Shown: positions 1 to 64,000 of the stretch, in pieces
How positions within the stretch are numbered: the first letter of the stretch is position 1
Layout: every line of letters starts with the position of its first letter
Assembly (NCBI GenBank): GCA_050084515.1
Contig: CM114271.1
Location: forward strand, 19,530,001-19,594,000
Reading direction: 5' to 3'
Origin: Blasia pusilla
Lineage: Eukaryota
DNA length: 64,000 nucleotides
The notes under the pieces: generated by a model
The model's database searches: none
What the model was told of the DNA's origin: nothing
What the model saw: only the letters and a program-made list of their open reading frames with translations
Made by a program: the position numbers and the translations under genes

Positions 1-3000
1 GCAATTCGAGATCTGGTTTCGTTGTGGACGCGAGGTTTGATGCATCGTGATCCGCGATTTGTTGTGCAGATATTAAACAAAAGGCGATCCCGGTGAGTTC
101 TGTTGTCATTCGCGTTTTACCCCTCTAAACTGGTAGAGTGTTACAAAGCCAGCAATGCGGATGGATGAAACCCAAGAACTCGCATAAGCAACTCCAGATC
201 TCTAGCTGTTTTCGATGTAGAGGAGGGGTGATTTGGGTTTCTTCTCAGGAACGGAACCGAAGCTGTCCATGGCACCTCCCTCGTGGCTCTCGATTCTCCA
301 GTGTGCTTGTGCGATTTTCCAAGAGGTGCGGATTCGAGTGCATTCCGAACCTGGTCTTCTGGCATGCGGATGCGTGTGAGTCGTTGATGAACGAGCTGTG
401 GGAGAAAATCCTCCTATGAGAGCTTTCACGAGGAACCTGCGCAGTTCAATGGGCTAAGTCGGTGTGGAACACGTGGAATGGAAATAGGGTGAAGGGAACA
501 TGGAATCCTCGGCTGTGCAGACCATTTTCACAGAGGGGTGCGCTCACCCATCTCCGTGATCATGACATGGGTCGCATCGTGAGTGTCAGTGGTTGGGGCA
601 GGGGTTGTCTTTAGAGTTTTCCCGAGCGGCGACTCGTTCTCTTCCTCTATATCAAACCCAATCCCTTCCGAGAATTTTTTAGGCATAATTTCCGCTTGAA
701 TTTCCAATGGCGGGAACTCTCTTCCAAGACTGTTGTAGTGCTACTTTTGCGACTTTGACTAAGGGACCGACTGTCAGTTCATGATGCATACAAGTTCATA
801 GAACCTTCCCTCTGTTTCAGTTGAAGGTTTGTACAATCAGAAGCGTGAGGGTCGATTCGTTGACTGACAAGCGCAGGAGATGCCCCCACTAGCGATTTGA
901 AAGACGATCATTTGTATTACCTGCATTACCGCACTTGTGCGAATCACGTCACCTTCATTCAAGTCTATAGGCAGCTTGGTCGAAGGCTTACATACGTCGT
1001 CACACATCACCAACGGCGGTCCGAGCTGGAGCTGGGGCTGGAGTAGTAGCCGGAATCTTTAGACTGACAGAATTATGTTTGTGTACCACCACCCAAATTT
1101 ATCGATGGGTGGTGGTGGATATGACGGATATGAAAAGAATCTCCTCGACGGACTTCGGCATGGACTACCACTTCGTTCGACATCGGGACCGGACTTTGGT
1201 ATTCGACGTAGGGGGATTTCCTCAAAACCGATCTCCCAATTGCGTTGTTGCAGCTGCTGCAACAGAAACCTACTGACGTCCTTCGCAGTGAAACTTGTTT
1301 TTCCGCCGGTCTGCCGCACAGCTCGTCTTCGCCGTCCTATTGATACATATGATTGCTACTGAGGGCCTGAATCCTGATCAGAAAAACCATGAGAGCTTAT
1401 TCTCCCGCACTCCGTCTGTAGGACTCATAGGGTCTTCTTTTCAATTCATCGCCGGGGATGAATTGAAATGAAGGAAGGACTACGATGTCCTCTACGATAG
1501 AAAGCAAGGCAACGCAGCGAGTGCAATCACTGCAATGCAAGTGAGTCCAAACCTTCGCAGAATCCTTAAAAAGCGAGCATATTCGGTGTCGTGTTTCCCG
1601 ACAAGAAACAGCCAACCGATGTCAGACCGTGTGGGGTCGAGCGGACTTAAATCCGAGAAGGTGACGCTCGAAAAGTAAGATTAAAAAACTGCGGCAACAG
1701 GGGCATGTGCGAGAGTGATCTCGTCACATAAAAGCTCCCAATCCGTGCGCCTCCAGGAGTCTTCGGGCCCATGTGCGCATCACGGCACCGGAACTCCGGT
1801 CGGGGAAAACGCGAGTTAATGCCAGCCTCAACAAAAAGCATATTTTGCCTCATCAGATGATCAGATGCGCTGGGTATGAATGCCAACAGCAGGGCGTTGG
1901 TCACCTAACCCCCGTTAATGGACCACTCCATCACTCGTTTTAATCGAAGTGCATCTTTTTCTCTAATGGAACGATTTTAGCATCGTCCACTATCCATATC
2001 GTAGCATCCCTCTGCTTCTGCTTGCAACAATCGAATCCCACTCGAGCTCGGTAATGCAGCTATGCATTCTTGGGAGCGTGTAGCAATAGCTAGGCGTCGT
2101 GCCAAGAATCCTAACATTTTCGGAGACAGTTCGACACTGCACAGATTTCTGTTGCGTCGTATAGGGGGGGCGCACTTGCTGCAGTAAATGCCTGCATGCA
2201 AGAGCCCCAGGACGAAGTCGCCGCTCTTACACCATATCTAATCTGCCGAGGGCATGAAAGGTCTAGACTCTAAAGTCAATGTAGGCAGAGACTCCGGTCG
2301 CCGAAGTGCATGCGGTGCTCGCGATCTGCTGTCAATGCACTACCGACCAACCGACTGCCAACACGAATGCTGTGAGCCTGCAGACGAATCTATTCGATGC
2401 AAGCACCCGGTAGCTTCGCGATTCGCTTGCGAAGCTGCTTCACCAGTTCGATGAAACGGGTTCGCCGCCGGAGGGCACAACAGATGCAGAGGTTTGTGCA
2501 GGCTTTGGTGACCAGATCGGAACTCCTTCCGCACTGGAACAGTAGCGCCATACCCGCCTACAGGTGCTGGAGGGAATTCTCCAAGTCTCCCCTCTCCGTG
2601 CTTGCTCTACCGCGGGAAAAAGCCCTAAAACTATTCAGTGGTTCGAATCTATGCTGTAGAACCAGCCAGATTTTAGAACTATAGTGAATTCTCTGCACGG
2701 AGGAAATGTCATGTGCCTCCTGGAGTGACCGAATTCGTGCTCTAGAACTTGCGAGATTTGAAAACTGTTGTAATTGGTGGCCTAGATTTCCATATCCTCC
2801 CCTGATTTCTGGCCAGGGATTGTTTCACCGTCTCTCTTTCTCGAGGTATTATCGAACTGGGATCCCTGATCGGCTCCCGGTTTATACTTGGAACACCAAG
2901 TAACATCGCTGCAGCCGATCGAGTGGGACATAAAAATACTGGAAAGAGTTGTTTAAAGAAATTATATTTCCACTTGCAAGTAAAGTGTGGTAGCCATGCC

Positions 3001-6000
3001 ACATGAGTCGACGAGTCAGAGATTGATTCTTCGTAATAAAGTGCAAGACAATTTTGGAGTGGGGAATGTGTATTCGATTATGTTACTAAAGTTTTCCTAT
3101 TATATATTCATTGGTAAGAGTGCATGAGATTATACATTATATTCTCTTGTCTACCTAAGAGGAACACAAGCAATAGCACCATCTCAATGGGCGTCTGAAA
3201 GACTAGGAGTAGTGAGTTTCGTAATCTAGGCTTCATGTAAAATCGGCTCCACACTCATATGAAATGCATTGCAATCTCTTAAGTTAGGGTGAAATTTCAT
3301 GCTTAGCAGGTCCAGGAGAGATTTGTAGGAGCTCTTGTGATTGCTACTAGTGGGGTTTTTGATCTTAAGATCAAGACTTTTCTTTCATGGCATTAGCGCA
3401 TGAGTTCTCGTGTTCCCAGTGCGCAGAGGTTTTGTGAATCATTTGAGTGCATACTCCCTGATTGTAGACAGCGGCCTTACTTTCTGAGACTCTTTTGTGC
3501 TTGTGGACATGGCGGTCACCGACTCAATGGACGAAGAAACCGGTGTTGGGGATAGCCAGCAATGCCATTTCCTTCGTCGTAGATCGGGAGAAAGATTCCC
3601 GTAGTGGAGCGCCTCTCGCAATTGGGAAACAGTTCGTCAGTTTGTCCTGAACAGTCAGAATCTGAAGGTTACAATGCATTGCAAGGTCTTACAGTCCATG
3701 TGTTAAAACCGTTCAAATTCGGATCTCGGGCTACGGATGAGGAGGCTCTCCGGGAATCAGTGCGGTATTGAAGTGCGGTTCTGCTTCTGCACTAGTCAGC
3801 GCCAGAGGGTCCTAGGGGAAATCGGACTCGCAATTTGCGACGCGGGTTCAGCTGTCACCATTCACCGTATACTTGGGCTCGAACCAAAGACTGGGGCACA
3901 TTGGTAATTCTTCCTTGGTGCTTAAACTGATCCGGTTAATCCAACACCGAGGAAAGTCGTGGAAGAAACCAGGAGAACTCACGAGTTCCGCATGCGATAT
4001 CTCAGAGCGCCTCTCGAAGGTCCTTAGAATCATATGTCACTTCCTTCGTGCTCTAAGATGATCTATCCAGCACGAGGGACATCTATGGCAGTAGCGAAGT
4101 GGCAGGCCCTACTGCAAAATGGGCACATTTCTTCTCAGTTTCGACCCTAAAGAATCAATCATCAAAATCACACATCGCTCGTCTTCTCGACGAACAGGAA
4201 GCCCTCCTTGCAGGCATTTAATGCCGCGTGCGGACACAGGATTGGGCAGCAAAGCAGAGGTCCAGCAATCAAATATGCTCTCCCCGTCCTAAAGCTGCCC
4301 CCAGATGTGCATTCAAAACCTGCAGCTGGACTCTTCTTCGCGGGTTGAATTTCTCATTCTTCGGACACCCTGTGACGAGAACGGATTCTCCATTCTCTCT
4401 CCATTCACACATTCCTTCAATCCTTCAACGCACACTCTCTTGAGTACTAATTAGGCTGGTCTCCGCGTTTCTTTCTCACGAGTCCAAGAGTCACGTTCAT
4501 AGTAGAGTATGGATTTTGCACTAAGATGAGAAAATCGGCGACTGTTCACCAATTTTTAGACAGCGGAGGGTAATTGAACACTACTCGCTTACCTGACAAA
4601 GGCGTTTCTTGAGAAGGGCAAGGCAGACGCAAGCTGCCGGTACACATTCGGAATGTAACCCTAAGGCTCCATCATGGAGATGGTTAACCTCTGTAAAATC
4701 ATCTCGTAACATGCGAAAGGCCCCGTGTAATGTGACGGCTACACAATCCACAAGCTCACGGCCTGATCAAGCTTTGGGCAACATCGCAAGTGAGGCCTCT
4801 TGTGGAGTGTTCCAAATAGAGGAGAGGACCCACTCACCTCTATTGAAATTCTGACACAGTACGTTTCGTCATCCACGGCTTTGTGTGGTTGACAGTTTTG
4901 ATCAGGTCCGTGGCTCCTTTCTGAAGGTTGGCCGCGCGTGAGCGAACTTCAAGACTCAATTGCTGTGTCTCATCAACGCATGTGTGACGCTAGATTCCTG
5001 CAACATCTATGATCTCCTGTGGTCACCCTTCGTATCTTGAAGGATGCGAAGCACTCGGCATCAATCGTAATGCCTTAACATCATGCCCGCTCTCCAAATT
5101 CTCAGCAGATTGATTTTCAAGCATGAAAGAGATACATTTCAAATCCACGGAGACCACCTACAACAGGTATGGTGTCCAATTTATAGCCATACGGCAGGAG
5201 CTGAGCAAGTCGGTGACAAAAGACCATGGAATCCTGATTGTCCATTCCATTGCAGCTTCTTACGGATCTCATTTTCGACGGATCTAATTTCTTCAGTGAT
5301 TGATGACACTTGCATTCGTCCGACTCCGTATTCATGAAACCTGATTGACCATGAGTGACAGCTTGTGTCCAGAGCACCAATGGCAGAATCCTCCGGCAGT
5401 CCATATGAGATGTGACTCCTGACAAGAGCAGAGGTTCCTGTTTTATGACCAAAGGCTCGTTTGTCTCCGCACAGCACTTTGTCATAACAAGCAGTTTCCA
5501 GTAAACAAGAAAATCGAATAATGAAAGGCATTATTCAGTTTAATTTCTCTTTCCAGTGGTGTTGTTAAACTGTTAAAGAGAGCCCAGTGGCGTTGTTAAA
5601 CTGTAACAGAGAGAACACAGTGACTTTAGGCAGTAAGCTAGGGCGTGGTCAGGGCTCCTTTGGTGCTTTTCTTCTAAAGTTAAACTCCAAAAGTCACTCA
5701 TCAACTTAGCTTCGTGACTTAGAATCAATTGGCTCCCTACGATACTCCAAATTCGAACCAACAAGCTGGAATGTGGTTAAAGGCCTCATGTTAGAAGTTA
5801 TGTTTCTATGTGAATGAAAATTAGCTCGAGAAGACAAAGGCTAAGGTTTCAAAGGCTCGGGTTTCAAAATAGATAAGTGGGGAGAGCATCACGTGCCAAT
5901 CAATTAGAGGCTGTGTCATCAGGTCAGAAGGCACCATGTATAAGGGCACTCTCCCATAATAATATAGATTGTAGATATTCATTCTTGAAGATTGTTGTAG

Positions 6001-6423
6001 TGGTTCTCTGATTTCTTTGGCTTTGAGTTTTATGACCCTTCTAATCCCCATATTTTAGGCTCAAAGGCTCTCCTATGCTCCTTCATTCTTGTGCACCATA
6101 AATCGCAATGGATTCTTGTATAACTAGTAAGAACGCACATGTCACATTGGATGAAGGGGATGAGAAATTTTTGGGAGAATGGTGAAGTGTGAGCATAGGT
6201 TGGACGTGGTCACCTCTTTAGATGTACATAATAGAAAGAGGGTTTAAGATAGTGGAGAAATTGAAAATTCAATGCCCAAGTAAAGAGATTACATAAATAT
6301 GGTTGGAAGCATACTTAATAAAAAAATCTCTGAATAGGATAAGCCCTAATTTATATATAGGGCTCATGGTTATTCAAATGCACTAAAATAAAAAGGAAAT
6401 ATGCATAAATGGAAGGCTATTAA

Positions 6424-7290
6424 TGTCGTGTGCCTACTCCCCTCGAATGTCAATCTTTAGTGTCGCGAAGCGTACGTTTTGTAGGACACGCTCTCATCGT
6501 CGATCTGCATCCAAACACACTCGCATTAGTCTGGTCAGGATCAATCAGCCTTCCTCGCATGAGCCCCAAACTGAGACCCACCAATATGAGTCTTCGGTTG
6601 GAATCCAATAAGGACCTGCGAAATCCACTCTATTGGACTTGGTTCAGGTTTCGAATCCCAACGCCAAACTCGCAATCCATTACGTGCCCTTGAATCGCCC
6701 GTGGGGCCCAAAAGTGGGGTTTGAGTCCCAAGCATCCTTGGGGACCTTCCCCTTACTAGTACTTCTAGGAATCCCCTCCTTCCTCCACCTTTGGGAAGAG
6801 ACACCCATGTCCCTCTTTCTGGCCCTCAATCTGACTCCCTATACAAATTTTTTTGGTAAATATCTCAGCCTCTTTTGCGTTGGCTAAGATCTTTGGTATG
6901 TTGGAATCAGCTTTGCATAAGCTCTCCAACGCCATCTTACTTGTCCCAAATTCATTTTGGGACTAAAAGTTATGGTAAAAAATACAGTCGGAAATCCCAA
7001 ACGCTAATCACGTTCCAAATCCGGTTCTCACCTTTTTGCCACGTCTCATGCTAGAATCGACTCCTCTCACGTCGGGGTTCGCATTTGGTTCCAATTTCCT
7101 TAGTCGCGACCGTAAATGCATGAAACACTCGAAACGCTAGGATGAGATGTGGCCAAAAGGTGAGAACGGCACTTGTGTTTCCAGACTTGTCTCTTCTTGA
7201 GACGTCTCCAAAGTGCGAACCATCCTAACGTGAGCTCACTAGAGTTCAGATGTTCCACTTGGCGCTCATTTGGTTGTGAGGGTCGCGACA
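6424..7290. mobile_element. Solo LTR (867 bp), probably Gypsy
   Basis: Termini TGTCGTG...CGCGACA with a perfect 5-bp TSD ATTAA (6419-6423 and 7291-7295). The internal 6630-6760 segment has an inverted homologue at about 12300-12480. Confidence 0.85.
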
Positions 7291-8608
7291 ATTAATTTAG
7301 AACGTAGTAATTGATAATAATTAGATCATATATTATCTTCATTAATAAAAAAAAATTATGTTGTTATTGTAGAGAACATGAAAGCATCCTCTAGGATTAT
7401 GAATGGTGAATCTATAATGGATTTCACAAAATCTATCTATGTTCTTTCTATGCTAAACTTATATTGCCACTGGAATATAAATTTTTCAATAATGGCCCAA
7501 TTTCACATGATAAAACATCTATAACATTAAGGGAGGATTATCTCCCATGAGAACACCTCTTTTGGTTAAATATTGGGGTATCCACCATGCCTTCTTTTTA
7601 CCACTTTTTTTTTCAAAAAACACATTTGGTTCATTTTAATGTGGGATTCTCTAGGTGATGTTATATTGTCTATGTTGTTGGTGAATTATGCCGGTAAGAG
7701 GATGCCACATTTTCTTTTCATTTTTCGTGCCATTATTGACCTTACTTACTTACTCCTCAAATCTCTTTCTTTTGTACTTGTAATGGGTTCCCCCCATCAC
7801 CTCTTATTATCTAGGCTTTCTCTTTCTTTTCATCTGAAAAAAACATTGAAAGTTATAAGGAAGACAACCAGTAATTTGAAGTCCACAAACTCGCTATTAA
7901 TTAATAATGATGACTCCATATCTACATGGAGTGAAAAACTATTTGGTTGTCATAAGTTCAGTTTTCTTCCCAAAGTTAATGAATCCGAATGTAGTGAATA
8001 CAAGTAACTTTTTTTATTCTAGTGCGACTTATTGGGTGAGATGGCACTATGAAATTCTTGGAAACGCAATGAATCTAAAGAGTCATATTTTCAAAAATAT
8101 AGAAAATTTATTTTCTTAGTAAAATATCTTACTTGGTTTTTTTAATTCATAATAATGTTAAAAATAGTTTCTTTCTTTTCAGATCTTCATCTTTCAATTA
8201 ATAGAACAAAAACCACTCATTTTAATCATTTTTTCGACAATAAAAATAAATAAATTTCCCAATCAAGTAAGGTAAAAAAAAAAGGTCTTTCATCACTATG
8301 AAGAAAAGATCTTTTCCCGCCTTCAAACTAAACTTTAAAATTAATTTTCTAGCAATGTTTGGCATGAAATTTGTAAAAACAATCGATTTTCAGACGAGAA
8401 GATAATGAATTTGTGGAAGATTTAATGAGATTTTCTCCTGAATTTCAAGTTACTTTAATTAATAAATGAGTACTTTTAAATTTTCAAGTGGAAAAATAAT
8501 ATATTAATCAAACTCTCAAAACCTTCCCCTCATTCTATTTTCTACTTAGTAAACTGTAATATTACACTCCATCAAGCGGCTTTATTCATGGTCCTCTAAG
8601 TGAGCTAT

Positions 8609-8740
8609 GGGACTTACTCACTTGACTATTACAAGTGAATGTGGGACCTTAAAAAGGGTAGATTGGATTCTTACGGGACTTACTCATATGAATATTACAA
8701 GTGAATGGTGGACCTTAAAAAGGGTAGATTAGATTCTTAT
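8609..8740. repeat. Two-copy tandem duplication of about 66 bp
   Basis: ggacttactca...attacaagtgaat..ggaccttaaaaagggtagatt.gattctta occurs twice in tandem. Confidence 0.8.
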
Positions 8741-11700
8741 GACCGTGGACTCTTAGGAATGGAGTTTCCCACTAGAACAAATCCAGGACTCGCTGAAATT
8801 TGGCGCTCCTAAGACCAAGTTGAAGGGTTGCAGGGTTCAGACCTTCAACCCTTCAAAACACCGAATTCACTTCCAGTTCAAAGGTAGGAGTTTTCGTACC
8901 TTACATGCCTCTCTCATGCCATAGCCTGCAGGAAGATCTCCAGAATTCGCTCCAAAAAAGCTACAGGAATGGGCTTCAAGCGCATCTATCTCCATGGATT
9001 CTCTTATGGATACAACAAAACGATCAAGAGGAGGTTTTCAGATGTGACCGGGAATACGGATTTTGGTTATCTACATCAAGAGCATCTTCATTGCTGGTAG
9101 CAAGATGTGCATGTTCCTTTATTTGAGAGAGGAATCCGTCAGTAGTTCAATGCATTGAGGCGACCACTTGGACCTTAGCTCCTTATCGCCTCCACAAAAG
9201 ACTCTCCAGCTGACAAGACTTTTGCTCAAAGCTTCCATGGCTGACTCCTACGCTTTGCTACAGATCCTTCCTGGACTGCTGACACGAATCCCCATCCAGC
9301 CACCACGATTGAGATCTTGCATTGCCAAAACTGCCCTCCAGAGCCACCTTTTCAGTCTGCCCACGGATGTTTCAGAGTGTGAAAGAATTCCTTCGGAGAT
9401 TTGCAGCCTCAACTGATAGCAGATTCCCTTTCGCCCCCACGATTATCTCCGGTTTGTGACCGCTATCTCTTTGACTGCCTGACAGGCTTCTCGCAGAGAC
9501 TCCATGATTAACTGCAGCATGTGGCGAAGCAATCTTCGTGGTTGAATCCATGATTACCCCCCACGGCGTTCGCTGGGTCACGGTGTCTTCTCCCTACAGT
9601 TCAGCTTTTCCCACCAAACCGGGAGTTTCCTCAATCTTCAACGCGTGACCCCAGAGTCCAGGAAACTATTCGACACACTTACTCTGTTCAATGCGCTGGA
9701 AAGTGCTCGAGTTTTTATTGGACGTTAGATCTGTGAGATTCTTCACATGGAACATTAGTCAGGAAGTGTTGTCGACATTCTCTGCTTAAGATGGGGCATA
9801 ACATGAATTAAAGATTTTGCCCCTTACAGGGACAAAATATTAATCAGTGCACAAGGACTCAGAACGAAACTGACGGAAATTGAGTTGGATGGGCAGTGTC
9901 TACTTCCACGCCAGGAGAGGGAGTGGCCAGACTTCAGGTACTGAAGACTTCCAGGCTACAGAAGGATATAGATCCTCGAGAGGCAAGTTCACTTTAGAAT
10001 TGGTGGAGTTCGAAGAACCACAGGTTCTCTTGGGATCACTGCAACTGGTTTGCCTGAACCAGTACCTATCCACAGGGACGAATGGAAGTCTCCCTAAGCT
10101 TCGAATGTCCTCTCCGTATGAGACTCATTCCCCACTGACCCAATTCAGAGGACTGTGAGACTGAGCCAATTTGGGATCAAAGAGCAAATAGTACCTTGGC
10201 ATATGTACTCTTGTAATTCAAGTAAAGGGACTGGAAACTAGAGAGTGACCTCATGCTGAAGACTGAAGTATATTTTGTTTCTCGTCTTGGATCCCAAAGC
10301 TTGAGATCATCTGCAATCGTGTATAATCATAGGTCACTCTCTTCGACTGTGCGGCTCAAAGACATAAAGTTCAACAGCAGACATCCGACAGGCTCGAGAA
10401 TGGCTGTTGCGTTATGTTAGGACTCTTCAGAGACACGCATCTCCTCCGTACCATGAGTGCTATCTTGAAGTCATCCCTCTACTATTCTTGCGACATCCAC
10501 ATCGCTTAACTCTCAACTTCGATACATTGGTGCAAACGCTACTAAAGAGTAAAGTACAGAGTGCTAGTTTCACTACTGCGTTAAGACGAGAAATACAATC
10601 AAACTGTATAACACCCAGTACACATGACACAAAAAACAACATCAAATCCACGACAAGCGCAGGTCTGCAGGAAGAACCAAATGAACCCAAGCTGCACACA
10701 ACAAAGCCAGTATCTCCTTCGTGTGCAGTTCAAGAATCATACATCGGAATGTGCGAATTCATGAAGCTCGAATCCATGCACTACAAGTCCTAGCACCGCT
10801 CCCGGCTTTTCCGTCATGTAGCTCCCTACACCGACTGTCGACTGAAAGCTGCGTGAGCCATGAATAACGACTTGAATTGTGATCCGACCAAATCCAATCT
10901 CCGATACGACTATTTACTAGTAGCGACGCCGCGGCTGAATCATGCCTCGTATCAGATTGTGGCGACGAAACGCCTCACGAGTGGCCGTATTTGGAATTAG
11001 GGTTTGGCGATCCGTCCATTTTCCTCCATTTTAGGGTTAGAGTTCTCGGGATGTACTTTCTACATGAACGAACGATTTTTGGATTTTCTTCAACTTTTTG
11101 TGTTTTTATGTTGCTACACCCTAATCTTCTTTTGATTTTCAAATTCTCTTAGATATTGCATGTGCTAGTGTCACACATGCAATGGATGTCTAGAGGTCTT
11201 TTGGTTGATGAGTTTCTCAAAATCCTTTTATATCCTCATTTAGTCATAAAAATCTGATCTATCTTGCTTAAAATATTTGCCATAAATATCTCATTCGGAA
11301 AGTTTCATATCATATTTTTGTCATTTGAAACATGGAAAGTTTTCGAATTAGATTTCTAAAGTCAACAATATTTTCCTAATATCCTAAAGCCATCGAAAAT
11401 ACTTTGGGCATGTTATTGAATGAAAAGTCAAAAGTATGCATGTCCAACTCAAGGATGTTTATCATGTTATTTGTAGTATTCACTCGCTACTCCAACTTGT
11501 ATTGGAGTAGTGAGTGTTTACCTTATATACCTAAAGGGTTTGGACATCAATATCTATCAACTGAGGATGATATATTAGTGAGGATAGGAATATGTGTATA
11601 TGTATAGGCTATCCCCAATTTAATGACAATTTTTTGCTATTTAGAAAAACTTGCCCATATGGGTGAGGCCTTTATTTTGGGCATTGTTGACTTCTTTATT

Positions 11701-11850
11701 TGGAATGTGCGTCTTGAGTCACTATTGTGAGTTACGGTTGGAGTATTGTCGTCGCAATGCTCATAACCAAATGAGTGTCAATGAGGACGATTGGAACTCT
11801 AATGGGCTTACATAAGGATATAAATGTTTTAGAGTCTTAGTAACGAGGCA

Positions 11851-11983
11851 TGTTGTGCACATAACCATCACTACACAACGTACATCATTATCACCAAACA
11901 CAAACGCATAAACACAAGATATTAAACTCACACATGATATCTAAACATTTAAGTTGACCAAAGTTGTAAATCGTGGAAGAATG

Positions 11984-12067
<84 letters not shown>

Positions 12068-12818
12068 GGCAAGGAGAAATATAATTTTGATGGCTCTCCA
12101 TGTTTGAGGTCAAAGCAACTCAACCCTTTAAATATGCATTAGAGAATAAGATAGTATTGGAAAGCTTGTGAGGATATACTTCCAAAGATCCATACAAGCC
12201 TATAAGCAAAAGTCCTAATTCATAAACAAGATCAAAAATATCATAATAATACTTTGGGTTGAGGATCAAAAGGAGCACCCCAAGATGGATTCTTTAGATG
12301 AAGAAGAGGACAATTTTTTTTCTAGAATTATATTTAAGAGGAAGGGTCTTAAAGGGAGTTTGGAACTTGAACCCCATCTTGGGAACCACGAGGGTTGAAC
12401 TAAGGGCACGAAATGGATTGAAAGGTTGGCATTGGGATTTTGATACCAGAACAAGTCAAGGTAGTCCAATTTGGATGCTTATCTTGGACCTTGACCCAAA
12501 ACTTAGCTATTGGGTTTTGATAAGCTTTTTTGAAGTCTATTGGACAGTCGGGATTGCCAAATATTTTAATTTCATTTCAAGTTCCTAGACTATCATAGAA
12601 GTCTATCCTAAGTCTTGAATGCCTTGCATGTGTTGGAGAGTAAGGAGTTAGGTTAGTATTTGACATTGTCTAGATTTTTTGAACTTGAGGGGTTATCCCA
12701 TATCTTGACTCAAGAGACGCAAGGCTAATGGGCCCAAACTGGGGCTAGTTACTACTTTAAAAAGGGGCTTTTATCCCATGAAAAAGGTAGTAAAAGGGGT
12801 CTTTTTTGTGTTGTGACA
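11851..12818. mobile_element. Degenerate LTR-like element containing a (CT)n tract
   Basis: Begins TGTTGTGCACATAACCATCACTAC, similar to other termini in the window. The 12300-12480 segment is an inverted homologue of the 6424-7290 LTR. The right end (TGTGACA, 12818) is tentative and no TSD was found. Confidence 0.45.
11986..12064. repeat. (CT)n microsatellite
   Basis: About 79 bp of perfect dinucleotide repeat. Confidence 0.98.
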
Positions 12819-12829
12819 CCATCCCTAGG

Positions 12830-13520
12830 AGTGGTAAACTACCACAAAAAAACCGTTGCCTTTTACCCTTGCTCATATGTCATAAAGTTTTCCATCTAGG
12901 ACGAGGTAAAAATGTCATAACTTCCCATATTTTTTTAGACATGATATATTATGACGTCTCAAGGGTAGTAATGATAGTTCTACCATCCTTCAAAGGGTGG
13001 TAATGTTATTAGGTCGAGAAGGTGGTAATTTTTTTTTATCTCCCCTAGCCTAATCTAAGATAAGTTTACCGTATTATAAGGGTGGTAAATATTTTTTACC
13101 GTTTGGTAGGGGACGTAACTATATCTTTCTAGATGTTGCAAAGTTTTTCTACCTCCCTCTAGTAGTGGTAATATTATTATGTTGATAGGGTGGTAAACTT
13201 CATTTACCACCACTCACACATAGTAAGTTGACCTCATTCTAGCAATGGTAAATTAATCTTTACCTAGTCTAGGGATGGTAACTTTATCTCTTAATGCAGG
13301 TTGTAAAATTATTTTGTTGATGAGGGGGCATGATAATATATGTATTTATCCATTGCTAAGGGTGATAATTTCAGTTTATCCCTTGGAGGGCATAGTAATT
13401 TACCAATTACCTAGCCCATTACCAAGGGTGGTAAATTGAGTTTACTCCTAGGAAGGAATGGTAATTTACCCAGTGTGAGAGGTAGTAAATTAGATTTATC
13501 TAGTTCATGGAGTGGTAGAG
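12830..13520. repeat. Array of (A)GGGTGGTAA-like motifs in both orientations, probably a DNA-transposon subterminal region
   Basis: Many degenerate gtggtaa/ttaccac copies with irregular spacing. Confidence 0.6.
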
Positions 13521-14859
13521 ATTACATAATTTGCAAAAAATGAATTCCATGAAACAAATTATTCACAATTTTATTCATAAAAGAGGTATACACAAAATCG
13601 ATGAACGCTTTGTTAAAAACATATACAAGGTACTATTATCCTTAAAGTCAATCCCTAGATCTACGACTTCAATGTGTCAACTCTCCAAGCACTCTATCAC
13701 TACATCCATCTCTACAAGCATCACCAAAGGGTGATGTTGAGGGTTAAAACATAGAGGAGGTAGATAGTGGTTACGTTGGTCTAGGACCATCCTCGCTACC
13801 TTCCTCCTTCCCATCGTTCGTTGAATCATCATCCAATGAGTCTTCAGATGCACTATGGTGTAGATTTTAACTTCTAATCCTCCTTGCCTCACCCCAAAGC
13901 ACTCCCGACCTTGATATTTGCAAGCAAAAATCTTGGCTTGAGTCTTAAAGGTTCAACTGGTTGAGCATTCCATCGGTAGTTGAGACATTGTCAATTAAGA
14001 GTTATTCGGTTCTAAGTCTCCCCAAGTGCATACTAGCTTGTCTTTCTAGGAAAGCTCTTTCCCAAGCCCAAAATATTCTCCCCAAGTCATTCCTCTAAAC
14101 TAGAGCACGTCGGTTATTTCCTCAAGATGCTTCCCAAATGGTTCCTTAGCTCAAACCTGAAACATGACCAAATACGCATTTTAGTTAATCCCTTATTCAT
14201 GGACTTGAGTTGGTAGGGAGGGTGACAATCGCCTCACATAAGTACTTTTGGGGTTCTCCAATGAAATCCTACCTTTCCCAATGACCACCTTGAGCCCTTC
14301 ATTTTGGCCCAAAATTAAACCCACACGTGATACGCAACACACAGACCCACATCTTGGCCACCAAGGTACTGAAAAAACAAGGGCAGGGGAGTTGTTGGGC
14401 ATGTTCATTTTTGTACAACTATGCCAAGACCCCCCACTAGGCTGGTCATAGGCAACAAGCAAGCTCGCCTTTTAGGGACCTCCATGTTATCACTCTTGTA
14501 ATTTATAGAACTATAGACACATGGGCAATAGTTTGTGACTTGCTTCATAGATCTCCGCTAGCATGAGTGTCTCAGACTAAGGTATTCATGACACTACCCC
14601 ACTTAGCTGAGTCGATGTCCTCGTTAACTTGAGTTCTTGGCCCCCCTCCCCTCCTAAAAATTTTTTTTTTAAAGGAAAAAGGGAAAAAAAAGAGCATATG
14701 TAGGTAATCCTTGGGTTGAATTAATCAATGTCTTAAGTTTTGGCCTAGTCCTTTCTCTAGACACCCAAGCTTTCGCCAACCTATCCGGATTCCCAACATG
14801 TTGGGTCATACTAAGTACATAACACTTAGAACCCATTTTTGGTAGCAAATCGCATCAAG

Positions 14860-15411
14860 AGTCATTAGGAACAAAACTAAATGGGTAGAAATTTGCAAGT
14901 ATGACTTAGTCTAGACAAATGACTAAGCATGTCACATCATCCACTTCATTAGATAAGTCAGAGGGCTGGCCAAACTCCTAGAGTCATACAACCCAAATGG
15001 AAATTGTAGCATGCCACGTGTTTCCCTCTTGTAGGATACAATCTGATTAAACCTTGCCAAAACATGGTGTATGACTAGCCTAGTCCTACATCATAACTCC
15101 AACTACATACGTGGCTATAATTATCACTACCAATTAGCTTTTTGTAGTCCACGTCATTCGATGAGCTAGCATCCATGTCATGTGATGAGGTGGCATTCTA
15201 TCCATGTCATCTAGATGACATGACAATCATGGAGCATAGCAGCTTGGTTTAGTCATATATCAACATCCACGTAAGATAACCCTTCTAGTTGTAAGGGTCA
15301 TGACGGGTATATGACTTGGCTTTTGTATCTACATGAATCATAAATCATTTCCAATTGTGGAATAATATAAATGACTCAAATGAGTCATAAAACCAAGATT
15401 TTCTTGTAGTG
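14860..15411. mobile_element. CACTA (EnSpm) transposon end
   Basis: Terminus TTTTCTTGTAGTG (reverse complement CACTACAAGAAAA) ending at 15411, preceded by dense ATGAC/GTCAT subterminal repeats. The partner end was not found. Confidence 0.65.
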
Positions 15412-15469
15412 CTCATAGTGGCTATTGAGTTGTAAATAGAATAAGGTGAAAGAGTTGTTATATGGATAA

Positions 15470-15900
15470 GGAATGAAGGGGGAACGAGAGTGACTCATAA
15501 CTTTCCAATTTTTATTTTTTTCACCATCAAGCTCTTAAATGTAGATAGTTATTGGTTCAAAGGATACCTTGTATATCATTTTGGTAAAGCTTTCATGACA
15601 CAAGTGATGGAATCTCGTTTCCTCATGATATTTTCGATTGTTATATATGATCGTGTATGGGATTGTATTGTTTAGATCTTATTTTAAATGAGATGTGGAG
15701 TATGAACTTGAATAGACCTCTACAAGTATTTTCTAAGACTCAATATATAGTCCATATGGTCTATCGATCCAAAGTAGCACATGGAGAGTTTTATGATGAA
15801 GAAGTTTGGCCAAGAGTTTCATGATGAGGTTATGCATCGCGGTTGATTTTTGTAATCCCTATTGTGTAAAATTGGAAAATGTACATCTTGATCTTATATT
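15470..15900 (+). pseudogene. Decayed copy of the small tandem ORF pair also found in the LTR at 28387-28812
   Basis: VDSYWFKGYLVYHFGKAFMTQVMES...IVIYDRVWDC aligns to ORF 28594-28812. FMMKKFGQEFHDEVM...IPIV*NWKMYILILY aligns to ORF 28387-28587. Confidence 0.65.
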
Positions 15901-17794
15901 AAAGTGGTAGTAAAGGGTCAAGGGAAAGATGGAGTGAGAATGAAAGAAATTTTGAGGGATGTGATTCATAAATTGAGAGAGTTGAGAGTTGTATTTGATG
16001 AGAATCAAAATCAAATCTAAGAATTAGCACAAGAAGTTGAGAGAGAGTGAGTGAGAGAGAGAGTTCATTAACCATGTGTGCATTAACTTCTGAGGAGAGT
16101 CAAGAAACCTTCAGGTCACAAGCATTGAAGGCCCATACAACATATAGAGTATTGGAGATGAATACCCAAGCATCATTGATACTCATAATCACAATGGCAT
16201 GTAAGGTAGAATTATATAAAGTAAGTCGAGTTATGAGGATAATAGACGATTGGATCACTTGTATTAAAATCCACTTATCTCTTTTCAACATCGATAATCA
16301 TATTGCAAGGATGTTTGTAAGATCTTGGTTATTAGATCAAGCATGAATATGGTGTCAAGGATCGTGGAGATCCTTGATTGAAATGGGTCAAAAATACACA
16401 TGGAGTAGGATAACGTTGCCAAGCAAGGGATATTGAAAAATTTCCAAGTTATGGACCCCATCCTCACTACGAGAATAAAACTATAATAGAAATTGGAGTA
16501 GATAAATTGAGAAACTTCCTCGAAGTGTAGAGTTGGAGAGACGAAAGCATAATGAAGAGTTGGAGTTGAAAGTCATTCGGTTCGTACGTTATAATGTTAT
16601 CTTGAAGATGTCTTGGATGGAACTATACAATTCATAGGTAGATTAGAGAAAAAAATTGTGAAGACCCGAGAGTGGAAGCGTTACGGAGGCAAAGTTAGAT
16701 CATGTCCTACAACCTTACGCCTAATGTAATAGGAGAAATTCCCATTAAAATCTAGATGCATATTTTCATGGTTTATTATGAGATGTTGGTGAATTAAAAA
16801 AAAAAACTTGGAGGTACTAAACAAGATGAGAGAAATACTGGAAGAGTATAAGGAAGTATTCCCAAAAGAATTACCATCAAGGTTATCCCCAAACAGATGA
16901 TAGACCATAAGATTGATATCCTTCTAGGAAGAGAGTCATCTTGTAAGGCTCTTTACTATCTTGATTCAAGGAAATTTGAATAGCGTAAAATCCAAGCGGG
17001 AAAGTTGTTGGAGAAAGGCTTCATCTAACCAGGTGTCTTGCCATATGGAGCCCCAATTCTTTTCGTTAAGAAGAAAAATGGAAGCATACAACTCAATATT
17101 GACTATCAAGCACTAAATCAACAACGGTGGAAAAGAAATATCCATTTTAAAAAATGGATTACTTATTCGACTAACTACAAGGAGAAAAATACTTCATCAA
17201 GCTCGACTTGAGAAGAGGCTACAACCAAATTCAAATTACGAATGAAGATGTCATAAAGACTACTATTTGCACTACGTATGGACACTTTAAATACTTAGAT
17301 ATGCCATTTGGTCTCACTAATGCACATACAACTTTAATCAATGATATCTTGCATTCATATTTAGATAATTCTATCATTGTATTCTTAGATGATATCTTGT
17401 TCTATAATTAAACCATAAAGAAGTATAGAAATTTTCTTTGAGAAGTCTTTCAAATCCTATGAGATAATAATTTATATGCTAAAGCTTCAAAATATGAGTT
17501 TTGCAGGACATAATTTGATCATCTTGCGCATCAAGTAAGCACAAAAGAAATTTAAGAAAAATTTGAGAAGGTAAAAATAATCCAAAAATGGGTGCATTTG
17601 AGTATCAAAATCAAGTGAAGAGTTTTCTAGGATGAAGAAGATTTTCTCCAAGATTTGTCAAAGGTTTTATTTGAATTGCATAATCCTTGACAACTTTATT
17701 AAGGAAAAAGACAAAAATATAATTAGGTTACATGGCAAGAGATTGATTTCCAATCATTAAAGGATGTCTTTATCAATGCCCTTACTTAATTTTG

Positions 17795-18320
17795 TAGTAG
17801 TATGATCCTCATCGACCTATCAAGTTGGCCACGGATGCATTAGGTACTACCATTGGGGGGAGTATTACAACAAGAATGGGAGAATGGATGGCATCCAATT
17901 GACTTCCTTTCTCGCAAGTTGTTGCCAATAGAGCAAAAATATCACACAATGCAACCGAGATAGAAGAACTTTCTATTGTATTAACAAACAAGCATTAGAA
18001 ATATTATTTGGGCTATAAGTTAGGAGTTTATGGTGGAGATTGATCATAAGCCCTTATAGTAGTGTGATCCTCATCGACCTATCAAGTTGGCCACAGATGC
18101 ACGAGGTACTTCCATTGGGGGCAGTATTACAACAAGAATGGGAGAATGGATGACATCCAGTTGACTTCCTTTCTCGCAAGTTATTTCCAGTAGAACAAAA
18201 ATACCATACAATGCAACCGAGAGAGAAGAATTTTCTATTGTATTAGCAAACAAGCATTGGAAATATTTTTTGGGCTATATGTTAGGAGTTTATGGTGGAG
18301 ATTGATCACACGCCCTTTAT
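17795..18320 (+). repeat. Tandem duplication of about 262 bp in the RNase H region of the chromoviral Gypsy
   Basis: gatcctcatcgacctatcaagttggccac...gtggagattgatca occurs twice. The antisense ORFs 17809-17991 and 18071-18253 are near-identical. Confidence 0.9.
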
Positions 18321-21300
18321 CTACCAACAGTCCCAAAATGAGTTATCCAAATGAAAAAAATCAATGGGCAGAATAGTGACAATAATTCAACATGGAAATT
18401 TTCTATGTCAAAGGAAAGAAGATGTTGATAGGCATCTTGACTCATATGCCATAAATAAATAATATGTTTCAAGTGGAGATTCTTTTGTGCGCATACATAT
18501 CTCTATACAACATATATCATTGGTCATATCCATACCACACAACACCGATCTTCCCCCCACACACGGGTAGATCCACACATGTACAGAAATCAACTCATAT
18601 ATATACATGGAGATCACATAACCACCCCTTAGCTGGCAGTTGGATCCTCCTAATTCCACATAGAAAATATCACATCTCCCTAACATGACCTACTACCCTA
18701 TACACATCTCGGATATATCCATCATCACGTGGGAACTACATCAAGAGGGGAGTGGGAGGGTCAGACATGACATATGTCACCCTCAAGAACAACCATCACA
18801 TACAAACATGGTGGCTACATCCCTCGCAGATCGGCACAACAAATACTTCAAGCCTGTACCACTTCCAAGCTCAGATTCACTGTCCCGTCCACGTTTGGAA
18901 GGTGATATGGCGCACAATTGCGCACATGATCCTTCCAAACCATACCATCCTATCCCTCCAACATGAGGACTCCCATCGATAATACCTTGTGCATACGTAG
19001 GATCGTGGGCCTTATAGTGACATCTAGCGTCGTGGATGCTGCTTGCTATAAATATATGTAATCTCTAGGATGAGACCTCATAATCCCTGGATAATAACCT
19101 CCTCCACGAATGGTCGCGTACCTCAATGTATCCCTATGTTGAGCAATAGCTAAGTTCTCAAAGGCCATGGTCATAAATCTACAAAAAAATAGATGTGTGG
19201 ATACAAGAGAACACGATTGTATCCACATATCTAGATCATCAAGATCTAACACCTTTGCCATGTCACGTCAAATAGCTGCAAGTAAATTTGGCTCTCTCCC
19301 AAAGAGCAAAAAGTATGGTAAAAATGACGCCAAGGATGCCTACGGACTAAGTGATAACCCATAGCCAACCATGGCAACTATAGGTCTGACTCCCTCAATT
19401 GTCCCCGCTGCAAGCCAGACTTGCATAATCCTCTCTTCACCATCTGTACTACTCTCTCCGCCAACCCATCCGCCTAAGGATGATCTCTGGATGTGGTGTG
19501 GTGATCTATCAACGCCTGATCACACAAGGCCTGAAACTCTCCCCTGAACTTGGTACCCTTGTCAGTCAACACCTCCGCTCGTGCACCAAAGTGACTAAGC
19601 ACACGACCTAGAAACACATAAGTTGTTTCCTTGCTCGCCTTTTCCGGTAGTGCCACCAACTCTATCCACTTGGAGAAATGCTCCACCATGACCAACACGT
19701 ACCTATGATGACACCCCGTCAATGGCAAAGGTCCCGCGAAGTCTAAAACCTAAACCCATAATCGGAAAAGGATGTAATTGCAGAATGGGAGCATTAAAGG
19801 ATGCTCGCACTTGGTCACATACCATACATTTGGCTACAAACTACTGTACCCCAGTATGCATGCGGCGTCACCAATACTGAACCTAGGGTAAGTTGTAAGT
19901 ATGCTTTACTCCAAAAGGCCCCAACTCCTCATGGGCATGTCACACTACACGTGCTCGTTGGGAAGGATGAGGTACCACTTGTATCCTACCATCTCCCCAT
20001 ACCCGCAAAATGTGAGTCCCCTCCCACCTGAACCTCCTGGCTCTCTGTAGGATCTGATCACGATCCCTAGCAACTCATTGTGCTCGTTATGACACCATTA
20101 CATAAGAACTCCACAACCTCCATGTCGTCATGGATATCACGACCACGTATCACCTCCACACTGACCTCCGGATCCAAAGACTCATCATCCAACCCCACCA
20201 CTAGAATCACCACCTGCGGCTGACCTTCCATAGTCAACCAACAAAGATAGGTAGATGCATGCCAATCGAGCACCATCTCCTCATCACTATCTCCGTGTCA
20301 TTGAGCTCTTGTGTCGTCTATCTAACTCAGACATAGGTTATGATTCAACCCATCTGCATCTTGGTTCAGCCGACCAGGCGTGTAAACCACCTCAAACTCA
20401 TACTCCTATAGTAGTAGAGCCAACATGGCAAGCTTTTCGGACTTCATCAACCACCTCAATGGGTGATGATCAGTGATAAGTGTGAAAGGGTTTCCAAATA
20501 AATAGCACCTGAAATGTTTCACGGCCCATAGTGCAGCCAAGCAATCTCCCTTGTAGGAGTTGTACTTCGCCTCTGCAAAGTTGTTTGATTGGCTCGCGTA
20601 AGCCACAACAATGGTATATGGTGTGTCCCAAGTACTCAATATGCTCCTGAAAGAATCTGCACTTTCCTAGATGCAACTTCAGTCCATGTAACTGCAATCT
20701 CCGAAACACCTCCACTGGATGTCGCTCATGCTCCTCAACCTTTGAATCGAAGATAAGAATATCATCTATATAACACCGTACAAAATCCAAGCCAGCCAAA
20801 ATCCTATCCATCACTCTCTGAAACTTTGTGGGCGCGTTCTTCAACCCAAATGATAAGAATCACCACTGATACAAGAAATCTCTCCCGAACCGATCTATCC
20901 CCTAGAATGCTCTCTTCTCCCTGTCCTCCAACCTCATAGGAAGATGATGATAGCCACCATCGAGATCTAAAGTACTGAAGATCCTTGCATGCACTACTAC
21001 ATCAAAGATCTCCTCAGGAGTAGACATGGCATATCGATCCGACTTTTTTGGTCGGTTGATAGGTTGGTAATCCCCCCATATCCGCCTATCCCTCCAATTT
21101 CCATACATATCCTTCTTCGCGGGCATGATTGTGGCAGATGCATAGTCCCCATGTGATAACCCCACAAGTCTTGACTCCTACTCTGAATCAAGACTCGCTC
21201 CATATCAGAATACCTGTAGGGTTGACGAAAGATCGTCATATCACTAGCCAACTCAGTCGGTAACCCGGGACCCTTCAGCGTACCCAAGTCTCTCATACTG

Positions 21301-21699
21301 AAGGCAAAACAATTGACATGCCCTCTCAGAAACCTATGAACTTATAGTTGCTATCCTTCTATCAACTTGAGACCTATCATAGGCTCCCAAGTCTACATTG
21401 TGACCTCACTCCGAGAGGATGTAACCTCCGGCTTTGGTTGCTATGTAACAACCCTAGCCACCTCCGCGAAAGCCACTCCACTCTAACCTCCTACACCATG
21501 CTCCACATCCAAAAAATGAACATGTGCTGCTCTGGCCATCTTCGCACTCCCCGCTCCAACGATGTCCTAGGAAGTCTATGGGTGCCTATCTCTCCTCATC
21601 CCGCCCCCAGCCAATGCCTATACAGCCCCTGTAGGAAATGCTCCAACTCGTGGATGTGACGGCATGGATGACACTTGCATCCGTCTCTGCTCACCCATG

Positions 21700-22650
21700 C
21701 ATAGGATGACTATCCATATGAGATACTTGAGGTCCATTGTGTGCCCCAATACCTGTCTCTGTGATGCCTCAATCATACTTGGCACCGCTGTAGTATCCGT
21801 GGCGAATCCCATGGCGCGCTCATGCTCATCTGCCATAGGCCCCTCCAATGCTTAGGTCATCTCATCCCAAATCATGTCTGGCCCTCCCTGAAAAAAGGCA
21901 TGGGATGTTGGGAAGCTCACCAAGGTAGGTAAGGCTGCCCTCAACTCCCCCACCCTATTGGCTATCGCCAACGGTGGTCTATCATCCGGCGTCACCACCT
22001 TAGATCGACGCCCTGAGCCCAAAATAACATCCACCGTGAGATGTGGTGCTCTCTGAACACCATCGTATGCTTGACTCAGTTCCTCTGATGGTATGAGGTT
22101 TGTCCACCATAGCCGTAGACGATGGGCACGTGATCCAACTCTCACTACATCTAACAACACAATAGGTCCTAACCAAGACCTGACATGATGCATACTCGTT
22201 ATCACACGTGCACGAGTGTCTCCCAACAACAACACGTTCTCCAAAATGTACGCTGGAGAACATGTCTGACTCTCTTGCAAGTGTCGCCCTACTCGTAGCA
22301 TCTCCCAAAACATCCTTGACCTCAGATCTTGCAATCCAAACCCTCGGCCAACTGATGAATGACCCTCACATGGCCATCCAACAATCACCAAATGAATGGT
22401 GCCAATTCTATCCAGATCCTACGCCCCTACCAGAGAGATGTCAAGGAGTAGTGTATGCTCATACCCCCATACTGTAGATACCGGGAACAACTCACGATAC
22501 TTCTGGACCAATCTCACCACGTGACGTAACGATACTTGCCGCGCGGTCTCATCTCTCTCCACATAAAGGTACTAATGCACTCGTATGCCCGCCTGCAACA
22601 CCGTAGCTAATTCCATGCTAATCTCTCCGAAGAGATCTAACACCCTAACA
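21700..22650 (-). pseudogene. C5 cytosine DNA methyltransferase domain (DNMT3-like) embedded in the retroelement polyprotein
   Basis: One frame with three premature stops. Motif I VLDLFGEIS, II YVERD, III DISLV, IV LVIVGWPCEGHS, V GLQDLRSRMFWE, VI YILENV, VIII SRAHRLRLWWTNL, IX EHERAMGF, X QRQVLGHTMD, in canonical order. Confidence 0.9.
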
Positions 22651-25600
22651 TCCTCCTCTAGACACGACCATACAACAAGTGTGGTATCAATTGGTGTCAA
22701 TGTCTCCACTCTAGGAGCCCAATTGCCACCTGACACTTGCTGCTCCAAGATAAAGGCATGACTCCACGCCTCTCACGAGGTTTTCGGCACTCTTCTTAAG
22801 CTCTCGAGTCGTACCCCACAATGATGAAGAGGTCTTGCCAACATAGGAAGAGGCACCCGCCATGGCCTGTCTCTCGGTGGGACTATCCGCTATTGGGACA
22901 TCCTCCGCATGGCCGTTCCCCTCCAACAATTCTCCTGGCAAGCTAATACTACTTGTGAAAGCTGCCAATGTGGTCATAGACTCGTCTTGCCATTGACCAC
23001 CTTGTCCCGGAAACTGCATGGGTAACTGACTCATCCGCCCATCATCTGACCGCCACCTTGGTCGATAAGCAACGGTCTCCTCCCAGAAGTCAAGGATGAA
23101 TCCTAGGGGATATAACACTATGCTCCCCACCAACACATCGTACGACTCAGCTGGCGTCATAATCGCACGCGTGCGTACCATAGCAATATCCATCGCATGC
23201 TCTGGCTGGACTATGACAAATTTTCCTGTCAAGTCATATACTGCATGGATTCAGGAGCGCAACCCTTGATGTTAGGCGACCCCAATCGAGGTCTATATCT
23301 GGAAGGGAAAAGGCTCAATGTCGGCCTTCCGTAACCCCAACTCTAAACACGCCACCTTCCCTAACATCAAGGGTTGCGCTCCTGAATCAAGTAGGACGTA
23401 CATTGCCCCTGTCGGACTAACCAAGCGAAATACTCCAGCTCGGTTATCCAATAATACCACGCAAGGTGTCACCATGGCCCGCTCTATGGCCAGTCGAGCT
23501 GGCATATCTACCAACTTTGCCGCCGCCGCATGCCATGACTTAGTGGGGGATGTCCCAAGCACTTGCTCCGAGGGCAAGTCCACCACCTCCTCAACTATCT
23601 ATGAACGAGAGGCAATTACCTCTCCAGGCTCACACAACGTGGCACCCTAGCCAGAACACCTCAGCTGGTCCAACTCCCAACGTTGCCAACTCTATGGCAG
23701 AAAATAACGGAGCATGGCTCACCTTGGTGGCCACCTCCAACCCTATGGTCGATACTCACCCCACTCAAGCCACCATAGGAGCTGCCACTCCAACTCCTCG
23801 TGACGTCGGCGCACCTGCTTGACCTGTAGGCATCATTGGTTGTCGAGGCACCATCGATGGTGTGTGTAGTGCCTTTGACAACGTGAAGGATTGTGGAACT
23901 CTAGCATGCCGCCCATCGGTCTCCTCCGGTGGGTCAATCTTAACTCCACCTATTGATGGCTCAATGCCTCTCGCAGCACCTCGAGTCACCACTGCAGCGC
24001 CTTAACCTGAGCCGCACTACACATAAACCCCATCTTAGCGAGATCCTCACCCGAGTCAGGGTAAGAGGTGGAAGTAGGAGCCACACTAGCTACTCTCGGC
24101 TCCATGCCTTCCTTGAGCTGCATCATCGTCATGGCAGCAATCCTGTACTCCAATTGATTGATGCACGAGAGAAGTGCCATCTCTAATGCTCCCGCTCCAT
24201 CTCCTTTGGCAGGTAGTGGTCCTCTACCACCACGTCTAGCAAAAACTCCTCGACCTCTTCCAGGACGATTGTCCCTAGGCCCTCGGCCTTCCTCTGCACG
24301 TGCCTCTCGGCGAAGGTCAAAACATCTATCCCTAGTGTGACCATATATGTGGCAATAGTCACACTAGTACTATGGTGGGGCCATCTTCTATGGCTCCTGA
24401 GCAATCAGAGGCGCTCGTAGTCCTCTTCCATGATGTGGACAGTCTCTGTGCCTATGGGCCCCTCCACACGTTCAACAAGACACCATCGGTCCTTGGTGGG
24501 AAACATATGTAGGTATGGATTGTTGCCTCATAGGCTCATAGTACCCGCCCTGCTCTCTAGGCACAATGGCCCGCTCCCGTGGTACTGGTGCTCTCTGTGG
24601 CAGTTGTGAGGTCACTCTCGCTTGTGGATCCATCGATTCTCGAGAAAATCCAGCGGTCACTTCCTGCTCCTCACTCATATTGAGCTCAATACGCTTAGAC
24701 AACTCGAAGACTTCCTTCAATGTGGGCTTCGTTGTATGAATCAACACCACATCTCGGACTCTCCTCCATAGTTCTTGGTCCAGAACCTCGTACCAATACT
24801 GGACTCACTACGCCTTAATCACTCCATAAGTAGCAATGATCGGCCTCCTCATGCGCGTAAATGCCTCTCTCAGACTCTCACCCGATCGTCGCTGAAAATC
24901 TTGTAGACTCTTCAGCTTATCGGTGCGTACGCCTTGGTAGCTCTTCCCCAATTGTCAAAAGAACTCCACTGTGGGACTATAGCTGGGTGACCCTATTTCA
25001 CCAGAGGTCTCTGCCATATTTCCTGTCTCACTGCCCTCCTCTCTGTCTAGTCTCCATGCTGATGGTGAGGGTCTATCTCCTCTTACAATCCCATCATATG
25101 CCTCGCGAGCACTAGTGAACACATACCCTGGAGCCCAATACATCCTCTAGGCATCGATCTCTACTGAATATAGTGATCAAAACTCCATGTAATCATCCAT
25201 CAGAGGACCCTCCAAGTGCTAGAACAACCCCTTCCATGCCATGAAAGGGTTGAACGGTGTCGGGGTCCGTATATCCTGGAAATCACACCACGTGTCAAAC
25301 TCTTGGATGAAGTCATCTTAGTCGATGGTGCCCACTGCACCCAAGAAACGACGCATGCTCGGTGGCCCATGTCGTCCATCTCCTGCCAAGTGACATTGTC
25401 TCCATATGCAATCTCGTAACCAGACCCGTTGCCCAATGATGAAGATCCAGCCATGGATGGAAATTGATGTAGCTCCTCACTCGTAACCCCTCGGTATCTC
25501 ACTCCACTCTGTATCACACCATTAGTATTGCTCGCACTACCCCGTTCTTCCGAACCCGAGAAGAACGCCGTGATGACAACCCTATCTCACCCGCTCAAGC

Positions 25601-25845
25601 ACTCAGACTCACCAAGAGTCTCCCACACTCCTCACTAGCTTACCTACGCTAATGGTAATCCCGTGACGGCACACCCGGCCTAAAACTCCACTCCTCAATC
25701 TTCATGGGCATATCAAGCCTCATCCACCCTGTGCTATCAAGGAATCGAGACGCTAGCATTCAATCCTAACTCACACACATGAGCAAGAATGATACTCCAA
25801 CGGCCCAACATGAGAAAGATGGCATGGGAAAGCCATCTTCCTCCC

Positions 25846-25852
25846 TTATATA
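25846..25852 (-). promoter_or_regulatory. Putative TATA box of the DNMT-PHD element (same motif at 39352-39358 in copy 2)
   Basis: Minus-strand CCTATATAAG is conserved in both copies about 275 bp inside the 5' terminus and points toward gag. Confidence 0.6.
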
Positions 25853-27495
25853 GGGTTGGGAAGAGCAAAAAGGCTCTTTCCCTAAAAATAGTTATCCTCT
25901 TGGTAACCTACACGTACAGGTTACCAAGGGGGGATGACCTGCTCAACAAGCCACCTGGCTGTGAAAGACCTCAACAAGAATGTTATAAAAAACAACGTTC
26001 CTCATACAACAGACCTATCGTCAACCTCATCCGACACCTCGGGACAAAGTTACACTCAAGACAGTCCTCTGGCTCCTATGCCCTATCCACGATAGATCTC
26101 AGCCTATCGTCTACTCAAATGTGAAAATTCACTCTAGTTGGTGGAAAATGTTGACCAAAGCAACAAAAGGATGATGAAGAAATTGTTATGGTTGTTTATG
26201 CCAAGAAAGCACAGAAGGCTCAAGGATTGGTTTTCCATAATAGTAAAGTATGGATCCCACAAGATCTAAACTAACAAACTCGAGTATTATATGAGGCTCA
26301 TGATATAAATATTTTGGGTCGTATGGGAGTTGGAAAAACCTTGGAGGAGTTACGACGGATATAGTATTGGCCCAAAAGGAGAGAAGATGTTGATGCATAA
26401 GTAACGAGTTGTATGATTTATCAACAAATCAAGGCTAATAACACAAAGCCAACACGATTATTACAACCCGTTCGAAAAGTTCATAAACATTATGAATAAG
26501 TTAGTATGAAATTTTTTTATTACCATGTAAAATCATGGGATACAAATCTATTTTAGTGTTTATGAATTGACTAAGCAAGATGATACATCTCCGTCCAACC
26601 AAGAAAAAATTTCATCGCCCTAGAGCTAGGTAGGATCTATGTTAAGACCATCTTTGTTCATCATGGTCTTATGGGATCCTAAAGTGTTTATCACTAATAG
26701 ACGAACCCACTTCATATCTCTATTTTGGAAGGCCTTATTTGGATTTCTCCAAACTAAACTAGCAATGTCTATTTCTTATTACCTTAAATCAATGAGTAAC
26801 TTAAAAGAGCCAAGTGTACCATTGAAGATATGTTGTGGACATTAAAATTGGAGGATCAACAAAGATGATACTTATTGTTACCATTGGTAGAGTTCTCGTA
26901 CAATAACTCTACAAACTCTTTCATTAAAGCAACATCCTTCTTTCTAATGTAAAAGAGAGCATTGTTTGATCCCTTCTAGTCTCACTCGAATAGGGAACCT
27001 TCCAATGGAATGTACAAAGATATCAGTCATGAGTTTGTGGATGAAATTCAAAAAAAAGTTCAACTTTCTAAAGAGAAGTTGTCTATTGCCCAAACTCAAG
27101 AAAAAAAAAAGTAGATGATCATCATTGAGGAGTAGAGTTTTCTAAAGGAGAGAAATTTTGGTTAGTAACAACAAATTTATCATTAGTAGGTATGTGTAAC
27201 CTTAATCCTTGCTATATTGGGCCTTTCATCATTCTATAGAAAGTGAGTGTCATGATGAGTAAGCTAGACATACCGATGCATTTGAAAAATCCATCATGCG
27301 TTTCATATTTCTCTTTTTTGATCGTTTATTCCATGTCCTAAAAGATTTGAGGATAATATTTGCCCTCCAAAATTACCTCAAATGGTAAGAGTGTAAGAGA
27401 TCATGAAGAACGCATCTTGAAAAACTGCACTCTAGGAGCTTATCACCAACGAGTCGAATCTTGGTCCTATTGAAAGTATATCCATTATTTGAGGC

Positions 27496-28214
27496 TATCG
27501 TGCGAATACACATCGCTGCCAATATACATCGACTGTCATGCACACACATGTCTAAGATTCATCTAGTTATGAATCCTAACACTCTACACATGAACGATTG
27601 GACAACCCCAATATAAAGTTGAATACCCATTGTAAACTCTGATGGAATCTGCTATGAACCGTGCTTCATCCAAACAGCCATACTCATGATTCGGATACAC
27701 ACTGGTGAAACAACAAGAGAAAGTATACAGAAGGATTCCCAAAAGGTGTGATCTCCTTATTGATCACTCATTGCCCACTCTTCAAGAGAGAATCCAGGCT
27801 GAATACATGCAAGCCGCGCTGTATCACGGATCCCAACAAGGGTCTACAATCCTAAGGAGATAAGCTCCAAATAAGTCTCATTCGAGGTATACCCCCCCTG
27901 GGCACCTCCATGGGTGACCTGTACACACAGGTCACTTCCTCCCAGCAGGTCACCAATGACCTGTAGTACCTAAGTACTGACTCCTTCACAACTTCATATG
28001 TGGTCCCCTCATGAGACCAACTACCAACTAACCCATGATCCTTTAGGTTCAAGTGGATCCATAGATGGTTGGGAAGGTCAACATGTCCAAGGTTGCCACT
28101 CCTCATAAAGGGAAGGGTGACCTACACTCGTAGGTCACCTCCTATGACTAGGTCAAATATGATCTTTCAAAATAGGAAAATACTATCTCGTCCTATGCCT
28201 CATCTACCGTGACA
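27496..28214. mobile_element. 719-bp non-coding element related to the termini of the DNMT-PHD element, followed by a truncated head-to-tail second copy (28217-28290)
   Basis: Left end t(a)tcgtgcgaatacacatcgctgccaatatacatcg and right end atctcgtcctatgcc...ccgtgaca. Carries GGTGACCT-arm palindromes. A second left end starts at 28217 after the 2-nt spacer gt. Confidence 0.65.
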
Positions 28215-28386
28215 GTTGTCATGCGAATACACGTCGCTGCCAACATACATCAGTTGTCATGCACACACGTGTCTTAGATCCATGTGACGTTGTCGTGTCG
28301 AGAGCCTTTCTTCGAGTAAGGGCAGGCCTTCTAGCTACGGCAGACGCGGTGGATGTAAGATGAACTCTCTGAGAAGATCTTCTTTT

Positions 28387-28587
28387 TCAATATAAAATTA
28401 TTATGTATACTCTCCATTCTCTCACGACAGGTATCACAAATGGAAGTGCCGAGGCGATCACTTCTTCGTAATATCGGACCTCAAAATTCCTAACTATAAA
28501 ATCCCTATAAACTATTTTACGCTCGTATACGAGGAAGATAGCATAACTAGTATTAAACCCTACTTGAGATGGCCTATTGACGTCCAT
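28387..28587 (-). CDS. Small LTR-encoded ORF B (66 aa), apparent paralogue of ORF A
   Basis: Intact ORF directly downstream of ORF A, sharing a F..(F/Y)..EV......(V/I)(I/L)P(I/V)V...W pattern. Homologue at about 15780-15900. Confidence 0.45.
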   Translation of the reverse strand: MDVNRPSQVGFNTSYAIFLVYERKIVYRDFIVRNFEVRYYEEVIASALPFVIPVVREWRVYIIILY

Positions 28588-28593
28588 GGATCA

Positions 28594-28812
28594 TTATATA
28601 AGGACATATAAAGTACAATCCCATGTCCTTCCATATGTGACGATAGGAAGGATCACCGGAGTCGGTGATTTAATGACCTCGTTCATGAACGCCTCCCCAA
28701 AGGGATAAACTAAATAGCGAGTGAACCAGTGCCTATCTACAAAGAGTATCTTGACATGGTATGGATTAAGGAAATGAAAGTTGGGCATAACTCGTGCTCC
28801 ACCCCTATCCAT
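28594..28812 (-). CDS. Small LTR-encoded ORF A (72 aa), unknown function
   Basis: Intact ATG-to-stop ORF. Its homologue at 15490-15690 differs largely at synonymous positions. Confidence 0.5.
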   Translation of the reverse strand: MDRGGARVMPNFHFLNPYHVKILFVDRHWFTRYLVYPFGEAFMNEVIKSPTPVILPIVTYGRTWDCTLYVLI

Positions 28813-29625
28813 GCTTGACAGACATTCTCTACTCTCCTCAAGAATGGGTTTTGGCGGAGCAAGCCACTCTCATTGGGGAAGTAGCAAGCCAAAATATTCA
28901 CTATTTTAGAATGACTAAACTCCTCTAAGGTGACAAAACTCTCATCTCCACACACACACATCACACTCTAGAAACCTCTCGAAGAATAGACAATGGTCAA
29001 GTTACTCTCCCAAGAGAGGTGATCCATTCTCATCGGAAGAGCAAGCAATCCCAAAGTCATACATTCAAGAGTGACACGAAAGACTCAAGATGTGGAATAG
29101 AAGGTGATGAACTCTTGAAGGTCCCTTCTTTTTATATGTTCACAAAAGACCCACAAGAGTATGAAATGGAGCTAATCTTATCTTGTGCCACATGGCTTCC
29201 TCTCAAGGCTTAGCCAATCACATTTTGACACAAGTAGATTTCCTCTTATCTCTTCCAAAATATCCTCTTTTACCCACTTGATATTTTCCAAATTACCCCA
29301 ACTAACCTAGCCACCAACCAAGCCTACTTTTGCTTTTCATTAAAGCACAAATCTCACTATTTTACTTTTATAAAGTCATCTTTTATTTATTACCTCTTTT
29401 CTAAAGTTGGGCCCGCATAAAAGAGGCACCATAAAGAGGTTTAAACATGGGAATTTCCTTTTCCTAAGCTAATTTATTTAATCCAAATAAAACTCTATCT
29501 AACACTTAACGAGGAAGGAGTTTACACACTAGCTGATTTTACTATACGACATTCACCCCCTTCAAACCTGCACATCCTCCGATATGTGCCGAAAATATCG
29601 AGACTTCTTGCTATTTTACTCAAAC

Positions 29626-32610
29626 TTATTTTTTTTGTGCCTCTAGACACATTGAATCGAAATCAAGAAATCCCTCATGTCTACGGAAAATCTTGACCCT
29701 TTTTCCTGCAATTGACAGCTTGAGAATTGTGCCATCTAGTGCACGTAGTTTGTAAGTGGCATTGTCAAAAGCAAAGACTACAACGTATGGACCAAACCAA
29801 CGACGTGCAAACTTCTTAATTGTACTATGCTGGTTGTCGAGGCTATTGTCGTGCACCAAGACCCAATCTTCTTCTCTTATAGGCTCCTTCCGAAGTCGAT
29901 GCATTTTGTCGAAGCGCTCCTTATTTTTCAACCTTGCTTCCTTCATTTTGACTAATGCTTCTGCAATATCTTCTTCCCGCCGCTCTAGCTTGCGCATTCG
30001 GAGTGCTAGGAGCTCTTTCCTATCGAGCCCGTCTTCCCACGGCAAACCCATCAAAGTGGGTATATCTCCTTCTGCTGGCAATATCGGCTTTTGACCAGTT
30101 ATCAACTCTGTAGGCATGAACCCTGTAACGGTGCTGTGAGTGGTTCTATCTACCCATAAAGAAAATGGAAGCAATCTAGGCCAGTCAGCATAACGATCTC
30201 CACACGGCTTTACCAATGCTTGAATAATTGGCGCATGTCCCCTTTCGCTCTTTCCGTTTGCCTTCGGATTCATGGAGGTTGTTAATCTCAACTGGACTCC
30301 ATATCTCTTGGAGAACTCTCGTGCTTCCGCTGCATTCAACTCACCTCTATCTGCACGGATTCTCCCGACACTCCCATATCGAGCAACAATATCCTCTAGA
30401 ATAAAACGACATATAGGCTCTGTTGTTTTAGCTCGTAAAGCCCTCCCTTCTACAAAGTTGGACAACTCTTCTCGTGCTAGGACCAAGTAACGTATTCCCC
30501 AAAGACCTAGTGGCATAGCAACTAGATCTATAATCCATTGATGATGAATAGACAAAGGATATGTGGGTTTAAGTCCATCTCTCACCCTGATTTTTTTATT
30601 GAAACTGAAATTCAACACATGACCCAACATATCTCTTAACATCCTTATATAGGTCTTTCCACCAATACCTCTCTTTTATCTTGGTGAAAGTTGCCCAAGT
30701 ACCTCTGTGTCCTGCCCATAAAGAATTGTGGAATTCTTTGAGCACTTGCATTTTTGTCCCATTGTCATCCACCACCCTCAAGGGCATTCCATCTTTCCTC
30801 TTTGGCCTTTTCCAAAGATACCCATCTTGTAGTAGATAGCCATACGCCTTATGCGGAATCTCCTTGAAGAACTTGTCTGTCCACCCTCCGTCTCTTTGCA
30901 GAGTGCTTAAATAGCGCCCAATTTCTTTTAACTTGCCCTCATACAAATTCTCTTTGAAGGCTAGAACATCCTCTATGCCACCTCGTTCTTGAGATAACAC
31001 TTGCCACACATGTGCATCATCCTCATTTATCTCACTTGCCTCCATATCTTCTTCTTGACTAAATCTAGCTCTAGACAATATGTCAGCTACTGAATTCTCT
31101 TTCCCAGCTATATGCTTCAATTGTGGATTCAAGGACCTAATGTAGGCTATCCAACGTAGCATGGCTATATCTGGAGTCGTACAATTCTCAATCATACCCA
31201 ATAGAGGTAGAAAATCAACCTCAAGCAATGCATAGGCTCCCATAAGATACTCCTTCTCAGCTTTCATTGCAGTTACAACTCCCCAAAGCTCCCTCTTTAT
31301 CTGAGGGTACCTCCTCTATCGCTCCATGAGTGTACGAGCTCCAAACCTTGTTGCAAATCTTCTTCCTTCTGCATTGTCGTGCCCAACTGCCCACCCGATA
31401 GCAATAGGTCTAGTGTCCACTGTGATGATAATCGGTCTTCCGCATTCGTAGCTCATTTGTTATAGAAGTGGTGGCGACTTCAATGCCTCCTTCAACTGCA
31501 TCCTTGTTGCTCTTTGCTTCTTCTCCCAAGTGAACTTCTTCTTCTTTCTCAACAGCTCATACAAAGGATCAGATATGTGGCCAAAATGAGGAATCCACAT
31601 CTGATAAAACACACAAGCTCCTAAAAACCTTCTCACTTCGGTGATGTTTTCGCATTCTCGTATCCTCTCGATAACATCAACTTTTGCTGGATTTGGTTTT
31701 CGGCCAAACTCTCCACAAAGATGACCCACTACCACAATCTGAGGAACTCCAAAGCTACACTTTTCTCCAGAAAGAGTAAGATTGATCTCTTCTAGTCTTG
31801 TTAGGATCATATCCACATCAAGAATATGATCAGACACAAACTTTCTACATCCATCTTTCACAACCCTCTCAATCCTATCTTCTATTGCACATCCCTTTAT
31901 AAGAATATCATCTACAAAAGGAATGGTCTTCTCAGGAATGAACTCTCTCAAGATTTTATTCATTGCACTCTGCATGTGAGCGACACAATTTGTTGCTCCT
32001 TGAGGTAATGTGCACATTCTTATAAGCCCAAGTGGAGTACGCATAGTGGTAATATCTCTACTCTCGATAGCTAATTGGAATTGATCATATCCCGAGTGCA
32101 AATCTCCTATCGAATAGATAGCACGGGCTGCAAAAGCTTTGCGACTTCATCTATTCTAGGCCCCGCTCCCATATTTCGAATGGTTACCTTATTTGTTGGT
32201 TGCATATCTTGAATGAATTGGAGAGCTCCTGATTTCTCCGGCACAGTGAACCATCGACTCCAGTAAGGCCCCATAGATGGCTCTAAGAAACCAATCTGCA
32301 TCTTCTCCTTCAATAACTCAATCAGCTTGGGAATCATAGCTCGTGGTACTGGTATGGGTTTCAAATCGCAAGGCACATGTGGAATTGTGAAAATTACCAT
32401 CGGTGCTACCACACTCGTGTCTACACAACCAATTTCTTGTGTAGTAAAAGAGAAGGCCTTACCATGTCTCCGTAACATCTCCCGAAAACTTTTCCTTTCA
32501 ATTTTTGTGAGAAACTCATCCCCTCCAATTTGCAGACGATCTAGCGTCTCTTCTGTGAACTTATGTCCTATCTTCCTCACATCCGGCAGACTTGGCTCCA
32601 TTGATGCACG
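29626..32610 (-). mobile_element. Ty3/Gypsy pol fragment (RT, RNase H, integrase), 5'-truncated, non-chromoviral
   Basis: RT LPQGATN and PFVDD. Integrase H-H-C zinc motif (FHNSLWAGH), IIDLV, ADRGE, NGKSERG and WFGPYVV. Several frameshifts and stops. Confidence 0.93.
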
Positions 32611-32629
32611 TTCTACTTGTCTCCCACAA

Positions 32630-32790
32630 CCAGGCGACGGAGCTATGGTCCCTTGCCTTCTAAGTGTAACCCAAGCCTCTCATTAGGAGAGTGGGTTTGG
32701 TTTGACATTGAGAGAGATATGTGAGAGTATACACATGTGAGAACTATGATGTTCTGTGAGAGATTGGATCTTATTTTACAAAGAGAGAAT
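32630..32790. repeat. Dispersed repeat shared with 53410-53540
   Basis: gacggagctatggtcc...gtgtaacccaagcctctcattaggagagtgggtttggtttgac is near-identical at both loci. Confidence 0.8.
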
Positions 32791-33511
32791 GAGTGAGTGA
32801 GAGAGCTTCATGGGGGAGCTTGTTGGTTGCTCGATGTTTGGTACAGGTTGGATTTAGGGTTTAGCGCCCGTGTTCCCCGCTTCATGGCTCATGGGAGTGC
32901 TCACCGGAGCAAGAGCTGTGTGAGTTTGCTGTTTTACTTTGCTGATTTTTTGTATGGGAGAGTGGCACGCGGAAGCGCTGCCCAATTTTTGATAGGAATT
33001 GAGTATGGGGGCGGATTTCTCCATGCCAATGCTCGCGAGAGCACCATGTAGCTTGTTGATTTGTGTTCTCACAGGTTTTACATTTTCGTTGGGAGAAATC
33101 AACGCGGAAGCGCTACGGAATTTTATGTAGGAGAACGAGACGTTGGGCTTTACAATAGTCCTAGTCAAATTTTACTGGAATGTCCAATCCAAAATATTTT
33201 TTAACACCATTGTAGATTGCAAAGTTGTGCACGTTGTGCATTAGACAATGTATAATTTGGAGTTGCGAGCAAAAAGTTATGATCAATCTTGCAAAATTGC
33301 TATTGTTAGGCGATTTTTATGGTTAAATTGTTCAAACCCTAAAACAGCCACCGTGCCGGCGGCGGCCGTCGCCATCACAGTCACCGTCAATGTTCTGCCG
33401 TTAAAGGTCAACTGTCATTGTCACCGTCAACGGTCCATCGTCGGCTGCCGCCGCCGCCGCCTAACGTTGCTCAGAGCCGCGTTCGGCCGTTGTCCATCCT
33501 TGGTTGCCATT

Positions 33512-33634
33512 GCCGCCATAACGGAGTGGAGAAGGTCTTCCATGATGACCGTTAATTCTCTGACTTGCGTCGCCATTACGGAGTGTAGAGGATCTTCCAC
33601 GATGACCGTTGATTCTCTGACTTGCGCCGCCATT
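33512..33634. repeat. 57-bp tandem duplication in a GC-rich (GCCG-rich) region
   Basis: gccat.acggagtg.aga.g.tcttcca.gatgaccgtt.attctctgacttgcg occurs twice. Confidence 0.8.
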
Positions 33635-35107
33635 ATGTACTTTGTTTAGGCCGCCATCGTCATTGCAGTTTTGTCATCAATTAGTGATGGCAGGTGACCT
33701 CGGGTTATGGTGTTTGAGTTTTCATTTCATGCTACTATGTTGTGATTGGTAGTCGCTCGACGACGATCGAGTACCGGGCCGTAACGCTCGTAGTCGCAAC
33801 GCGCCGTTGATTGCCGTGTCGTGCCGCTCGTGGCCGCACCGCACCGTCTCAATCGCGGAGCCGCTCCTTCACTAAGGAGCAGAGCGTGTGAATTTCTGAT
33901 TGAGGAGGGTATGCCGCCGAGTGCCGCACCCCATTCCCGAGTGCCGCACCGTTTGTAGTTGTTTCGTGCCGCCATTGTTGCACCGGACCGCTAGACCTGC
34001 ATCGCACATCGAGGAGGTTTGAGCAGCGTCAGTACGAGAGAAGTACGACTTGCTCATTGGAGGAGTTGTCTTCACGACTGAGTTGGGGTTGAGATTTGTA
34101 GTTGCCGAGGAGCGACATCGACATTATTTTCAGGTTACCCATTCTGGTCTCTTATCCTACACATGTGAGGGATTTTCGGGTATTGGGAAAGTGCCCAACC
34201 ACCTAGAAATAACATCGACCATCTCTATAGCTCTAGACATTGTAACAAAATAATCGTGACGCCTTCCACCGACACCAGGCCATGGAGTTACAGGAAAAGA
34301 ACGAGTCTCTTCCATTATCTAAAAATTACGGCAATAAATACGCCCAGTCATTTCTTTATTACCATCATACTCTCTCAACATAAGAATAGTTGGTTGAACT
34401 GCAACAAACAACTCCTCACCCTCCATCCAAAAATCGTGATTGGCCACAGTAGTCTCAATCTCTTGTGCCTTCTCCCTTTGTCTCGCATCCCTGCCATTGA
34501 AATACTCCCTAAAAGCATTGGTGGCAACCATGGCATGGAACGCCTCCCTCAATTCTAAGACGCGTCCCAACATGATAAAATTTGTCGTAAAGCGTGTATT
34601 TGCAAGAAGCAACAATCGTCTCTTCATTGGATTGGTTTCCACGAATTTGGCCATCATCCAAGTTCTAGTCTTGACAAATACTACCATCTCACAAGCTTGA
34701 GCAAAAAATCCTGTCCAACCAAGGCCATTTACCCCACTCTTCGCAGACTAGATCAAGAGAATGTGATACACATCCATCCCAAAGAATATGAGGGAACTTT
34801 GTTTCGATAAGTTTTTCCTTCTGCTTGGTCATTGTTAGCATTGTCTGTCACAAGTTGTAACACATTCTCTAGACCAATGCGCATGATAGTCATTGTCGTG
34901 CGCAGACATATCGCTAAACAACATACATCGCTGGTCACATCTACACCACACAACACCGATCTTCCCCACACACAGGTCGATCTACACATGTACAAAAATC
35001 AACTCATACATATACATGGAGATCACACAACCGCCCCCCTAGTTGGCAGTTGGATCCCCCTAACTTTAGATAGAAACCATCATATCTCTCTGACATGACC
35101 TACTACC

Positions 35108-35260
35108 CTATATACATCTCGGACACATCCATCGTCCCGTGGGAACCACATCAAGAGGAGGGGTCAAACATGACATATGCCACCCTCGGGAACAACCATC
35201 ACATACCAACATGGTGGCTGCATCCCTCGCAAATCCGCACAACATACACCTCAAGCCTGC
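35108..35260 (-). CDS. PHD finger at the integrase C-terminus (domain of the decayed element polyprotein)
   Basis: CMLC...MLVCDGCSRGWHMSC...VPTGRWMCPRC matches the C4HC3 pattern with the conserved Trp. Confidence 0.93.
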   Translation of the reverse strand, partial: AGLRCMLCGFARDAATMLVCDGCSRGWHMSCLTPPLDVVPTGRWMCPRCI

Positions 35261-38200
35261 AGGTACCATTGCCAAGCTCGGATCCACCGTCCCATCTATG
35301 TTCGAAAGATGACATGGTGCACAATTGCGCACATGATCCTTCCAAACCATACCATCCCATCCCTCCAACATGAGGGATAGGATGTGTAAGCTCATGTGCG
35401 CGAGGTATTACCGATCGGAGCACACGTAGGATCGTGCGCCCTCCAGTGACAACTAGCGTCGTGGGTGCCGCTTGCTATAAATACACATAATCTCCAGGAT
35501 GAAACCTCCTAATCCCTGGACAATAACCTCCTCCACGAATGGTCGCGTACCTCAATGTATCTCTATCCTGAGCAATAGCTAAGTTCTCAAAGGCCATAGG
35601 CATAACTCTACGAAAAACCTCCGCCCTCCGAGAATATCCTTGTATCCACACATATGGATCATCAAGATCTAACACCTCCGCCATGTCACGTCAAATTGCT
35701 GCAGGTAAATCTTGCTCTCTCCCAAAGAGCAAAAAGTATGGTGAAAATGACGCCAAGGATGCCTACCGACTAAAGCGATAATCCATAGCCAACCATGGCA
35801 ACTGTAGGTCCCACTCCCGCAATTGTCCCCGGTACAAGCCATACTTGCGCAATCCTCTCTTCACCGTCTGTACCACTCTCTCCGCCAACCCATCCGCCTC
35901 AGGATGATCTCTGGACGTGGTGCGGTGATCTATTAGCGCCTGGTCACACAAGGCCTGAAACTCTCCCCTAAACTCGGTACCCTGGTCAGTCAACACCTCC
36001 GCCGGTGTACCAAAGTGACTAAACACACAATCTAGAAATGCATAGGCTGTTCCCTCGCTCGCCTTGTTCGGTAGTGCCACCAACTCCACTTGGAGAAATG
36101 CTCCACCATGACCAACTTGTACCTATGATGACGCCTTGTCAATGGCAAAGGTCCCGCAAAGTCTAAACTCCACCGATAACCTAAACCCATAATAGGCAAC
36201 GGATGTAACTGCATAGTGGGAGCATTGAACGATGCTCGGACTCTGTCACATACCATACATCTGGCCACAAACTGTTGTACCCCAGTATGCATGTCGCGCC
36301 ACCAATATTGAACCTGGAGTAAGCTGTAAGTACGCTTTATTCCAAAATGTCCCAACTCTTCATGGGCATGTCGCACTACACGTGCTCGCTAGGAAGGATG
36401 AGGTACCACTCGTATCCTACCACCTCCCCATACCCGCAAAATATGAGTCCCCTTCCACCTGAACCTCCTGGCTCTCTGTAGGATCTGATCCCGCTCCCTA
36501 GCACTCACTGTGCTCGCTATGACGCCAGTGCACAAGAACTCCCCAACCTCCACGTCGTCATGGATATCACGATCGACCACCTATCGCCTCATCACTAACC
36601 TCCCGATCCAAAGACTCATCATCCAACCCCACCACTGGAGTCACCACCTATGGCTGACCTACCATAGTCAACCAACAAAGATAGGCAGATGCATGCCAAC
36701 CGGGCACCATCTCCTCATCACTCTCACCGTGCCATCGAGCTCCCGTGTCGTCTCTCTGACTCAGACATGGGTTACGACTCAACCCATCCACATCCTAGTT
36801 CAGCCAACCTGGCCTATGAACCACCTCAAACTCATACTCATGTAGTAATAGAGCCCACTTGGCAAGCTTTCTCGTAAGCTTGTCGGACTCCATCAACCAC
36901 CTCAACGGCTGATGATCAGTGATAAGTGTGAAAGGGTTGCCAAATAAATAGCACCTGAAATGTGCCACGGCCCACACTGCAGCCAAGCACTCTCCCTTGT
37001 AGGAGCTGTACTTTGCCTCTGCAATTTTTTTTATCGGCTCGCGTAAGCCACAACGAACTCCCTCTCCTCATCATCCCTCTGAGTAAGCACTGCTCCTAGA
37101 CCCAACATGCTCCAATCCGTATGTAACTGGAATGGGCGACCCCTAACCGATCTCTGTAAAATGGGTGAGAACGTCAACCTGTCCTTGAGCTCCTGATCAT
37201 CTCCCCACAACCAAACCTGATCAAGTCTCCTCAACAAGGTCAAAGACTTTGCGATCGCACTAAAACCCTTGACATACCGTCGATAGAAGTTTGCCAGTCC
37301 AAGAAATGCTCGGACTCGACTCACATCTGTAGGGCGTGGAATCTGCGCAATAGGCTCTACCTTCGTCTGCTAAACGCCTAACCCACTCAGGTATATGGTG
37401 TGTCCCAATTACTCAATAGGCTCCTGAAAGAAATCGCACTTGCCTGGATGTAACTTCAGTCCATGTAACTCCAATCGCCGAAACACCTCCTCCAGGTGTC
37501 CCTCATGCTCCTCAACAGTGGAATTGAAGATAAGAATATTTTCTATGTAACATCGTACAAAATCCAAACCAGCTAGAATCCTATCCATCACTCTCTGAAA
37601 CTTTGCAGGTGCGTTCTTCAACCCAAATGGTAAGAACCGCCACTGATACAAGCAATCTCTCCCGAACCGATCTATCCCCCAGAATGTTTTCTTCTCCCTG
37701 TCCTCCAACCTGATAGGAAGCTGATGATAGCCAACACGGAGATCTAACGTACTGAAGATCTTTGCATGCCCTACCGCATCAAAGATCTCCTCAAGAGTAG
37801 GCATGGTGTACCGATCTGACCTCGTCTATCAGTTGATAGGACGGTAATCTCCACACATCCGCCTATCCGTCCAATTGCCATACATATCCTTCTTTTCCGG
37901 CATGACTGTGGCAGATGCATACTCCCCATGTGATAACTCCACAAGTCCTACCTCCAACAAGTCGTGACTCTTGCTTTGAATCAAGGCTCGCTCCATAGCG
38001 GGATACCTGTAGGATCAACGAAAGATCGGCGTATCAATTCAATATCTCGGGACCCTTCAGCGTACCCAAGTCTCTCATATTGAAGGCAAAACAACTGACA
38101 TGCCCTCTTTGAAACCTAGGAACTCGCCGTCGCTCTCCTCCTATCAACTTGAGACCTATCACAGGCTCCCAAGTCTCCATCGTGACCTCACTCGGAGAGG

Positions 38201-38364
38201 ACGCAACCTCCGGCTTTTATTTCTATGTAGCAACCCTAGCCACCTCCGCAATAGCCACTCCACTCTGACCTCCTACACCATGCTCCACATCCGAAAAATG
38301 AACATGTGCTACTCTAGCCGCCTTCGCACTCTATACTCAAACGACGTCCTAGGAAGTCCATGGT

Positions 38365-38794
38365 TGTTGGATTCTCAACATCCACTTCTCTAAGCACCAT
38401 TAATCTGATCGGCCCCCTTGTATGAGGAGAAGCCTAGATTGATGGTTCCGACTTAGACGTCGAAGGAGTCATAGTAATATGACGTAGGTGGTTTGAGGAG
38501 TAGCGTTACTAGGTTTATCTAACCCTATATTGCATCAGGGTGTGGGGCACCCTGATGCAATATATGCAAAATGTTTCTATTAATAGAAACGAAGAAAAAT
38601 AGGTTAAAATCCTAGTTTTCCCTAGTAGTCAAATAGTCGGGAGCCGCAGCAGTAGCGCATTCTCGTATGTCGAGTTATCTCCTAGTTCAGGTTCCATCGA
38701 AGCTCTTCTGTGAGCGCACGGACAGACTAGGCCACTTTGTATCTCTAAGTTTTGTAAAGATTTCAATGATTTCCTCACTTTCTATTTTCTCACA
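38365..38794. mobile_element. Solo-LTR-like insertion of about 430 bp in copy 2
   Basis: Absent from copy 1 at the homologous site. Ends TGTTGG...CTCACA with near-duplicated flank CATGG. Internal hairpin at about 38526-38564. Confidence 0.7.
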
Positions 38795-40784
38795 CATGGG
38801 TTCCTATCTCTCCTCGTCTCGTCCCCAGCCAATGTCTGTAGAGACCCTGTAGGTAATGGTCCAACTTGTGGACGTGACGGCATGGATGACACCCGCATCG
38901 GTCTCTACTCAGCCATACCTAGGCTGACTATCCATGTGAGACAGTTGAGGTCCACCACCTGCCCCAATACCTATCTCCGGGATGCCTCAGTCATCCTTGG
39001 CATGACCGTAGTACCGGTAGCGAACTCCATGGTACGCTTGCGCTCATCTGCTGTAGGCTCCTATGGACTTCCTGGGACGTCGTTCGAGCAGAGAGTGTGA
39101 AGGCGGCTAGAGTAGCACATGTTCATTTCTCGGATGTGGATATTTCTCATGTAAAAATAAAGAGTAGTAAAAACAACACACCCAGCCTAAAACTCCATTC
39201 CTCAATCTACATCGGCATATCGAGCCTCGTCCACCCTGTGCTATCAAGGAATCCGGACGCTAGCACCCTATTCCTATCTCACACACATACAAGAGAGGTG
39301 CTCCAACAGCCCAACATGAGAAAGATGGCTTAGGAAAGCCACCTTCCTCTCTTATATAGGGTTGAGAAGAGCCAAAAGGCTCTTCTCCTAAAAATAGCCC
39401 TCCCCTTGGTAACCTGCGCGTACAGGTTACCAAGTACGAGTGACCTGGTCAACAAGTCACCCGACTGTGAAAGACCTCGACATGAAAATTGTCAAAAACG
39501 ACGTTCTTGACACGATGGACCTATCCTCAGCCTTATCCGACACAGTGGGACAAAGTTACACTCAAGAAAGTCCGTTGGCTTGTACGCCCTATCCAGGATA
39601 GATCTCGGCCTATCGGCTACCCAGATGTAACATCCTCTATATGTGACATGTCAACCATTCTGCCGTCTAGGATTCCCCTTTGGTGTCTATTGACTCAATC
39701 ATGACCTCACCTTGTGGACATGAGACCATTATGTTCACTAAAGACTCGCTACTCACATTGGTCCAAGAATCCGTTATGATCGTGGCCCCCAAACGCAAAT
39801 TGTCCAATATGCCATCCACCGTTTCCTTCACCTTCCTCATATGTTTCTGAAGTAGGGTGGTGCGCAAGGAATTGTAACTAGGACCTAAGTAACCCTTCAC
39901 CTTTATTGTTGCCAACATTGCTTATTTGAAAGCGTCTTGCCGTACTACGTTGAATGGTATTCCACATTTGTAGAAACACTTGTCATTCGCAACTTCTATT
40001 CCTTTCATGTTGAAAGAATCCCTCAGATCAGCTTGCTTCTTCCCATAACTGCTACTCCCTCGGATGGGCCCACCGAGTGATAGTCTCGAGGAATGCATTC
40101 CTTGAGACTGTCACTCGGTGGCATGTCCGCAATCCCATCAACATTTTGTACAACATTAACATTAATTTCTATTTCTTGCGAACCTATTTGTAATGGAGTC
40201 GTCTCTTCCAATTCACTCGAAGGTCTCGCTTTCCTTCTTTGTCCATTTCCCACTAGTACCTTGTTTCGGAGATCTCGTTGCATGTTGGGAGGGACTTTCA
40301 CACATAATTTGGCATGATGGATATCCTGATTCCCATCCTTTATCTTTCGTCTCTCTTGTGTAAAACGCTCCATCATCTGCGTGCTATGATAGGTTTTCAT
40401 AGAATAGGAACAATACTTGCACTGCCATCTGCTTGATGTTCCACCTTCCATTTGTACTTCTTTCCAATGTTCCTTAACAATCTGTTGGAGTTCTCTGGCT
40501 TTGGTCATGACTACAGGCACTAACTAACCACAGCCAACAATATTTGGAAAATTCGTGATAATTTACAATGTCAATATTAATATACATCGATAAGTAAAAT
40601 GTATGCAATTTACACCAAATATTGTCCATGAATGCTCCAATAATAAAACTTGGAACACTCACTATGAGCAAGAAAGATCAATATGCTAACCGAGATAACC
40701 GAGATACCTTTAGTATCAGGGTTATCTAGTGGCAAAACATATTCTCACTTATCAAGTTCAGCTATTTATGGAGAAAAAAAAAGC

Positions 40785-40787
<3 letters not shown>

Positions 40788-40824
<37 letters not shown>
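40788..40824. repeat. (GA)n microsatellite
   Basis: Perfect dinucleotide run upstream of the hAT ORF. Confidence 0.95.
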
Positions 40825-40827
<3 letters not shown>

Positions 40828-41238
40828 AAGGAGGAATGAGATTGTGAAGATATACAAAAAATAAGCACGTTTATATAGGGGAGGATGGAAGGAAGAGAAT
40901 GAACCCTTCTAACTCCCCAAATCATCTACCCCCATTTACAATTGATTTCTAAACCATCTCCATAAATTTTCTTTAATAAACCTATTTTTATTCTCCTCTT
41001 AGATTCCTTCTTGACCTAATTTAAATTTCCAAGAGATCCATTTTGCAATACAACCATCGTATTCAAATCTATTTTAATATTTTCATTCATTTCTCCACCA
41101 CTAGGATCCAAATTCATCAATTACTCTAATTTCTAACTAACATATATTCTCCTACAACAACCCTATTCCAACCTCTCAAACCGTCAATCACCAAAACCAT
41201 AATAGTGACAAAATTTATTTAATACCTCACTCAAATCA

Positions 41239-42125
41239 CAGGGCCAGCCCACAACCCCTAGCCTGCATGGCCCGCAAGGAGCCCGCAATGCGGGCCATTT
41301 GTGGGCTCTAGGCCCGTGGGTAGGCTCAGCGGTCCGCCTGCGAGCCCACGCCCTAGCTTGCACGCGGGCTCCAAGGCCCGTGTAGAGCCTGCACTACGGG
41401 CGTTGGAGTCTGTGCGCGGGCTCCAGGGCCCACAACTAGCCCATGCTTGCAGGCTCCTAGGCCCGCAAGAAGCCCGTACCCTAGCCTACAATGAGCCCGC
41501 GACATAGCCCGTAGGTGGGCTCGAGGGATCGCAACAAGCTTGCAGGTGGGCTCAGAGGCCCGCATGCGAGCCCACGCTGTGCTCCTAGGCCTCCAATGAG
41601 CCCACACCCGGGCTCCAAGGCCCGCACACTAGCCCGCAAGCAGCCCGTACGCGGGCTTGATGGCCCGCATGCAAGCCCGCGCCCGGGCTCCCAGGCCCGC
41701 AAGCAAGCCGGGCTTCAGGGTCGATACCCTAGCCCGCAAGCAGCCCACACCGTAGCCCGCTTGTGGGCTCAAAGGCCTGCAAGTGGCCCGTAATCAGCCC
41801 AGACGCGGGCTTCAGGGCCCGCAACAAGCCCGCGGGCTCCAAGGCCCGCCCGGAAGCAGCTTGGACGCGGGCTTCAAGGCCCGCACCCTAGGTCGAATGC
41901 GAGCTCCAAGGCCCACGACCCTAGCCGCGTGCGGGCTTCAGGGCCCCCACCCTAGCCCACATGCAAGCGTTAAGGCCTCTACCCTAGCCTTAATGTCGCA
42001 CTCGCTTGCAGCCCACGTCGCGACTGAGGCCCGCACCCTTCATCAGAGCCCGCACCGGTGGCCAGCAAGTGGAGCCTGCACGATTGATTTGGGCGCCACA
42101 AAAACCCATGCTCACGCCCGTTTCC
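41239..42125. repeat. GC-rich array of GCCCGC/GCGGGC motifs, probably a hAT subterminal region
   Basis: Dozens of gcccgc, ggctccaaggcccgc and ccctagccc units in both orientations, upstream of the hAT transposase. Starts CAGGGCCAGCCC. Confidence 0.65.
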
Positions 42126-45100
42126 ATGCAACCTTGCTATTTTGACATCGAGAAATATAGATGTTGACGATATTCATGTAGACATCATGGCTTGGTTTCC
42201 GGGAGAGATAATACTTTCTTCTTGCATATATTGTCTGGAATAATTTTGGGATATGAGCATATTACTAAAGCATCATTTCCTCTCACTACTTATAAATATA
42301 TTTTGTATAGGAGCATATTTATCTGAGCATAGACTCCATTTCAAATGAGGGGATGAGTCATATATATCCCGCTGAATTTTTGAACATATGTTTGCCTTCT
42401 GGACTACCTCCACATCGTTTGTGTTTGACGATTGATGCATCAAACATGCTCTTACGGAACATGAATGGATCACAACGATAAGTAAATGAGACTAGGTTGG
42501 TAATTTTTGGACTCATCCAACATTCCATACATGCCAAAATTATCACATTGAAGAATATTCGAGATTGAGTTTTTATTTCGTGTATCCCATTGATTGCATC
42601 TAACTCCAATTTTATTTCACATTTATTTTTACCTGATTTCGACTCGTCATTTGATCTAATTAATTTTCAATTTCTTATTCATTTCACTTTTTCCATGATT
42701 ATTAATAAATATGAAATTAAAACTTTATAAAAAATAGAAATTTATTTGTCTAATCCCATAATTTGGCATGGTTGAAAATACGGAAGTAGACAAATACATT
42801 CCGACCCATATCTTATATTCTTAGCATCATCCAAGTAGAGGAGAGAAATTTCATCCACGAATAAAGATAAATAAAGAAGGTTACAAAGAATGTAATATAA
42901 AAATATTTATCTATATCTCTTCCACAATGGGCATCTTACTAATTATCCGAAACTAAATTTACAACTCTCTTTTGGAATGGGGAGCCATCCGGTGGAGATT
43001 TTGTTTTATGGGGTTAAGTAAGTACGTTTTCGAAGGTGGGCGTTTTGATTCCAATTATGATCTCATTATGGAATCTTGTTGCAGCGGATTGGAAGGAGGA
43101 GAGGGAGTCTTGAAGATCATTAAGATGAGTTGTCAAAAAAGCGTGCGCATGACTTGAGATTCTCAATTTTTGACGTCACTTTGACTGTAAGCGCGATTAG
43201 CGCCGAGCGTGTTAGGCAGGTTTCTCTAATCAGGACATTGGTCGAGGAGATCCCTCGTTACCTCATTATTCATGAAGCAGGTGATCGGGTTTCAGTCGTT
43301 CAGAGCTTTGTCTCTGCGCATCAGGACGATTCAGTTGCAGGCGACTTAGGTCTGTCTATCAACGAGCGGATTGGCTTAGAGGCTCCGGCGACTGAGCAGT
43401 CAAAGTGCTTGTCGAGATGGTGTCAAGGACTCCTGAGCGCGGCGGTTGTACAAGACTGGAGAGGTTGTTAGTTGAAGCGTGCAGCGGAAATCTCAGGTTG
43501 AGCGGCGCGCACGCCTCAGCGATCGCGTCCCGTCCCTACAACTGCCGTGTCGCCGACTCATAGCAGCCGTTCGTCGGGGGCTGGGAGGATTTTCGATTCG
43601 TCGCTTTCTCACGTTTGCCAGAAGTAGCGTGCGCTGGTATTCTGTCCTCGTCCTCTTTCTATGTGCGCCGACGAGCATCTTCCATGATACAGGTAACCAA
43701 TACATACGAGGATCTCATCTCTCGTTCCTTCCTTTCTTCGGGGCTCTCGTTTTTAGGTTTTCTCTTGCTCGAGAGAAAGGGGCAATTTCACCATGGTAGC
43801 CGGTTTTTTTATTTATTTACAAAGAAAACGGCGAAATTTTTTTAGGTTTACCGGTCACTCGCTCGCAGCTTTTTAAAGTCTGCTGGTAGCGGATCTTCCC
43901 CACTTCATCCCTGCCGATACTCTCGAAATTCAACCGGTCGAGAATGTTGTTCTTGAAGCTGCGGAGCCCTACGGAGTTTCGGTGGAGTATGGGTGAGAGG
44001 GTCAAAATTCAGACATCTCATTACTTGGGAGTCGGGAGTTGGGCTGGGGAATACTGGAAGTCGTACAATCTCGTCTTGATAATCATGACAGGTGCAAGTC
44101 GTGTCCATGACTCATGAGATGATCCCCGACTGCGGGTTATCATTCGGTCGTTCCCAGTCCACGCCTCGAGGACCGATGCAAGGTTTAGAGGTGTAAATTT
44201 GTGATCTGACTTCTCCGTAATGTGTCGAAGACTACCGTCTCTCACGAGTATCTTGTGTCAGATTTTAGCTGAAGTAAATCAATTCTCGTTCATGAGCGAA
44301 TTCACTTCCGTGGTATTATTTTTAGCAAGCGCGTGGGCGTAAATGAGGGTTTCTGGAAACTTTTCAACTTACCTACTCGAGAATTCCGCAGTCGGTATGT
44401 ATGGTTCGCAATACAGTGCACAATTTTAGAGCAGCGAGAAATAACTCCCGTTGTGGACCACTCGATTGTGTCAGCTGACAAGAGAGATCACAGGGAGTGA
44501 ATTGGGAATCAGTCCCAAGCAAAGTCCCTTCTAAACGCTCGCATCAACATCGCTGAACACCTAGGCTGGAGGCTGGATCATATTTGAGGAATTCCAGTCC
44601 ATTCTTGCGCAGCCGTACTCCCTTACTCCAGTGTCTCTGATTGGAGATTCACCTGTATGGAAATTGAGGTTTGGAAGTAGCCACTAGGATGTACTACGCG
44701 AGCTTGCACTTTTAATTACGATATCGACCGCTTTGGAAACTAGAGCGTATGTTCCATCCTATTTAAGAACGACAGCCGAGACTTGAGTGGCAATACAGTT
44801 TCTGTTCCCCTGCCCTTCCGCTCTCTTTTTTCCAAATCAGTTGAGTTCAGATGAGTCCACGTGCAGACTATCGATCAATAGTTTGGAACACTAGCGATGC
44901 ACTTGTTCCTGCTCCGACGAAAGAACGGAATGATTGGGACTGGAAATTCCGGGATAGGAGACAGCTGACAACGGGAAAAAAACTTTGCGTTTATGCGAAC
45001 TTTTGCTTCTTTTATGAGTATCCTTAAAATTTCTTCTGGGAAAGTTACTTTACTTTAAATTTGCTTTACGTGATTTGCACGCTGTGACCTTTTGTAACGG

Positions 45101-45965
45101 GCAGAAACGTGCTTATTCAGTTTACGCATCTAAATCGCAGGTCCGAGTCAATTAATCGGATCTTTCGCGACTGATTGTGCAAACTGCGAAGAAACCGACC
45201 ACTGAGATCCATTAACCGAATTCCATGATGAGGATGGTTGTGATTACCTACCACATATGGGCGGCTTTTCGCCTCACAACAACCGAGACTAAATGAGCAA
45301 TTGAGGATTTGTGTCAGTGGAATGCCCGTGCATCGCACGGAAAATAAAAAAAGTGTTACAAAAGTTATCTGGTGAGGAATTAATGGGTTTAAGGCTGCTG
45401 AATTGATTATATTTATTCATTTTAATGTGAATAAATAATATCATGTGAAACATTTTCTTGCTTCCGAAACGAAACCAAGCATCGATGTCGGATAGCTAAG
45501 TCGTCATCCCCGTTCATTGCTGGGACATTCAGGATGTGACGAAGTCTCCCTTCGAAATCCAACTGTGAAACGATTTTTGCAGGAAAATATATATTACATC
45601 TGTGGGTGACTCCAATTTCTCCAGTTCTTCGATAATGACAGGTGAAATTACGCTAGCTATGATCAGGAGCAAACCTCAAACATGTGGACTACCTCGATAT
45701 CAATCTGGATCTAATCTATATCTGTCTGGACGAGATCTACTTGTGTAAATCTCATTTGTGCCTGTGTAGGTGACTGATCCATTCCCGATGATGAAGATCT
45801 GGAGTCAAGATTTGCTACACCGCCTACAGAGACTGACGAATATCGCCTGTACACGCGCATAATCGCGGTGAACAATCGTCGGTCGAAGAGACTCTTCCCG
45901 CTGTCTTCCGACTATTTACAGACTTGCGAGTGAGTGCACCTGTGAGCTCGATCGAGACAGCCACT

Positions 45966-48023
45966 TCAAAACTGGCTGCCCTCGAAAGTCTGGCCGAACT
46001 GCCAGCTCGCTGGAGCAATGTCGTACGATGTTAGGCATTGACCACTCCCCAGGGTGATCTGAAATGACAGGAATTGACCGCACAAGTCCGCGTTGCTCTG
46101 CCAGTTCTGGCCCCAGTTCCTCTGCATAACTTGCCAGCCACCACTGGGGCCCTTGACAGAAACTCCAACAACGTCTCCCCCACTTCCGACGTTGGTGACC
46201 AACACGAGATTGAAGAATCTGTGGCCTTTGATCGTGAAGTGCACCCCTCCGCTTTTCGCACAAGGCACCCTGCAGCAGACATCCGTCCCCGAACCCAGAT
46301 TATCATCATCATCACCATCTCTCTCTCTCTCTCTCCCTCTCTCTCTCCCTCTGTATGAACGAAAAGTTCGATTTACCACAGAGAAGAACAACGACAGTAT
46401 CGAGATGGAGGTTTAGACAGCATGAAACGAACACTGATGTGTGGGAGGGAGTGCCGGGAATATGATGTGCACTCGTAAAGGGGAAAAATTGAAGACAGTA
46501 ACGTGAGAGGGAGAAGGGAAGCCCTTTCATAGAGACGGAGCGCTTTTCCATGGAGTGTGAGTGATGAACTTGACGATGGTACGTCCAAGATCCACCACCT
46601 GAGCACATTGGCAGGGGGATCTAGGCTCATAAAATTGAAGAGTGGTGCGTGAAATAACTAAGCGTTTTTTGTTCGACGTCATGACGTCGGAAATGCGTAA
46701 ATCATCTCATGCGCTTCATTTTCCTGTCGCCATTCCACATGGGAACAATTGATCTCGAAGGGCTATGAGAGACAAAGCGATCGCATTCGACTAACTAACG
46801 AATACAACGTCCAGCTTTCGAGTTTCTAGGCTTGGACTTCCCGAGAGGCTTGAATTCGTACAAACAATATTAAACTGGCGGCTGGTACCACGGCCAATGT
46901 CAGCAGCAGATTGACCTCCAGCCTTTCGAAAGCCAGCTACCTACACAATGTGCTGCCATCTCACGCCGGGGTTAGATGGCGAGAGGAGGCCTCTATGGAG
47001 AATGATTTCAGTTAGACATTTCACGGTCCTGTAGGTACTGTCTACAGACCGACTATGAGCTGAGGACACGAGATTCACGAGACGCGTTCAGTGGAGCAGA
47101 CCATGTGTTTCTTGGAGATATCGCTAGGGTTGTATTGAAGACTATCAACGATGACGAAAGGCCAATGCGGTTCAATTGATTCATTCTAAGCTAGGAATCG
47201 TCGAATTGGTTGGAGAGGTATCATACCTCTGGTACTGTATCGGAACGATGCCAGCACTGTACACGGCGATTTTCTGGTAGGCAGGTTGTGACAGATCGAA
47301 GTGCTCACGAGGCATATTGCACCACCCGCCATTGTCGCTGGGGAGGCCAGGATTCTGAGGGCACAAATTGGTGCCAGTGACGATGATACTCGGATTCCCA
47401 GGGAGGCAGTTAGAGCCTCCATCGCACTTGATCTCGAAACATGCCCGCACTTCAAACCTTCATCGAACAGGGCTGCGCTCAGCGCTGCGGTGTTGGTCCC
47501 GTACCCCGTGCTCATGAGATCTCCAAATCCACACGCTCCGCCTGCAGAATACATCGCCGTTGCACGATCAGATACATTCATCATGACCACTTACAATGCT
47601 GATGAGTGCAGGAGGTGTCTAGATTCAAGACGAGTAGACTTCCGTCGGAGGGAGGAAGGACAAGTGTTGGCAGTCGGTTCTTTGTGCGGACATGCTCAAT
47701 GTGAGATAGCAGAATGTTGAATGACAGGAAGTCCACATCAGATACTTTCTACCCAGACGTGGATTTCTGAAGTTACTTTGTCTGCGCAGCTGACGCAGGA
47801 AAGGAAGGGAAATTCTATGGCTAGAACGTAGTCAGATGAGACGTCCGACTACCAACACAGGGACTCATAGCGTACGACTCTTACCCATTGTTCCTGAAGC
47901 ATCACTCCCCCCGTAGAAGGTTGCATGAGCTGAAGTCCAGCCCATGACAGGACCCAGAAGCATCATTTGCATGAGCAGTTGACAACCCAAAATCGCCGCC
48001 ACTTCCTTGCAGAGAGGCCCCAT
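45966..48023 (-). CDS. EXPA: Alpha-expansin (EXPA), 3 exons, apparent 1-nt frameshift in exon 2
   Basis: Exons 47885-48023, 47227-47541 and 45966-46269 with GT-AG introns. Signal-peptide-like N-terminus, [41 protein letters not shown] and WQFGQTF. Exon 2 is one base short at 47444-47446. Confidence 0.93.
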
Positions 48024-51000
48024 TTCCTTGGCCTGGCCGGGAGAGCTGCGGAGTTATGGCTCGGTAGTGAAGCCCCTCGGGAACAAGCGTGGAAGGGAGC
48101 GTGGACCTCGAAGCTTCGCGAGCAGAGAACGTTGTACGCTACCCTCCTAGATCGGGATGTCCTTCAGACTACATACCGTCGTCAGCTTCTGCTGCTTCGA
48201 AATACTCAGACTCTATCTACTTCAATCCGAATTGTCCACCTTTACCGTCAGCGCATGCTTAAAGCATTGCGGAGAGTGTGGAAAGATCAGCAGCAGCGAA
48301 GATCACGCCTCTGCGCGAGAAGAAAAGAATCTGTAAGCTTCAGGGGCCTCGATTTACGGGGCTTGCTGGATTGGCCTGAAATCGAAGTGGACCTGCGGTT
48401 TCAGCTGAGCGACATCCGGGAAAATGTCAGGAGAGTTTGCGGAATTCTTCTGCTGTTGGGAGTCCCAGGAGAGGATCGAATTCCCGGAGCGAGCAGCTGA
48501 GTCCCGGCATCAGTCAGCTAGGCAGGCAGGCAAGGCAGTCAAAGCGAATCCCGCAGCCCCAGCTCTCCCACACTCACGGAGGGTGCGGCCTGACGCAGGG
48601 CTAACCTAAGACTTCGATTGGAACTTCGAGCTCCACTCGAAGTCCGGTTGGCGCAGAGGCGATGAGAGAGGTCTGCGTGAGAACGTGTAACCGGAGGTCA
48701 AAGCCGAGGGAGCACAATGTCGAGAGAGTAGAACGATTATTTATGAACTCCTCCGGCTCAGATGCGGACAAGATTGCGATGGGACAAAACCCTGGGAACA
48801 TGAGCTCGGGGGGCAGAGGAGCAGATCACTGCGAGCCGATGGCTCGCACTAGCGGCGCTCGCCCAGAGAAAACCTGCTTCAATGGGGTTGATGCCGCAGA
48901 GTTGCGCCGATGACGACGAAGCGTAGCTCTCTCCCCGTCCGACTCCTGGACTCTAGAGAGCTCCGATCCCCTTGTCTCTTTCAGCGCGCCGAGATCCTCC
49001 AGATCTGTCTGCGTACGTATATACTCTCGACACCTCTTAATGGCAGCAACAATCGGATCCCCGCTCCCCATCGCTCATCTCCGCAGCACTCCAAGTCGAG
49101 CTAGTCTCCAACTGCCCGAGTACGGTCCTCGACCGCCTCGCTCCTCGCCAGATTCTTACCGAGCGTATCTGAGTACGCATCCATCGATACTGTACAAACT
49201 ATTCCGTCTGGCTCTTGCTGCGATCCGCCTCCGGTCGTAGCCTCACTCCTCCGGACGCGTCTGCGGGTCAGGAAGTAGTAAGTAAGAGTGAGAGTACGTC
49301 TATCCGATTCGCAACGACGAGCACTCGTACTCTCGTGCCACGAGTCCCCTGCGGATCCTCGAATTCCATGCTCTTGTGGCTCCATCTCCCGGAGGAGCTC
49401 ACATGATTCGTCCACTGAATTTCATTCCCCTTCCTTCCAGCGCTGCCGCGGGTCTTTAGCCTCCGCCGCTTGGACGTAGGTAAATACCGCGAAGTGCATT
49501 CGTCTGACAGTGTGGTATTATTCGATTGGGCGATAATATGATGCTGCAACCGAGTCCACCGGTTCCGTGGGTCTAAAGGAGGAGGTATTATGATGAATAA
49601 TATGATCCTGTAATCGAAGCTCCTCTAGCCCCATGGAACTGGTGGACTCGACGCACGCAAACTTTAAGAGGTGTGGACATTGCTCAATTGGGCTCTGCAT
49701 TTTCTTCGAGTGCATCCATCAATTGCGGCTCTCTTTGAGGGTTGTCGTTGGTTTATGCCTCACTCTCTCTGCAGCTCGACCCTAACCTAACGCAAAGAGT
49801 CGGTGTTAGAGTTGTTGAGCTTGCCCACTCGGCTCTCCCCTTTCTTCATGGGATCGTCGATCCTTCATAGCTCCTAGTTCCTCGTAGAATCTTGTGACGA
49901 ATGGATGAATGGACTTCATCCCAAACCCAACCCCACAATCGGAGTTGTTGGAGCTTGGACTCTTGCATGGCTTTCTAGAAACATGGCCGCTCTAAAGCTC
50001 ACCCCGACCCAAGCCAACGTTGAGATTTCCCGGCCACTAAACTTGAGTGCATCAAGTGTCCTTCAGGCGGCTTCTTCCTCCACACGCCTCAATCGTAAGC
50101 TCGACTCTATCGAAAGCTACCTTCCCCAGTCCGCCCATAGGGAAGCTCACCACCGCGCTTTTCTCCATCTTCAAGAATTCTATACAGCCCCCTTTCACTT
50201 CCCTTTTCTTCGCCCCTCCGCCTTTCGGTGGCATGTGCTTGAGCCCATCCATCCATCCACGCAGTCCCTCACTCACGCAGCTCGAGCTTACACTCGGGCC
50301 GCGAGCTAGAATCCTCACGAGTGGGTAAGCTCGACTCGACTCGACTCCAAGCAGGCAGTTGCCAGGCAGCCATGGGAGAACGTGCACCTTGAAATGCCGC
50401 TTTGTTGCTCCCCGTGTACAACGTCTGTGGCAGCAAATCTGAAACGAAACGAAAAAGAGACGAAAAGCCACCACCACCACAAAAGCGATCGGCATCAGCA
50501 GCAACGCTTGGATCTGCCGAATCTTGAGAGCGGATGCAGCGAAACCACCACCCGCCCGTCTCCTGCCGCAGGCACTTGCCTCTGCGGGCCTAGTAGGAAC
50601 GAATAGCACCGCCATCATCAGCATCCTCATCCTCCTCCGCCTCCTCAATTCCCTTCCGAACGCATTGCGACTGCACCGTATTCCGCGCGTACTGTGTACA
50701 GTGAAGTCGTTACGGTCGTATCGCCGATCGAACCTCCTCCGCACACCCCAAAGCGACTATTTACGGCGTCTACCATGCTTCGTTTTGCCTCTCGCCAATT
50801 CATGCGATTCGTGTGATTTTAACAACTCTATTCATTCTTGTCATTAATGATATTCATTACTTTTAAACCTCCTACTAATTCTTCCCTTCCTTGATATTCC
50901 TTGATGGTGGGCAATTTTTTCTCTCTTCCCCTCCCTCGTATTCTCTCGCACAACTTCCCTCCCTCCCCTAAACTTCTCTCCTAGTTTGTATACAAATTTG

Positions 51001-51599
51001 TACAAATGGTTTGTATTTCTTCTTCTACCTCGTATTCTCTTCTAGTTTGTATATTGGTATTTCTATTTCCATCCAGACATTTTCCGATTTGGTGATACTT
51101 GTATACAAATTTGTATATTTTTTATACAAACTTGTTTATATATATCTTTTTTTTCTCTCTCTTCCCGTTCATATGTGGCATTTTGATATGTGTTTTTTTT
51201 TTCTTCTTCTAAGGTTGATTAAGTTAGGGGTAGATTTGGGATGAGGACTAGCTATCGATGGATAATCTAAGTTATCCATCATCAACCTCCCACCATATGC
51301 ATAAATCATGAAATATATGAGAGTTTTCAACCATAAGAAACAAACTTACATGTACCTTAGTATGGGGTAATATTTTTAAGAAATGAAGTAGAAAAGGCTT
51401 CACACATGGCATGAAAAGACAAGTTGTCAAGATGGAAGCTAAGATAATCATAAATTTATGATTTATTTCAAGTTATAAATTTATATTATAATGAGAAAAT
51501 AGTTTTTATTTGTACAAATTCTCAAAATCATGTGTTATCGTGATATTAAAATACTAGAGTACCATTCATAGTTATGGTGCCATCTTTTTTTCCTTAATT

Positions 51600-52030
51600 C
51601 CCATGTTAAGAAAACATTTTCTTGTTGCTCCAATACCATATGTAAAACAAAGAGACTCTCACAAATCAAGAAACCATCCTCCCAAAGTGAGGTATGTGAG
51701 CAATTTTGAACATAGGCAACTCAAAGCAACCTGGCTCTCCAACATCCCACCATCCATGGCTCCCTTGCGCCCCTCATCCCTTGCAAGTACCACTAGAACT
51801 ATGTAGAGATATTGCCAAGATCTTGAAAGCAAAGTTGGAAATATTTTAGGTATTCCAATATTTCAAGAATTTGGTTGAGAATCAATCTACGCATTATATT
51901 TTCAAATTTCGATAAGATGGAGGATGCGAGCTTATCTCTAGTGAGTTTGATGCCTTCTTACAATAACATGACATGAAAAGGAAAATTACAGACATTGATA
52001 CTCCCGACACAATGGAGTAGCAAAATAAGA
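51600..52030 (+). mobile_element. Ty1/Copia integrase remnant
   Basis: LVENQS...FR*DGGCELISSEFDAFL...DTP..NGVA matches the Copia integrase core. Confidence 0.7.
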
Positions 52031-52979
52031 ATGTACACATAATAAAAATAAAAATATATAGTTATACTACTAGAACTAGAATTTTGTGAGTTCTTACAGT
52101 TGCAAAATACTCATAGATTACTTGAAAATTTGTGAGTGGGACTCTCATGACACACTTGGAAAATAGTACTTTTCACTCATAATTTTTGATTCAATGCAAG
52201 TTAAAAGTGTCTATTTCTTAGACTTATTGAAGACTCGTGGACCACTTGTAAAGTGCCACGATTGTAAATTTGCGAGTATATCTTGAGTCACTTGCAACTA
52301 GTTTGTGGCTTCTAATATTTGCTAAAGTGTACTCAAGTGTTAGTGCCTAAACTACTAGTGTGTAGTCGCAAAGGACTTGAAAAGTACTCTCAAATAAAAT
52401 TTTTAATTAATATTCAAGAAAATTCAAATTACAAATGAGTGGAAAAGATAATTCAAAATATTATCTCATTTAAAATTGAAATCAAAAGTCAGATGACATC
52501 TTATGTATCCAAAATAATGGTATGCAAAATTTCAAGTTCATATAGAACTAAGAACTTGTTGCATGTGGTTGGTATGAACCTTGCTTATCACACAATCCTC
52601 TAGATGGATTACACTCCTATAGGAGCAGATGGCTCCATGACTCTTACAAGTAGTCGAGTAGACGTTATATCTACTATAACCTAAGAATGACTTGCGCCAC
52701 TCGATTCGACCATGTGAATTATATCATTACGTGCGGATCAGTCGGGTGGATAAGCTCGGTCCATCCTCCTAGCTTGGAGTCCCTATGACTATGCTCTAGG
52801 GTCTCTAACCATGCACCACCTCATATCTCTTTATTAATCTCAAGGTTCACACAAGCCTTATCATCTCCCTTCTCATAACTTTGCAATGTGGAAGTGCTAC
52901 ATGATTCCCATCGGCAATATGTCCTAGTCTTGATGCAACATCCATATGGATAATTCATTTGGTGTGCCACCAAGCAACT

Positions 52980-53796
52980 TGTCGTGTGCATACACATCGC
53001 TACAGAACATTCATCGTTGTGACTAAACACACACACAAACACGCATGATCCCATGCTAACTCATGGCATCCAAACATCGAGACAAGGAGTATAAAAATAT
53101 CTCCAATTTCAATCTCGATGAGGATCTATTGAGGCCATAGATAACTTGAGAGAGTAGGTTTTTCTTTGTTTTGGCTCATTTGGAGCTATATAGAGAAACT
53201 ATTTATGGTAAGTTCCTATTTTGAGCAAAGTTGACTTTCCACTTTAGGAATTGGCCCTTGACCCCTATAGTAGGTCAAGAGCCAAGGAGGTGACGTCAAG
53301 GGTGATGTGGGAGCATAGGTTATCATGGAGAGAGCTGGGGAGAGGGAAGGGGATATACCTCCAAGAGAGAGAGTTTGAGATCTCTTTCTCTTTTTGTTGA
53401 ACATCTGGGCATGAGACGGAGGAGCTATGGTCCTCCTCGCCTTATGTGTGTAACCCAAGCCTCTCATTAGGAGAGTGGGTTTGGTTTGACGAGAGAGAGA
53501 GATTTGTGTGAGATCTAGTTGATTTACAAAGAGAGAATGAGCTCCTAAGTTCTCTCCATGATAATCTATGCTCCCAAGTCATCTCCTTGGATCTTGACCT
53601 ATTGTAGGGGATCAAGGGCCATTTCTCAAAGTGGGAAGTCAACTATGATCAAAATGGGAACTTACCAAGAAATAGTTTCATCATATGGCTCCAAATGAGC
53701 CAAAATGAAGGAGAAACCTGCTCTCTCAAGTTACCCGTGGCCTTAGCACGCCTCTTTGTATGGGTGTGAGATATGATGTGTTGCCACATATGTACA
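52980..53796. mobile_element. Small non-autonomous element with a family-like left end and an internal ~200-bp inverted repeat (53131-53337 and 53549-53744)
   Basis: Starts TGTCGTGTGCATACACATCGCTAC. The arms ggcc...aacttgagagag...tggctcatttggagc...aggtcaaga align in reverse complement. The right boundary is tentative. Confidence 0.65.
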
Positions 53797-54689
53797 ACTC
53801 AGTGTTATTTCTTGAAACGTTAAAAGCTAGAAATTATAATTATGGAGGATCCTAGAAGTGATTCACTAATATACCAAGGTTGATAATATATTCCAATTTG
53901 CAAAGACTTGCTCATGTTTCTTCTTTGCGTGGCAAACATCGTCAATCACTCTGTTATCACATCTATTCTTAAGATGTTGGCTTAGTTTGTTGGGCCCATA
54001 TGCAACCTTAGGTTTAGGGATGGGCCTTCCCGCCTAAGCAACTAGCTCCCACTCCTTCATAAATATGTCCCCATGCCTCATTTGTGAGTTATATGCAAGT
54101 ATATTGCGAGTCCATTGTGGCTTTAAGGGACTCGTGAAGAAGAAACAATTGCAAAATATTCACAAAAAAATCCCACTTGCAAAGACTAGTGCAGTTGTAA
54201 AGGTTTTACAACGTACTTGTAAGACAATTGGACAATATTGACTACAATATATTTGGAAAGAAGTAATCCATGTTAAAAAAGGAATTGCAAAATTACTATG
54301 GGCATCCCAATCCCTAGAAGTAATAAGAAATTCAAGGTTGCATATGGACAAAGTCTGCGTCCATATACATGTCCGTGTATTTACACCCGTCGTATAAAAA
54401 GAGTCTGAAGGACTTGTCCATATGGGCCCCATCTCCTCCTTTTGTCTTATCCCCCCACTTGTCTTCATGATCTGCACTTTCTCGTTTCTTCTTCCTTCCA
54501 CCTCCACTCCCTCCCCATTATTTTCCCGCCTGGCGTTTCCCTGCCTTCCACCATGAATTATGAGTGTGGGCCACACCTTTTGCATTCCATGTCATGTCCA
54601 AGCGTCCATGTTCGTCCTAGGGATGGACTTGTTGGTTTTTTTGCAATTATGAAGAAATTGCATGTGCAAAATTTTAGAAGTTGGACATT

Positions 54690-55710
54690 AGCGACATCCG
54701 TGCATATTGTAGAGATCTCCAAAGGCAGCAATCTTGATCTCTCATTCCTCAACATATATTTGGTTGTATACACTTTGTTCATATTCCAAGTGAGAAGTGC
54801 AATAAGTTAGATAGAAAATTATAAAGATATGTCTTTTTGGGCTAGGCTATAGATCTTGAGGGTTATAGATGTTATAATCCTTCCACTAAGAAAACTTTTG
54901 CGCCAATATAGATCTGGTGTTTGATGAAAAAAAAATCATAGTATGAGAAACCAAATATGGTCTTGATTGCTAGTGTGCCAAGAGAGCCAATTCAAATCTA
55001 GGAAGGGAAGATGAGGGAAGATTATCCAAAAATACCAACAAAGGACCAACAAAGGTCATCACTCATTAGCTCTCACAAATCAAGTTATATATCATGTGGA
55101 CGATTCAGACCTGAAATGATCCTATCAAATGAGTCAACTGAAGCTTCAAATGGAAGACACAAAAAAATCCATCAATTGGATGTTCTTAGTCTGAGGTGAT
55201 GGCGTAAATAATTCTAGTCCTCATTCAATTTCATACTCAAACATCAAATATTGTAAGGCAACACTTATAGATTTAGGATTCATGCATAATAGCTTCTTGC
55301 CACCTTCTACATATGGTGAAGACACTTAAGTTATAAGATACAAGCACTCTTAAAGAGCCAATACATAAGCCAATAGTGGGTTGAAGTTATGGATGAAGTA
55401 CTTGTAGCATTAGAGAAGCAAAAAACCCATGAGTTAGATAATCCTCCATAAAGAAAGAAGGAGATTTAAATGTAGATAGATATTCAAGGTGAAGTGAAAG
55501 CGTCAGTAAAGACAAGGTCAAGTTCGTAGCTAAGGATTATGTATAAGCAACCAAAAATATGGCTTGGACAATTATCTCGACTATGATGAGACCTTTAATC
55601 TTGTTGCCAAAATCATGTTAATGAGAAATTTTGTAGCATTAGCAACAAGAAAATATTGGAAAATGCACTAGAAGGATTTGAATCTTCATTTCTCAATAAA
55701 GATACTTACA
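54690..55710 (+). mobile_element. Ty1/Copia integrase C-terminus and RT remnant (probably continues 51600-52030)
   Basis: FVHIPSEKCNKLD...VFLG*...EGYRCYNP, WVEVMDEVLVALEK, KFVAKDY and DYDETF. Confidence 0.8.
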
Positions 55711-56349
55711 TGAAGTAGAAAAACTTAATCTTGGTTAGTCAATTAGACATGATTATCTTAACTAGGGTTAGTTAATCACGATTAGTATAATTTAAGACTA
55801 TCGTTAGGATTATGGTTTCTTGTACATATCTTATATAATTGAGAAAGGGATCAGTCCCCACTCATTCTCTCATTGCAAAATTTCATTCTCCACGGTCATG
55901 TGTGCGCCTCTCTGAGTCATATTCCGTCACTCCTACTTGTTTAGCAATTTTCTATAAGCTTGAGTTTGATTTTTTATATATGTCTAAGCTTAAGATAAGG
56001 TATGTAATTTGATATAATATCTTCAAAATGACAAGTCATAGTGCAATTTGAATCCATCTAATCTACATAATTTGCTCGTACATATATTACCATCTAGAAA
56101 AGATGATTGATAGGTCCTTGTTTGGATCATAGAGAAAGCATTCCTTGTCCCTTTATATGTACATAATAATATTCTTTCAAGGTTAGTATTTTTTACATCA
56201 TAAATAGACAAAAGAGGAAACTAAACTTTACCATTGCAAGGACTTACCACCATTCCTCTAGAGAACATCAACACAATGAAGAATGGGGATAAAACTCTAG
56301 ATAAAAATCAAAAAGGTTAAACAATTTCCTTTTCTCCTCTCGCCTATTC

Positions 56350-56475
56350 ATCCTCGGGTTAGCTAACCCGAGGTTAGACTCTTCCAAAGGGCTTGTTCAA
56401 AACAAACATGATTGAGCGGATTTAAACCTGGGCGTGCACCTCCGTAGTGAAGGCATAATCCACTCCACCAGAGTT
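56350..56475 (-). other. Possible tRNA-derived SINE remnant with a 22-bp perfect palindrome
   Basis: Minus strand has A-box-like TGGTGGAGTGG and B-box-like GGTTTAAATCC at tRNA-like spacing. Palindrome CCTCGGGTTAGCTAACCCGAGG at 56352-56373. Confidence 0.35.
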
Positions 56476-56986
56476 CCCTGCATGGGTGGTAGGGTATTCA
56501 TAAACACTTTCGTCTGTTACCCAAAATGGATCTTGAGACGTTAGGATCTCGACGAGAATGAATAGGCGCGAGGACTTTCCTCGAGACTAGAAAATCCATT
56601 CCCATCCTATACTTCATGGGGGAGAAAATAACTATCACAAGAGGGGAAATTATCATTTCCGCTCTTGAAGTCTCGCATGTGCTTCAAATAAGAAAAAAAA
56701 CAAAACAATTAATACAATCACGAAAGCTCCATAAGCAAAAACGTCCAAATTGCGAACACCTGAGCGTACGTAACCGGAATACATAAGGACTGCTTTTCGA
56801 TCCCAAGGAAAAAGATCGGAGCGCGAAAGAATCCTAAACCCTCACATCTTTCCGGATTCCCGGTGATGATTGTGTCCAGGCAAACGACGCTTTTCCGTTG
56901 TAGCGCACGTGTCTTCAGGGGACTAGGCGATCTCGATCCATTTCCCAATTAGTGGGCCCCACGACCTGTTAGTTGAGTGCTTCGAA

Positions 56987-57569
56987 TCTATCTACTATCC
57001 GCCGCAACAGATCGTCGGCGATCACACGCGTGAAGTTCTACAATATTAAAAGGAATTTATATATTAAATAATATTATATAATGGTGTCAGTTGACAATAT
57101 GAGGATTGGCGCTTGCACGAATCATTTTCTGTCAATTATTATTAAAATTTTCAACTGAAAGCAAGAAAAGCAATAATTGTTCATGAGAGGAATATTGTGG
57201 AGATAGGATTGGATAGGATAGTTCATTTTAAGAATTAGGTTTGAAAGTTGGGCGAATAGTTGTGAAATATGGTTTCAAGAGGTACTAGATGGGGAGATAT
57301 GATGTCAAGAGGTATTAGTTGGGTGCACCTAAGATGTACCATTTAGAATTATCCATCCTAAATGTACAATTGAATTGGAATGATCCTAGTGGTTTAGACA
57401 ACAAACGATTTTGTTGGTTAAAATAGACGTGTCAAAAGAAGAGGTGATTTAAAACTGAAGAGGCACTCATATGGTGACGATACATGTCACTTTGAGAGAG
57501 GGAGTTGAATTAAAGAGAGATAATAAAGAAAATTGAGTATCATCCGTGCATAACACAAGCACCGGCTAG
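56987..57569 (+). mobile_element. Non-autonomous Helitron
   Basis: 5' TCTA (56987 or 57037) and 3' ccgtgc...gcaccggCTAG followed by T. Confidence 0.5.
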
Positions 57570-57578
57570 TAATTTAGA

Positions 57579-57904
57579 CTAGTATGTTGCCCGTGAGATG
57601 AGGGGGACCAAGTTTCTTTTAAGACAACTCACTTCTCACTATGTGCATAAATTCCCCACTTCACTCCTCCCACATATAAATTCTCCACTACTCCCACTCT
57701 TTATTGATTACCCACTACTCCCATTACTAAATAAAATTGTCACTATTAACACCTATACTATCCCCTCCCCAAAAAACATGCGACCATGAACATGATATTC
57801 CCTCCCAAATAAATCTCCACCAAAATAATGTAATGTTGCTATTTTCTCTTCGTGTACACTATTTTGTCTTATTATGCATGCGGTGTTGTCCATAATAATG
57901 TAGA
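57579..57904 (-). mobile_element. Non-autonomous Helitron
   Basis: Minus strand begins A|TCTACATTATT and ends CACGGGCAACATACTAG|T. Confidence 0.5.
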
Positions 57905-59118
57905 TGTGAGGAGGTGGAACAACAATAGAATTCCAGATTTATTCATGGTTGTGTTGGTGACAAGAGAGTCTTATACCATTTTTCTTGCATTTGTGTTAGC
58001 ATGTCTCAATGTCAAAGTTTCGGTTTTTGAGTAGTTTAAGAAAGGAAATGTTTGGAATTTCTGCTCTACGTTTGGTACTATTTTATGGATATAATATCTC
58101 TTTGTTTACATCTTACAGAGGATAGGAGGTGGTTGGAGTTACTCCTCAATCTTTGGAAATGTCTTCCAAAGGTATCTCTTTGACCACTTTGTTCATATTT
58201 TTTGGGTGGTTTTAATAGTATACAGTTGGAATTTCTCCTCCAGTTTTAGGAATGTTTTCATTGAAAGAATGTGTGAGAATACCTTCACTAATAGTTTTGG
58301 TGTTGCTTTCATGTTGCTGACAAACTGCTTCTTGAACAACCTTGCTGCCAAAAAATTTCTTCCGATGACAAAAATAAATAAATTGTCGTCAAAATTTTAC
58401 AGAAATCTATGACCATAACTCTTATGAACTTACGTATGTGACAATATGTATTCCCAAGACATCATGATCCGGACATGCACAAGTGAAGTACTAAGTAGGG
58501 TCCTGTTTTTTCCTTCTAGAATACAGAATCCATAAGACCACAGAGACTGCTTATGAACTGATCAAGGAAAAAGAAAACCTCTGCTAAAATTTTTGACTTC
58601 GGTTCCAGTCACATACTTCCGGGCGAACTGGTCAATTCGCATTGAATATGCTGGATATTTTGAATCCCAGGGCTAGGCCCTTGGATGGTTAGGGAATCAA
58701 CCTTGGCAAATGCTTAAACATTCTATTCTCATAAAAAAGATACTTGAATCAGTGAGTGGGTGAACAACAACCAATGAGCTGCACGGAGGCAATGAAGGGA
58801 TCATGTGAATGCCCCAAGCAGGGTTGCCATTTAGGATTTCAGTACACTAACTTTCGCCCCGAGTTTGAGAAAAGCAAGGAAGTCAGATTATATCTGACCA
58901 CACAAGCCTATTTCAGTATGAGACGACATCATAAAATCCAGCTACAACTTTTCTTATGTACACACATTGAGACTCCCTACTCTTTTACAAACCAAGTGTC
59001 CTGACTGAACAGCGGCAGCCCCCTGCACATCGCTACGTACTGATCTTCACCCTTTAACAAGACTTTCTCGGGCATGGCAATTGCATGCCCGAGAACAGTG
59101 GCAGCAATTGCCATGCAC

Positions 59119-59375
59119 ATCACTATCTAGTGATCTTCATCCTCTAACACAATTTCATCAGGATCTCTCACATGTTCAACAACAGCGGTAGCTTCCAGCT
59201 CATCAACATTATCCATGTCTCCTTCATCATCCAGCTGAATTTCCATGCAAATCACTATCTACTGATCTTCATCCTCTAACACAATTTCATCAGGATCTCT
59301 CACATGTTCAACGACAGCGGTAGCTTCCAGCTCATCAACATCATCCATGTCTCCTTCATCATCCAGCTGAATTTC
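59119..59375 (-). repeat. Tandem duplication (132-bp period) of the DBR1 C-terminal coding segment and stop codon
   Basis: 59251-59375 and 59119-59243 are near-identical. A partial third copy lies at about 59027-59059. Confidence 0.92.
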
Positions 59376-62300
59376 ATCTGGGTCTGCAACATTACCTGGT
59401 AAAATACAAGTGGTTGCAATAATGGGCATAATTTGGCAGCTTCAGCCAACATTCTGTGCCATGTGTAGTATAATGACAAGTGTGATCACAGACATTTCCA
59501 GCACAAATGAAACAGCTTTCACCAAGATATTGCTGTTGGATCCTGCTTAGACCAGAGCTGTGATCAAGCCAGAGAGGAGAGGCTTACCGTGATTGATACC
59601 AGTCGCTGGTTGGTTAGGCCTAAAGCCTGACTCTACAGAAGCGTCGAGTGTGTACTCCAGACCCAAGAAGTCCAGTAAGGCTACGGTCTGTGGATTTCTG
59701 ATATGACCTGAGATAAAAATTATTTAGTTAAATTCTAACATCATCAGAGGTAGCACATTAAAAAATGCTCCCAAATTTTAAATGATGAAAGAAGTGTTCC
59801 ACTTCAACATACTCAATGCTAGTCTGTTTATGGAGTCTAGAAGGCAACTATATATAACCCTGTTTTAAATATATCTCATGTCTATGAGACAATGTTACTC
59901 ATTTACTTGGCCATGCCAGTAATCATTCGAGGAGTCATGCAGATGTACAAGTGGCCCTCTTGCAGAGAATGACAAGATTAATCATCTCTTCATGCTCTCA
60001 AATCAACAAGAGAGGGATCCAATACTTATATCGATATTGTTGATAGGTAAAACTATTGGAAAACGATTCAAACATACCAAAAAAATTGACTTCTCTAGCC
60101 TGATCTTCCCTCTAATAAAAGCCTCACTACTCACAGTTAGGCTGACAGGAATTTTGTCGTTCCCCGCTGCATCGATGATCTTATCACAGATTTCTTACTG
60201 AACCTGGTGGGTCATAGATTACTTCTTGTGACTGCTCAGGCCTGCCAATTTCAGATTTGGGTGTGTTGTTGACCCTTCTCCACAAGTCATTCTACACCCA
60301 ATATACACTACGCTTGCACAGAAAGATAAAGATAAAGTAAGATAAAGTACCTGACGCATTTGATGGTTGCTGAAGCCTACTGGTCGATCTTTTATCTTCG
60401 TCATAGGACTGGGCAGTTGGGGCAAATTGTGGAAGGTCCAAACTGGGTTTCTCAGTCAGTTGTCTCATCACCCACTCCCTGTGCAACTGCACAGAGACTT
60501 CTTGTCTGAGAGGCAGCGAATTAAAATATGAATCATTTCGAGTGGCTTTACCACAGATAAACCCCTACAATCAGGAATTCACCTTGAACTTAGACCGAGT
60601 TTGGACTACCCTTGCAGCTCCGTTCAGACTAGTAGTTTATATGACAGTTGATGGATGCTTCAGTTTTGAGCTGTGATGAGAGACAAAGATGTAATGAAAG
60701 CTGGATTTCAGACATTATGGCTATGAGTAAACCTTTGTAATAACCCAGCACCCCAAAGAAATGGGGCTAAGAAAAGGCTACAGCAAGAGTAGAAGAGTCA
60801 GCAGAGGATACATACGGTATAGTAGCTGGTCTTCTGGTGAGAGGCAGATAAGGGTGGTATGCGCGAGTGATGGCTAACCATTCTTCATCCCACTCAAACA
60901 TCAAAGGCCCATCTGACCCAGGTACCTCCACCACCTGCTCAAATGACACTCACAATTGTGAGACACCTTAGGCTCTTATGCTATAATACTGTGTATTGCT
61001 GGCAACCAAACCTAATTCCTGGTCTGCAGTTCACAAGGCAATCAATTTAAAGTTCTTGTGTGTGTGAATTAGGAAATCTCTGCTTAGAGAACTTGAATAC
61101 CATTTAACTCTTTGAGCTAATCCACAGCTCACCTGCAAGAAATCTCGACCTGGTAGACATTTGTCTAGAGCAAGGAACCTTGTGATGCCTGTACCATCTG
61201 GATGCTGGACAACAGCAGCAAATTTTGTATGCAAATGCGCTGAGAACCAATATGACGGCTTCAATGCCTTCAAAAGCTGCATTCCAGGCTTGCTTCCTAG
61301 ACTGTTTTCCTCAACCTGTGAAGGAGCAACCATCAGTAGTTAGGCCACAGCAAGTTTGGTGCTTTCAAAGAAGATATCCAGGTTGCAACAATTTAGGGCC
61401 TAGTTTCACTCACCTCTTTCTGAAGAAAAGACTTTCGGCGAAAGAGTTCTTGCGTGTTTCCATACATTGCTATGCCACATGGCCAATCATGTGATATAAA
61501 TATGTCCACTGGGTCCTTCACTTCCAACAGCTTCATCACATCATACTGACGTACATGGTAGATGGACCTCATATCACTGTTATCATAGGGTGCTCGTTCA
61601 TAATGCCCTGCCAGCATAACACAAACTCTCAAGTTGGACTCTAGAAACACACTCAACTGCCTTGCCTTTGGAGTGGACTTCCCAATGATAGTTGGATGTT
61701 TATGCTGTGAAAATGGTCCTTGTACCTGCTCGATAATCCCTAGCCTTGTAAATGCCAGATAAACCCCCAATGCGAATGCCACCAAATTTGATTACTCCCG
61801 CAAATCCAAGAAAGTAAATGTTTGGAGCCACCCATCCACCGTAATATCTGAACATGACCATTAACCAGTTAGTTGCAAGTAATAAGAAAATGGTCCATGA
61901 AATCCTCAATCTTCTTATCGAGAAGACGTTATCTAGTTCCCGACATGGGCCCAGTTTTATCGAATTTGATCTGATCACTGCATTTTTTCAAGGCCTAGTG
62001 CATGTATTGGGCATTGTCTCCGGAACTTGACCAAGTAAAACTCCTTACAGCTCCCACAGATAATTTGAAGCCTCGTGGTTACCTCCCACAAAAACGGTGG
62101 GGTATGGTGCGATCTCCTTTCCTGAATAGTACTTCCAAAAGCTCCCCATAGCTCGGTACTTGACTGGACAAGCAAGGGATTCCAGATCGTTCTGGTTTCG
62201 TATCGCCTGCATCAAGAAAAAGCGATTGTTGAGAGGTTTTCCTCTAGAATGTAATGAAGAACCTCCCCTAAAAGTTCACTGACAATTCAGGCCAAACATG

Positions 62301-63026
62301 ACAAGCTGAAAATGTAGGAAGAACACCTGAAAGTCCCCGCAGCAGATCAAGAGGTCAATTTTCGTGTTCTCAACGCGCTCCAAGTGCTGCAAGGTTGCGT
62401 AGATGTTCTCAAGGTCACCGTGAGCGCAGCCTTCCACTGCTATCTGTTGGATACCCAAATAAAGAAAGATGGAACGTAGAGTTCTCGTGTTAAGCAACTA
62501 GTACAGCTACCATTCCATTCCCCTTCGTATCCCAAAGCATCTGATAGCCATTCATCGTCAAGCATTTCCCCAAAACCACCCTCTGCCCTGTTCAACTCTA
62601 CCGGGAACACACCACATTTAAAAAGAAGAAGAAGAAGAAGAAGAAGAAGAAGAAGAAGAAGAAATAGCCCCCAACTGAGCTGTGTGCTGGTGAACGACAG
62701 GTTTTTGATGAAACGGCCTTCTGTCTGCTGCTTCATGAACTAAAGATGATGGTCATCGACATAATGGTGCACACATTCAGTACCTCCACATATCTACCTC
62801 TATCAATGGGTATGCATTGTCGGCGACTTCTGTGGAGAGAAAACCGACTCTCCACAGATGTCGCGAATCGATTCTTCCAGTCAACCAAACAGGTCAGCTC
62901 AAGATCATCAGCCTCTGAAACCGAATTGAATTAAACTCGCCATCTTGTCGCAAGGTGCTCGCAAATGGTATGTTCACATCCGGAAGAATCAAAGTCGGGG
63001 CAAAAATACGAGGAACACACCTTCAT
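59259..63026 (-). CDS. DBR1: RNA lariat debranching enzyme, 10 exons, 436 aa
   Basis: Exons 63021-63026, 62327-62443, 62049-62206, 61726-61847, 61414-61607, 61133-61315, 60816-60934, 60351-60505, 59588-59707 and 59259-59395. All introns are GT-AG and phase-consistent. Motifs [39 protein letters not shown] and NPQT, with an acidic tail. Confidence 0.97.
62623..62663. repeat. (AAG)n microsatellite in DBR1 intron 1
   Basis: About 13 perfect trinucleotide units. Confidence 0.95.
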
Positions 63027-64000
63027 CTTGAGAAGAAGCTTGGGTAACGGCTGCACTTCAAAATTCTGCTGTCTCTCACAGAAACCCTCGTGAGTTGCTC
63101 CTGCGTCCTTCCATCCCCTTCTCCATACCTTTCACATCACCAGACACAACATTCATTCTTTCATTCATTCATTTACCCACTTCCTCACATCCACCTCGAG
63201 TCTGTCTAGTGTTGGGAACAAGGGAACCCTAAGCTCCAAACTACATAATCGGCGTCCAGTGGCACTTTGTGCCACGTGCAGTCTTACTATTCGTGTGTCC
63301 CAATTTCCTATGTGGGTTCGTTGTTATTGTGACGTATCTCTAGCCTCCACGTGGAAGGACGCTCTCCTTGGGGACGTGATGAGCTGCAAGAGCTGGAAGA
63401 CAACGCTTGTTGTGTTTGCACACTCTCGATAGAGTGCCTGGTGAGTGGAGTTTGCTGATAATCCTCTGGGGTGTAAAAAGGCGCATTGATCGATTTGTGG
63501 ATGTGGGCCATGAGCAGACAGGAGTCCAAGAGATCAGCAGAGAATGGCCAGGTGGTGTTCTGGGGTTCACTGTCTTGGGTTTTTTGGGATTCCTGTCTAC
63601 GTTTCGTGATTTTGTTTTGGTGTAGAGTGAACTGAAATCGATTTTTTTGGTTTTGGATGAGAGCCTCGACCAGACTAGGTCGTAGGTTCTAATCTGACCG
63701 TGAGTGCTTCCCATGGGACCGAGCACTGAAGAATAATCTAATGCAACAGCTTTGGCCGATCGCAAGCCGCAAGGACCCCAAGGGTTTATTGGTTCTTTTG
63801 AGAATTTCCGTTGACTGAAGCATGCGCTTGGATCGTCTGTGGGGTAGCGTAGGCTCCGTCTGTGGGGCTTTGTTGGCTGCGTGTCGACTATGCTGGAGAT
63901 TTTGTTTTGGGCTCAGTCGTGTCGATTGTGTGCTTGGGGTTTCGAAACAGAGTCTGATCAGTTGAGAGAGGGAAGGAGGAGATTGTGGTTCTGACTTGGC

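Follow-up and report, generated by a model that had tools for sequence, protein, structure and literature searches.

We find that the two Gypsy-type elements in the window (the whole 64,000-nucleotide stretch of Blasia pusilla DNA analyzed here) are in all likelihood short forms of a family whose terminal repeats are split. Both copies are old and broken, and they belong to a bryophyte Gypsy family with a DNA methyltransferase, of the streptophyte "Gypsy-DNMT3" type. Each copy consists of a 5' terminal block A, the coding region and a 3' terminal block B, whereas long-form members end in B1-nn-A2-B2 (nn, two nucleotides). B-nn-A is probably the unit copied by reverse transcription; the two propositions taken jointly we hold to be just probable. 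Because long direct repeats occur in the family and also in the window, we regard the window copies as short derivatives and not as evidence of repeat-less replication. The statement of the first-pass annotation that the element has no LTR pair holds for both window copies, but not for the family.

Copy 1 (18483-26126, minus strand) is a decayed element with numerous stops and frameshifts and the short-form order A-gag-PR-DNMT-RT-RH-IN-PHD-B; its domains were mapped by tblastn using Marchantia proteins as queries (Table 1). Its ORF fragments match the Pfam families for DNMT (PF00145, E = 9.2e-5, at 21852-22418), RVT_1 and rve, and the ORFs of the element show a protease motif (DSGA) together with a knuckle of the form C-x2-C-x4-H-x4-C. 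The closest proteins, at 57-72% identity, are those of Marchantia polymorpha and Calypogeia fissa, and 22 of 24 protein homologs contain PF00145; the PHD domain was detected in relative L004 (E = 2.7e-8). The domain order gag-PR-DNMT-RT-RNase H-integrase-PHD comprises the PR-RT-RNase H-integrase order of Ty3/Gypsy (Metaviridae) pol, with the Pfam domains RVT_1, RT_RNaseH, Integrase_H2C2 and rve and a CCHC-knuckle gag. TG...CA ends and a target duplication within the 4-6 bp of Ty3/Gypsy elements are also present, but the identical LTR pair abutting the duplication is missing from the window copies and split in the relatives. A C5 DNA methyltransferase domain lies inside the Gypsy polyprotein, as in Gypsy-DNMT3 elements, and the A-coding-B-A-B arrangement of that type occurs in the long-form relatives and in a remnant within the window (see below), but not in the two window copies, both of which are A-coding-B.

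Table 1. Features of the split-repeat Gypsy family located in the window.
Feature	Position	Strand	Remarks
TSD ATTC, left of copy 1	18479-18482	.	
3' terminal block (B), copy 1	18483-18621	-	inner edge set by contig joints at 18616-18624
Polypurine-like tract CCAGCTAAGGGGTGG	18622-18636	-	directly 5' of B, copy 1
C-terminal/PHD region	19336-18866	-	copy 1, tblastn
IN	20071-19420	-	copy 1, tblastn
RNase H	20612-20226	-	copy 1, tblastn
RT	21147-20614	-	copy 1, tblastn
DNMT	22772-21495	-	copy 1, tblastn
PR	about 23643-23023	-	copy 1, tblastn
gag	25353-23998	-	copy 1, tblastn
5' terminal block (A), copy 1	25670-26126	-	final ~25 nt and PBS deleted
Predicted primer segment TTTCTCATGT	25808-25817	-	copy 1 block A
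TATA CTATATAAGG	25844-25852	-	copy 1 block A, about 275 nt from 5' end
TSD ATTC, right of copy 1	26127-26130	.	match of two contigs from other runs starts precisely at 26127
B2 of truncated relative	27496-27562	-	
A2 of truncated relative	27563-28214	-	
B1 of truncated relative	28217-28283	-	
TSD TCAT, left of copy 2	34890-34893	.	
Copy 2, short form	34894-39632	-	gag-PR-DNMT deleted internally
Block B of copy 2	34894-35031	-	
Polypurine-like tract before copy 2 block B	35032-35046	-	
PHD region of copy 2	35111-35374	-	
Small inverted duplication in copy 2	39054-39140		
Predicted self-priming PBS ACATGAGAAA	39143-39152	-	directly after A, complementary to 39314-39323
Block A of copy 2	39153-39632	-	complete, with T-rich 3' end
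Predicted primer segment of copy 2 block A	39314-39323	-	
TATA of copy 2 block A	39350-39358	-	
TSD TCCT, right of copy 2	39633-39636	.	1 mismatch

Copy 2 is about 84-85% identical to copy 1 and lacks the segment corresponding to 21845-25669. Both copies lie on the minus strand and have exact TGT...ACA ends in common (left ends TTTTGTGCGCA and TGTCGTGCGCA, right ends ATGTGAAA and ATGTAACA); the B end of copy 1, ...GCGCACAAAA, has decayed from ...GCGCACGACA and is homologous to the B end of the relatives, ...TTCGCACGACA. The definable ends and 4-bp duplications (ATTC/ATTC and TCAT/TCCT) described in the first-pass annotation are borne out for both copies, and are supported by contigs from four public runs of the source organism, in which summed depth goes from 3-26 to 1,900-55,600 at the left boundary and from 2,100-15,200 to 34-584 at the right one. 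The TATA reported in the right-hand block is likewise present. The terminal blocks are indeed not repeats of each other (best word-7 blastn match 27 nt, 74%, E = 0.21), and when each end was compared by short words with the full element, only chance matches of 10-17 nt came up. The element ends are linked by no terminal inverted repeat longer than 4-7 nt; they have the short imperfect inverted repeat TGTCRTG in common. A tRNA PBS is absent, as had been noted: the intact leader after the 5' block, preserved in copy 2, begins with ACATGAG and not with TGG. The suggestion that removal of the elements restores host ORFs fails, as joining the flanks yields a single stop-free segment of 76 aa across the site of copy 1, and across that of copy 2 no segment reaching 60 aa.

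The split repeats were recognized in relatives, collected as 80 metagenome loci from several assemblies, of which 21 reach the 3' end (three sites are each represented twice: L004 = L024, L033 = L074 and L045 = L077). Ten of these 3' ends (L004, L024, L014, L040, L042, L059, L073, L076, L033 and L074) show B1-nn-A2(-B2) and exhibit the long form A1-genes-B1-nn-A2-B2, and the other eleven (L009, L012, L013, L016, L018, L022, L027, L045, L077, L051 and L061) show the short form, with B followed only by flank. Within the relatives the repeat pairs are 89-95% identical for A and 90-94% for B, and in 7 of 8 long forms the junction of A with B is exact, while L014 carries a 19-nt filler. Among 10 distinct two-ended relatives, which include both forms, the 4-bp duplication is perfect in seven, has one mismatch in two and is unclear in one; five short forms (L009, L022, L027, L045 and L051) have a perfect duplication. 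At one site both forms were found (L022 short, L040 long), with 3' flanks 95-99% identical and an interior 91% identical versus 99% for the flank; contigs assembled from metagenomes across such a high-copy repeat could be chimeric. The analysis turned up no young or intact copy, and in the 80 loci the longest open frame on the strand of the element is 545 aa.

The same architecture is seen closer to the window copies. In contigs of the source organism (runs X1, X2 and X3), 18616-18624 is linked by way of the A end to 25666-25670; such A|B joints are few (1-4 contigs per run among those listed), and among the source-organism contigs listed there is no B|A junction of the window family. The window itself contains a 5'-truncated relative at 27496-28283 (minus strand), which retains the long-form 3' end B1-GT-A2-B2, with B1 and B2 86% identical over 65 nt and the junction ...GTGACA GT TGTCATGCG. 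The B|A junction is a palindrome of the form ACA-nn-TGT. We found no integrated copy with B-nn-A at both ends, so that the permuted LTR, never seen as a pair, is inferred.

Two further motifs mark the boundaries of this unit. The tract AGCTAGGGGGG(C/T)G adjoins B1 in all 21 loci and B in both window copies. In the relatives, the leader directly after A1 is complementary to a segment 31-45 nt past the TATA, with at least 9 of 11 Watson-Crick pairs in 16 of the 18 loci scored; the window family has a different 10-bp helix at these two locations, 5 of its positions having changed on either side, and its ACATGAGAAA also comes directly after A in a consensus of the loose ends of 13 X3 contigs. The PBS co-varies with the predicted transcript start, which is placed from the TATA position alone, and both the transcript start and the poly(A) site of the family are guesses. 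The self-type PBS adjoins A, and the polypurine tract (PPT) adjoins B1, not A2; these positions fit the rule for LTR retrotransposons only if the LTR is B-nn-A.

Based on these positions, we propose the following cycle, in which anatomy, repeat layout, duplications, motif positions and covariation are observed, and transcript ends, priming and the form of cDNA cut by integrase are predicted. Transcription would start about 30 nt past the TATA in A, and the first ~11 nt of the RNA would fold back onto the complementary PBS right after A and prime minus-strand DNA, in the manner of Tf1/Tcn1 self-priming, while plus-strand DNA would initiate at the polypurine tract right before B. With the PBS after A and the PPT before B, the repeat regenerated at both cDNA ends would be B-nn-A, i.e. 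a permuted LTR. The outer cDNA ends would not be used by integrase, which possibly (we put this forward only tentatively) cleaves a circular or tandem junction, at the internal palindrome ACA-nn-TGT. A cut there would explain why every insertion opens with A (TGT) and closes with B (ACA), flanked by a 4-bp duplication. The long form would retain one whole B-nn-A followed by B, and only from it could RNA with U3-R at the 3' end arise. The short form may have originated by post-insertion deletion between B1 and B2, or at integration itself, directly from a one-repeat circle or a trimmed cDNA. In the short A-genes-B form promoter regeneration should fail, and short copies probably cannot replicate; their escape from ordinary LTR finders, as anticipated in the first-pass annotation, is expected. 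Of the non-canonical replication proposed there, with an end-to-end junction, the involvement of a circle- or tandem-like junction is upheld, while replication without repeats is not.

Under a simple two-repeat-circle model, the mirror form A-B-nn-A-genes-B should be just as frequent as the long form, but B was found upstream of A1 in none of the 22 loci having A1. The absence of the mirror form calls for an extra assumption, either fast collapse of 337-bp repeats or directional extension at the right end only.

Ngaro, PAT-like and VIPER elements (order DIRS) are laid out as A1-internal-B1-A2-B2, so that their two ends meet at an internal junction, and the long form of the window family is formally alike. 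These elements rely on a tyrosine recombinase and are not known to duplicate their target, whereas the window family combines an rve integrase with TGT...ACA ends and 4-bp duplications. A strict DIRS/Ngaro-style cycle would copy the whole A1...B2 from near-full-length RNA, using the B1-A2 junction only as a splint for completing or circularizing single-stranded cDNA, with integrase in place of the tyrosine recombinase. We consider this unlikely, even though the layout agrees with that of the split-direct-repeat elements and with the published description of KnitGypsy-Dnmt3 (PMC5890265), and the precise A2|B2 junction could be mere inheritance. No alignment column distinguishes A1 from A2, nor B1 from B2, and in a set of 28 sequences two of four A1/A2 pairs are each other's reciprocal best match, both of which favor repeats regenerated from one template; against this, the other two A pairs and most B pairs are not best matches, and the family tree is star-like. 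Moreover, a PPT exactly at the start of B and a PBS exactly at the end of A are features of two-jump LTR-type synthesis, and the integrase region matches Integrase_H2C2 and rve, with no Phage_integrase match among the fragments scanned. Membership in the order DIRS was rejected on the grounds of this integrase and the 4-bp duplications.

Slightly less probable still is a replicating unit A-genes-B without LTRs, propagated through a circular or tandem template or as integrase-moved DNA in a Ginger-like manner. Such a unit would account for the form and duplications of both window copies, for the short form of 11 of the 21 related 3' ends, five of them with perfect duplications, for the retention of both ends by deletion derivatives (copy 2 and the A-B joints) and for the shared TGTCRTG. 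However, RNA started at the TATA would lack the first ~300 nt, with no downstream copy to restore them from; the long form exists in relatives, source-organism contigs and the window, and both forms occur at one site; and the conserved PPT and co-varying PBS indicate RNA-templated copying with boundaries that are sensible only when B-nn-A is present. Ginger1 and Ginger2 elements are like the window family in their Gypsy-like integrase, TGT ends and short duplications, but they are bounded by terminal inverted repeats and are not known to carry gag or RT, whereas the window family encodes gag, PR, RT and RNase H and shows no terminal inverted repeat longer than a few bases. A Ginger-like mode of DNA transposition is accordingly not supported, and the likeness to Ginger drawn in the first-pass annotation, together with assignment to Ginger DNA transposons, was rejected. 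That the elements are ordinary LTR Gypsy elements whose LTRs were lost or blurred through decay, nested insertions or misassembly is highly improbable: every copy is old and broken, and copy 1 lacks the end of A and the PBS, but the non-canonical layout, exact ends and duplications recur in two window copies and 21 loci, and four runs change depth at these same boundaries.

The cycle we favor, with B-nn-A as a permuted LTR, has partial parallels. Like Tf1/sushi and plant Tcn1 elements, the window family has a predicted PBS complementary to its own transcript start and not to a tRNA; those elements differ in having ordinary LTR pairs and a chromodomain, in place of the PHD finger and split repeats. 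Self-priming is predicted for most Tcn1 elements of non-seed plants (PMC6317226). Cleavage by integrase at the palindrome of two abutting ends, as proposed here, has been reported for LTR-LTR junctions of retroviral 2-LTR circles (PMC1180852, PMC1905944). For retroviruses such cleavage is a side pathway, and its substrate is a ligation-made junction, whereas in the window family a built-in ACA-nn-TGT with a 2-nt spacer would be used at every insertion.

The closest published element is KnitGypsy-Dnmt3 from Klebsormidium nitens (de Mendoza et al. 2018), in which a Dnmt3-like cytosine methyltransferase lies in a Gypsy-type pol and the repeats, in the order A-coding-B-A-B, have a layout described as "the same as that of a DIRS retrotransposon" (PMC5890265, Fig. 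4c legend and section 9). A split-repeat Gypsy-DNMT3 element has thus been described in print before, once, in a figure legend. Neither that legend nor section 9 describes the ends, the duplications, a PBS, a PPT, the junction or a short form, though the figure and supplements may; relative to this text, the PPT before B, the self-priming PBS after A and the palindromic B|A junction are new here. By the published description the two are alike in their methyltransferase-bearing Gypsy pol and repeat layout, and differ in host, a liverwort-type bryophyte as opposed to Klebsormidium. The window family carries its DNMT between protease and RT; in a distant 1999-aa relative (P0024) the DNMT is found between RNase H and integrase.

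Our analysis identified the Gypsy element of the window as the short form of a split-repeat Gypsy-DNMT3 family. Both copies run from A, a 5' terminal block that starts with TGT and holds the TATA box, through the genes to B, a 3' terminal block that ends in ACA. Copy 1 is a minus-strand retroelement with a C-rich plus strand, broken by many stops and frameshifts. Searches with Marchantia proteins (tblastn) gave the order gag, protease, DNMT, RT, RNase H and integrase, and then a C-terminal part matching a tail that bears a PHD finger; the finger itself scored in a related metagenome locus (L004, E = 2.7e-8). The end of A and the adjoining leader with the predicted primer-binding site (PBS) are absent from copy 1 by deletion. 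Copy 2 is 81-85% identical to copy 1, lacks the part corresponding to 21845-25669 and also contains a small inverted duplication. Within copy 1, a perfect 29-nt inverted repeat lies at 23248-23388, where the protease active-site peptide DSGAQPLMLG is legible on both strands, which indicates a small inverted duplication there.

Positions of the principal features (window coordinates; gag, DNMT and integrase regions from tblastn)
Feature	Position	Strand	Remarks
Copy 1	18483-26126	minus	left end TTTTGTGCGCA; right end ATGTGAAA; 4-bp duplication ATTC/ATTC
gag, copy 1	25353-23998	minus	
DNMT, copy 1	22772-21495	minus	
C5 DNA methylase, copy 1	21852-22418	minus	Pfam E = 9.2e-5
RVT_1, copy 1	20470-20859	minus	Pfam E = 2.1e-18
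Integrase, copy 1	20071-19420	minus	
rve integrase core, copy 1	19474-19749	minus	Pfam E = 3.4e-11
Copy 2	34894-39632	minus	left end TGTCGTGCGCA; right end ATGTAACA; 4-bp duplication TCAT/TCCT
Predicted PBS, copy 2	39143-39152		ACATGAGAAA, immediately 3' of A
Remnant B1	28217-28283	minus	followed by GT
Remnant A2	27563-28214	minus	
Remnant B2	27496-27562	minus	
Second Gypsy pol	29626-32200	minus	RVT_1, Integrase_H2C2, rve; open frames are longer (maximum 349 aa)
Solo LTR-like unit	6424-7289		866 bp; start TGTCGTGTGCC, end ...GGTCGCGACA; flanks ATTAA/ATTAA (5 bp)

The first-pass annotation, which had described an element with exact shared ends and 4-bp target duplications but with neither an LTR pair nor a tRNA PBS, proved largely right in its observations and partly right in its interpretation. 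In the window copies the two terminal blocks are unrelated to each other (the best word-7 match covers 27 nt at 74%, E = 0.21); searches of both copies for an LTR or split repeat found none, and neither block recurs inside the element. The boundaries are backed by the summed contig depth in four runs from one organism, which is 1,900-55,600 inside against 3-26 outside at the left boundary and 2,100-15,200 against 34-584 at the right; for two contigs from the runs the match begins precisely at 26127. tRNAs end in CCA, so a tRNA PBS would begin with TGG, and the leader after A does not begin in this way in the window or in the relatives. The absence of repeats stands for the window copies but not for the family: ten rows among the relatives are of a long form, A1-genes-B1-nn-A2-B2, and a remnant in the window keeps the 3' end of such a form. 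Removal of the insertions had also been thought to restore host ORFs, and this is the one part of the observation that fails: with the flanks joined, the copy 1 site gave a single open segment of 76 aa and the copy 2 site none of at least 60 aa. The suggested resemblance to Ginger transposons fails, as gag and RT are present in the window family and TIRs are absent, which excludes membership; DIRS membership is ruled out by the integrase and the target duplications. The 5-bp duplication reported for the solo LTR-like unit, which belongs to another family, is correct.

The DNMT fragment has matches in 24 longer proteins at 57-72% identity; most belong to Marchantia polymorpha and Calypogeia fissa, which makes a liverwort-like bryophyte the probable host. 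With an alignment of 17 of these proteins we retrieved 80 metagenome loci, whose coding DNA is ~70-77% identical to copy 1; like the two window copies, every one of these loci is decayed, and no open frame on the strand of the element exceeds 545 aa. The 3' end is reached in 21 loci, three pairs among which are one site sampled twice. Comparing the loci with themselves and annotating them with probes for A and B revealed B1-nn-A2 in 10 of these 21 rows, 8 of which also have B2, and B followed by unrelated flank, the short form as in the window, in the other 11. The B end (...TTCGCACGACA) and A start (TGTCATGACC) of the relatives are homologous to the window ends, and among ten distinct two-ended relatives the 4-bp duplication is perfect in seven (2 long, 5 short), has one mismatch in two and is unclear in one. 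One short and one long locus (L022 and L040) have a common 3' flank, 95-99% identical, which suggests that the same site is present in both forms, although their interiors are just 91% identical and contig chimerism is possible. A symmetric circle model predicts a mirror form, A-B-nn-A-genes-B, which occurs in none of the 22 loci with A1.

Contigs from the source organism (runs X1, X2 and X3) join 18616-18624 to 25666-25670 via 19-30 nt (among the joints listed, 15 of 123). Read in the sense of the element, these joints pass from A through its T-rich end to the start of B, which indicates that an A|B junction exists in this organism; no B|A junction of the window family was found among the matches listed (15 of 123 joints and 24 of ~3,770 loose ends).

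Two motifs adjoin the terminal blocks. A polypurine-like tract (PPT), AGCTAGGGGGG(C/T)G, lies immediately 5' of B1 in 21/21 loci, and its window counterparts are CCAGCTAAGGGGTGG (copy 1) and CCAACTAGGGGGGCG (copy 2). In the relatives the leader immediately 3' of A1, ACTCAAAGAAC, is complementary to GTTCTTTGAGT, a segment 31-33 nt beyond the TATA box; of the 18 loci scored, 16 have at least 9 Watson-Crick pairs out of 11 (for 4 of the 22 loci no anchor could be located). The predicted PBS of the window family, which recurs after A in the loose-end consensus of X3 (among the loose ends listed, 24 of ~3,770), pairs with a predicted primer segment, TTTCTCATGT, 36-45 nt after TATA. The primer segments of the two lineages align column for column in MAFFT, which splits their PBS columns; the pairs were therefore counted by script. 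In five of the ten pairs both partners differ from one lineage to the other, yet each of the five is still paired; more double changes occur inside the relatives (L046, L031, L022). Self-priming is known for Tf1/sushi elements. It has been predicted for plant Tcn1 elements (PMC6317226). The A block also holds two hairpins. In the first, just after TATA, a copy of the PBS sequence pairs with the predicted primer segment over 9-10 bp (window 25821-25840; also e.g. A1 of L033), hence this segment has two alternative partners. The second, farther 5' in A (25904-25927), is a palindrome, GGTAACC...GGTTACC, kept in both copies and echoed in A2 of the remnant.

The B1|A2 junction reads ACA-nn-TGT, where nn is GC (L004, L059, L073), AT (L014, L040), AC (L042, L076), TC (L024) or, in the window remnant, GT; with GC it becomes the palindrome ACAGCTGT. 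In 7 of 8 long forms A2 and B2 meet with single-nucleotide precision; the sole exception carries a 19-nt filler, TTGTGTTATGATAGTACCG (L014:10837-10857). If plus-strand DNA starts at the PPT and minus-strand DNA at the PBS, these boundaries define the repeat rebuilt at both cDNA ends as B-nn-A, rather than A or A-B. Insertions nevertheless always have A at their start and B at their end and carry a 4-bp duplication, so the integrase would have to act at the internal B|A junction. If ACA-GC-TGT were cut 3' of both ACA motifs, the products would be two recessed CA-3'OH ends, each with a 5' overhang of 2 nt, which we infer to be the normal geometry of an integrase substrate. We tentatively propose, with somewhat less than even confidence, that reverse transcription regenerates a repeat (B-nn-A, from the PPT to the self-priming PBS) which is a circular permutation with respect to the integrated ends. 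Integrase would then always cut the built-in ACA-nn-TGT palindrome in circular or repeat-tandem cDNA, and the family would be a working intermediate between LTR and DIRS/Ngaro-type split-repeat elements.

The long form could then result from the opening, at one junction, of a molecule that holds a join of the A end to the B start, while the short form could derive from a one-repeat circle, from trimming of both ends of linear cDNA or from a later B1-B2 deletion. RNA with U3-R downstream would be obtainable solely from the long form, and the short form of the window element is probably non-replicating. No alignment column tells A1 from A2 or B1 from B2, which is consistent with repeats regenerated from one template; reciprocal best matches were obtained for two of four A pairs (among 28 sequences), and partner ranking of the A and B repeats clusters only partly because the family is star-like.

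The split-repeat layout is already a known oddity: the legend of Fig. 4c in PMC5890265 lays out a Gypsy-DNMT3 element as A-coding-B-A-B, the same layout as the long form described here. A 2026 preprint names "streptophytes (Gypsy-DNMT3)" only in passing. In the literature found on Gypsy-DNMT3/KnitGypsy-Dnmt3, nothing describes the ends and target duplications, where the PBS and PPT lie, the palindromic junction or the short form, although the figures and supplements of PMC5890265 may hold structural detail; our search on split direct repeats with integrase returned only tyrosine-recombinase work. The mechanistic anatomy (PPT, PBS and junction) appears to be new, and it is open to test.

The family's summed contig depth in the source organism is hundreds to thousands of times that of the flanks, and relatives are present in Marchantia and Calypogeia. 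The short form has no repeat pair and the A pair of the long form is not bounded by a duplication, PPT or PBS; neither matches the expectations of LTR finders, which could bias both the annotation of repeats and the dating of insertions in bryophytes. As an element that combines an integrase, split repeats and defined motifs, it offers a concrete system for studying how split-repeat architectures work and for testing whether routine use of an internal end junction is within the reach of an integrase. Its DNMT and PHD domains further connect it with host chromatin.

The remnant is a 5'-truncated relative that belongs to another subfamily and ends 3' in the long-form manner; we looked for its A1 partner and found none. 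Upstream of its B1 (to 28370) there is a ~90-nt GC-rich 3' UTR with a AGCTAGAAGG tract. It probably does not belong to the second Gypsy pol nearby, whose RT is only ~25% identical to that of the DNMT family and which has no PHD at its end. We detected no DNMT or PHD in this pol and did not find its ends; copy 2 sits just upstream of it, in sense. A B-like terminus at 52980-53080, TGTCGTGTGCATACACATCGC, shares 83% identity with the start of B in copy 2 across 41 nt; after it come the two arms of a 214-nt inverted repeat (53132-53342 and 53542-53743), which are 80% identical, and a 92-nt segment at 53421-53512 is 88% identical to 32639-32727. Directly to the left of copy 1 lie two tandem 262-bp units (17792-18315, 91% identical), and the plus strand carries an RT-like fragment at 17124-17588 with 28% identity to Marchantia pol.

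What the first reader, a model, noticed from the sequence alone, without database searches (positions are those of the whole stretch)
21700..22650. Gypsy retroelement carries its own DNMT3-like cytosine methyltransferase between protease and RT
Seen: all the main C5-MTase motifs in canonical order in one frame (LDLFGEIS, GWPCEGHS, LENV, AHRLRLWWTNL, ERAMGF, RQVLG), between the LLDSGA protease and the RT. Copy 2 keeps motifs IX-X at the same position, so the domain belongs to the family and is not a chance capture. Known: motifs VIII-X resemble DNMT3 (AHRARYFWGNL, ERVFGF, RLLG). Retrotransposon-borne DNMTs were reported in dinoflagellates and a charophyte alga (de Mendoza et al. 2018). Inference: this is a land-plant lineage whose protease-released DNMT may be packaged and methylate its own cDNA or insertion site.
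Basis: partly seen in the sequence, partly recalled or inferred. Interest (0 to 1): 0.9.

Follow-up and report, generated by a model that had tools for sequence, protein, structure and literature searches.

The report
Dead moss-type retrotransposon carrying a DNA methyltransferase
The window holds a broken copy of a jumping gene that encodes its own DNA-methylating enzyme; the type was described in a green alga in 2018 and its relatives here are liverworts, peat mosses and related algae.

Summary
All six motifs lie in one minus-strand frame at 22772-21621, between the protease and the reverse transcriptase (RT) of a Ty3/Gypsy-type element. Pfam PF00145 is reached only just. The nearest solved proteins by sequence, and by fold for an intact relative, are DNMT3A/B/C.

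This copy is dead. It has three in-frame stops, changes in motifs I and IV, a rearranged protease and no detectable LTRs. Copy 2 keeps only the last ~88 residues of the domain.

The domain belongs to the family. The same protease-DNMT-RT order occurs in 13 Marchantia gene models, in Calypogeia, Sphagnum and Closterium, in an intact 2188-aa polyprotein and in 144 metagenome stretches. The catalytic residues are conserved. dN/dS is about 0.15 at depth and 0.5-0.7 among decayed close copies, against 0.35-0.4 for RT.

A sister class in chlorophyte algae has the domain between RNase H and integrase. Both classes end in a PHD finger. Complete relatives have the A-coding-B-A-B repeats reported for Klebsormidium Gypsy-DNMT3, with 4-bp target duplications.

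Verdict: a land-plant member of a known kind. What the enzyme methylates is untested.

The parts
18483..26150 (-). Copy 1 of the element: leader, gag, protease, DNMT, RT, RNase H, integrase, PHD remnant, polypurine tract and a B-like 3' segment. No LTR or A repeat was found.
   Evidence: Homology to copy 2 runs 18487-26122. tblastn of Marchantia, Sphagnum and metagenome polyproteins maps the domains. No terminal repeat was found.
23998..25353 (-). gag, with a CCHC zinc knuckle at 24363-24322.
   Evidence: 47% identity to residues 12-439 of Marchantia P0061. The CDYCHIYGHTRDRC motif was located.
23062..23598 (-). Aspartic protease (LLDSGA at 23394-23377). It is broken by stops and by a 29-nt perfect inverted duplication at 23248-23276 / 23360-23388.
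21621..22772 (-). DNMT3-like C5 cytosine methyltransferase domain: motifs I-X in one frame, with three in-frame stops.
   Evidence: 59% identity to the intact relative P0002 over 365 residues.
20614..21389 (-). Reverse transcriptase.
   Evidence: Pfam RVT_1 at 67 bits on ORF 20470-20859. tblastn.
20076..20663 (-). RNase H.
   Evidence: tblastn of P0069, P0075 and P0106.
19348..20062 (-). Integrase (zinc-binding part and DDE core).
   Evidence: Pfam rve at 43.7 bits on 19474-19749. tblastn.
18744..18842 (-). Remnant of the PHD finger of copy 1, broken by stops.
   Evidence: by comparison with the copy 2 PHD finger.
18483..18560 (-). Purine tract (GTGGGGGGAAG) and a B-like terminal segment. Copy 1 ends here.
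34894..39628 (-). Copy 2, about 85% identical to copy 1. It lacks gag, protease and most of the DNMT. RT is at 38035-37034, RNase H at 37022-36711 and integrase at 36571-35415.
38797..39060 (-). Copy 2 remnant of the DNMT C-terminus (motifs IX-X), with stops.
35111..35284 (-). PHD finger after the integrase of copy 2, in an open frame.
   Evidence: Pfam PF00628 at 47 bits, E 2.6e-12.
34894..35042 (-). Polypurine tract CTAGGGGGG (35042-35034) and the B-like segment that ends copy 2.

Best explanation
The window holds two decayed, non-autonomous remnants of one Ty3/Gypsy-type retrotransposon family. The polyprotein of the family reads gag(CCHC)-protease-DNMT-RT-RNase H-integrase-PHD. The DNMT module is a non-rearranged, DNMT3-type C5 cytosine methyltransferase and is an old, selected part of the family. 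The family belongs to the streptophyte Gypsy-DNMT3 kind first described in Klebsormidium nitens. Here it is traced to land plants (liverworts, Sphagnum) and to the alga Closterium.

Shown: the anatomy, the homology, the DNMT3-like fold of an intact relative, the conserved catalytic residues, purifying selection, the shared domain order and the terminal repeat layout in relatives.

Inferred (about 0.35 for this particular mechanism): in live copies the enzyme is translated within Gag-Pol. It stays with the RT/RNase H module, which it flanks in both architecture classes. It uses S-adenosylmethionine to methylate the element's own newly made DNA, or the copy just integrated. The PHD finger on the integrase chooses the chromatin for insertion. 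The copy in this window does none of this, because it is dead.
For: - Motifs and frame.
- PF00145: 22.3 bits for the window and 29-46 bits for relatives.
- Sequence and fold: the 29 best of 31 PDB hits for the window domain are DNMT3A/B/C. The family profile ranks DNMT3A (2.6e-11) above 3B, 3C and DRM (1e-5 to 3e-3), then bacterial enzymes and DNMT2; no DNMT1 or CMT appears at E up to 10. An AlphaFold model of the intact relative P0002 reaches pLDDT 92 and pTM 0.90. All 35 Foldseek rows shown (ranks 1-49; further chains of listed entries left out) are DNMT3A/B/C, with E 5.5e-19 and a target TM-score of 0.79-0.85 against catalytic-domain chains, lower (0.41-0.56) against longer chains.
- Conserved residues: in 48 diverse relatives the catalytic Cys of PCQ and the Glu of ENV are invariant. 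Q141, R223, R225, N230 and E321-R322-E323 are at least 90% conserved.
- Same order in single ORFs: Marchantia P0069 and P0075 read DNMT-RT-RNase H. The intact 2188-aa P0106 reads CCHC-protease-DNMT-RT-RNase H-integrase. Sphagnum, Calypogeia and Marchantia models carry the protease upstream of the DNMT.
- Selection: deep pairs give dN 0.32, dS about 2, omega 0.15-0.18. The window against the loci gives dN 0.36 and dS 2.6. 19 independent close pairs give pN/pS 0.68, binomial P 1e-12.
- Trees: in both the DNMT tree and the RT/RNase H tree the two architecture classes are split by one supported branch. The window falls in a 16-row clade (support 99) with Marchantia and Calypogeia.
- Ends: A-coding-B-A-B repeats with 4-bp target duplications in 3 of 3 loci with both ends. 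This is the layout the 2018 paper describes for the K. nitens element (figure legend).
Against: - The window domain only just reaches the Pfam cut-off. It is broken, with changes in motif I (GG to GE) and motif IV (PCQ to PCE).
- Neither window copy has LTRs or the A repeat, so the family layout is inferred from relatives that are only 65-70% identical in DNA.
- Among close copies the DNMT is less constrained than RT/RNase H: omega 0.53 against 0.40 in the same 10 loci.
- Only 2 of 44 loci with a near-complete domain are free of stops, so most known copies are dead.
- dS in the deep pairs is saturated; 15 of 44 window pairs gave no estimate.
- No K. nitens sequence was retrieved, so kinship to the published element rests on the described features and not on an alignment.
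- My trees have no true outgroup, because P0089 fell inside the algal class.
- No activity, substrate, protease cleavage site or RNA evidence was obtained.
- One algal-class protein carries a bacterial MAG label (P0286). I read that as mis-binning.
Confidence: 0.85

Rival explanations
1. The enzyme acts on the host chromosome and not on the cDNA. After integration guided by the PHD finger, it methylates the insertion site and its neighbourhood. This places the new copy in heterochromatin at once and limits harm to the host, or it methylates other loci in trans.
For: A PHD finger follows the integrase in the window and in the algal class. A PHD-type reader together with a DNMT3 catalytic domain is the logic of cellular DNMT3 (recalled). 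The 2018 Discussion lists an effect on chromatin at the insertion site and self-limitation as possibilities.
Against: The PHD finger and the DNMT are far apart in the polyprotein and would probably be cut apart. In both classes the DNMT flanks RT/RNase H and not the integrase C-terminus. No methylome data were examined.
Confidence: 0.3
2. The domain no longer methylates DNA. It is either an RNA methyltransferase acting on the element's RNA or a structural pseudo-enzyme kept for folding or packaging of Pol.
For: The 2018 paper found one LINE-borne DNMT inactive on DNA in yeast and raised RNA methylation as an explanation. The Pfam scores are modest.
Against: The catalytic Cys, ENV, the motif VIII arginines, the motif I glycines and motif IX are conserved across 48 diverse members. 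The nearest folds are the DNA enzymes DNMT3A/B/C, while DNMT2 ranks far lower.
Confidence: 0.1
3. The DNMT-like stretch is a fragment of a host DNMT3 gene, or an assembly chimera, that lies inside this element by accident. It would not be part of a transposon family.
For: Copy 2 lacks most of the domain, and both window copies are rearranged.
Against: The same order occurs in single ORFs in four named genera and in many unnamed contigs. 144 of 255 candidate metagenome stretches were confirmed as relatives; 80 were kept as loci, and the 11 long loci mapped domain by domain all have the DNMT between gag/protease and RT. The DNMT and RT trees agree.
Confidence: 0.02

Closest known systems
KnitGypsy-Dnmt3 of Klebsormidium nitens (de Mendoza et al. 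2018, PMC5890265; passages and Discussion read)
   Same: A non-rearranged DNMT3-like domain inside the Pol ORF of a Gypsy-type element. Key residues are conserved. Ka/Ks is below 0.2; here 0.15-0.18 at depth. The repeats are laid out A-coding-B-A-B, seen here in 3 of 3 complete relatives. The host is a streptophyte.
   Different: The hosts here are land plants (liverworts, Sphagnum) and Closterium. The position of the domain in the K. nitens Pol is shown only in a figure that I could not see, so the same position is not confirmed. No K. nitens sequence was compared. The window copy is dead.
Chlorophyte Gypsy elements with RT-RNase H-DNMT-integrase-PHD (unnamed class found here; Monoraphidium, Scenedesmus, Cymbomonas)
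   Same: The DNMT domains are homologous (34-41% identity, E 1e-38 to 1e-65). The RT, RNase H and integrase backbone is homologous. A PHD finger follows the integrase.
   Different: The DNMT sits between RNase H and integrase instead of between protease and RT. The two classes are separated by one supported branch in both the DNMT and the RT trees. The named hosts are chlorophytes and not streptophytes.
Cellular DNMT3A/3B/3C (solved structures)
   Same: Same motif order and best match by both sequence and fold. The catalytic PC, ENV and the motif VIII arginines are conserved.
   Different: Only 20-24% identity. No PWWP or ADD domain adjoins the catalytic domain. It is encoded inside a transposon polyprotein and has no introns. 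Motif IV reads PCQGHT.
SymbioDIRS-Dnmt3 of Symbiodinium (same 2018 paper)
   Same: A retrotransposon-borne DNMT3-like domain within Pol and an A-coding-B-A-B repeat layout.
   Different: It is a DIRS element with a tyrosine recombinase. The family here has a DDE integrase and makes 4-bp target duplications. The paper treats the two as independent acquisitions.
Chromoviruses (Gypsy elements with a chromodomain on the integrase; recalled, and mentioned in bioRxiv 10.64898/2026.05.21.726589)
   Same: A chromatin-reader domain at the C-terminus of the integrase.

Membership tests
C5 cytosine DNA methyltransferase, DNMT3 type | Motifs I, IV, VI, VIII, IX, X in canonical (not DRM-rearranged) order | tested here: met
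   One frame, 22772-21621. Aligned to DNMT3A over motifs IV-VIII and IX-X.
C5 cytosine DNA methyltransferase, DNMT3 type | Pfam PF00145 at or above the gathering score | tested here: met
   Window read-through scores 22.3 bits against a cut-off of 22, which is marginal. Relatives score 29-46 bits.
C5 cytosine DNA methyltransferase, DNMT3 type | Catalytic Pro-Cys (motif IV), Glu-Asn-Val (motif VI) and the SAM-binding glycines (motif I) | tested here: inconclusive
   In the window PC and ENV are present, but motif I reads FGEIS where relatives have FGGIS, and motif IV reads PCE where they have PCQ. In 48 relatives the Cys and Glu are invariant.
C5 cytosine DNA methyltransferase, DNMT3 type | Open reading frame able to give a protein | tested here: not met
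   Three in-frame stops in the window copy. Met in relatives: L004, L006, P0002, P0106.
C5 cytosine DNA methyltransferase, DNMT3 type | Closest to DNMT3, not to DNMT1, CMT, DRM, DNMT2 or bacterial enzymes | tested here: met
   Sequence ranking against PDB. Fold ranking of an intact relative. Plant DNMT3 was not available for comparison.
C5 cytosine DNA methyltransferase, DNMT3 type | Methylates cytosine in DNA | not testable with these tools
Ty3/Gypsy LTR retrotransposon | Pol order protease-RT-RNase H-integrase (DDE), with a gag CCHC knuckle | tested here: met
Ty3/Gypsy LTR retrotransposon | Two long terminal direct repeats flanked by a target-site duplication | tested here: not met
   No repeat pair in either window copy. 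Relatives have split repeats A-internal-B-A-B with 4-bp duplications and TG..CA ends, not plain LTRs.
Streptophyte Gypsy-DNMT3 (KnitGypsy-Dnmt3 kind) | DNMT3-like domain within the Pol ORF of a Gypsy-type element | tested here: met
Streptophyte Gypsy-DNMT3 (KnitGypsy-Dnmt3 kind) | A-coding-B-A-B repeat layout | tested here: inconclusive
   Met in relatives L067, L047 and L071. The window copies have only a B-like 3' end.
Streptophyte Gypsy-DNMT3 (KnitGypsy-Dnmt3 kind) | [quoted passage not shown] | tested here: inconclusive
   0.15-0.18 in deep pairs with saturated dS. 0.4-1.0 in close pairs of decayed copies. Pooled close pairs give 0.68, P 1e-12.
Streptophyte Gypsy-DNMT3 (KnitGypsy-Dnmt3 kind) | Sequence kinship with the K. 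nitens elements | not testable with these tools
   No K. nitens protein came back, and the paper's supplements are closed.

The most novel reading that the evidence does not exclude
One lineage of Gypsy elements with a PHD finger on the integrase may have carried a DNMT3-type enzyme since before green algae and land plants parted. The module would have moved once, between the RNase H/integrase junction (chlorophytes) and the protease/RT junction (streptophytes). The lineage would then have entered land plants by descent and survive in bryophytes, including the transformable model Marchantia. Its genomic copies are circular permutations of the LTR predicted from the primer sites, yet they carry 4-bp target duplications. 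That would mean a DDE integrase inserts DNA opened at a site inside the LTR, perhaps from a two-LTR circle or a concatemer.
Probability: 0.3. Interest if true: 0.7.

Novelty: new member of a known kind. Interest (0 to 1): 0.5.

Why it matters
Cytosine methylation is the main weapon of plants against transposons, so a transposon that brings its own de novo methyltransferase is a paradox. Its purpose is still unknown eight years after it was first described.

If the family really extends to liverworts and mosses, the question can be moved into Marchantia polymorpha. I count 13 annotated gene models there, and transformation, methylomes and knock-outs are routine. Until now the known hosts were dinoflagellates and one alga.

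The two architecture classes and the permuted terminal repeats with integrase-type target duplications give concrete material for studying how such elements replicate.

The copy in this window adds nothing functional, because it is a fossil.

Tried and rejected
- Whole-genome search: no genome is held for this window, so stop-free copies in the same genome could not be sought.
- LTR search in the window: self-BLAST, end-against-end BLAST and local alignment against shuffles all found nothing. A 24-nt match scored 38 against a shuffle mean of 38.75.
- tRNA scan for a primer source: 0 genes.
- First structure prediction, with 12 close relatives: poor (pLDDT 43.5). It was replaced by a 48-sequence alignment.
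- Homodimer prediction of the intact relative's domain: no support, score 0.00. This is no evidence either way.
- Sequencing runs: no RNA holder is listed, and the DNA holders have small shares only (0.06-0.11).
- ESM Atlas: it only confirmed a C5-methylase cluster that is mostly Streptophyta.
- CpG depletion: 0.61-0.71 in the copies against 0.47-0.54 in the flanks, so nothing distinctive.
- Earlier notes of this scan: none for this genome or this sequence.
- P0089 (Cymbomonas) was used as an outgroup but fell inside the algal class, so the trees are effectively unrooted.
- Target duplications for the two window copies: no consistent offset was found by eye, and I dropped the attempt as unsafe.
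- Literature: nine searches, with passages read in eight papers. I found no text naming a bryophyte or Closterium Gypsy-DNMT3. Two later papers speak only of 'streptophytes' (PMC12344493; bioRxiv 10.64898/2026.05.21.726589). Their supplements, and those of the 2018 paper, are closed and may list such members.
Full report
**Observation.** The element lies on the minus strand. Translating 22772-21618 in one frame gives LDLFGEIS, GWPCEGHS, LENV, AHRLRLWWTNL, ERAMGF and RQVLG in the canonical order of C5 methyltransferase motifs I, IV, VI, VIII, IX and X, at the coordinates listed (sequence). In-frame stops at 22574-22572, 22421-22419 and 21854-21852 interrupt the frame. Read through with X at the stops (P0001), the domain scores 22.3 bits on Pfam PF00145, whose cut-off is 22. 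In phmmer against PDB chains, the 29 best of 31 hits are DNMT3A, 3B or 3C, with a best E of 1.9e-5. The domain is about 200 bases wider than the stated span.

**Anatomy in the window.** I mapped polyproteins of relatives onto the window with tblastn. With Pfam this gives, for copy 1:
- gag at 25353-23998, with a CCHC knuckle at 24363-24322;
- protease at about 23598-23062 (LLDSGA at 23394-23377);
- DNMT at 22772-21621;
- RT at 21389-20614;
- RNase H at about 20663-20076;
- integrase at 20062-19348;
- a broken PHD finger at 18842-18744;
- a purine tract and a short terminal segment that ends at 18483.

The parts lie in different frames and hold many stops. A 29-nt perfect inverted duplication sits in the protease region.

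Copy 2 (34894-39628) is about 85% identical to copy 1. It lacks about 3.7 kb holding gag, protease and all but the last ~88 residues of the DNMT. An inverted segment lies at the break. Its PHD finger is still open (35111-35284; PF00628, 47 bits). Neither copy has a detectable LTR pair. Both are fossils.

**Relatives.** A search of 5.8 billion proteins found 59 relatives of similar length (best E 2e-127, 55-61% identity). Seven carry organism names, all bryophytes: Calypogeia fissa, Sphagnum troendelagicum, Sphagnum tenellum and Marchantia polymorpha. Among longer proteins there were 29 hits: 13 Marchantia gene models, one from Calypogeia, one from Sphagnum fallax and one from Cymbomonas.
- Pfam on Marchantia P0069 and P0075 gives DNMT, then RT, then RNase H.
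- Sphagnum, Calypogeia and Marchantia models carry the protease directly upstream of the DNMT.
- An exhaustive profile search of 1.84 billion cluster representatives found 3417 proteins at E up to 1e-3, 889 at up to 1e-10 and 265 at up to 1e-30.
- One of these, P0106, is an uninterrupted 2188-aa polyprotein with CCHC, protease, DNMT, RT, RNase H and integrase in the order seen in the window.
- A scan of metagenome contigs gave 255 candidate stretches. Of these, 144 were confirmed and 80 kept as loci. They are 65-70% identical to the window element in DNA, so they come from other host species.

**Is it a DNMT3-type enzyme?**
- A profile of 12 relatives ranks PDB chains as DNMT3A (2.6e-11), DNMT3B (1e-8), DNMT3C, then DRM (1e-5 to 3e-3), then M.HaeIII, DNMT2 and M.HhaI. 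DNMT1 and CMT do not appear at E up to 10.
- With a 48-sequence alignment, AlphaFold models the intact relative P0002 at pLDDT 92 and pTM 0.90. A first attempt with 12 sequences failed.
- All 35 Foldseek rows shown (ranks 1-49; further chains of listed entries are left out) are DNMT3A/B/C. The best E is 5.5e-19. The target TM-score is 0.79-0.85 against catalytic-domain chains and 0.41-0.56 against longer chains. Identity is 20-24%.
- Across the 48 sequences the catalytic Cys, the Glu of ENV, G151 and D213 are invariant. Q141, R223, R225, N230 and E321-R322-E323 are at least 90% conserved.
- The window copy departs from the family at motif I (FGEIS where relatives have FGGIS), motif IV (PCE where they have PCQ) and motif VIII.

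**Selection.** I made codon alignments of the loci that hold at least 90% of the domain in one tblastn segment: 44 loci and the window for the DNMT, and 17 loci for RT/RNase H. I computed Nei-Gojobori dN and dS with stops masked.
- Only 2 of the 44 loci are free of stops. Eight have one stop and the rest have 2-10.
- In the 10 loci that have both regions, median omega is 0.53 for the DNMT and 0.40 for RT/RNase H.
- Pooled independent nearest-neighbour pairs give pN/pS 0.68 for the DNMT (19 pairs, binomial P 1e-12) and 0.37 for RT/RNase H (7 pairs).
- Close pairs range from 0.4 to 1.0, as expected if much of their divergence is decay after insertion.
- Deep pairs (L037 against eight others) give dN 0.32, dS about 2 and omega 0.15-0.18.
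- The window against the loci gives dN 0.36 and dS 2.6, with 15 of 44 pairs too saturated to estimate.
- Amino-acid identity between the window and distant P0106 is 26% for protease, 37% for DNMT, 43% for RT, 47-59% for RNase H and 33-53% for the integrase zinc-binding and core segments (31% in the stretch after the core).

The domain is under constraint: less than RT, more than protease.

**Two architecture classes.** I placed RT, RNase H, integrase, PHD and protease relative to the DNMT in 320 collected proteins. The result was 14 with DNMT before RT, 43 with protease before DNMT and no other clue, 132 with RT or RNase H before DNMT, 27 with DNMT before integrase or PHD only, and 104 uninformative. 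The common full form of the second class is RT-RNase H-DNMT-integrase-PHD (33 of 235 proteins; P0084 and Monoraphidium P0266 by Pfam).
- In a FastTree of 188 DNMT domains the architecture label changes once, across a branch with support 95.
- In a tree of 110 RT/RNase H regions the second class again sits on one side of a branch, with support 97.
- The window falls in a 16-row clade (support 99) with Marchantia and Calypogeia. Its copy 2 RT is 73% identical to Marchantia P0075.
- Named members of the window's class are Marchantia, Calypogeia, Sphagnum and Closterium species. Five of the 19 looked-up proteins of this class (the twentieth protein looked up there, P0129, is of the algal class) carried an organism name, all Closterium.
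- Named members of the other class are Monoraphidium, Cymbomonas and Scenedesmus. One is labelled a bacterial MAG, which I take to be mis-binned.
- So the named hosts split as streptophytes against chlorophytes.
- The trees lack a true outgroup, because the intended one fell inside the algal class. The direction of the relocation is therefore open.

**Ends of the element.** Three loci hold both ends: L067, L047 and L071. They show a 5' repeat A1, the coding region, a purine tract (ctagggggg), then B1, two bases, A2 and B2.
- The elements are 9127-9206 bp long. They start TG or TA and end ACA. They are flanked by 4-bp duplications: CATA, TCTC and AAGG.
- B begins right after the purine tract and A ends where a primer site is expected. 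The LTR predicted by ordinary reverse transcription would therefore be B+A, and the genomic copies are circular permutations of it.
- The 2018 paper describes A-coding-B-A-B for its DIRS elements. In the legend of its figure 4c it says that the K. nitens Gypsy-DNMT3 has 'the same' repeat structure.
- The two window copies both stop exactly at the end of a B-like segment (18483 and 34894) and have no A. I cannot explain this.

**Known or new.** De Mendoza et al. 2018 (PMC5890265; passages and Discussion read) reported Gypsy-DNMT3 in K. nitens, with conserved residues and Ka/Ks below 0.2. Two later papers refer to retrotransposon DNMT3 in 'streptophytes' without naming land plants in the passages I read. 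Nine full-text searches found no text on bryophyte or Closterium members, nor on the four Marchantia gene identifiers. Supplements are closed and may list them. I file the finding as a new, land-plant member of a known kind. The second architecture class, the PHD finger and the target duplications are additions.

**How it most likely works.** What is shown is structural and evolutionary. The function is inferred. In both classes the DNMT flanks the RT/RNase H module, on one side or the other. It keeps a full catalytic set and is translated within Pol. The most economical reading is that it travels with RT and methylates the new DNA copy, before or just after insertion, while the PHD finger guides the integrase. 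This is the hypothesis printed in 2018 for the DIRS elements. I give it about one chance in three. Methylation of the insertion site or of the host genome is about as likely. An RNA-directed or non-catalytic role is less likely, given the conserved residues. The benefit to the element is unknown.

**Limits.** There is no genome for this window, no K. nitens or plant DNMT3 sequences and no RNA evidence. dS is saturated at depth. The large trees are FastTree or quick searches. Few proteins carry organism names. A homodimer prediction gave no answer.

Noticed in passing
window 35111-35284 (-); remnant at 18744-18842 (-): A PHD finger (PF00628, 47 bits) follows the integrase of the element. The same domain ends the chlorophyte class, and Monoraphidium P0266 adds a Tudor domain after it.
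   Followed up: partly
L067 6000-15203; L047 1766-10971; L071 1679-10805: Complete relatives have split direct repeats A1-internal-B1-A2-B2, with 4-bp target duplications and TG..ACA ends. Relative to the purine tract and the expected primer site, the copies are circular permutations of a B+A LTR. This is odd for an element with a DDE integrase.
   Followed up: partly
window 18483 and 34894: Both window copies end exactly at the end of a B-like segment, and their shared 5' limit (26122 / 39628) lies near an A-end-like motif. No A repeat is present. It is unexplained why two separate remnants share both limits.
   Followed up: partly
window 23248-23276 and 23360-23388: A 29-nt perfect inverted duplication encodes the protease active-site peptide on both strands. 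It marks a small rearrangement inside copy 1.
   Followed up: no
window 17792-18317: Two tandem copies of a 262-bp unit (91% identical) lie directly downstream of the 3' end of copy 1. They are not shared with copy 2.
   Followed up: no
window 29626-32146 (-): A second, unrelated Gypsy-type element (RVT_1, Integrase_H2C2, rve; about 25% identity to the DNMT family). It gave no tblastn match to the DNMT part of any of the six query polyproteins.
   Followed up: partly
window 17124-17954 (+): A weak RT-like tblastn match (24-28% identity) on the plus strand, just beyond copy 1. It is probably another retroelement fragment.
   Followed up: no
window 39054-39140 vs 21502-21588: At its deletion breakpoint, copy 2 holds an inverted copy (83% identical) of the stretch that follows the DNMT in copy 1.
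   Followed up: no
window 18000-42000: GC skew is strongly negative (-0.15 to -0.27) over the retroelement-rich stretches: 18-26 kb, 28-32 kb and 34-42 kb. The coding strands of these elements are G-rich.
   Followed up: no
L037 321-6800: A divergent subfamily copy with a 957-aa open gag-protease frame, a stop-free RT/RNase H, one stop in the DNMT and very low CpG (observed/expected 0.28).
   Followed up: no
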